DNA from: a virus
Lineage: Duplodnaviria > Caudoviricetes
IMG/VR virus record: IMGVR_UViG_3300037420_000901
Coordinates: 1-36,918 of that record
Length of the DNA stretch: 36,918 bases
Reading direction: 5' to 3' (one strand)
The translations under genes and the position numbers were made by a program. Shown one piece after another: positions 1 to 36,918 of this stretch. Under the pieces are notes generated by a model. That model saw nothing but the letters and a program-made list of their open reading frames with translations. It was not told the origin of the DNA and made no database searches. The first letter of the stretch is position 1. Each line of letters starts with the position of its first letter.

Positions 1-841
1 ATTTACCGACTATCTTGGGTCTTTCATGACTCTTCATGGGTATGAAGCCTCGATTGACTTGGCTATTGAGAAAGGGCCGTTCAAATGGTTCGAGCCGAAT
101 GGATTCCTTCGGTCCCTCCATATGCAAAATAACGTCCTTCCGGCTCATCCGCACTTGGAACGCCGGATACGCGACCACGGCATAAGGAACGTGACCATCT
201 TCACGATAGCTCCTACGGGAAGTACCGGGACGATGACAGGCACATCTACTGGATGCGAACCTTATTTTGCGTTCACCTACTGGCGGAACAGCCGTTTAGG
301 GATGGCGGAAATCGTAGAAGACGTTGCGGCGGAATGGCTTACAGCGAATGGTTATGAAGTTACATCGGAGAATCTTCAATACCTTCCGAAGTACTTCATA
401 TCGGCTATGGAACTTACGCCGGAGGAACATATCAGGACTCAGGCGGCATGGCAGAAATGGATTTGCTCCTCCATATCCAAAACGTGTAACGCTCCGAATA
501 ACCATACGGTAGAGGATATCGCAAATATCATCGACCTTGGTTACGAATCCGGGCTAAAGGGATTCACTTATTACCGTGATGGCTCCCGGGATGAACAGGT
601 ACTTTCCACGACTTCGGCCGGATTATTCGGCGGGACGGAGGAAAGGCCGGAACTAGCGATACTTGCCAAACTGGATACGGCTTCCCTTAAAGGGCTGATC
701 TCGGTGGCGGAGGGTTATGGGCTATTCCCGGCGGAAAACGGCGGAGAGGGTACCGACACGGCTTTAGGCAAACAACCTACTACAGAAGAATTAACCATTA
801 TGTTGTCCGGGTGTATCGGCGGGAAATGCTCTAACGAATAA
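1..841 (+). CDS. nrdJ: Ribonucleotide reductase large subunit, C-terminal part (probably class II, B12-dependent); 5' end is outside the window
   Basis: Frame open from base 2; motifs GIRN, TIAPTG, STGCEP, SSISKTCN, LKGFTYYRDGSRDEQVL, and a C-terminal Cys pair CIGGKC. Confidence 0.85.
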   Translation, partial: FTDYLGSFMTLHGYEASIDLAIEKGPFKWFEPNGFLRSLHMQNNVLPAHPHLERRIRDHGIRNVTIFTIAPTGSTGTMTGTSTGCEPYFAFTYWRNSRLGMAEIVEDVAAEWLTANGYEVTSENLQYLPKYFISAMELTPEEHIRTQAAWQKWICSSISKTCNAPNNHTVEDIANIIDLGYESGLKGFTYYRDGSRDEQVLSTTSAGLFGGTEERPELAILAKLDTASLKGLISVAEGYGLFPAENGGEGTDTALGKQPTTEELTIMLSGCIGGKCSNE

Positions 842-864
842 ATTAATCATTGGGGAGACTAGAC

Positions 865-1032
865 ATGGCTAAAGAAATTATACGGTGCAAACATTGTGAA
901 CATATTATCGAAGACCCCAAACGTAAAAAGTATTGCTCGGAATGGTGTAGGCGGGATGCCAACCAACCAGAAGATCAACAGTCATGGAAACCCAACCCAC
1001 ATCCGATTATCGAAGGTGTATATGAAGATTAA
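865..1032 (+). CDS. Small zinc-finger-like protein
   Basis: CKHC...KYCSEWC; GGGGAG RBS before ATG 865. Confidence 0.55.
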   Translation: MAKEIIRCKHCEHIIEDPKRKKYCSEWCRRDANQPEDQQSWKPNPHPIIEGVYED

Positions 1033-1041
1033 AAGATACAT

Positions 1042-1072
1042 GGCGGGATAAAAATTCCCGCCTTTTCTTTTT
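1042..1072 (+). terminator. Rho-independent terminator
   Basis: GGCGGGA-loop-TCCCGCC followed by a T tract. Confidence 0.75.
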
Positions 1073-1081
1073 CCTAAACTG

Positions 1082-1109
1082 TTGAAATTTACCTCTTATA
1101 TGATATAAT
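1082..1109 (+). promoter_or_regulatory. SigA-type promoter with extended -10
   Basis: TTGAAA (1082-1087), 16 nt spacer, TATAAT (1104-1109) preceded by TGn. Confidence 0.65.
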
Positions 1110-1199
1110 AGTTTATGGAACAGCAACCAAACTTCTCGTCCCGCTTCTCTCCCATGGAGGCGGGGCACCCCTTTTGTAGACAAGGAGAGTGACCCAATC

Positions 1200-2129
1200 A
1201 TGGCATTAAAAGACCTTTTGAACACATTTAAGCGTCAAGGCTCTGACGATCAATATATGTTACCTAAACTCGACCGCTACCTTCTCGCCCTTAATGGGAA
1301 TCGGATGAAGGATAAGCCGGAGAATCGTGCCGAAGATTGCTGGCACCCCTCCTCGCTATCCACGGTGAAATGCTTAAGGTTCCTTACATACCTTTGGCTG
1401 AAAACCGACCCATCCAACCCCCAAGGGGTTAACGAGAAGGGGCGGTTGATTTTTGATATTGGACACCATATCGGTTACATGTTCCAGCAGTACTTTTGGG
1501 ACATGGATATTCTTGAAGGGATGTACCAATGTGTCTCCTGCGATCATAGATGGTGGTCGGTATCCCCAAGGGAATGCCCATCGTGCGGCCGGAAGCTGGA
1601 AATATGGTACAACCTCCAATACCACGAGGTACCCATACAGAATAAAGAGAAAAACGTCATCGGACATTCCGATGGTTGTTTGTTTCTCGGCGGGACTCCC
1701 CTCTCTCCTAAACGGCGGATGCTAGAGTTTAAGAGTATAAAGAACCGGGATTTCAAGACTCCGGCCACTACTCTTACCTTCGATGAACTGATTCAGGTAA
1801 AGATGGAGCATGCCTTTCAAGGCCAACTATACCTTGACTCCGATACCTTTAGGGAACTCCAATGTAATCAAGGCTCGATCATTTACCTAGCCAAGAATAC
1901 GCAGGAGAAAAAGGAGTTTGTCATCACATCCATGCCGGAACTGGTTCAGCCGATGTATGACAAGATAACTATAGTAAATGATGCCTTGGAAAACGGTTAC
2001 CTCCCTGATAGAATAGGAGAAGACAAGAGTTGCGCGGACTGTAAATGGTGCCCTATGAAAGATTACTGTCACGATGTTCACCATGACTTCGCGGCGGCGG
2101 ACAATAGGCCAAAGGAGAATATCGCATGA
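1200..2129 (+). CDS. Cas4-like PD-(D/E)XK exonuclease
   Basis: HPSSL..C, GHSDG, LEFKS, QGQLY, C-terminal CxxCxWCPxxxxC; inserted CxxC...CxxC zinc ribbon. Confidence 0.8.
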   Translation: MALKDLLNTFKRQGSDDQYMLPKLDRYLLALNGNRMKDKPENRAEDCWHPSSLSTVKCLRFLTYLWLKTDPSNPQGVNEKGRLIFDIGHHIGYMFQQYFWDMDILEGMYQCVSCDHRWWSVSPRECPSCGRKLEIWYNLQYHEVPIQNKEKNVIGHSDGCLFLGGTPLSPKRRMLEFKSIKNRDFKTPATTLTFDELIQVKMEHAFQGQLYLDSDTFRELQCNQGSIIYLAKNTQEKKEFVITSMPELVQPMYDKITIVNDALENGYLPDRIGEDKSCADCKWCPMKDYCHDVHHDFAAADNRPKENIA

Positions 2130-2824
2130 TTAATGTATTGGATAAAGGTTACGTTCGATTGGTAGACAAAATGGGTTCTGATGTATCCGTAGTCAATTCG
2201 GCCCGGGTGTCCTATGATAAACAAGTGGATTCCTTAAGCGATAAGGACCGGAGGCTTATCCGCTTCTTGGCGGAGAACGAGCATACTTCTCCCTTTAGAC
2301 ATGCTATGCTCCAATTTGAGATTTATGCTCCCCTAATGGTTGCCCGCCAGTGGTGGAAATACATCATCGGTTCATCGCATCAGGATAATATGGCGGCTTG
2401 GAATGAATCCTCCCGCCGATACATTACGGAGGAACCTACATTTTATGTTGTTCAAATGAACGAATGGCGGTCGGCCCCGGTTAACTCGAAACAAGGAAGT
2501 GGCGAAATCCTCCCTTTAGACACTGGGGATAAACTTACCCGCTCTTTGATTGATTCATATAATTACGGCATCACTATGTATGAACAGGCTATGGAAATGG
2601 GTGCTTGTGCTGAACAGGCGAGACTTTTCCTTCCAGCCTACGGGATGTATGTCCGGTGGTACTGGACAGCAAGCCTTTACGGTGTGGCTCACTTCCTCAA
2701 CCAAAGGCTAGGCCATGATGCTCAGAAGGAAATACAGGATTATGCGGCGGCGGTTGCTAAACTGGCCAACGAACACTTTCCTGTTTCCATACAACAACTT
2801 GTGAAAGGTAGTGGATTAGAATGA
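2126..2824 (+). CDS. thyX: FAD-dependent thymidylate synthase
   Basis: VNSARVSY, HTSPFRH, VARQW, NESSRRY, EQARLFLP, HDAQKEIQDYA. Confidence 0.95.
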   Translation: MINVLDKGYVRLVDKMGSDVSVVNSARVSYDKQVDSLSDKDRRLIRFLAENEHTSPFRHAMLQFEIYAPLMVARQWWKYIIGSSHQDNMAAWNESSRRYITEEPTFYVVQMNEWRSAPVNSKQGSGEILPLDTGDKLTRSLIDSYNYGITMYEQAMEMGACAEQARLFLPAYGMYVRWYWTASLYGVAHFLNQRLGHDAQKEIQDYAAAVAKLANEHFPVSIQQLVKGSGLE

Positions 2825-3099
2825 TTAGACTTGAAGGACTTGGAGCATTCGTCAAAGAAGTAAAGGTAACAAACAAAGGTATCATTCTTAACCTCGAAAA
2901 GATCAAACTCAACGGCACCACGATGGATGAACTGTCGGCACTTGTTCAAACGGACGTTCACCTTACTCTTCAAGCAGTAGAACCGGAGAAGCCAGAAGAA
3001 AAAGAGCCGGAAGCTACTCAAATGGAAATGAACTTCGACCCTGAAAAGTCGGCGGAAGAGGCTTTAGCAGAACAGGGCTTTGAAGTTGTCAGCAAATAA
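2821..3099 (+). CDS. Hypothetical protein
   Basis: ORF overlapping the thyX stop; acidic C-terminus. Confidence 0.7.
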   Translation: MIRLEGLGAFVKEVKVTNKGIILNLEKIKLNGTTMDELSALVQTDVHLTLQAVEPEKPEEKEPEATQMEMNFDPEKSAEEALAEQGFEVVSK

Positions 3100-3121
3100 G
3101 ATCGCCGGGAGGGTTTAAGGG

Positions 3122-3679
3122 ATGGAGACACAGCTTTCAGACAAGGAAATCTCGGAAATCAATGAGTACATCCTACGGGAAAAGGCTACCGTGAAGCTTA
3201 AGAAGTCCGGTATCTTTTTCCCGGCCCAACCCATCATCCCTGATTTCTTGGTGGATGATGAAGGAAGCTTTTCGATGCCTCACGATCTCACCGAATTGGA
3301 GTCGAAGCATCTTGGATTGCTCATGACGGTGCTTAACAACTTACTGGCATGGAACGGTGCTGTTCTCTCGGCGGCAAGGGTGGATAAGTTGTCGGCGGAG
3401 AGAATCAAGGTATTTACGGAATCGAAAATCCGTATGCAAATACTGGCAAGCAAGGAAATGCTTAAAGACTTCAAAGCCCGCGAAGATAAAGAAGCATACA
3501 TAAATACACATCCACTAGTCATTCAAGTTCAAGAACGGGCGGACAATCAAGCGGCTTTAGAAATAATGGCCGATCAGCTTTACAAAGACCTTGAGCGTTC
3601 TCAACGGACGGTTTCAAGGGAAATCTCCCGCCGTGGCGGGGAATTGGATATGTTTAACCGCGAACAGAACCTAAAATAG
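3122..3679 (+). CDS. Helical hypothetical protein, possibly a UvsY-like recombination mediator
   Basis: GGGAGG RBS; long amphipathic helices ending VSREISRR; function is a weak guess from context. Confidence 0.5.
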   Translation: METQLSDKEISEINEYILREKATVKLKKSGIFFPAQPIIPDFLVDDEGSFSMPHDLTELESKHLGLLMTVLNNLLAWNGAVLSAARVDKLSAERIKVFTESKIRMQILASKEMLKDFKAREDKEAYINTHPLVIQVQERADNQAALEIMADQLYKDLERSQRTVSREISRRGGELDMFNREQNLK

Positions 3680-3693
3680 AGAGGATTTTGACA

Positions 3694-3945
3694 ATGAGCG
3701 AGACACAAAAAGAAAACGCGATTGAAGGAATTTATACTGGCCGTTATGTGTTTTCCATTACACAGTCGGACCTTAACGAACGTGGCTACGACTTGGAGGC
3801 TTGCAAACACCTTCTCGGCCAACTCCAAGAAGTGTCCAAAGCCGTAATGATGCATGCTTGGGAGAAAGGGTTCCATGTTGAATTGGCGGAATATATCTCC
3901 GGCCTTAAGCGGCCACAAGGAGGTACTAATGAGAAGCCAAACTAA
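3694..3945 (+). CDS. Hypothetical protein
   Basis: GAGG RBS; fills the gap between neighbours. Confidence 0.65.
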   Translation: MSETQKENAIEGIYTGRYVFSITQSDLNERGYDLEACKHLLGQLQEVSKAVMMHAWEKGFHVELAEYISGLKRPQGGTNEKPN

Positions 3946-4558
3946 GTGGGACATTGATCGTTTGAGAATAACCGGGTTGGACTTGTCGCTATCCTCTCCC
4001 GGAATAGCGCATATTTCTCCTTATGGGGAAATACCTATCGCCACCCGTTCTATAAAGACCGAATCAAGCGAGTCGTGGCATACCCGGATACACCGGGTAG
4101 CCACTGGCATACGCGATGAAGTCATAAAGTTTGACCCAGACTTTATTTTTATCGAGAATTATTCGTTCAACAGTAAATTCGGCCGAGAAATAGCCGGAGA
4201 GGTACACGGTGTAGTTCTCTATCTCTTGCACCAATGCGGATACGACAACACCTTTAGGGTGATTGCCCCTACTTCTCTAAAGCAGTTTGCGGCGAACAAT
4301 ACCAAGGCCAAAAAGAAAGAAATCATCGATGCTATTAAGGAGTACTATGGGATTACGTTCAAACAATCCCAAAACGACCAAGCAGATGCCTTCGTGCTGG
4401 CTAAGATCGGTGAAATTCTCGTATGGCGGGAACACTCCGACCGCAACCCCGTTCTCGGACACACTATTCCGAAGCATAAAGAGGTAGTTGTCCAAAAGGC
4501 ATTAGAAAATCTAAGGAGTGACAGCACATGGCTGAACATGTTCAACCAAAGAAAATAG
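3929..4558 (+). CDS. RuvC-like Holliday junction resolvase
   Basis: GLDLSLSSPGIA, FIENYSF, APTSLKQFA, DQADAFVLA; AGGAGG RBS before ATG 3929. Confidence 0.85.
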   Translation: MRSQTKWDIDRLRITGLDLSLSSPGIAHISPYGEIPIATRSIKTESSESWHTRIHRVATGIRDEVIKFDPDFIFIENYSFNSKFGREIAGEVHGVVLYLLHQCGYDNTFRVIAPTSLKQFAANNTKAKKKEIIDAIKEYYGITFKQSQNDQADAFVLAKIGEILVWREHSDRNPVLGHTIPKHKEVVVQKALENLRSDSTWLNMFNQRK

Positions 4559-4827
4559 AATTGAAAGTTGCGGCTACATCAAACCCGGCAAGCGTTGCCG
4601 GGGCTATAGCTAAGAATTATCAGGAGGGCAAAGAGGTATTCCTTATTGCGGTTGGGGCCGGGTCGGTTAATCAAATGACTAAAGCCGTGGCGATTGCATC
4701 TGGATACCTAGCTCCTTCTGGAATTTCCATTGGCGCAAAGATAGGATTTACAGACACCGTTATCATTGATGACGCGGGAAACCAAAAAGATCGTACAGCG
4801 ATGCTTTTCAAAATTATCGAAGTGTAG
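4528..4827 (+). CDS. spoVS: Stage V sporulation protein S homologue
   Basis: LKVAATSNPASVAGAIA, AVGAGSVNQMTKAVAIASGYLAPSG, RTAMLF closely follow the SpoVS consensus. Confidence 0.92.
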   Translation: MAEHVQPKKIELKVAATSNPASVAGAIAKNYQEGKEVFLIAVGAGSVNQMTKAVAIASGYLAPSGISIGAKIGFTDTVIIDDAGNQKDRTAMLFKIIEV

Positions 4828-4836
4828 GTGGTTTTG

Positions 4837-5445
4837 ATGAATCGCGGCGTTCTCATACAGATTGAGGGCACGGATAAAGCGGGCAAGCAAACACAAGCGG
4901 AATGGCTTGCAAAACTTCTGGCTTTAGACGGTCATCAAGTATCCCTTATCGCCTTCCCCGATTATGACACCCCTTCCGGCGAACTCATTTATAATTTCCT
5001 CCATGGAATGCTACCTTTTACACCTAAAGATCAGCCGTACTTGGCACAGGCCATATACACCATTAATCGCTATGAAGCCCAACCGAGAATCCAACGGGCT
5101 TTAATGGATGGGAAGATTGTAATTGCCGACCGATACATAGGCTCTAGCTTGGCTTACGGAATGATGGATGGCCTCTCTCATGAGTGGATTAAGCAGATCA
5201 GCCATTCTCTTATTCAACCGGACATTACCGTTGTTTTGGAGATATCTGATGAAGAATATCTCAAGCGGTGCGGTAATTACGCGGTCTTAGACCATTACGA
5301 ATCCAAGCTAGAGAACATTCAAAATGCACGGAAGCTTTATCATTTTGTGGCGGAATTATTTGGTGGACAAGTCTTCCGGGCGGAGGGTAAGCAAGAGGAT
5401 ATCGCCCAAAGGATTTACTCCTATGTAAAGGAGAAAATGTCATGA
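4837..5445 (+). CDS. tmk: Thymidylate (dTMP) kinase
   Basis: IEGTDKAGKQTQ P-loop, FPDYDTPSG, IADRYIGSSLAY, PDITVVL. Confidence 0.9.
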   Translation: MNRGVLIQIEGTDKAGKQTQAEWLAKLLALDGHQVSLIAFPDYDTPSGELIYNFLHGMLPFTPKDQPYLAQAIYTINRYEAQPRIQRALMDGKIVIADRYIGSSLAYGMMDGLSHEWIKQISHSLIQPDITVVLEISDEEYLKRCGNYAVLDHYESKLENIQNARKLYHFVAELFGGQVFRAEGKQEDIAQRIYSYVKEKMS

Positions 5446-5801
5446 AGCAGGATTACGGCATTAATCAGATCGCCTCAGACCTTGCAACCATGCTCATTCA
5501 AAAAGGTCATTTTGACAATATCAAAAATAAAAATGTGTATGCTACTTCCGCTCTTATCCATACGGAGGTTTCCGAGTACACCCAATTGTACAAGCGGTAT
5601 GGGATGGCGGAGGCTTTCAAAGATGACCGTGCCATGGAAATCGCGGATATGGTCTTTAGGGTTCTCAATCTGGCACTCATGGAAGGCATAGATGTGGCCG
5701 AGGCGGTCCGCAAAAAACTTGAATTTAACTGGTCCCGGCCCTATAAATTCGGTACGGCGGAGGAAGGAGGGAAACCTGATGAAGCTAAGGACCATATTTG
5801 A
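5442..5801 (+). CDS. MazG-like nucleotide pyrophosphohydrolase
   Basis: LIHTEVSE...EIADMVFR...KKLEFNWSRPY all-alpha NTP-PPase pattern. Confidence 0.8.
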   Translation: MKQDYGINQIASDLATMLIQKGHFDNIKNKNVYATSALIHTEVSEYTQLYKRYGMAEAFKDDRAMEIADMVFRVLNLALMEGIDVAEAVRKKLEFNWSRPYKFGTAEEGGKPDEAKDHI

Positions 5802-6510
5802 CTTTGACCCTTCCCAACTCAAGATCATCGAGGTTTACAATTCGATTCAAGGGGAGGGCATTGACATTGGTACGGAAGTTATATTCGTTCGCACTTCCGG
5901 CTGTAATCTGTCTTGTGTTTGGTGTGACACAAAACATAGCTGGACAGGTAAAAGCGGTGATTCCATCACCCCCGGAGATTTACTCAAACGAGTCATCAAA
6001 GAAACGAAAGGGTCCAAATCCGTTATCATAACGGGCGGGGAACCTTTCGTACAGCCGCCGGAACCTCTGTTTGAATTTGTGGTTGGTCTAAAGGCTTTAG
6101 GCTATCACATCGCTTGGGAGACGAACGGCCTCCATATCCCGGATGACGGATTTATCGAAGCTACCGATTTATTCACGGTTAGCCCTAAGCTATCTTCATC
6201 CAAGCAAATTGTATTCCCGGAGCAGACTCTTGATGCTTGGGCGGCCCGGGCGGAAGGTAAAGTCCAGTTCAAGTTTGTTATCTCTGGCGATGATGATATG
6301 GCGGAAGCTTCTTACCTGATTAGCCGGGCGGGGAATATTCACGTTACAAATGCTCAATTGGTCTTTCAGCCGGAGGAGTCGCAGGATAAGGATATTTATG
6401 CGAAACTGCCGGACTTGGCTAGGGATTGGTTTAGAAAGCGGGGTATGAACATCATGGGCTTTAATGTCCGGTATATCCCGCAAACACATAAACATTACAA
6501 GATACGATAG
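5779..6510 (+). CDS. queE: 7-carboxy-7-deazaguanine synthase (radical SAM)
   Basis: SIQGEG, FVRTSGCNLSCVWCDT (CxxxCxxC), ITGGEP, ETNG, VSPKL, PQTHK. Confidence 0.92.
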   Translation: MKLRTIFDFDPSQLKIIEVYNSIQGEGIDIGTEVIFVRTSGCNLSCVWCDTKHSWTGKSGDSITPGDLLKRVIKETKGSKSVIITGGEPFVQPPEPLFEFVVGLKALGYHIAWETNGLHIPDDGFIEATDLFTVSPKLSSSKQIVFPEQTLDAWAARAEGKVQFKFVISGDDDMAEASYLISRAGNIHVTNAQLVFQPEESQDKDIYAKLPDLARDWFRKRGMNIMGFNVRYIPQTHKHYKIR

Positions 6511-6521
6511 GAGGATTTTCA

Positions 6522-6878
6522 ATGGACTCTAATCACAGAAGAAATCGAGATCACAGACGTAATCAGGGCGGGCCAGGTGCCCGTAAACCGGAACCAAAGA
6601 CTCCGGTTAAAGAAGAATCTGAAAATTCTTCTATTCAAGCGGAAAAGATTGATACGAACAAGCCTATCCATGCTTTCCTTATTACCCAAACCAAAGATGG
6701 AAAGCTAAATGTAACGGCTTTACCGGAGGCGGTTGAAGTGCCGGAGGGTATGACTTACCAACCTTCGACTTATATCATGGAACGTATCATCGGGGATGTT
6801 CATAGAGAACTTCAAACTCACAACGTGGCGGAAGCTGCCGCCCGCTTAATGGCGGAGAGAATGGGAGGTAAACGTTAA
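6522..6878 (+). CDS. Hypothetical protein with basic disordered N-terminus
   Basis: AGGAGG RBS; in operon. Confidence 0.7.
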   Translation: MDSNHRRNRDHRRNQGGPGARKPEPKTPVKEESENSSIQAEKIDTNKPIHAFLITQTKDGKLNVTALPEAVEVPEGMTYQPSTYIMERIIGDVHRELQTHNVAEAAARLMAERMGGKR

Positions 6879-7120
6879 TGCGTGACAATATTCGGATTAA
6901 ATCGACAAGCCCTCTGCACTATGAAATCCGCCGTACCATGTCGGAGGTAATTAACCGATCTAACCTTGAAGATCGTAAAAAGAACTTGGAAATGCAAATC
7001 GAAGCTCAAGAGGACGCTTTGGATACAATGAAGAGAAATCTTGCGGCTATAAATGATGCCTTGGCGACCGGACGCGGGGAGACTGAAAAAGAAACGAAGC
7101 AGAAGTCGGTAGGCGACTAA
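6878..7120 (+). CDS. Small coiled-coil protein
   Basis: TAATG-coupled on both sides; heptad pattern. Confidence 0.7.
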   Translation: MRDNIRIKSTSPLHYEIRRTMSEVINRSNLEDRKKNLEMQIEAQEDALDTMKRNLAAINDALATGRGETEKETKQKSVGD

Positions 7121-7701
7121 TGGAACCCATAAACGTTGATGGCTTGAAATACACCCAAGAGGACATCGAGTTTCATTTCCGGCAGATTATGCTGGCTTTA
7201 GGCTTGGACCTTTCTGACCCTAGCTTAAAGGAAACCCCTCACCGGGTAGCCAAGATGCTAGTAAATGAAACGTGTAATGGTCTTTTCCGGGGAGCACCAA
7301 AGATCACCACGTTTGAGTTCGAGGAGGGAGCAAGCCGGGATTTAATCATTATCGAGAACATCCCGTTTGCTTCGATGTGTGAGCATCACTTTGTTCCTTT
7401 CATCGGTACGGCCACCGTTGCTTATCTTCCGAAGGACAAGTATATGGGCTTATCGAAAGCGGCAAGGGCTTTGGATTACTTCGCCGCCCGACCTCAAGTA
7501 CAAGAACGGCTCACCGCTTCTGTGGCGGATTTTCTCTATGAGAAATTGGATGCCAAAGGGATTCTCGTTATGGTTACGGCGGAGCATATGTGTATGAGTA
7601 CTCGGGGCGTTAAGAAGCATGGCTCCAATACCATCACCACAGCTATCCGGGGCGAAATCGATAAACAGGAAGTCTTGGCTTCCATACAGCTTAAGCGATA
7701 A
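7120..7701 (+). CDS. folE: GTP cyclohydrolase I
   Basis: ETPHRVAK, SMCEHHFVPF, GLSK, RPQVQERLT, HMCMSTRGV. Confidence 0.95.
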   Translation: MEPINVDGLKYTQEDIEFHFRQIMLALGLDLSDPSLKETPHRVAKMLVNETCNGLFRGAPKITTFEFEEGASRDLIIIENIPFASMCEHHFVPFIGTATVAYLPKDKYMGLSKAARALDYFAARPQVQERLTASVADFLYEKLDAKGILVMVTAEHMCMSTRGVKKHGSNTITTAIRGEIDKQEVLASIQLKR

Positions 7702-7767
7702 CATCAAAGGGACGTAAGTAGGCACTCATTTGTCTTCTGTGCGTCCCTTTTGCATAGGAGGGCGGAA

Positions 7768-8127
7768 ATGAAAAAGCAAACAATTGGAGCTTTTGACATG
7801 GATGGCGTACTAGCCTCACTACTGGAATCTGGCAAATACCCGGAGGATTATGTTAAGAAGACGGTTATTCCCGGGGCTATCGAGTCTCTAAAGAGTATCC
7901 GGGCTTTAGGCCATAAGGTTGTTATTTTCACCGCCCGGTATGAGATTGACCGAGTGGTAACGGAGAAGTGGCTAGAGGAAAATGGCTTTCACGGCCTTTA
8001 CGATGAACTGATTATGGACAAACCTAAATTCGATTATTTGGTGGATGATCGGGCTATTCGTTTTGAGGGCTGGCCGGGAACTATCGAGAAGATTTTCAAC
8101 CTTGAGCAAACTGGGCGGTGGTACTGA
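7768..8127 (+). CDS. HAD-superfamily phosphatase (capless)
   Basis: FDMDGVL motif I, FTAR motif II, KP and YLVDDRA motifs III/IV. Confidence 0.85.
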   Translation: MKKQTIGAFDMDGVLASLLESGKYPEDYVKKTVIPGAIESLKSIRALGHKVVIFTARYEIDRVVTEKWLEENGFHGLYDELIMDKPKFDYLVDDRAIRFEGWPGTIEKIFNLEQTGRWY

Positions 8128-8327
8128 TGCTGGCTATTACTTCACACGAACGTCTTCCCATAGACTCGGGGACCAAAGATGGTTGTAGGCATGGCTGTAA
8201 GCATATGGTCGTAGTCAAAATTCTAGGTGGACATACGACTCTTAAATATTGTGAAGTGGATGCTTTTTACCTTGGCCGTTCCTTAATGGACACCGCAACG
8301 AGCCGGGACAGAATTAAGATTACTTAG
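8127..8327 (+). CDS. Small hypothetical protein
   Basis: TGATG coupling to the upstream stop. Confidence 0.55.
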   Translation: MLAITSHERLPIDSGTKDGCRHGCKHMVVVKILGGHTTLKYCEVDAFYLGRSLMDTATSRDRIKIT

Positions 8328-8340
8328 GAGGACTACGATC

Positions 8341-8694
8341 ATGGCACAATTCAACGAAGGATTTCAACGTGAAAAGCAACCTTGGGGCTACACTCAAGTT
8401 GTATCTACGACAACTCGGTTTAGGTCGCAGTATCTTACGGTTCTCCCCGGCCGCCGGACGAGCCTACATTACCATGATACTAAAGTTGAAACTCTTTACG
8501 TACTGGAAGGCTTCGGGTACATAGAGGCTAACGGAGAAAGAAAAGCAGTACGTCCGGGCGACCGTGTAACTATCCCGGCGGGGGAGCATCACCGGATTGA
8601 AGCCGGGCCGAATGGAGACTTAGTTCTTCTTCAACTGGCATCACCGGAAATCAATGATATTGTGTTCGTGGAGGATGACTATGGGCGAGCATAA
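8341..8694 (+). CDS. Cupin protein resembling the type II phosphomannose isomerase C-terminal domain
   Basis: KQPWG, TSLHYHDTKVETLYVLEG, IPAGEHHRI, C-terminal EDDYGR. Confidence 0.85.
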   Translation: MAQFNEGFQREKQPWGYTQVVSTTTRFRSQYLTVLPGRRTSLHYHDTKVETLYVLEGFGYIEANGERKAVRPGDRVTIPAGEHHRIEAGPNGDLVLLQLASPEINDIVFVEDDYGRA

Positions 8695-9391
8695 GCACGT
8701 TCTGATGTTCTCGGGCGGGCTGGACTCTTACCTAGCCTATCTTGCCCTAAAGGATAACGGTATTGAGCCTACATTGGTATACGCCGGATTAGGGCATAGA
8801 TATGAACGGGATGAATTTTGGGCGGCGCTCGCTTTAGCTAACTTTCATGGAGAGGAACTTATCCACACGAAGGCCCTACAACTTGGCGGATGGGAAGAAG
8901 ACAATGCGTATATTCCTATGCGTAACGGTTTCCTTGGCATGGCGGGCGCACTTTACGGAGATAGAATCTGGATGGCAATTATGGATGGGGAGCAAACTTA
9001 CGATGACTGTAAAAAGGGCACTTTTACTGCTCTGTCACTCGCTATTTCGGCTTTGTCGGGTAAGCCTGTTATTGTGGATTCGCCGTTTTGGGATAAAACC
9101 AAAGCGGAAGTAATCGCATCCCTTAATCCCCACCATTATAAATTATTGCTCCGTACAACATCTTGTCACCGGGCGGAACGGGTTCCGGGGAGTCAGTGTG
9201 GAAGATGTAACGCTTGCTTCCGGCGGTGGGTGGCCTTCGCTGTTAATGGCATAGAAGATAAGTTCCTATCCAACCCATGGGAAGGGTCAACGGCAGACAA
9301 TTACTTGTGGAAAGTGAGACAGGGGGATTCCTACGGCGGGAAGCGGGACGAAGAAATCCGGCAAGCCTTTAGGGAGGTAGGGAGACTATGA
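8681..9391 (+). CDS. queC: QueC-like 7-cyano-7-deazaguanine synthase (PP-loop ATPase)
   Basis: FSGGLDS, YIPMRNGFL, TTSC, CGRCNACFRR; GGAGG RBS before ATG 8681. Confidence 0.88.
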   Translation: MGEHKHVLMFSGGLDSYLAYLALKDNGIEPTLVYAGLGHRYERDEFWAALALANFHGEELIHTKALQLGGWEEDNAYIPMRNGFLGMAGALYGDRIWMAIMDGEQTYDDCKKGTFTALSLAISALSGKPVIVDSPFWDKTKAEVIASLNPHHYKLLLRTTSCHRAERVPGSQCGRCNACFRRWVAFAVNGIEDKFLSNPWEGSTADNYLWKVRQGDSYGGKRDEEIRQAFREVGRL

Positions 9392-9873
9392 CAGAAGAAA
9401 AGCCCGCTATTCTATTCACTAATGGGGTATTCGACTTACTCCATACGGGGCATGTAGACTTCCTTAAGAAGATATGGGAAGAAGCGGAGGAACTACGATT
9501 CCATGGACAGGAAACCGAAGTCGTTGTAGGCATTAATTCCGATGCTTCTGTCAAACGTCTAAAGGGTCCACATCGTCCGGTATTTAATGAGCATGATCGG
9601 AAAATGATGCTGGAATCCCTTAAGTACGTAGACCGGGTTATTATCTATCCTACGGATACTGCGGTGGAACTTATCGAAATGCTCCGGCCATGGACGTATT
9701 ACAAAGGTTATGACTATCTCGATAAATCTCAAACCATGGAACACCGAGCGGCTTTATATATTGGGGCGGAGGTAAAATTCGTTATGCCTCCGGCTTTTGA
9801 AATCCGACATACTACAAATATCATTCACGATATTTGGTGGACGGAATGCCAACGAAGGGCGGGAATCGAATGA
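9388..9873 (+). CDS. Sugar-phosphate nucleotidyltransferase, RfaE/HldE domain II-like
   Basis: FTNGVFDLLHTGHVDFL (HxGH), VVGINSDASVKRLKGPHRP, KGYDY. Confidence 0.9.
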   Translation: MTEEKPAILFTNGVFDLLHTGHVDFLKKIWEEAEELRFHGQETEVVVGINSDASVKRLKGPHRPVFNEHDRKMMLESLKYVDRVIIYPTDTAVELIEMLRPWTYYKGYDYLDKSQTMEHRAALYIGAEVKFVMPPAFEIRHTTNIIHDIWWTECQRRAGIE

Positions 9874-10574
9874 GCAAACCATTACGGCTGATCGCCGGAG
9901 ATTGCATTATAGATTGGGTGATACATGATGGTAAAATTACGCCGAAAGCGGGCGGGGCAGGAAATATTGTTCGAGGTCTTATGGAACGTGGGCATAATGT
10001 CAGTTACCTCACTGTTTACAATCCTATGCTTTACCCCCTTAATGCTGTTCTTCCGGTACATAGGGACTCACTCACCGATTTCACTCACCGGAATGTTTTT
10101 GTCCGTGACTATAACAACGGGGTATTTCATCGGTATCGGGAATCTTTGCGGGAAAAGGTATTTGACGTTAAAGACGCCTTTGCTGTCATCTGTCATGAGG
10201 ATTCGTGTGTTCGCCGCTTTAGTGCATTGTACGCCGATGTACGTGACCCTAAAGTTCGTGGCAAATGTGATATTCTCCGAATGAGTTCTTCTGACCCTTG
10301 GGAGGAAATTATGAGGGTAATTGACTTCAAAATGGCTGTTGTTACCTATAAAGACAAACTTGAAGTCTTCAACTCTTGGGAAGCCCTCACCGAAACTATA
10401 ATATTCCGCCCGGTGGCGGCTATAGACGATATCGGGGCCGGGGATACCTTCGATGTAGGGTTCTTGGATTGGTTCGTACACAATGAGGGGAAATCCTCCT
10501 ACGAAGGATTCAAGTACGCCATGTCTTTGGCACAGGAAAAAGTCCAGCAGATCGGAGTGTTTATGAATGAATGA
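9870..10574 (+). CDS. PfkB/ribokinase-family sugar kinase, HldE domain I-like (divergent)
   Basis: IAGDCIID, AGGAGNI, DDIGAGDTF anion-hole motif. Confidence 0.8.
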   Translation: MSKPLRLIAGDCIIDWVIHDGKITPKAGGAGNIVRGLMERGHNVSYLTVYNPMLYPLNAVLPVHRDSLTDFTHRNVFVRDYNNGVFHRYRESLREKVFDVKDAFAVICHEDSCVRRFSALYADVRDPKVRGKCDILRMSSSDPWEEIMRVIDFKMAVVTYKDKLEVFNSWEALTETIIFRPVAAIDDIGAGDTFDVGFLDWFVHNEGKSSYEGFKYAMSLAQEKVQQIGVFMNE

Positions 10575-11472
10575 TATTACATTTGGCCTTCGGATGTTCG
10601 CGCCGGGGATAGGGGATTTGGTGATGACTCTCCCACCCCTTTTCCATATACTCCGGCGGGGAGCTTGTAATCATATCCGGCTGTTCGTCTTCAATGAAGG
10701 ACAACGGGATGTCGCTAAAGCATGGGGCATACACGATGTTCACATTGTTGATTTCAACACGGACTGTCGGAAACTAATGCTTGAACGGGAGTTTTACTTG
10801 GATATGTCTGAACACCCTTTAGAAAAAATATGGTGGGGTTCACAGGAGTATATCGAGAAGCACGGCCGGACGCATGTAAAATACATGATTGAAAAGATTC
10901 TCGGCGGGCAGGGATTCCCTGCGGAGAACCCACAACCTCCCATTCTCCGACACAAATTTTATTCTAAAGACCCTAAAACAATCTTATTGGCACCGGGCGG
11001 AAGTCGCTACACGAAGCACCTACCAACCGATACTTGGGTGGATTTAGTGGCTAAGTTAAAAGATCATGGCTATAAGCCTTACTTCATCGGTAATCCCAAC
11101 CATCCCGGCTCCCATCAACTACGAGAGCTACACGAGAAGGGCTTAGACTTTATTGAATATCGGGGGATGGGGGCTATGGTTTATGATATCTCTTCGGCCG
11201 GAGCGGTCATTTCGATTGACAATGGCCTATATCATATCGCCTCCATCATGGAAGTACCGACCCTTGGGATATTCGGCCCGATGCCTTCTTGGTTATGGGG
11301 CGGGGTTGGGACCAAGACGCACAATATTGACCTAGGATGCGGCATCAACTGTACGGCTACACCCGGCATATGGGAGTGTGTCGGCCATCCGTGTATGAGG
11401 GGAATTACGGCCACACAGATCATGAAGAAATTTGAAAAGGAAGTGGAGCTGGAGCCATGGATAAACCATTAG
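10567..11472 (+). CDS. GT9 (heptosyltransferase-like) glycosyltransferase
   Basis: GIGDLVMTLP N-terminal motif; LLAPGGS...K; ISIDNGLYHIASIMEVPTLGIFGP. Confidence 0.85.
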   Translation: MNDITFGLRMFAPGIGDLVMTLPPLFHILRRGACNHIRLFVFNEGQRDVAKAWGIHDVHIVDFNTDCRKLMLEREFYLDMSEHPLEKIWWGSQEYIEKHGRTHVKYMIEKILGGQGFPAENPQPPILRHKFYSKDPKTILLAPGGSRYTKHLPTDTWVDLVAKLKDHGYKPYFIGNPNHPGSHQLRELHEKGLDFIEYRGMGAMVYDISSAGAVISIDNGLYHIASIMEVPTLGIFGPMPSWLWGGVGTKTHNIDLGCGINCTATPGIWECVGHPCMRGITATQIMKKFEKEVELEPWINH

Positions 11473-12548
11473 ACCTTTGCACACTTACCTTTACCCCCTA
11501 CATTGGAGATACCTTTCTCGCTACGGCCTTGGCCCGGAAGATCAATGAAGTAACCCTCCGGGATGTCGCCATTGTACAAATCGACGCGGAACATCATTAT
11601 GCCCACCACTTTTGTCGTGAGGAGGACCGTATTTTTATTCACTTGGGCGGGGCTTTAGGGGAACTTATCAGTGTGGGCAAGAACTTTAGCCCCGAAGCCC
11701 CTCTCCATAAGATTTACTATAAAGGACAATTCAACTACTTTTATGCATCCTTAATGGAGCATTTGGATTATCTGGCTATGATCGAAGATATAACGAACCG
11801 TGCTATTACACATCTAAACCCGGATGGTGTTCTGTACTCTTTCCATTATACTTTCCCTCATGCGTTTTTCGCGCGGGAGGCTAAACGGAAAGGGATTGAA
11901 GTCAGAGGGTACATACTGGATGATGCCTACAACCTTAAGATGATTAACCACCGGGGAGAAATGGTCGATGCCGTTATATGGACGGATGAATTTATCGGCC
12001 AACGGCTTTGTCGGGAGTTCCTTGGCTGTGACCTCACGGCGGAGGACTTTGACATCAATATCACGCCTATCCCGTTTGTTCACCCTACTAAAGTTACCCT
12101 GTTTCCGGGAACCCGGGGTTCCGGCCTTCCGACCGCCGGGCATTGGGTACAGGATGTGGAGTATCTTCGGCGGCAGGGGTATGATGTCGTGATGGCTACC
12201 ATGGAATCGGATGATATCGATACGGCTCCGTTCGTGGCGGCCGGGGCTAGACTGGATGGCTTTAGTAGCATAAAAGAAATGATTGCCCATATCACCACAT
12301 CCCAATTCATCGTCTGTAACGATTCCTCAGCCTTTCACTTTGCTTGGTACTTCGGGGTTCCGGCTATTGTGAAGCAAAAAGGTGGGTTCAACGATGAATG
12401 GATACCTGAGTGGATACGGGAAGACCCCTGTTACCCCTTGATGCCTCCGGTCATGATGTATGAGGAAGAATACACATACTTACTGGATTATGGGGTAAAT
12501 GAAATCCGTTCCGTCCGGCGGGCAAGTAGAACCAATGATCGACACTAA
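11457..12548 (+). CDS. Second, more divergent GT9-like glycosyltransferase
   Basis: IGDTFLATAL; LFPGT; IVCNDSSAFHFAWYFGVPAIV. Confidence 0.7.
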   Translation: MDKPLDLCTLTFTPYIGDTFLATALARKINEVTLRDVAIVQIDAEHHYAHHFCREEDRIFIHLGGALGELISVGKNFSPEAPLHKIYYKGQFNYFYASLMEHLDYLAMIEDITNRAITHLNPDGVLYSFHYTFPHAFFAREAKRKGIEVRGYILDDAYNLKMINHRGEMVDAVIWTDEFIGQRLCREFLGCDLTAEDFDINITPIPFVHPTKVTLFPGTRGSGLPTAGHWVQDVEYLRRQGYDVVMATMESDDIDTAPFVAAGARLDGFSSIKEMIAHITTSQFIVCNDSSAFHFAWYFGVPAIVKQKGGFNDEWIPEWIREDPCYPLMPPVMMYEEEYTYLLDYGVNEIRSVRRASRTNDRH

Positions 12549-12723
12549 ATATCATTGCTGTGCTACATGTCTTAATTATCAACCCATAGGCTTCCGATGT
12601 ACCAAGCATGATCGGTATTGGAATACCCGGCCGGAATGGAAGTTTTGGTGTTGGGAGCCTAAACCCCACATCTTAGAGAAGATGGAACAGGAGGGCATTG
12701 TATGGGAAGATGCAAGAGATTAA
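12535..12723 (+). CDS. Small Cys-rich protein
   Basis: CCATC...CTKH...CW; overlaps both neighbours. Confidence 0.55.
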   Translation: MIDTKYHCCATCLNYQPIGFRCTKHDRYWNTRPEWKFWCWEPKPHILEKMEQEGIVWEDARD

Positions 12724-13076
12724 CCGTTACGGCGGTGGGAATTGACGCTTTAGGGAAAACCGCTTATGCCCGGAACTTCAACTATGGAGAGTGTACGGCG
12801 GAACCGGGTAACTGTGGATGTATCCATGCGGAGGCGGCTCTATTGGAGGTTATGTCCCGGCCGATCATGGTCATGGTATCTCACTCTCCATGTGTCTCCT
12901 GCGCTGAGAAGCTTATCAATGCCGGAGTCCTAAAGGTGAGCTATCATCAAGCATACCGGATACGTGACGGAATCTACATGCTCCGTAAGAACCGGGTTAA
13001 GGTTACGAAGCTTTCGGACAAACAATGGGCGGAGGCCACCAAGTATATTGTCGCGGGGGATTCTAATGGAAGATAA
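12702..13076 (+). CDS. Zinc-dependent cytidine/dCMP deaminase-family protein
   Basis: CIHAEAAL and SPCVSCA (HxE...PCxxC); GGAGG RBS. Confidence 0.85.
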   Translation: MGRCKRLTVTAVGIDALGKTAYARNFNYGECTAEPGNCGCIHAEAALLEVMSRPIMVMVSHSPCVSCAEKLINAGVLKVSYHQAYRIRDGIYMLRKNRVKVTKLSDKQWAEATKYIVAGDSNGR

Positions 13077-13263
13077 CCTGACACATCTTGACCCTTGGGA
13101 AGTCATCGATTTTCCTTGGGGTACCGGAGTTCGACACCGTAAAGGCCGTTGGACAAATATATTCATCAAGCCTTTAGGTGAAGGAATTAATGTGGAACAC
13201 TTAAATGTAGTCCTTCATGCTAATGGAATTGAGTTCATACCGGAGGAAGGTGGACAAAATTAG
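13066..13263 (+). CDS. Small hypothetical protein
   Basis: GGGGG RBS before ATG 13066; in operon. Confidence 0.55.
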   Translation: MEDNLTHLDPWEVIDFPWGTGVRHRKGRWTNIFIKPLGEGINVEHLNVVLHANGIEFIPEEGGQN

Positions 13264-14242
13264 AATCTATCTCGCCGGAGGAGAAAGTATGTTAAACATC
13301 CTCAAGAATAACGGGGCGGAGCATGTACTGGTTTCGTATTACTACCTCCGAGAAAAAGGAGAAAAGACAGTAGAACATCTACTGAATGCCTTCCCGGATG
13401 TGTTCTTGGACTCCGGGGCATTTACCCTAAACGTTCAAATCGCCAAGGAAGGTATTGATTGGGATAGAATCTCACAAGACCCGAGGATTAAAAATTATGT
13501 CGAAGACTATGCCCGGTTCCTTGATAAATGGGGCCACCGCTTTAGTATCCACGCCGAAATCGATGTCGGGCCGGAGGAACAAAAAACGAGGCAAAGGGAG
13601 TTCCTTGAGCAATACTCCAACAGAATCCTTCCCGTTATCCATCCCTCCGATTACCCTGAATACCAACATTACCTATGCTCCAAATATGACTATGTGGCTC
13701 TCGGAGGAGTCGGGCAAGCACGTAGTCTTGAGGCAATTAAGGCTTATGTCACCCGAAAAATCCAATTAGCTAAACGGTACGGCACCCGGTACCACGGATT
13801 CGCTATCACGATCATCGAAATGATGCGGGCACTACCTTTCTACTCCTGTGACTCTACATCGTGGCTGATGGGCGGTAAGTACGGGATGACATTTTGGTTT
13901 GATGGTCACAGGCTCCGGGCCTATGACAAATTCTCCAAGAATGTCCGGCGGAGATTCAAAAATGAGTGCCGGGCTTTAGGAGTAGATTGGGAAAAGTTCA
14001 TGGCGGATAAAGCCCCGGCCGTGAATAAATTCAATCTCCTTCAATGGATACAGTATCAAGCCTTCATGAACAACCGTGGGGCACAAGGTATCGGATTGTA
14101 CAAAGAACAACAAGAATCCTTCTTCCAAGATCATCCGAATTACCGGGAAATCTATGTTGACGAATACAGGAGGGAAGACGATGGAACTAACGGAGAAGCA
14201 AGTATTCACCCTAAAGGACCTAGTTCGGATTCAAGGGACTGA
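13217..14242 (+). CDS. DpdA/TGT-like guanine transglycosylase (start uncertain, possibly GTG 13250)
   Basis: VFLDSGAF, EIDV, LPVIH, YVALGG, YHGFA, YSCDSTSW are the TGT-fold motifs of phage DpdA-like enzymes; co-located with folE/queE/queC. Confidence 0.8.
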   Translation: MLMELSSYRRKVDKIRIYLAGGESMLNILKNNGAEHVLVSYYYLREKGEKTVEHLLNAFPDVFLDSGAFTLNVQIAKEGIDWDRISQDPRIKNYVEDYARFLDKWGHRFSIHAEIDVGPEEQKTRQREFLEQYSNRILPVIHPSDYPEYQHYLCSKYDYVALGGVGQARSLEAIKAYVTRKIQLAKRYGTRYHGFAITIIEMMRALPFYSCDSTSWLMGGKYGMTFWFDGHRLRAYDKFSKNVRRRFKNECRALGVDWEKFMADKAPAVNKFNLLQWIQYQAFMNNRGAQGIGLYKEQQESFFQDHPNYREIYVDEYRREDDGTNGEASIHPKGPSSDSRD

Positions 14243-14429
14243 TGGGAACTGGAATTACAACCCCTACATGCACGGCCTGTTTAACGGCATGGAACTGATG
14301 CTGGCTACGGTGGAAGATAGGGAGCCTATTTACAAGGACCCGCCGGATGAATGGCTTTGTGATCTGGAAGTTACGACAGACCCGGAAGGAACGGTGAGTT
14401 GTGATGGCGAGAAGAACACTCAAGGATAA
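14181..14429 (+). CDS. Small hypothetical protein (paralogue A)
   Basis: AGGAGG RBS; motif YMHGLFNGMELMLATVEDREP. Confidence 0.7.
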   Translation: MELTEKQVFTLKDLVRIQGTDGNWNYNPYMHGLFNGMELMLATVEDREPIYKDPPDEWLCDLEVTTDPEGTVSCDGEKNTQG

Positions 14430-14619
14430 CCATTACTCCGATCTTAAGAGCCAATTGGCGATTGCAGAACGGAAGGTACAGGAGAATCCGGCGGACGATT
14501 ACCAAATTGGCCTATACAATGGACTTGAAATGTTCATGGCCAAAGTCGATGGGCGGGAACCGAAGTTGATTAAAAGTCACCGGGCTTCCGCTTTAGAGAG
14601 GGCGTTGAAAAAGATATGA
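14404..14619 (+). CDS. Small hypothetical protein (paralogue B)
   Basis: Motif YQIGLYNGLEMFMAKVDGREP similar to the upstream ORF. Confidence 0.7.
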   Translation: MARRTLKDNHYSDLKSQLAIAERKVQENPADDYQIGLYNGLEMFMAKVDGREPKLIKSHRASALERALKKI

Positions 14620-15221
14620 AAATCTATAAGGACTATCAAGCAAACGGCATGACGCTCTGGAAGTGCATCACCGGGCTTCTTACTCTTAACCCGTTCTACC
14701 TGATTGTTCTCCATCGGATAGCTCATATTCTTTGGGTCCTAGATGTTCCACTTATTCCGTACATTCTCCAAGCTATCGGTAAGGTTCTCTATTCCGCAGA
14801 TATTTCCCCGGAGGCTTTCATCGGTAAGGGCATCCGCTTCGCTCATACGTCAGGCATCGTCATTGGCCCTAAAGCTATCATCGGCCCGTACTGTCAAATA
14901 TTTCAGAACGTCACCATCGGCGGGCGGGCTAGGGAAAACAGACATGGAGGGTCAATGCCCACCCTTGGACCTTGTGTATCCGTGTTTGCAGGGGCTATGT
15001 TACTGGGACCCATATACATCGGGGAAGGGGCGGTATGCGGGGCAGGAGCGGTGGTCCTAAAGGACGTAGAACCCTTTGCTATTATGGTCGGCAACCCGGC
15101 AAAACAAAAGGGAAAGGTCACATTCAGCGACGATCTACTATTCACAATGTCGGCCTTAAGTATGCTAGGGTACCTAAAGCCGGAAAAGGTCCGAAAGCTT
15201 GTTTCAGAAATAACACCTTAA
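14616..15221 (+). CDS. Hexapeptide-repeat acetyltransferase, CysE-like
   Basis: LHRIAH, DISPEAFIGKG, HTSGIVIG, QNVTIGG, GAGAVVLKDV, VGNPAK. Confidence 0.88.
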   Translation: MKIYKDYQANGMTLWKCITGLLTLNPFYLIVLHRIAHILWVLDVPLIPYILQAIGKVLYSADISPEAFIGKGIRFAHTSGIVIGPKAIIGPYCQIFQNVTIGGRARENRHGGSMPTLGPCVSVFAGAMLLGPIYIGEGAVCGAGAVVLKDVEPFAIMVGNPAKQKGKVTFSDDLLFTMSALSMLGYLKPEKVRKLVSEITP

Positions 15222-15294
15222 GAATCTAAAGGAGGTACCTACTTAAGATTCTTAAGGAACAATAGAAATAAAATAATAAACAAATAAACATTGT
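15216..15294. repeat. Copy 1 of an ~80 bp dispersed intergenic element, with a 42-bp near-perfect palindrome (15216-15257)
   Basis: CCTTAAGAATCTAAAGGAGGTACCTACTTAAGATTCTTAAGG, then an A-rich tract and AAACATTGTG; matches 36214-36289. Confidence 0.85.
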
Positions 15295-15308
15295 GGAGGT
15301 TACGCTAA

Positions 15309-15521
15309 ATGGACTTGGATTGGAAACTAATCGCATATCAACTATGGCGGATTTTAGACAATATCGACACGGCCGGGGATGTAGCAAAGGATGATGACGA
15401 AGCATATAGGGCTTTAGTCGAGAAATGTCAAAAGAAAAGATGGGAAGTTATTGACGAGAGAGAAGTACAAAAACTTTACGATAAATTCTACATTCAAGAA
15501 GATGGCGGCTCCGGCCTTTAG
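15309..15521 (+). CDS. Hypothetical protein
   Basis: GGAGGT RBS. Confidence 0.7.
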   Translation: MDLDWKLIAYQLWRILDNIDTAGDVAKDDDEAYRALVEKCQKKRWEVIDEREVQKLYDKFYIQEDGGSGL

Positions 15522-15559
15522 GTGATATAATAGTTATAAGTTGGGAAGGAGGTACGGCT

Positions 15560-16174
15560 ATGCTTGATGAATTTAAGAAAAAATTGGACGAGGATAAGAC
15601 TAGGAACGTCATCATACCGGACAACGCCGACCCGGACGATATCATTCCAAAGGATGGTCTTCCTTCTACCCCGCAGATCAAAGAGTTTATGGCGATGAAA
15701 GAACAATTAGCGGATGAACGAGTAATGGCGGCGGATATTGTGGTTAGGGAGCAAGCTCCATTGGCAGACCCTACGACAACGATTGCCACCGATTTACTTG
15801 GTGTTCCTAAGTTATGCGATCAATGCTATTTGGTCGATAAATGTCCGCATTTCCAGCCTAAGCATACATGCTATTATCAAACGGCTATCAAGATACAGGA
15901 CCAAGGCTCTATCGTTGAGCTTATGAAAATGATGATAGAAATGCAAGGCCAGCGAGTTCTATTCGGCCGACTGATTGAACAATCCGAGGGCGGCTATATC
16001 GATCAGAACTTATCAAAGGAAATGAAGCTCCTTATGGAGTTGATGAAAGACATGAAGGAGATCATGGCACCGCCACAGGAATCCGTTACGGTTATCGCTA
16101 AAGGCCCGGCCGGGGGCGGAGCGGGCGGAGGCGGTGGGATACTGTCACAATTATTTGGAGGCGGTCCAAAATGA
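15560..16174 (+). CDS. Hypothetical protein with a 4-Cys cluster and helical C-terminal domain
   Basis: CDQCYLVDKCP...TCYY; Gly-rich tail ending GILSQLFGG; AAGGAGGT RBS. Confidence 0.75.
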   Translation: MLDEFKKKLDEDKTRNVIIPDNADPDDIIPKDGLPSTPQIKEFMAMKEQLADERVMAADIVVREQAPLADPTTTIATDLLGVPKLCDQCYLVDKCPHFQPKHTCYYQTAIKIQDQGSIVELMKMMIEMQGQRVLFGRLIEQSEGGYIDQNLSKEMKLLMELMKDMKEIMAPPQESVTVIAKGPAGGGAGGGGGILSQLFGGGPK

Positions 16175-16401
16175 GGTTAATCTTTGATATAGATTGGCTA
16201 CGGCTCGGTTTTCTATGTGCTTTAACCCCGAGTTGGTCCCGGTGGTTCCTTCCTATTAACCTTACCATTGTCGGCTACCTGACATCGGCGGAGGCTACGC
16301 TATCGGTATTGTGGTTCTTCCATATCGGTATCAGGTTTCCACTCTTTAGGCCATATCGCCGGGCGGCAAGGCACTTATTACCGAAGTACAAGGGATTATA
16401 G
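16171..16401 (+). CDS. Small hydrophobic protein
   Basis: ATGA overlap with the upstream stop; hydrophobic segments. Confidence 0.5.
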   Translation: MRLIFDIDWLRLGFLCALTPSWSRWFLPINLTIVGYLTSAEATLSVLWFFHIGIRFPLFRPYRRAARHLLPKYKGL

Positions 16402-16435
16402 GGCGGGGATTTTGCATCCCCTGTTTTCTCCCTTG

Positions 16436-16510
16436 GTATCAATCGAATTAATCACTGTGTCTGGCCGAATTTGCATCAACCAATATACGTCCTAGTATCA
16501 ATCGAAATAA
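16436..16510. repeat. Direct repeat pair, possible operator
   Basis: GTATCAATCGAATTAA (16436-16451) and GTATCAATCGAAATAA (16495-16510), 15/16 identical. Confidence 0.7.
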
Positions 16511-16530
16511 CTACAGTGGGAGTGACCCGT

Positions 16531-16965
16531 ATGGAGACACAAGAGGAAGTTAAGTTCACGCCAACAGACGAACTAACTATCACGATCAAGACACAATCTG
16601 GGACTTGGGCCTCAAAACGTGCCAGTCTCACCGAAATGCTGTATCAAATAGCGGACGAGCTAAATGCTTGTGAATCGTATCCAACCAATCCGTTCCAGCT
16701 TAAGACTGATTACGGCACAGCCGACTTTGTTATTAAATCGATCATGACTAAAGAGATGCTTGAAAAGCGGCAGTACATAGAGGCTTGTCGATTGGTGGCG
16801 GAGACGCAGAATGCTTCGGTATCTCTGTTACAGCGGCGACTTCGTATCAGTTACACTTTAGCGGCTAAGTTCATTGACGCGATGGAACGGGACGGACTCG
16901 TTGGGCCGTACAATGGGGCGGCTCCCCGCAAAGTAAACATCCGCAAGTCTCGAGAACGGCTTTAA
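16531..16965 (+). CDS. Protein with a C-terminal FtsK/SpoIIIE gamma (winged-helix) domain and no motor domain
   Basis: EACRLVAETQNASVSLLQRRLRISYTLAAKFIDAMERDGLVGPYNGAAPRKV is the FtsK-gamma signature. Confidence 0.88.
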   Translation: METQEEVKFTPTDELTITIKTQSGTWASKRASLTEMLYQIADELNACESYPTNPFQLKTDYGTADFVIKSIMTKEMLEKRQYIEACRLVAETQNASVSLLQRRLRISYTLAAKFIDAMERDGLVGPYNGAAPRKVNIRKSRERL

Positions 16966-17062
16966 TCTTCGCATTTCCTATATAATATACACGGGCGGGG
17001 TACCGCCTTCTATAACCCAAGCTTTTTACAAGTTGTCTATCACTTGTAACTATAGCTTGGGT

Positions 17063-17089
17063 TATCCTTTTCTTAGGCCCGGGAACGGG
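17063..17089 (+). promoter_or_regulatory. Promoter/leader-hairpin module copy 1 (divergent)
   Basis: TATCCT-N4-TTAGG-CCCG GGAA CGGG. Confidence 0.5.
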
Positions 17090-17115
17090 TACACACAGAA
17101 GGGAAGTGAACAAAG

Positions 17116-17538
17116 ATGGACGTAAAGGCTTGGGCGCGAAACAAAGGCTGGAACGTAGCGGGTATGCTGAACTTGGCGGCGGCGAATACAGAAGCCGGGG
17201 CGATCAACGATGCGGCGGTGGTTACCGACGACGATGGCGAGAGATACTTTACGACTTACATCTACACCGTTTCAAGTGGAAGTTGGGGTAACGCTACCAA
17301 GTTCACAAGTGCTTGCAAGGAATTTTATCTGGACCCCGCCGAATTGGACTCCTGCGAGGATTGGCCGGAAGTTGAGTCCCGGGCGGATGAGGTAGCCGCA
17401 TGGATGACTGAACAGGCGCGGGAAGCTGGCATGGATGGCGAGTTCTATTACGATCATAACGAGGCGGACGGAGACTTTGACTTCTTCTACCGCATCCCTT
17501 TAGGCAAGGAGGCTGATACTGATGTTCGTTCATTGTAA
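17116..17538 (+). CDS. Acidic hypothetical protein
   Basis: 140-aa ORF after the promoter module; D/E-rich. Confidence 0.7.
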   Translation: MDVKAWARNKGWNVAGMLNLAAANTEAGAINDAAVVTDDDGERYFTTYIYTVSSGSWGNATKFTSACKEFYLDPAELDSCEDWPEVESRADEVAAWMTEQAREAGMDGEFYYDHNEADGDFDFFYRIPLGKEADTDVRSL

Positions 17539-18058
17539 ATCTTCGGAGGTCGTTCACGGCCTCCGCCGTTTTCTTCCTTCTGGTCTTACACACGCGGATA
17601 TAGCATTCGCGTGTGTCGGATGGCCCGAGTGCCCCGGTGATGCTGTTGGGCCGATGGTTGGGACATTGCTTACGAAATACGGATACGATGTTGTCGGCAC
17701 TGTGGATAGTCCGCTGTCGGCCTCGAGCATTCCTTATTATAAGGCTCCGGCTGGCAAGATCGTTTTGGCTATTGATTCTCTGTTGGGTACTACCCTCGAA
17801 CGGGGAATGTGTCAAGTTTCAACCAACCCGCTAAAGCCGGGCGCGGGAGTAGGTAAAGAGCTTCCCGAGATTGGAGACTTTCATCTTGCTGTATGTATAG
17901 GCAAGAATCACGGTAATAGCTTTTTTAATAATCAGGAGCTTAAGTTTACTAGCTGGAACGTTATTAGTCCGTTAGTCAATGAAGTAGTTCAAGCGATTGT
18001 GCAATTCGTTCCACCTCCATTGGCTTTAGACGAGGTAGCGGCCGCACAAGATTTTTAA
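17522..18058 (+). CDS. yyaC: YyaC-like (DUF1256) putative spore protease
   Basis: CVG...GDAVGPMVGTLL, GTVDSP, LAIDSLLG, PLKPGAGVGKELPEIGD. Confidence 0.85.
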   Translation: MFVHCKSSEVVHGLRRFLPSGLTHADIAFACVGWPECPGDAVGPMVGTLLTKYGYDVVGTVDSPLSASSIPYYKAPAGKIVLAIDSLLGTTLERGMCQVSTNPLKPGAGVGKELPEIGDFHLAVCIGKNHGNSFFNNQELKFTSWNVISPLVNEVVQAIVQFVPPPLALDEVAAAQDF

Positions 18059-18100
18059 TAGATTCTGGAAATTCTTCATACATCGCTTGGGCGGGTGGGG

Positions 18101-18130
18101 TATCCTTATATTAGGCCGGGCGGGACGGCC
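18101..18130 (+). promoter_or_regulatory. Promoter/leader-hairpin module copy 2
   Basis: TATCCT-N4-TTAGG; stem GGCCG/CGGCC with loop GGCGGGA. Confidence 0.6.
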
Positions 18131-18184
18131 GGGACGGATTGGCCCGGTAGTCCTCCCGAGTACAAAGATTGGAGATGAACAGAG

Positions 18185-19324
18185 ATGGCGACAGATAGCG
18201 GCAAGAAAGGCAAATCGCGCAAACGCGCATTGGAGGTTCTGGATAAGTTACCCGATGGAGGAACGGTGGTTCTTCCGCAGGACGAGAACGGCGATATCAA
18301 AGGCGAGTCCTTGGCCGAGATTTTGGCGGGTGAGGCGGAAGTTAAGAAGCCAACGCTCAACCCGGTCGTACTTCTCTCGGGCATAGCGGGCATTTTGAAC
18401 GGTACGATCACTTCCGGCGAGGAAGTTCTTAAGCTGGCTGAGGAGGCCGTAGTAGATGAAAAAGCTCCGGTGGAAGAAATCAAGCCCGAAGAAACGGCGG
18501 GCGATGCGGCTCAAGAGCCGACTGAAACGACCTCGGATTTAGACCCCGTTAGTCAAGTCATTGAAGAATCCGCTCCTCCCGCAGACCCGGCTCCACAAGA
18601 TGCGCCTCCTACGGCGGGCGGCAAGACAGTCGAAGACATTATGGCCGAGTTGGGCCTGAACATTATATCCGATGCGGCCAACAGCGCAATCCCCGAGATC
18701 AAGCTACCCGAGCGGCGGGAACAGGCTCCAAGTACTCCGAAGGAGCCGAAGGCGGGTAAGACTCCGAAGGAACCGAAAGCACCGAAAGCGGCGGCCGCAC
18801 CTTCCACGAAAATCCCTATCGACGCTCCGATTCCGGCGGCGGAGTTCAGAGGCCATATGATCGGCGTGTACGGCAACCTTCTTGAGAAGCTTGAGGCTCC
18901 CGATGCCAATGGCTACGAGTACTCCGAGATCAAGTTGGAACGCTACAACGCCACGGCCCACGAGTCCTTTAGGAAGACGAACGGCCGGATGGTCATGCTT
19001 TACCCGCAAGGAGGCGGCGTGTACTTAGTGGTCGCGGAACTCCCGGACGGAACCCGAGAGCCAGTTATTGAAGTCACCAATTCCGGGCGGGGACGGTTTA
19101 GATGCCGCCAAATCGCTACGGCCTTCCGGTTTGCGTACATCGAGAAGAAGGACGAAGTAATGATAAAGCCGGACGAGTACGCCGCACTTAAGGCCCAAGT
19201 CAAAGCTATCCCGGTGGCTCCGGTCACGCCTCCGGCTCCGGCACAAGAACCGCCTAAAGAGGAACCACCACAAGCGGCGGACCCGGCGGAAGAACCGAAG
19301 AAAGAGGAGGAAGTCTCGGTCTAG
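18185..19324 (+). CDS. Hypothetical protein with Pro/Ala/Glu-rich low-complexity flanks and a central-to-C-terminal globular domain
   Basis: 379-aa ORF with GGAG RBS; PKEPKA repeats. Confidence 0.75.
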   Translation: MATDSGKKGKSRKRALEVLDKLPDGGTVVLPQDENGDIKGESLAEILAGEAEVKKPTLNPVVLLSGIAGILNGTITSGEEVLKLAEEAVVDEKAPVEEIKPEETAGDAAQEPTETTSDLDPVSQVIEESAPPADPAPQDAPPTAGGKTVEDIMAELGLNIISDAANSAIPEIKLPERREQAPSTPKEPKAGKTPKEPKAPKAAAAPSTKIPIDAPIPAAEFRGHMIGVYGNLLEKLEAPDANGYEYSEIKLERYNATAHESFRKTNGRMVMLYPQGGGVYLVVAELPDGTREPVIEVTNSGRGRFRCRQIATAFRFAYIEKKDEVMIKPDEYAALKAQVKAIPVAPVTPPAPAQEPPKEEPPQAADPAEEPKKEEEVSV

Positions 19325-19346
19325 TGCCGGGCTTCCAACAGTCACC

Positions 19347-19517
19347 ATGATTGACGTAATGGGGTGGAGTGGTGTGGGCTTTGTAGCCTTCACCCTCCTA
19401 GTCCTTATCTATAGCCTAAAGCAGTTATTCCGGCGGCGGAATCCAAAGCCTCTAGATTGGTATGACGCGGAGTACCTTCGAGTCTCCGAACAAATTCAAC
19501 AGAAACGGTGGCGATAG
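19347..19517 (+). CDS. Small membrane protein (not in the ORF track)
   Basis: MIDVMGWSGVGFVAFTLLVLIYSLKQLFRRRN...; fills the gap and stops 1 nt before the next ATG; no clear RBS. Confidence 0.4.
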   Translation: MIDVMGWSGVGFVAFTLLVLIYSLKQLFRRRNPKPLDWYDAEYLRVSEQIQQKRWR

Positions 19518-19518
19518 T

Positions 19519-19764
19519 ATGGCTAAAGGCGCGAAGTATTGGGTAGTTGAGCAACCGCGTGAAATCATTACCGAGAAGAACGTTATTAAGTGCTTCCCGG
19601 ACAATGGCAAGCTTCAAGTATTCCCGCGTATCTCCTCCGCTCCGAATGGCGTAGGCAAGGGTGCCACGATTGACTTGGAAGCGATGTCGGTTGAGCAGTT
19701 GCAACAACTCGGGGCCTGCGTGGCGGAACTGATTAAAAGTCAGCTCGACACCCAGTTCGTATAG
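19519..19764 (+). CDS. Hypothetical protein
   Basis: GGTGG RBS before ATG 19519. Confidence 0.7.
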   Translation: MAKGAKYWVVEQPREIITEKNVIKCFPDNGKLQVFPRISSAPNGVGKGATIDLEAMSVEQLQQLGACVAELIKSQLDTQFV

Positions 19765-19777
19765 GGGGGCGGAGCCT

Positions 19778-20053
19778 ATGAATACGATATTTGGTTTCCC
19801 CCAGTTATTGGCGGTATGGGTGCCTGCCGATAGCGGAATTGTTATCCCGGTGGCGGAACAGTATGACAAGCATGAGTATCCTCACTGGTTCGTGTTTACG
19901 ATGCTCCATCTAGACCGTCCAGTAGATACAGACGTACTCGAAAACAATGCTCGGATAATCGGGCGGTTGACGCGGGAAGAGGTAATGAACGTTACTCCCG
20001 ATGATCTCAAACGAATGGGAGTGGATTTGTCCTCCCCAAGTTACCTAGATTAA
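19778..20053 (+). CDS. Hypothetical protein
   Basis: G-rich RBS; in operon. Confidence 0.65.
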   Translation: MNTIFGFPQLLAVWVPADSGIVIPVAEQYDKHEYPHWFVFTMLHLDRPVDTDVLENNARIIGRLTREEVMNVTPDDLKRMGVDLSSPSYLD

Positions 20054-20167
20054 GACCATCGGGCCTCGTGCCCCTTGGCAGGGAAATGAGTATCGACCGG
20101 AGGTTCCTCCATTCCTCTGTATCGTGTTCCCGACTCATTTCCCGCCCAAGGGTTACGACACCCTTAG

Positions 20168-20419
20168 ATGGGAGTGATGGTGTTGGCAAGCCGGAGAAGG
20201 TACAACACCCGCATTCAAGAACTCTTTAGGAATCGCGGGAGCATCCAAGTGAAAGGGCAGACTGGTCTTTACGTCCTCATTGTAAAAGAACCCGACCGGA
20301 CGTTTGAAATGGGCGGGTACGGCAGTATCGGTGAGGCAGTAGATCAGGCTAAGACCCAAGCGCAACTAAGAAAGTTGGCCTTTGATGCGGCAAAGGATGT
20401 GTACAGAATACCGATTTGA
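20168..20419 (+). CDS. Hypothetical protein (start uncertain)
   Basis: ORF in operon orientation. Confidence 0.55.
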   Translation: MGVMVLASRRRYNTRIQELFRNRGSIQVKGQTGLYVLIVKEPDRTFEMGGYGSIGEAVDQAKTQAQLRKLAFDAAKDVYRIPI

Positions 20420-20438
20420 AGAAAGGTGGCGGAAGCCT

Positions 20439-20876
20439 ATGAAGAGGCTAAACGTAGTGTCGATTCAGATGGTAAGGGAAAAGTCCTTTCCGTATGAGGT
20501 CAGTCAGATTTGTTCCCCCGGTACGGCCGTTGACATCTTACGTAAGTACATTGGGAGTTCTGACCGTGAGATTCTAGTTATGATCGGGTTAGACACCAAG
20601 AACAAGATCAACGTGATTAGTACCATATCCATCGGTTCATTGAGTGCATCATTAGCCCACCCGAGGGAGATTTTTAAGGCGGCGATACTAGCCAATTGTG
20701 CATCGATCATTTTAGGACATAACCACCCGAGTAATGATACCCGGCCTAGTCAGGAAGATATCAAGATCACTGAACGAGTGGCGGCGGCCGGGGAAGTATT
20801 AGGAATCGAACTCTTAGACCACGTTATAATCGGAGAAGACAACCATTATTCAATGAAGGAGCATGATCAAATATGA
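20439..20876 (+). CDS. RadC-like JAB/MPN domain protein
   Basis: DREIL, LDTKNKI, AHPREIFKAAI, GHNHPSN...PSQED, LGIELLDHVIIG. Confidence 0.92.
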   Translation: MKRLNVVSIQMVREKSFPYEVSQICSPGTAVDILRKYIGSSDREILVMIGLDTKNKINVISTISIGSLSASLAHPREIFKAAILANCASIILGHNHPSNDTRPSQEDIKITERVAAAGEVLGIELLDHVIIGEDNHYSMKEHDQI

Positions 20877-21754
20877 TACACTATGAAGCGTTGGAGAAAT
20901 TAGATGCCCTCCGTGGGCTGGCGGATGTAAAGAAAACGACTCTTGATATCTTGGCTTTTATCGAGGTTGCGCGGAAGCGTAAAGAACTTGGGCTTAAGAA
21001 TGAGCGTCAGTCTAATCATTTCGTATTCACTGGAAAGCCGGGAACGGGTAAGACTACTGTAGCCCGGATTTTAGGAGAATTGATGGTCGAGGCTAATGTA
21101 TTAAAGAAGCCTAAAAGATCATCCGATGATGATTACAATGACAGCATCCCGTTCATTGAAAAAGGCGGGGCGGATTTTGCCGATAAGTATTCTGGGGGAG
21201 CCGAGAAGAATATGCGGGAAGCCTTTGAGGAGGCCCGGGGCGGAGTCTTATTCATCGACGAAGCCTATGCGCTACAACCACCCGGCGAGAACCATAGTAA
21301 TGGTCAGGCGGAAGGTGCGCTCACGACTCTTGTTCAAATGATGGAGAACTACCGCGATGAAGTTATGGTCATTCTCGCCGGATACGAAGACCGGATGAAA
21401 AAGCTCATTGATTGGAACCCCGGCCTCAGTTCCCGAATTTCCCATAAGATTCACTTCCCGGATTACGCCCTACCGGAATTGATCGAGATTGCGGATTCGA
21501 TCTTGGTGGAGAAAGAGTATACGATATCGGTGGAGTTTGAACGGCAGTTACGCCTTCGCTTGGAACAGGAGATGCGCCGGAAGGATTTTAGCAACGGCCG
21601 GACGGTCCGAAATCTATTGGAACAAGCTATGCGTAACCAAGCCTACCGTCTCATGTATGTGGACATGTGCTTGGATTCTACCGACCCGGATATGTTCATG
21701 AAGCTGATACCCGAGGACTTGGACCCCTCACTTAAGCCAGTCGCCACCGCATAA
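20873..21754 (+). CDS. AAA+ ATPase, SpoVK/CbbX family
   Basis: HFVFTGKPGTGKTTVAR, GGVLFIDEAYAL, VILAGY, NPGLSSRI, FSNGRTVRN. Confidence 0.9.
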   Translation: MIHYEALEKLDALRGLADVKKTTLDILAFIEVARKRKELGLKNERQSNHFVFTGKPGTGKTTVARILGELMVEANVLKKPKRSSDDDYNDSIPFIEKGGADFADKYSGGAEKNMREAFEEARGGVLFIDEAYALQPPGENHSNGQAEGALTTLVQMMENYRDEVMVILAGYEDRMKKLIDWNPGLSSRISHKIHFPDYALPELIEIADSILVEKEYTISVEFERQLRLRLEQEMRRKDFSNGRTVRNLLEQAMRNQAYRLMYVDMCLDSTDPDMFMKLIPEDLDPSLKPVATA

Positions 21755-21786
21755 GATTCTTTATCCCTTGTGCCTATCGTCCGGGC

Positions 21787-21818
21787 TATACTATTATTAG
21801 GCCCGGGCGGGACTGGGC
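21787..21818 (+). promoter_or_regulatory. Promoter/leader-hairpin module copy 3
   Basis: TATACT-N4-TTAGG; stem GCCCGG/CTGGGC with loop GCGGGA. Confidence 0.65.
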
Positions 21819-21845
21819 ACACGGTATTATGGAGGCGATGGTAAG

Positions 21846-22301
21846 ATGGTAGAGACACAAGCCAGCTTTGACAATCGGGTGGTATATGAACAGGTAGCAT
21901 ATAAGCTATCCCGCCACCCACAGGTTAAGTTCTTGTTGGTCTGGAACTTCAAGACTCCCGAGAACATTCAGGATTCGTTCACGCGGTACAAGATGGGCGG
22001 CGGGCGTGAGGTTTTAGCGATCTTCAAAAGCGAGTGCTTCACCGGGTATTCCGTTATCGCGGTCATGGGTACACCGAATTTCGCTAAACTGCCGGACTTG
22101 GGATTCTACCCAGTCAGACGCGATTCGGCTAACTGGTCGCCTCGGGTATGGCAAGCCGACCCGCATAAGGATGGATGGTCCGCGGGTGAAGGCCGGAACT
22201 ATAAGAACTATGAGTTGGCGGATAACTTCCGATGGGTTGAGTTCATCGACCTCGTAGACATCATTCGTAAGGATGAGGCCATAGCTCTCATCTACAAGTA
22301 G
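21846..22301 (+). CDS. Hypothetical protein
   Basis: GGAGG RBS after the promoter module. Confidence 0.7.
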   Translation: MVETQASFDNRVVYEQVAYKLSRHPQVKFLLVWNFKTPENIQDSFTRYKMGGGREVLAIFKSECFTGYSVIAVMGTPNFAKLPDLGFYPVRRDSANWSPRVWQADPHKDGWSAGEGRNYKNYELADNFRWVEFIDLVDIIRKDEAIALIYK

Positions 22302-22369
22302 GGTTCACCGGGCGGTCCGCTCCTCGGGCGGGCGGGCCTCCCGCAAATTATATAATGGAGGTCATGAAG

Positions 22370-22876
22370 ATGACACAAGGAGAACAGTTCAAGAATTTGA
22401 TGGAAGGCCCAGATGCGGTGCATCAAGCGTTGCTCCGGCACTTCCGGGATTACGATGTACCATTGAAGGTTACGACAGCCGAAGGCTTTACCTTCGAGAT
22501 CGGCGGCATCGTGGGCTCTTTGATTAAGGTTAATGGCGATGAAGATGGCGTGATGACCGCGGCTCTTGGTGCATTCGACCTTCAAGCGTTGATGGCGGCG
22601 GCCAGTCAGAATGATAAAGCAGCTAAGGAAGCGATTGCCGCATTCACAAAGGCACACCCTAGAGCGGCTATGGCAGTAGCGTTAAAGATGATGATGGCAA
22701 AGGCCGAGAAAGAATCCGGCGGGGACGGAATCGGAGATTTGTTCTCCAAGCAGATAAAGTCCGGTAAGAACCCTTTAGGCCCATTGGCTGCGATGATGGC
22801 GATGATGATGGATGAAGTCAAGCCAGACACGGATGACGAGATTGAGAAGACCGGAACGGACGATCCGTTCAAATGA
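22370..22876 (+). CDS. Ala/Met-rich hypothetical protein
   Basis: GGAGGT RBS at 22357; start 22370 (or 22364). Confidence 0.7.
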   Translation: MTQGEQFKNLMEGPDAVHQALLRHFRDYDVPLKVTTAEGFTFEIGGIVGSLIKVNGDEDGVMTAALGAFDLQALMAAASQNDKAAKEAIAAFTKAHPRAAMAVALKMMMAKAEKESGGDGIGDLFSKQIKSGKNPLGPLAAMMAMMMDEVKPDTDDEIEKTGTDDPFK

Positions 22877-22966
22877 TGTGGGTGGCAATCGTTATCGAGT
22901 TATTCTATATGATTACGGGCGGGGAGCAGTCCCCTCCCGACTCTAAATAGGTGGAGGCGGTCAGAA

Positions 22967-23395
22967 ATGACAGTAGTAGCAGATAAGAGTATTCTTTTGA
23001 AAGTGGCGGACGAGATTGAGGCGGACGAGAATTATTCCGGTTTGCATTGGTGGGATACCATAACCCAATGTGGTTGTGCGATGGTTCGGACGGTTGCGGC
23101 GGCGGGCGGAGTGGTTAGACAAAACCCCACGGCTGAGAGAAACGTTTTATTCAGTCTGGATACTCCGACAGGTGCCTACACCGATGTAGATTCCTGTCAC
23201 CTTGAGAGTGCGATGACTTACATCACAGGCGTATCCGATAGCGTGTGGGGTGAGTTCGTCTCCTTTAGTTGCAATGCTGATCGGTTCTGGACCGCTAAAG
23301 CCCTCCGTGAAATTGTAGAAACCGATGATTTCAAACAGACCCACGAGGAATTTCGGGCGGCGAGTTGGAAGCCAGCAGAAGGGGAGGACGAGTAA
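22967..23395 (+). CDS. Hypothetical protein (tandem paralogue 1)
   Basis: ILLKVADEIE..NYSG, CGCAM, ADRFWTAKALREI. Confidence 0.75.
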   Translation: MTVVADKSILLKVADEIEADENYSGLHWWDTITQCGCAMVRTVAAAGGVVRQNPTAERNVLFSLDTPTGAYTDVDSCHLESAMTYITGVSDSVWGEFVSFSCNADRFWTAKALREIVETDDFKQTHEEFRAASWKPAEGEDE

Positions 23396-23396
23396 G

Positions 23397-23843
23397 ATGG
23401 TAGAAGTAGCTAATAAGCATATCTTATTGGAAGTGGCGGACGAAGTTGAGCAAGACGTTAATTACTCCGGGGACCAGTATTGGTTCCGTGATAGAGATTG
23501 CGGTTGTGCGATGATGCGTATAATCGGGCGGGCCGGAGAGTACGATAAAGAAGCCTATATCGAAGGAACCCACAAGAACAATATGCCCTTTAGAATAGAA
23601 GGCTATCCGAATGAGGATACGAGCCTACGTTATTCCCTTAACGTTGAGGGCGGGGTTGCTCATATAACGGGGCTAGATTCAAAAGTATGGTTTAAGTTCC
23701 TTTCCTTCTCGTTAGAAGCTGATCGGTTTTGGACCGCTAAAGCTCTCCGTGAAATAGCCGAAGTCGGCACATTTGAGGAAACACGCCGCACGTATATAGA
23801 AGAATGCGGGCGGACAGGAAAGCAAACGAGATTAAGATTCTAA
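23397..23843 (+). CDS. Hypothetical protein (tandem paralogue 2)
   Basis: ILLEVADEVE..NYSG, CGCAM, ADRFWTAKALREI; GGAGG RBS. Confidence 0.75.
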   Translation: MVEVANKHILLEVADEVEQDVNYSGDQYWFRDRDCGCAMMRIIGRAGEYDKEAYIEGTHKNNMPFRIEGYPNEDTSLRYSLNVEGGVAHITGLDSKVWFKFLSFSLEADRFWTAKALREIAEVGTFEETRRTYIEECGRTGKQTRLRF

Positions 23844-23881
23844 GTGACACAAAAGGTATTAAAAGTATACTTTTAACACAT

Positions 23882-23928
23882 AAAGCGGAAGTTCCAAAGT
23901 CTAAGACCTTGGGATTTCCGCTTTTTTC
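23882..23928 (+). terminator. Long-stem terminator
   Basis: AAAGCGGAAGTTCCAAAGTC / GACCTTGGGATTTCCGCTTT plus T tract. Confidence 0.75.
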
Positions 23929-24342
23929 GTGGGCGGCAGGAAAGCCCCGAATTTGCACCCCAAAATAACAAGAAGTTGTATCATAACTAGCCATAAACCC
24001 AGTAATATCAAGGGTTTGCGGCTTCACCCATCCGGGCGGAACCAAAGAAAAGACTCCGTTCACCCCACCCGGGCGGGACGAGAAAAGAAGAGGCACTTCG
24101 GTAAGTATAGAAACTAAGTAAGAAACACTAAGAAACCCTTATAGATCAAGGGATAGACACGACTCCATAATCTCTCCCTTTAGCACTTATAACACCTAAA
24201 GAACCCATTTTTGTCCCCCGAGTCACGGCCACACACAGTCTCGGAGCCTTATTTCTCTAGAATAATGCGGCTTGAATCACGGATTTGCTATCTTTACGGA
24301 GTTCCGTCTTTCCGTTATAATGGAAGTACAGGAGGTGTCACG

Positions 24343-24495
24343 ATGCCAAAACAAGTATACGACTATATTGAGCAAGCAATCGCGGACTTTGATTGGAACA
24401 AGAGTGAAGTTATGCACGAGATTTGTATGTTTGGATACATATACGTGGTGAGTAAGATTCACCGCATATACATTGAGGAGGGGCTATATGCCTAA
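24343..24495 (+). CDS. Small hypothetical protein
   Basis: TATAAT at 24316 and AGGAGGT RBS before ATG 24343. Confidence 0.65.
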   Translation: MPKQVYDYIEQAIADFDWNKSEVMHEICMFGYIYVVSKIHRIYIEEGLYA

Positions 24496-24832
24496 GACTA
24501 CGCTGGCTTTAGGTGAAGACTTGCATAAACGTATTAAGATCAAATGTGTAGAACAAGACACGAGCCTACAGGCTGTGGTTGTTGAACTATTGACCAAGTG
24601 GGTCGAGGATGATTTTGCATCCCCCGAAAAGGAGCCTTGTATCACACACCCGCAAGGACAAGTTGTCCCACCCGTGAAATTAAAAAGCCCCGAACAAGAC
24701 ACGCCTTCGTGGATGGGGGTACCTCTCCCTGAGAAACGTTACGCCGCAGACACGATGACGCAGGAGGAACTGGGTTACGGCAAGCCAAGCCCACGCCGAG
24801 TTACCGACTGGCTGAATACGCTACCCGAATAA
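24488..24832 (+). CDS. Ribbon-helix-helix DNA-binding protein
   Basis: MPKTTLALGEDLHKRIKIKCVEQDTSLQAVVVELLTKWV fits the strand-helix-helix ParG/Arc pattern. Confidence 0.7.
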   Translation: MPKTTLALGEDLHKRIKIKCVEQDTSLQAVVVELLTKWVEDDFASPEKEPCITHPQGQVVPPVKLKSPEQDTPSWMGVPLPEKRYAADTMTQEELGYGKPSPRRVTDWLNTLPE

Positions 24833-24932
24833 GTTAAGATTCCGAATCTCATGTTTCTACATCTTTGGACAAGGGTTCCATGCTTCTACAAAATATTTAA
24901 GACTCCACTTATCTCGTACCTATCGCCTATCA

Positions 24933-24973
24933 TATACTAGGATTAGGTCATCCGGGCCGGGGGCGGGAACCCC
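24933..24973 (+). promoter_or_regulatory. Promoter/leader-hairpin module copy 4
   Basis: TATACT-N4-TTAGG...GGGG CGGGAA CCCC. Confidence 0.65.
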
Positions 24974-25008
24974 ATCCGGTGGCACTAGCGAATGGAGGCT
25001 GATGTTAA

Positions 25009-25512
25009 ATGGTTAAGTTCATTGAGTCTAAAGAGGTTAAGTCCCGGTACATTGAGTTTGAAGCAAACGCTACTCGTTATACGATTACTTATTCCCCGGG
25101 CGTGATGTTCGGCGGAACGTTGATCGCTGACGCGGGCGGACGGTGGGCGGCTTTAGTTAAGTCCCACTTCTTGTTCAACTACCACCCTGAGATTTGCGCG
25201 GAAGTTTTCTCCTCTGAGTTCCCGGCCCAATCGAAAATAGATTGGACGAATATCGTCACGGCTATACAACAAGATGCGGCGGTCCGGCGGGAAACCGATA
25301 TCGAGAAATTGTTAAAGGAATTGGCGGCACAAGAATACGCGAATGGGGTGGACTCGATTGCCCAATTCGTTAAGGATATGGTTGAGAAGCAAGACACGAT
25401 GACCGTGGAGGAAATCGCTCAGGATATACACGAGGCGTACTTCGATGAAATGCAAAATTGTTTGGAACGCGGAATCCTTCTCGGCCGGAAGCAAGCGCGG
25501 GGAGGTAAGTAA
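25009..25512 (+). CDS. Hypothetical protein
   Basis: GGAGG RBS after the promoter module. Confidence 0.7.
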   Translation: MVKFIESKEVKSRYIEFEANATRYTITYSPGVMFGGTLIADAGGRWAALVKSHFLFNYHPEICAEVFSSEFPAQSKIDWTNIVTAIQQDAAVRRETDIEKLLKELAAQEYANGVDSIAQFVKDMVEKQDTMTVEEIAQDIHEAYFDEMQNCLERGILLGRKQARGGK

Positions 25513-25513
25513 T

Positions 25514-25783
25514 ATGAACAAGCCTTTAGTTACGGACTTTGGTGCTGGCTACGTCCATCCTTCACGGGATGGGCGGGCACCCGTTATATTGATCGGTGAG
25601 AATGGCGAGCGCGGGGCATGGAAATTGACTAAAGAATTGAAAGTAAAGTGTACTCATTGTGCTAAGATATACTACGGATGTCAGTCCTATCAATTGTATT
25701 TTGCTCCTTACGATGTGGTTTCTCCTCCCGGGATTTGCTCCCAAATTTGTAACTCCTGTTGGGAAGATAAGTATGGAAATTAA
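25514..25783 (+). CDS. Cys-rich hypothetical protein
   Basis: GGAGGT RBS; CTHC...CSQICNSC. Confidence 0.65.
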   Translation: MNKPLVTDFGAGYVHPSRDGRAPVILIGENGERGAWKLTKELKVKCTHCAKIYYGCQSYQLYFAPYDVVSPPGICSQICNSCWEDKYGN

Positions 25784-25787
25784 GATC

Positions 25788-25817
25788 GGCCCTCCCGCTT
25801 TGGGAGGGTTTTCTTTT
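25788..25817 (+). terminator. Rho-independent terminator
   Basis: CCCTCCC-loop-GGGAGGG plus T tract. Confidence 0.75.
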
Positions 25818-25927
25818 GTGTTTGGAGGGGCGCACACGACTCGAACCCGCACAGCCACCGATTTTTGTTCTCAAAATAAGAGGCTCTTGTATCACATGCG
25901 TATAGATTTTTTTATTTTCGTCAAAAA

Positions 25928-26001
25928 TCATTTGCCCTACAATCGATTAAGATGACCAATGACCCGTCTCGCAAAAAGAAAATCGATTGTAGGGCAAATG
26001 A
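25928..26001. repeat. Perfect 21-bp inverted repeat with a 32-bp spacer
   Basis: TCATTTGCCCTACAATCGATT (25928-25948) / AATCGATTGTAGGGCAAATGA (25981-26001). Confidence 0.9.
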
Positions 26002-26115
26002 AACCGCCCAAAAATGTAAGAATAAGTTAAGATTCCGCACCAATGGGCGGGGAAAGTGGAGAATAAGTCACGATTCCGCTTAAATGCTCTTTATCTACTG
26101 CCATCCTTTAGGGTT

Positions 26116-26145
26116 TATAATAGGTATTAGGGGCGGGAACCCCTA
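26116..26145 (+). promoter_or_regulatory. Promoter/leader-hairpin module copy 5
   Basis: TATAAT-N5-TTAGG; TAGGGG CGGGAA CCCCTA. Confidence 0.7.
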
Positions 26146-26168
26146 CACTATAATTGGAGGTTAGGACA

Positions 26169-26444
26169 ATGGAACAAAAATTGCTTTTGGAACTTCTGGA
26201 TAAGGCCCATCATTCCTTTGGAAAGGACTTGGAGGATGCGGTGGATGCCACATGGGACAAATTGGAGGGCATGCTTTCGGAGGAACAAATGGAGGAACTT
26301 AAACCCTTCTATGCTTTATTGGAGGAATTTTACTGGGACTTAAAACATTCCTATTTGGCATCCGGCACATCGGAGGACTTGCCATCAACCATTCAAACTT
26401 TCGGCAATCGGAAATATACGGAATACTTCAAGGCAAATAAATAA
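26169..26444 (+). CDS. Acidic helical hypothetical protein (probable early gene)
   Basis: GGAGGT RBS; own promoter module. Confidence 0.75.
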   Translation: MEQKLLLELLDKAHHSFGKDLEDAVDATWDKLEGMLSEEQMEELKPFYALLEEFYWDLKHSYLASGTSEDLPSTIQTFGNRKYTEYFKANK

Positions 26445-26466
26445 TCTAATGCCCCTCCCCGGGCCT

Positions 26467-26498
26467 TATAATTTAAGGTACCGGGGCGGGAATCCCGG
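26467..26498 (+). promoter_or_regulatory. Promoter/leader-hairpin module copy 6
   Basis: TATAAT; CCGGG GCGGGAAT CCCGG. Confidence 0.65.
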
Positions 26499-26522
26499 AA
26501 AATAAAATGGAGGCGGTTAAGA

Positions 26523-26816
26523 ATGAACGACAGACAATTGGCTTTAGAATCACTTCATCAATGGATTGGTTTCGGACTCGGTATCGGACGCTTACCTTAT
26601 CAGGTAATCCGGGAGGCAAAGGAAAAATACCCCGAGGCTGGGCATCTCATTTATGAGGCCATGGTCGAGCAACTACATTGGGAAAAACAATTCCAAATAT
26701 GCGAACGGATAGGGCATAACATCACTCACGCGGAATCTTCCTTCGGCCCGGACTCCGGCACGGAAACTCTCTACTGCGGAAGGTGCGGGGCATCACACGA
26801 TATCATCTTTTATTAA
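26523..26816 (+). CDS. Hypothetical protein with C-terminal CxxxGH...CxxC
   Basis: GGAGG RBS; terminator at 26822-26846. Confidence 0.75.
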   Translation: MNDRQLALESLHQWIGFGLGIGRLPYQVIREAKEKYPEAGHLIYEAMVEQLHWEKQFQICERIGHNITHAESSFGPDSGTETLYCGRCGASHDIIFY

Positions 26817-26821
26817 AAACT

Positions 26822-26846
26822 GGCCCCGCTCCGGCGGGGTCTTTTT
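26822..26846 (+). terminator. Rho-independent terminator
   Basis: GGCCCCGC TCCG GCGGGGTC TTTTT. Confidence 0.75.
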
Positions 26847-26954
26847 ATGTGCATATATAATAGAAGAAACACAATTTATTTGGGAGATACTGTCACGACT
26901 TCGCGGGAGGGAACAGATTCCAACATTATTCACCAACCGCTTTAGGACAGGGTT

Positions 26955-26983
26955 TATAATTAATACATGGGCGGGAACCCCAT
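26955..26983 (+). promoter_or_regulatory. Promoter/leader-hairpin module copy 7
   Basis: TATAAT; ATGGG CGGGAAC CCCAT. Confidence 0.65.
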
Positions 26984-27009
26984 ACATAAACCAAATGGAG
27001 GTTATTAGA

Positions 27010-27291
27010 ATGTACAACACAATGGAAAAACTGCTAGTCATTATGGAGGACCAAAAGGCTTATGGCCGGGCACGGCAAAACTTGGAGGAACGGCTTTCTC
27101 CTAATCCTCTCCAAACTAAATACAACGGGCGGAAGGTTTATTGTGAGGGTTATGGATGGGGAACCATCTACGGAGGATATCTTAACCCAGACAACCACAC
27201 ATTCATCTTCTCGGCTTTCCATATCAAATTCGCTAATGGCACTTATACAACACTCCCGGTACACACGATAGTTAAAATGGCAAGGTCATAA
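27010..27291 (+). CDS. Hypothetical protein
   Basis: GGAGGT RBS; terminator follows. Confidence 0.75.
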   Translation: MYNTMEKLLVIMEDQKAYGRARQNLEERLSPNPLQTKYNGRKVYCEGYGWGTIYGGYLNPDNHTFIFSAFHIKFANGTYTTLPVHTIVKMARS

Positions 27292-27297
27292 ATAACT

Positions 27298-27319
27298 GCC
27301 CTCTTCGGAGGGCTTTTTT
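27298..27319 (+). terminator. Rho-independent terminator with UUCG loop
   Basis: GCCCTC TTCG GAGGGC TTTTTT. Confidence 0.85.
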
Positions 27320-27780
27320 ATGTCAAGGCGGCGGACAGAACCGAAACAGCTTTTTCTAGATTTACTATCCACAGCGATCTACGTATGGGGTATAATAAAA
27401 TCAACCCGGAAGGTACACCAATAAATCCTACGGGCAAAAGATATCAACCTCCATAAAGCCCCTAACGTGTTCCCGGTTGGACAGAGAATAGTCCTTCATC
27501 GTTAGGGGCTGATTTTTGTATCAAAAACATTTCGATCTAGTATCTATAATACGCATCGCCACAGAGTCGCCTTCACGAATTTACCACTTTACCTCAGTGG
27601 GGAGCCACGAACTCGCCTTCACGACTGTAAAGGAGCGGGGCGGACGAGCCAGTGGGACGTTCCACATCCAGCCACAGATGTCAACCGTTCCACAGATATT
27701 CGGAGAGGTCAAGGCTTTAGGGCAAAATAAATAAATAAAAAATTTTCCTCCAAAGGGTATACATTCTCACTAATAACACA

Positions 27781-27826
27781 TATAATAGGTATTAGGAAGG
27801 CAAACCTTCCCCGGGCGGGAACCCGG
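27781..27826 (+). promoter_or_regulatory. Promoter/leader-hairpin module copy 8 (double hairpin)
   Basis: TATAAT-N5-TTAGG; GGAAGG CAAA CCTTCC then CCGGG CGGGAA CCCGG; A/T tract upstream. Confidence 0.7.
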
Positions 27827-27840
27827 TCATATTATGGAGG

Positions 27841-28713
27841 ATGGTAAAAATGGAAAATCAAAAGGGCATGGAACAGGCAATGGAAATTCTCGGGGATATT
27901 CTCCCGGAGGAAACTGGGGAAATCTTGGTAACACTCCCGGAGGCGGGCAAGGCAACAGGCAAGGCGGGCAAGGTGGGCAAGGTGGGCAAGGCAACAGGCA
28001 AGGCAACAGGCAAGGCGGATACGGGCAAGGCGGGAACGGATAAGGCGGGAACGGATAAGGAATTGGCGGAAACGGTCAAGGCTATCACGGAGGAAAAGGA
28101 ACAGGCAATAAAATTTATATATGGGGCAGGCGGGCAGGTATGGTCATCCTTCCCAATCCTCTTGGATAAAAAGGAAAACCCCTTCATTCTGGATATTATC
28201 AACAAAGGCATACAGGGCAACCCTAACGGGCAAACCTTGGAGGCATGGGCAAAGGCTAATGGTACGGTACACATTACGGCAATAAAAGGCGGGGAATGGA
28301 CTTTCTACATGGTCACTCTTCATCCGGTCAAACAAATTAACTACAAACCATGGGAACTACAATGGAACATGGGCGGGACTTCCAAATTGGCCTATAACTC
28401 CTATAAGGAATCGGCAACAGGCAAACAGGTTAAACCCGGGGAAATGGTCCTAACTAACATCACTTCCAATCTAGGCAAGGCAATCCATCAGGCAAAGGCT
28501 TTAGGCAAGGTTTTTCAAATGGACTATACTCCATCCAAACAGGCGGAAAAACACTACTACAAATGGGACGGAAAAAGGGAAACCATTCAGGCATACGGTA
28601 ACAACTCACATCTCCCAATCCAAGGCAAGGTATATAAATCCTTGGAGGAAATAACTGGGGCAAAAATGGCAACATTCCAAAACTGGGCCGGGATACTTGG
28701 GGAAATAAAATAG
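27841..28713 (+). CDS. Hypothetical 290-aa protein (start may be ATG 27850) encoded without any isolated G
   Basis: Long ORF with GGAGG RBS; GKA/GKV repeat linker; no recognisable family. Confidence 0.8.
   Translation: MVKMENQKGMEQAMEILGDILPEETGEILVTLPEAGKATGKAGKVGKVGKATGKATGKADTGKAGTDKAGTDKELAETVKAITEEKEQAIKFIYGAGGQVWSSFPILLDKKENPFILDIINKGIQGNPNGQTLEAWAKANGTVHITAIKGGEWTFYMVTLHPVKQINYKPWELQWNMGGTSKLAYNSYKESATGKQVKPGEMVLTNITSNLGKAIHQAKALGKVFQMDYTPSKQAEKHYYKWDGKRETIQAYGNNSHLPIQGKVYKSLEEITGAKMATFQNWAGILGEIK
27943..28060 (+). repeat. Degenerate GGCAAG-based tandem repeats encoding a GKA/GKV/GTDK linker
   Basis: GGGCAAGGC/GGGCAAGGT/GGCAACAGGCAA units and two copies of AAGGCGGGAACGGAT. Confidence 0.8.
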
Positions 28714-28769
28714 GCAAGGCGGGAGGGGGTAACTCCTCCCTAAACTATAAACTTTACAGGAGGAAAAAA

Positions 28770-28958
28770 ATGGATACTACATTAAGGCGGGCTATGGTAC
28801 TAACAGGGCTATGGGAATACATTTCGGAAAATGGCAATCCCTCTACTATGGAATGGTTGGACGGTCTTTTTCTTCAACTCCAAACTGGGGATATATCTCC
28901 GGAGGAAATGGGGCAGGAAATCGGTAAAATTATTATAGGCATGGAATTACCCATTTAA
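28770..28958 (+). CDS. Small acidic hypothetical protein, also free of isolated G
   Basis: AGGAGG RBS; followed by a terminator. Confidence 0.75.
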   Translation: MDTTLRRAMVLTGLWEYISENGNPSTMEWLDGLFLQLQTGDISPEEMGQEIGKIIIGMELPI

Positions 28959-28962
28959 TACC

Positions 28963-29000
28963 AAAAAGACCGGGAGGGAAAAATTCTCCCGGTCTTTTTT
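28963..29000 (+). terminator. Strong, possibly bidirectional terminator
   Basis: AAAAAGACCGGGAG-loop-CTCCCGGTCTTTTTT. Confidence 0.85.
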
Positions 29001-29212
29001 ATTTCCCAAAATTATTTCCTCACCCACCTTCAAAATTTTTCCAACCCACCAGTGGGAGTACTTACTGTCATTGCAAAACCAAAATTACGAAACCCTCGCT
29101 TCTGAACCGGGGCAGGACCTACCCTTGATTAACACCATTATAGACGTATAGTACAAGCCACATGTATAATAAGTGGTATAAGCTGTAAAACTCAAGGCGG
29201 GGAGGGGAACCC

Positions 29213-30988
29213 ATGACTACAATACTCGATGACTCCCAAAGGAAAAAACCCAAACGAGTCCGAACCAAACATAAAGAGGCGGTCAGGGAACAGAATAAAG
29301 CCAAAGAACAGAAGGCAGGAGGGATACCCTCTTTAGGTGAACTCGATGCCAATACCATACAGGATTATGGGGATACCAAGGCGGTCGAATTAGCGGAGGA
29401 GCTTAAAAATCGTAGTGGTGCAAAGAACGTATTAGCCAAGGCGGATACTCAACTAAAGGATTTAGTCGATAAGATACTGTTGTACTGTGAGACACAGGCG
29501 GACACGAAGTTGCACGAATACCAACAGGTATTTGGGTGGCGCATCATCGAGTGTTTGGTGACTAATTCAGGGGATGAATTAACGGCCCTGTTTTCTAGAC
29601 AATCGGGTAAAACAGAAACCTTGGGTGTTGTTATCCCGGGGTGTATGGTGTTGCTTCCTATACTGGCGAAAATGTTGCCGGATATGTATGCTTTGTCGAT
29701 GTATGCGAAGGGGTTTTGGGTGGGGATATTTGCTCCTTCTAATGAACAAGCGTATACGGCGTTTACTCGTGTGCGGGAGAAGATTCGGAATAATAATGCG
29801 AAGATGGTTATGAATGACCCGGAGATTGATACGGATTTTGAGAATGAAAAAGGGAATCCGATGGTGTTGACGAATGGCTCTCTTTGTAGGATGCAGTCGG
29901 CGGCGAAGCAATCCCAAATCGAGTCGAAGTCCTATCATATGGTTCTGATCGATGAGTGTCAGGACGTTGATAATACGAAGATCAAGAAATCCATTCATCC
30001 GATGTTGGCGGCGTATAATGGGCTGATTATTAAGATCGGTACCTCTAATACGAAGAAGTCGGATTTTTATGATGCGATTCGGCGGAATATTCGGCAGGAG
30101 CAACATTACGGGGCGAAGCAGAATCACTTCCAGTATGACTATAAAACGGTTCAGAAATACAACCCGAAGTATAAGGCTTACATAGAAAAAGAGATTGAAC
30201 GCTTGGGATACGACAGTGACGAATTTAGGATGGCGTATCGTTTGCACTTTATCCTTGAGCGCGGGATGTTTATGACCCAAGAGGAGTTTGAGGAGACATT
30301 TCTTTCTCCTTCTCTAAAGCATAAAACGGAGGAAATGATGTTGCCGTGTGCGGTGGGGATTGACGTTGCGAAATCTTCTGACTCTACGGTGGTTACGGTT
30401 TTGGCGGTGGACTGGTCGAATATGTACAAGAATGAGCAGACCGGGGAGGAGATTCCGCATAAGTATATCTTGAACTGGTTGGAGCTTCAAGGGGAGGGAC
30501 ACGAGGAGCAGTTTTGGCAGATCGTGGACTTTCTGAAAAACTACAATGTACAAACGATCTTTGTCGATAGTACGGGTATGGGTGACCCGGTGGCAGACCG
30601 TTTTGCGGCTTACTACTCGGGACAAGCTCATGTGGAGGGGTATCAGTTTACCCGGCCTTCCAAGTCGGTTATGTGGAAATCGCTTTATCAGGAAATAACG
30701 GGCGGGCGGCTAAAGGCTCCGGGACATCCAAGGGCGCAAAGGTTACGGCCGTGGATGAAATTCCGTTCGCAAATGCTGGATTTGGAGAAAGACTATATTG
30801 GACAATTCATGGTCTGTCAGCACCCGGATATCAAGGGCGCACATGATGACTTTTGTGACTCTTTAGGTTTGGCGAATTTGGCGGCGATGTCTAATTATAT
30901 GCCGGAGGTACGGGAGGAGCATAATCCGTTCTATCCAACAAGCCGGGCATCGACAGAGGAGCGACTGTTCGGAAGGTGGCGTAGATAA
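29213..30988 (+). CDS. Terminase large subunit
   Basis: Walker A SRQSGKTE, Walker B VLIDECQD, nuclease motifs VGIDVAK, VDSTGMGD, HDDFCDS; upstream of portal. Confidence 0.92.
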   Translation: MTTILDDSQRKKPKRVRTKHKEAVREQNKAKEQKAGGIPSLGELDANTIQDYGDTKAVELAEELKNRSGAKNVLAKADTQLKDLVDKILLYCETQADTKLHEYQQVFGWRIIECLVTNSGDELTALFSRQSGKTETLGVVIPGCMVLLPILAKMLPDMYALSMYAKGFWVGIFAPSNEQAYTAFTRVREKIRNNNAKMVMNDPEIDTDFENEKGNPMVLTNGSLCRMQSAAKQSQIESKSYHMVLIDECQDVDNTKIKKSIHPMLAAYNGLIIKIGTSNTKKSDFYDAIRRNIRQEQHYGAKQNHFQYDYKTVQKYNPKYKAYIEKEIERLGYDSDEFRMAYRLHFILERGMFMTQEEFEETFLSPSLKHKTEEMMLPCAVGIDVAKSSDSTVVTVLAVDWSNMYKNEQTGEEIPHKYILNWLELQGEGHEEQFWQIVDFLKNYNVQTIFVDSTGMGDPVADRFAAYYSGQAHVEGYQFTRPSKSVMWKSLYQEITGGRLKAPGHPRAQRLRPWMKFRSQMLDLEKDYIGQFMVCQHPDIKGAHDDFCDSLGLANLAAMSNYMPEVREEHNPFYPTSRASTEERLFGRWRR

Positions 30989-30989
30989 T

Positions 30990-31184
30990 ATGGGGATATG
31001 GGTTGGGGTAGGTTGTAAATTTACGAACTGTATCCATAATACCGGGGAGGACGAGGCTTTGGTACCGAGCAAACGGAAACGTTGCCGGATGCGTCGGCCC
31101 CGGTTGGTCAAGGATAAGGAAACCGGAGATTTGATTTACTGCCTAGATGAAGTGGATTATCGGGAGTTTAATAAAATACGTTGA
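30990..31184 (+). CDS. Small hypothetical protein
   Basis: Directly follows terL; CxxxxCxH motif. Confidence 0.5.
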   Translation: MGIWVGVGCKFTNCIHNTGEDEALVPSKRKRCRMRRPRLVKDKETGDLIYCLDEVDYREFNKIR

Positions 31185-31224
31185 AATTCCTTCCATTGAA
31201 TCGGGTATACTAGGAGGAAAGGCT

Positions 31225-31437
31225 ATGGAAGGTGGAATGACTATGTTGGCGTTTGCCAAGGTCGCTTTCATTATTACTTTTCTATTGGTATTCTTCGGCG
31301 TATTTAATTCGGGCACGGCTTTCCTATGGATAACGGCGGCGGGGTTGTTGTTTGGTGGAAAGGGTGGGGGATTGGCTTCGGCCTCCGGCTCTCTTGTAGG
31401 AATACTATTTATGGCGGTCCTGTCTATATTTATATAA
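31225..31437 (+). CDS. Small membrane protein
   Basis: AGGAGG RBS; two to three hydrophobic segments. Confidence 0.6.
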   Translation: MEGGMTMLAFAKVAFIITFLLVFFGVFNSGTAFLWITAAGLLFGGKGGGLASASGSLVGILFMAVLSIFI

Positions 31438-31639
31438 AATACTAGGTAAAAGTCTTGTCTTCCTTTAGTTGGCATGGTATTATGGACTTGTACAACTTAT
31501 ATTGCTTATAACATATAATGCTCTCCTTCCCATACACAGATTAAACAAGGCACATTGATAACGATTATTCGCTATCGGTGTGCCTTTTTCTGTGTCTTGG
31601 GAAGGTTGACATTGAATTTAACTGAAAGGGTGATCGACT

Positions 31640-31822
31640 ATGGCAGGACGTTTGGGCGGTAACGCACCTAAAAGCATTGGTAAACACTACACGCAGTCGG
31701 CTTCTGATGTACCAAGTGCTATGAAATCCAACTTCTCTACGGGTCAGTCTTGGGCAACCTCTCGCCAACATCCGACTGACAAGAATCCCGACATCTCGAA
31801 GAATACTTCGGCGGGTAGCTAA
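31640..31822 (+). CDS. Small hypothetical protein, possibly virion-associated
   Basis: AAAGGGTG RBS; first gene of the head operon. Confidence 0.65.
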   Translation: MAGRLGGNAPKSIGKHYTQSASDVPSAMKSNFSTGQSWATSRQHPTDKNPDISKNTSAGS

Positions 31823-32115
31823 TGTCGGATAATCCGTCATTGGATAATCAGTCTCTTGGAGGCGGGATAATCCTCCCGCCCTCGGAGGCAGATTACCGCC
31901 GCATGTGGGAACAGCAATCAAAGCAAATGAAACCGCAGGATATTGAGAGGGAGTCCGAACGAAATAAACGGGCCGCCCGAAGACAAGTCTTCCAAGAAGC
32001 TGTACAAGCGGCGGTAGCGGTGAAGGACTCGCGGTTGATTGATGTTTTCCATTCAAATGTGAATATTACTGAACCTTCTAAACAAACCAAGAGACAAAGC
32101 AAAAGAAAGGGGTAG
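31822..32115 (+). CDS. Hypothetical protein
   Basis: TAATG coupling; basic C-terminus. Confidence 0.65.
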   Translation: MSDNPSLDNQSLGGGIILPPSEADYRRMWEQQSKQMKPQDIERESERNKRAARRQVFQEAVQAAVAVKDSRLIDVFHSNVNITEPSKQTKRQSKRKG

Positions 32116-32121
32116 TTTCGG

Positions 32122-33648
32122 ATGGCAGACCCTTATATCTCGGGACTATCCATTTCTAATTCCAACCTTGCGGGCAATCCGTATACGCTTCAAGCGGGCA
32201 TTTCGGCGGATGATATGAAACGTGTCAACCAAGAGCTTCAATATTGGAAGTTTTACAAGGGAGATCATTGGTCGTATAAACGGCCGGATGGCGAACCTCA
32301 AAATACCCTCAACTATTCCGCCCGCTTTGTAGATAAGAGTGTGGCTTTCCTTATGGGGAAGGGCTTCACGATTAATGTAGAGAAAGGCGCGGAGGATATT
32401 GTAAAACGGCCTTTAGATGAAGTATGGGATGACAACCAACGTGAATTACTCGGCTTAGAAATGGGACAGGCCGGAGGGGTATCGGGTAACGCTTGGATTA
32501 AGGTCGTTGTTCAGGAGTATGATTCTGAGGATGACCCAGTTATGGCGGAACTTTTCCCTAAAGGACGGATACGTTTGCTTCTTCTTCCCGGACATGCTTG
32601 TTTCCCGGAATGGAATCAGCATGATAAAGACCGGATGGAGAGAATCAAAATTATCTACCCGATCTTACAGGATATTCCCGGTAAGCCGGGGCAAAAGGAA
32701 ATCTTGTGGTTCCGGGAGGATATCGACCGTAAGGAAATCGTTCAATACCTCAATAGTGAGGAGATTGATCGGCGGCCGAATGACTTGGGAGAAATCCCAG
32801 TGGTCCGGGCGAAGAACATTCTAGTAGCTAACGAGTCTTTAGGTAAATCCGATCTTCAAGACATTATGACCATTAACCGGGAATTTAACGAGAAGACTAC
32901 GGATGTATCGGACATCATTAATTATCATGCGGCTCCTATTACGTTGATATTCGGCGCAAAGTCGAACAATCTCTCTAAAGGTGCTAACAAGGTATGGGGT
33001 GGACTTCCTAAAGACGCGAAGGTTGAGAACTTGGAACTGAAATCGGACTTGGCTTCTTCTATGGCTTATATCGAGCTACTTAAGAAATCCTTGTTTGAGA
33101 TCGGTAATATGCCGGAAGATGCTTTCGGAGCATCCACTAATGTTTCCAATACATCAGGTGTTGCCCTACATATCAAGAATCAGCCCTTAATGGACTTAAC
33201 TAATATGAAGCGGCTTACCTACGGGGAAGCGATTGAGCAAATTAACCGCATTATTGTGAAATACTTGTACCTTTACGGAATGAATGACTTTGAAAAAGAG
33301 AAATTCGATGGGTTAACCCCGCGCCAAAAGTGGGTGTACTCAACGGCTTTCCCAAGCCCTCTTCCGAAGGACGAGCTTATCCAGATGCAACTTATTGCTC
33401 AAAAACTTACTCTCCAACTTACTACCCGTATCGATGCGCTTAAGGAATTGGGCGAACGGGACGCGGCCGGGAAGCTGGAAGAAATCAAGAAAGAGTTTGT
33501 CGAATGGCAGAGTCTTATGTTTGAGACTCAGGCCGAATATACCGAGAACTCTAACGGCAACACCACCCTCAAACGAAAAGGTGCATTGTCTACGAATGTC
33601 GGAGGCATTGTTCCTAAGTTTGAACAAGCTGGCGGGGAGACTCCTTAA
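32122..33648 (+). CDS. Portal protein (SPP1 gp6-like)
   Basis: FYKGDH, NYSARFVDKSVAFLMGKG, NDLGEIPVV, GKSDLQDI, SGVAL, PLPKDE; size and position. Confidence 0.9.
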   Translation: MADPYISGLSISNSNLAGNPYTLQAGISADDMKRVNQELQYWKFYKGDHWSYKRPDGEPQNTLNYSARFVDKSVAFLMGKGFTINVEKGAEDIVKRPLDEVWDDNQRELLGLEMGQAGGVSGNAWIKVVVQEYDSEDDPVMAELFPKGRIRLLLLPGHACFPEWNQHDKDRMERIKIIYPILQDIPGKPGQKEILWFREDIDRKEIVQYLNSEEIDRRPNDLGEIPVVRAKNILVANESLGKSDLQDIMTINREFNEKTTDVSDIINYHAAPITLIFGAKSNNLSKGANKVWGGLPKDAKVENLELKSDLASSMAYIELLKKSLFEIGNMPEDAFGASTNVSNTSGVALHIKNQPLMDLTNMKRLTYGEAIEQINRIIVKYLYLYGMNDFEKEKFDGLTPRQKWVYSTAFPSPLPKDELIQMQLIAQKLTLQLTTRIDALKELGERDAAGKLEEIKKEFVEWQSLMFETQAEYTENSNGNTTLKRKGALSTNVGGIVPKFEQAGGETP

Positions 33649-34391
33649 TGAAGACAAATCCAGTAACTCATTACATCCGAAAAGTACTACGGTCCTACGA
33701 AGAACTTCTTGGACAGTATGGGGAACGGGCCAAACTTCCGCTTAAGAATGTCGATAGGGTTACGGTTTTTAATCAATCGTATCTTATGGCGCATTATACC
33801 CGGCTGACTCATGATCTTGGGGATAAAACCCGGTCGTTTATCGTTGAAGCGGTATTTGAAGTGGTACAAGCTACTTTGAATATCTACAATGAGAAGCATC
33901 GGCGGGCGGGAAGGGAACCTTTAGGCGATGAAGAACTGTCTAAACTCCAATGGGAAATCCTTAAGGACTTCCTTACAACCGAGTTTAAGGGCCGGACACT
34001 AGATGCCCGGATAACCCACGCGACACATCGGTTAATGGCAAACCTTCATCCTATCCTTCAACAATACGCCATGGACTCGCTAGACGGTAGCTTGGCGGCC
34101 GCCTTCATGGGTCGGTACTTCACAGGGAAAACACAAATTCCCGGCGGAACGGCGGCAAGGTGGAACGGCCGATTAATCGTTTCCGAACTCTTTAGGGCTT
34201 ATCAATACGCGGCTAAGGAAATCCTTATCCGGCTGGATGTCCCTAAAGTACAGTGGGCAAACACCAAAAAACATACGAATCCAAACATAACCGATGAATA
34301 CGCAGCAACTACATACACTCCTCGACAAATCCCGGAATACCCACATCCACTCAATGATTCATTCTTTGTACCCATTTATGAGGAGGAATAG
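33648..34391 (+). CDS. Probable minor head / head morphogenesis protein
   Basis: Between portal and scaffold; RLIVSELFRAY and PEYPHPLN resemble a degenerate gp7/MuF-like motif. Confidence 0.6.
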   Translation: MKTNPVTHYIRKVLRSYEELLGQYGERAKLPLKNVDRVTVFNQSYLMAHYTRLTHDLGDKTRSFIVEAVFEVVQATLNIYNEKHRRAGREPLGDEELSKLQWEILKDFLTTEFKGRTLDARITHATHRLMANLHPILQQYAMDSLDGSLAAAFMGRYFTGKTQIPGGTAARWNGRLIVSELFRAYQYAAKEILIRLDVPKVQWANTKKHTNPNITDEYAATTYTPRQIPEYPHPLNDSFFVPIYEEE

Positions 34392-34394
34392 GAC

Positions 34395-35207
34395 ATGTTC
34401 AAGCGTAACGGCTTTAACAAAGAATCGAACACAGTAAAATACCCGCTAGTATTGAACCTACAGCATTTTGCAGAGGGCGACCCACCCCAAGACCCTCCGG
34501 CCCCACAAGACCCACCCGTTGACCCACCCGTAAATACTCCGGCCCCTATTACTATCGATCAGGTAATTTCGTTCCTTGGGAACGCTTCGGCGGATACGCT
34601 GTTCAAAATCCCGGCGGTAAAACGCTTGGTGGAGAACGCCCGCACAGAGGAAAAAGACAAGCTGTATAAAACAGTTGAGTCTAAGGATGCAAAGATCAGG
34701 AAACTCGAAGAGGATTTGGTTGTTGCTACTAATCTTCTGAAAGACAAGGAAAACAACAATCTCTCCGAGCAGGAAGTTCTTCAACGCCATGTGGCGGCTT
34801 TAGAAACTCAGATCAAAACACTTACGGATTCAATCGAAGCGGAGCGTTCGGCGGCGGCCGAGGAAAAGCGCAAAGCTACGTTTGAAGCATATAAGCAAAC
34901 ACGGCTTCGTGAACTGGCGGAGGCTGGAACTGAGTATCTTCCCGATCTTCTTAGTGGAAACACGGAAGAAGAATTTGACGCTTCAATCACAAAGGCTACG
35001 GCTCGTTATGCGGAGATCAAGGCTCAACTTCTTAAGGATACGAAGCCAAACACACCACCTAAACCCAGCACTCCTTCCGTTACAAATCCATCCGCGTCTA
35101 ACACTAAGAGCTTGACTATGGAAGATATCAAGAGGATGTCCCCGGCGGAATACGCGAAACACCGTGAAAAGGTTCTGGCAGAAGCCAAAAAAGGCAATTT
35201 AGACTAA
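34395..35207 (+). CDS. Capsid scaffolding protein
   Basis: LNLQHFAEG N-terminal motif, Pro-rich linker, long coiled coil; directly upstream of the MCP. Confidence 0.85.
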   Translation: MFKRNGFNKESNTVKYPLVLNLQHFAEGDPPQDPPAPQDPPVDPPVNTPAPITIDQVISFLGNASADTLFKIPAVKRLVENARTEEKDKLYKTVESKDAKIRKLEEDLVVATNLLKDKENNNLSEQEVLQRHVAALETQIKTLTDSIEAERSAAAEEKRKATFEAYKQTRLRELAEAGTEYLPDLLSGNTEEEFDASITKATARYAEIKAQLLKDTKPNTPPKPSTPSVTNPSASNTKSLTMEDIKRMSPAEYAKHREKVLAEAKKGNLD

Positions 35208-35235
35208 ACTCGATTCCGAAAGGGAGGAATAAACG

Positions 35236-36120
35236 ATGGCTACTACATTAACATCTAACTTGACTCAAACGATTTTGGACATTTACTCCAAGGAGATTGA
35301 GTTCCAAGCACAACCCGTGCTTCGTTTTGCTCAATTCGCTGTAACTAAGACTGACCTTCAAGCTCAAGCGGGTCTGAAAGTCAAAATGACTATTTACAAC
35401 AACCTGACACTCGGCGGAAAGCTGACGGAGAACACTCCAATCAGCACACAAGCTCTGTCCACAACTCAAAAGGAAATTGAAGTATTTGAGTATGGTAACG
35501 CAATCGCTGTTACTGAACTGTTGCTCCAAGCTTCCTTCGATGACGTAATGGCATCCGGCGCGAAGCTGTTGGGTATGGACTATGCTAAAACTTTGGATAC
35601 GGCTCTCCGTGATTCCGCTTTGGCTTGTACTCAAGTCATCTACGCTGGCGGGAAAACTGCTCGTAACCAAATCCAAGCTACTGACCTCTTTAGCTCGAAA
35701 GAAGTTAAAGACGGCGTAGAAGTACTTTCCACTAACAACGTTGGTAAGTACAACAACGACTACTACGTTTGCTTCATTGCTCCTCACCACGCTCGCGGCG
35801 TTCGTGATGACAGTGAGTTCCAAAACGTAACTGCTTACGGCAAGCAGTATGCGGGCGAAATCGGCCGTATCCATGACGTTATCTTTATCGAAACTACTCA
35901 AATGCCTGTTATCGCTAATGCTGGCGCGGGCGGCGCAGTAGACGTATACCAAGCCTTGATGTTCGGTGAGAACGCATATGGTTTGGCAATCGCACTTCCG
36001 GTTGAAATGCGTGACGGTGGTATCGAAGACTTCGGTCGTGTACACAAGCTTGCTTGGTACGCTATCTTCGGTACTGACATCCTCCAAGATGATAACTTGG
36101 TACGTATCGAAACTGCCTAA
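35236..36120 (+). CDS. Major capsid protein (N4-gp56-like family)
   Basis: QPVLRFAQFA, EYGNAI, GEIGRIHDVIFIETT, DFGR..KLAWY; AGGGAGG RBS; highly biased codon usage. Confidence 0.9.
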   Translation: MATTLTSNLTQTILDIYSKEIEFQAQPVLRFAQFAVTKTDLQAQAGLKVKMTIYNNLTLGGKLTENTPISTQALSTTQKEIEVFEYGNAIAVTELLLQASFDDVMASGAKLLGMDYAKTLDTALRDSALACTQVIYAGGKTARNQIQATDLFSSKEVKDGVEVLSTNNVGKYNNDYYVCFIAPHHARGVRDDSEFQNVTAYGKQYAGEIGRIHDVIFIETTQMPVIANAGAGGAVDVYQALMFGENAYGLAIALPVEMRDGGIEDFGRVHKLAWYAIFGTDILQDDNLVRIETA

Positions 36121-36213
36121 TTTTAACCTAAAGCATTTCCGGCTTAACAGTGGCTTGTTTCCGGGAATGGTTGGACAAGCGACCTACCCTAGACACTGTT
36201 TGGGGTAGGTCTA

Positions 36214-36289
36214 CTTAAGAATCTAAAGGTCATCCTACTTAAGAATCTTAAGGAACAAAATAAAGGTATTAAATAAATAAAACATTGTG
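36214..36289. repeat. Copy 2 of the ~80 bp dispersed intergenic element
   Basis: CTTAAGAATCTAAAGG...CCTACTTAAGAATCTTAAGGAACAA...AAACATTGTG aligns with 15217-15294. Confidence 0.85.
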
Positions 36290-36305
36290 AGAGGGGTGCA
36301 TCTAA

Positions 36306-36470
36306 ATGCAAATTTTCAATGTCGCAGGGCAGCTTATCTCCAAGCTTAAGCGTAATGGCGTTGCTGGAAGTATTGCAGTAGCGGCCGGAGCTAACCCAAC
36401 TAAGGCCGAATTTGATGCTTTGGTAGCCGACTATAACAAACTAGTCGCGGCTCTCAAGGAAAATAAATAA
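36306..36470 (+). CDS. Small head fibre/decoration-like protein (54 aa, not in the ORF track)
   Basis: GAGGGGTG RBS; AAGANPTKAEFDALVADYNKLVAALK resembles the coiled-coil motif of phage head-fibre proteins. Confidence 0.65.
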   Translation: MQIFNVAGQLISKLKRNGVAGSIAVAAGANPTKAEFDALVADYNKLVAALKENK

Positions 36471-36492
36471 TCCACTTTAGGAGGAACTTACG

Positions 36493-36750
36493 ATGAGTGA
36501 CGAACAAAAAGACCTAACTCAAAACTCGGACGCTGATCAAGCAGACGCTAAAACAGCAAAGGCAGATAAAGCCGATAAAGCGGAAAAGAAGCCTACTATC
36601 CTTCAAGAAAAATACGTAACCGTGAAATCCAAAGTTTCCGGCCGTAAATTCGTTGGCGCGGGCTGGCTTACTCTTGTGAAAGATAAAGAGATTCAGGTTA
36701 CAGCAGACCAAAAACGATGCTTGTTGGAAGCGGGCGCAATCTACCTATAA
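36493..36750 (+). CDS. Hypothetical head-associated protein
   Basis: AGGAGG RBS; KAD repeats; position after the MCP. Confidence 0.7.
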   Translation: MSDEQKDLTQNSDADQADAKTAKADKADKAEKKPTILQEKYVTVKSKVSGRKFVGAGWLTLVKDKEIQVTADQKRCLLEAGAIYL

Positions 36751-36764
36751 GGTGGTGAACCCCG

Positions 36765-36918
36765 ATGGCAGACCTAGCGGATATGCTCACGGCTTTGGCG
36801 GAAGATGTTCAACCTTCCAATCCGGCGGCTCAACTTTCTGAATCTCAACTTCTAAGGGCGTTTAACTTCTCTCTAATGAAGTTCGACTCCTCTCTTACCG
36901 TAGACGAATTGGACGATC
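36765..36918 (+). CDS. Partial CDS, probable head-tail adaptor; runs off the window
   Basis: AAGGTGGTG RBS, ATG 36765, frame open to the window end; function from position only. Confidence 0.55.
   Translation, partial: MADLADMLTALAEDVQPSNPAAQLSESQLLRAFNFSLMKFDSSLTVDELDD

Follow-up and report, generated by a model that had tools for sequence, protein, structure and literature searches.

A transcription unit without isolated guanines on its coding strand in a soil phage carrying deazaguanine and sugar genes

The window, by which we mean the whole 36,918-nt stretch analyzed (positions 1 to 36,918 of IMG/VR record IMGVR_UViG_3300037420_000901), is part of a tailed phage genome in which terL, portal and capsid genes were found, and the sequencing runs containing the phage come from soil or rhizosphere, with no RNA run among those listed. 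Since sporulation-type genes are present both here (SpoVS and a spore protease) and in a complete relative of 105 kb, G001 (SASP), we infer a spore-forming member of the Bacillota as the host. The window genes at 4528-4827, 17522-18058, 20382-21754 and 14616-15221 account for SpoVS, spore protease-like, RadC-like, AAA ATPase and hexapeptide acetyltransferase matches, the last without a match in G001. Directly upstream of terL lies a compact unit with the following features:

27706..28967, + strand: stretch without a lone G, delimited by run counting and HGH counts
27706..27786, + strand: promoter region with an A/T tract, a -35 box TATACA lacking G (27758-27763) and a -10 box TATAAT (27781-27786); the start is predicted
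27841..28713, + strand: ORF1, 290 aa, likely start at 27850, family of 23 clusters
28770..28958, + strand: ORF2, 62 aa, obeying the same lone-G rule
28963..29000, + strand: terminator-like hairpin and T-tract, read from the sequence and not among the features listed by a scan
29024-29034, + strand: CCACCTTCAAA, one copy here, one in G001 (40485) and one in the phage G002 (89110), in all three between the early unit and terL
26169..27291, + strand: three small, partly purged neighbor genes (lone G-runs 6/37, 15/40 and 10/35)

The original prediction placed the ORF1 start at 27841. Because of GGAGG at 27836-27840 and the N-termini of the homologues, the likely start is instead ATG 27850, which gives 287 aa (MENQ...). 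ORF2 has no match in G001, whose unit consists of one gene. CCACCTTCAAA is a possible packaging or end signal. In the cleanest of the three neighbor genes six lone Gs are left, every one in TGC. Upstream of an early-type promoter, both phages carry GTCACGATTCCG (window 26066-26077, L001 8094-8105), and extra copies of TCACGA occur in the window at 26893, 27573 and 27619.

Between the flanking lone Gs at 27705 and 28968, the second of which is the first after the stretch and sits in the 5' stem of the hairpin, 1,262 nt of the + strand are free of single Gs. The recount gave 139 G-runs, all of two or more (102 of two, 27 of three, nine of four and one of five), close to the roughly 140 first estimated, and a count of zero for all nine HGH trinucleotides. 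The rule is strand-specific, as had been claimed: 162 of the 199 C-runs on the same strand are single. The G content of the stretch (0.258) is normal. The runner-up lone-G gap in the window measures 106 nt and the longest lone-C gap 56 nt. The effects described for the proteins hold as well, in that ORF1 and ORF2 contain no Cys, no Ser encoded by AGY and one Arg (AGG), every Met is followed by V, E, G, D or A, and A, D, E and V stand only behind residues with a G-ending codon.

Simulation and recoding ruled out that the pattern arises by chance, from base composition or from codon usage. The longest lone-G gap in 200 first-order Markov simulations was 68 nt on average and 106 nt at most, while 1,000 synonymous recodes of ORF1 contained 73±6 lone Gs (minimum 55) and those of ORF2 15±3 (minimum 6), with none observed in either gene. 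The stretch is A-rich (441 of 1,262), as loss of G to A would give, but mutation pressure is hard to reconcile with an unchanged G content and an absence that is total and extends to the amino acid level. Selection for G-quadruplexes, an alternative raised in the original prediction, found no support: neither this stretch nor its counterpart in G001 has a G3 motif, and G4Hunter-type scores are low (fraction at or above 1.2 of 0.023 and 0.004 in the two purged stretches vs 0.006 in the rest). An assembly artefact is ruled out by independent samples and by a divergent genome showing the rule; contigs from two other soil studies have zero letter differences inside the stretch where they cover it, neither spanning it in one piece. 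Mutation pressure, quadruplex selection or artefact would thus be a very improbable explanation.

In G001, a stretch of 1,086 nt comprising the promoter, an ORF1 homologue and the terminator is free of lone Gs and likewise lies directly upstream of terL; outside it, no lone-G gap in that genome exceeds 210 nt. The two proteins are 43% identical, with a nucleotide identity of 53%. For each of the 23 proteins of the family (cluster members P0004, P0020 and P0021 were left out of this count) we computed the minimum number of lone Gs over all possible codings. This minimum is 0 in 14 proteins, 1 in four, 2 in two and 5 in one, followed by 9 and 17, and in 21 of the 23 it lies below every shuffle of the same protein (shuffle minima 6-14). 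P0015 and P0018 break the rule, and Cys is absent from the entire family. In 22 window proteins outside the early cluster the minimum ranges from 9 to 66. Viral and metagenome collections yielded no further DNA of the family, and 21 of the 23 proteins were evaluated at the protein level only. Within 10 kb of 50 other terL loci, a lone-G gap never exceeded 78 nt.

The position of the purge relative to the promoters bears on the level at which the rule acts. Its upstream edge lies 76 nt (window phage) and 89 nt (G001) before the -10 box, and every G-run between edge and box is doubled or longer (4/4 and 6/6), compared with a lone fraction of 0.59-0.61 in intergenic DNA. By simple arithmetic, and with predicted start sites, the chance of ten out of ten is about 1e-4; in G001 an AT-rich hexamer near L001 9804 is a possible upstream promoter. 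Because these upstream runs obey the rule, a DNA-level cause is favored, and the mild preference originally expressed for such a cause is strengthened by the second phage. The alternative is an effect on RNA, in which the mRNA would evade a nuclease or modifier of lone Gs, either as a host defense or with the 290-aa protein itself as a self-sparing shut-off enzyme. It would explain the sense-strand specificity without extra assumptions as well as the graded purge in the adjoining early-type genes, and ORF1 has faint ART/NADase-like neighbors in the Atlas (score 0.77-0.78, under the bar of the tool). However, in the remaining phage mRNAs about 60% of the G-runs are still single, the fold matches of ORF1 include no ART or RNase, and the link to the transferase described below would be unaccounted for. 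With the ten upstream runs also against it, the RNA-level explanation is weakened, yet it keeps a minor share of our credence.

Structure prediction for the 290-aa protein, which had been proposed as a check, returned a confident alpha/beta core but no known family. The model has an overall pLDDT of 72 and is of high confidence over residues 99-290, with a low-confidence N-terminus rich in K, G, A and T (27877-28060) that forms a repeat of GKA-type units built from AGGC words. No match was obtained in Pfam, PHROGs, PDB sequences, Foldseek (PDB and viral), VIA-align or the Atlas; Foldseek gave nothing at E<0.001, the best Z in fold alignment was 2.9, and a weak match to a MarR-type chain had an E of 0.06 over 54 positions. 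This absence of matches is evidence neither for a new fold nor for any function.

A TATC box was found 19-26 nt upstream of 13 of the 45 intergenic -10 sites (TATA[AC]T), compared with 0-4 in other distance bands, the distance having been chosen post hoc. These sites possibly represent a phage-specific promoter class:

21787, 24316, 24933, 26116, 27391 and 27545 in the window, and seven further sites in G001: TATC 19-26 nt upstream of TATA[AC]T

The two purged promoters have no TATC box. By analogy, and as a lead only, the box recalls the MotA-box promoters of T4.

The other part of the window relevant to the rule is a cluster of deazaguanine and sugar genes:

5779-6510, + strand: QueE, profile match below the curated NCBIfam cut-off
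7120-7701, + strand: FolE, profile match
7750-8127, + strand: HAD phosphatase, profile match
8341-8694, + strand: cupin, profile match
8654-9391, + strand: QueC-like, below the curated NCBIfam cut-off
9388..12548, + strand: HldE domain II-like adenylyltransferase, PfkB kinase and two GT9-like glycosyltransferases, from profile matches and a fold model
10567-11472, + strand: GT9-like glycosyltransferase 1, PF01075 at E 2.5e-13, below the NCBIfam cut-off
11457-12548, + strand: GT9-like glycosyltransferase 2, from a GT-B fold model
13217..14242, + strand: DpdA-like guanine transglycosylase, phrog_887 at E 5e-45
15560..16174, + strand: Cys-rich protein with a match to the C-terminal portion of DpdA in BCD7 and BRock

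In both phages QueE, FolE, HAD, cupin, QueC-like, heptose-adenylyltransferase-like, PfkB, the two GT9-like genes, a dCMP deaminase and DpdA form one run, with the sugar genes placed between the Que genes and DpdA. The preQ0 pathway set of FolE, QueD, QueE and QueC is fully represented, QueD (PTPS) via G001 alone, where it lies away from the cluster. The adenylyltransferase-like gene matches RfaE domain II at an E of 8.5e-34, below the cut-off. The model of transferase 2 (pLDDT 84) has a predicted GT-B fold closest to GT9/WaaC (best match GT9 3tov, TM 0.55; WaaC 2h1h, TM 0.55). Its donor would be ADP-heptose, and a DNA base, a virion protein or the cell surface could be its acceptor. The DpdA-like protein matches 171 phage records, and among the 40 listed, annotated DpdA proteins share 23-31% identity with it. 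Relatives of the Cys-rich protein stand at or adjoining DpdA in G004 and BS162P1; the protein may steer DpdA in strand choice or packaging. Transferase 2 is rare, with six homologues, and co-occurs with the ORF1 family on four of the five family contigs longer than 36 kb (two of the four pairings being putative). One family contig of 70.7 kb has no GT match among those listed, and when genomes were scanned for the transferase, the outcome was two matches, both short and weak. The co-occurrence may reflect shared ancestry of one clade. The modification reading of the original prediction is supported in part, namely by the presence of genes for a modification machinery, here of deazaguanine and sugar type.

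The rule, its conservation, the gene content and the co-occurrence with the transferase together support a reading to which we give about an even chance, that glycosylated deazaguanine at guanines outside GG runs impedes the host RNA polymerase and that the purged unit is a clean bootstrap. DpdA would swap G outside GG runs for 7-deazaguanine, and the products of the NDP-heptose-type and GT9 genes would attach a bulky group to it. On the non-template strand this group would stop or slow the sigma-A polymerase. Expression would start with the purged unit, whose 290-aa protein, probably a factor that binds DNA or the polymerase, would open the other promoters. Either the modification would be confined to the + strand, coupled to replication or packaging in one direction, or both strands would carry it and the non-template adduct alone would matter; we judge the two to be about equally probable. 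In CAjan, DpdA modifies both strands alike (PMC7544227), which counts against the scheme. A more specific version, which we find doubtful, has the sugar-bearing 7-deazaguanine on one strand only, at every G not beside another G, with a clean template; the purged operon would make a new-fold factor that lets the host polymerase read the coated genome, and purged units would reveal the motif, as GG[CT] does in BCD7 (below).

Published data bear on this scheme in both directions. Bulky 7-substituted deazaguanine blocked the B. subtilis and E. coli polymerases, the substituents used there acting mainly at initiation (PMC4838386). The block itself supports the glycosylated-deazaguanine reading; its action mainly at initiation, which does not predict the purge of a whole ORF, counts against it, as does the difference between the known DpdA motifs, GA and GGC, and the sparing of GG. 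Phage enzymes are reported to put heptose on DNA (10.1101/2023.12.21.572611), where the acceptor is 5hmC and not G. The beta subunit has a pocket for a non-template guanine (PMC4499132); this leaves the sparing of GG unaccounted for. Glucosyl-hmC DNA of T4 is readable by the host polymerase (PMC6755090), which also speaks against the scheme.

Which base carries the modification is a separate question, as + strand G and - strand C are indistinguishable from sequence alone. A milder form of the bias extends over the genome and fits the deazaguanine reading: the ratio of lone Gs on the coding strand (the + strand for 86 of 88 genes, and probably also the leading strand) to expectation is 0.75-0.76 in both phages vs 0.91-1.03 in six controls, and that of lone Cs is 0.93-0.95 vs 0.91-1.06. 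At four-fold sites the odds of choosing G before G are 3.0-3.8 in both phages, compared with 0.97-1.75 in the controls; Lys, Glu and Gln codons show no clear bias (0.92 and 1.24 vs 0.36-1.18). Heptosylated cytosine opposite the lone Gs could block elongation from the template strand, with DpdA as a bystander. The template strand is the usual side from which bulky lesions block, which favors this geometry and counts against a block from the non-template strand. A set of HAD/kinase, CTP-transferase and GT-B enzymes makes mono- and di-heptosyl-5hmC in the system of 10.1101/2023.12.21.572611, and thymidylate synthase homologues can make 5-hydroxy-dCMP (PMC13326640). However, no ThyA, C5-methylase or TET family was recognized in G001 among 67 further ORFs by Pfam and 24 by PHROGs, nor a dCMP hydroxy(methyl)ase or a C5-methylase with dioxygenase in the window, many ORFs of both phages being unnamed. 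The thymidylate synthases at the same site of the two rule-keeping phages do not match (ThyX at window 2126-2824, a phrog_24884 family member at G001 13624-14580), and the sugar genes lie amid the Que genes and DpdA. Neither -35 box has the consensus G, yet both retain the C, whose template partner, -31'G, is touched at O6/N7 by sigma region 4.2 (PMC4838386); the retained C agrees with a template strand that is clean. Because no cytosine-modifying enzyme was recognized in the complete relative, G is favored over C as the modified base, and we regard a template-strand cytosine as the target as quite unlikely.

A DNA-level cause could also come from the host. DarT1 is a guanine ADP-ribosyltransferase, and a defense of this kind, or a modification-dependent glycosylase or nuclease, might strike lone Gs on the displaced strand of DNA under transcription, with the purged unit encoding the counter-defense and therefore having to survive first. 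This would fit a boundary at the DNA level, the specificity for the non-template strand and a small early protein without a recognized fold. However, the 21 proteins that share the rule at 20-50% identity would need the same defense across hosts, and such a defense seems to us rather improbable.

Neither a GT9 nor an ORF1-family match is present in six complete genomes of DpdA phages (BCD7, CAjan, BS162P1, BRock, G002 and G004), and their HGH gaps never exceed 121 nt. The closest of them, G002 (TerL 61%), has QueE, QueC and DpdA without sugar genes; its syntenic gene upstream of terL has 111 lone runs among 174, the lowest of 67 genes and far above zero. Homology to ORF1 is undetectable for this gene and for BCD7 gp139; we consider it possible but on balance unlikely for the former and highly doubtful for the latter. 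Two other candidate gaps were rejected: for AGY in G002 (44 consecutive, score 7.0) the gap does not exceed what controls show, and a TAG/YAG gap in BRock gp1, traced into Alone3 and GiJojo, resembles general AT-codon avoidance. DpdA of G002 (104349-106178) is split in two by an insert, likely an intron, whose 205-aa ORF would encode a homing endonuclease.

By TerL and DpdA, the cultured Bacillus phage BCD7 is among the closest cultured relatives, and it shows a footprint of another motif:

L003 40171-44737 (BCD7 89171-93737), - strand: pair of gaps in which the coding strand lacks GG[CT], covering gp134, 135, 137, 138 and 139

These five small genes belong to units headed by promoters, close to the end of the record, and have no GGT or GGC on the coding strand vs 22.8 expected, while gp136, between the gaps, has 13. 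Over 4,000 nt of gap the coding strand holds 0 GGY and 126 GGR and the opposite strand 55 GGY. The single-gap score is 10.1 vs at most 7.9 in five controls, for one genome with borders set post hoc, and gp139 has no relative for a comparison of the motif. The CAjan DpdA motifs include GGC and, secondarily and weakly, GGT (PMC7544227), which equals the missing GG[CT]. As BCD7 has no GT9 match, it supports the link to DpdA more than the sugar step. Neither PMC6884629 nor 10.1101/2023.04.13.536721 mentions BCD7 in the main text.

Motif-specific 7-deazaguanine modification by phage DpdA is known from CAjan (GA and GGC, PMC7544227) and iggy (GA, PMC10484667), and DpdA subfamilies are described in 10.1101/2023.04.13.536721. 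The present phage shares with these systems the FolE, QueD, QueE, QueC and DpdA gene set and a context rule centered on G, but its context would be any G not beside G, sugar enzymes are interleaved and the footprint affects one strand. CAjan lacks a motif-free unit, having neither a stretch free of GA nor one free of GGC, and the word 'glycosyl' is absent from the main text of the 2019 and 2023 DpdA surveys (PMC6884629; 10.1101/2023.04.13.536721). With the heptosyl-5hmC system (contig 53 of 10.1101/2023.12.21.572611), it has in common a set of enzymes (HAD, kinase, nucleotidyltransferase, GT-B) for an activated sugar of the heptose type; there, however, 5hmC comes from a methylase and a dioxygenase, neither recognized here, whereas the present cluster lies within the deazaguanine pathway. 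Like MotA/AsiA of T4, an early protein could redirect the polymerase to promoters with a -10 and a phage box on glycosylated DNA, but ORF1 has no sequence or fold match to either, and the available part of PMC6755090 describes no purge of a target in T4. The enzymes of the cluster are new members of known families, while the purging of an entire unit on one strand is a feature new in kind; neither the footprint nor its use was found in the main texts of the open-access literature. In T5 and T7, restriction sites are avoided in the phage DNA that enters first, and there too a target motif is missing from a single early region. In those phages the sites are of 4-6 bp, on both strands and set by host enzymes, whereas here about a tenth of positions is banned on one strand and the protein is reshaped.

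That a family at 20-50% identity keeps a ban on nine trinucleotides on one strand shows that selection on nucleotides can constrain the evolution of a protein to an unusual degree. Should modification by the phage itself be the cause, the unit illustrates how the host polymerase begins to transcribe phage DNA that is heavily modified, and it predicts a glycosylated deazaguanine together with a factor that overcomes the block. Modification motifs would then be predictable from sequence alone, with the cultured phage BCD7 as a test case.
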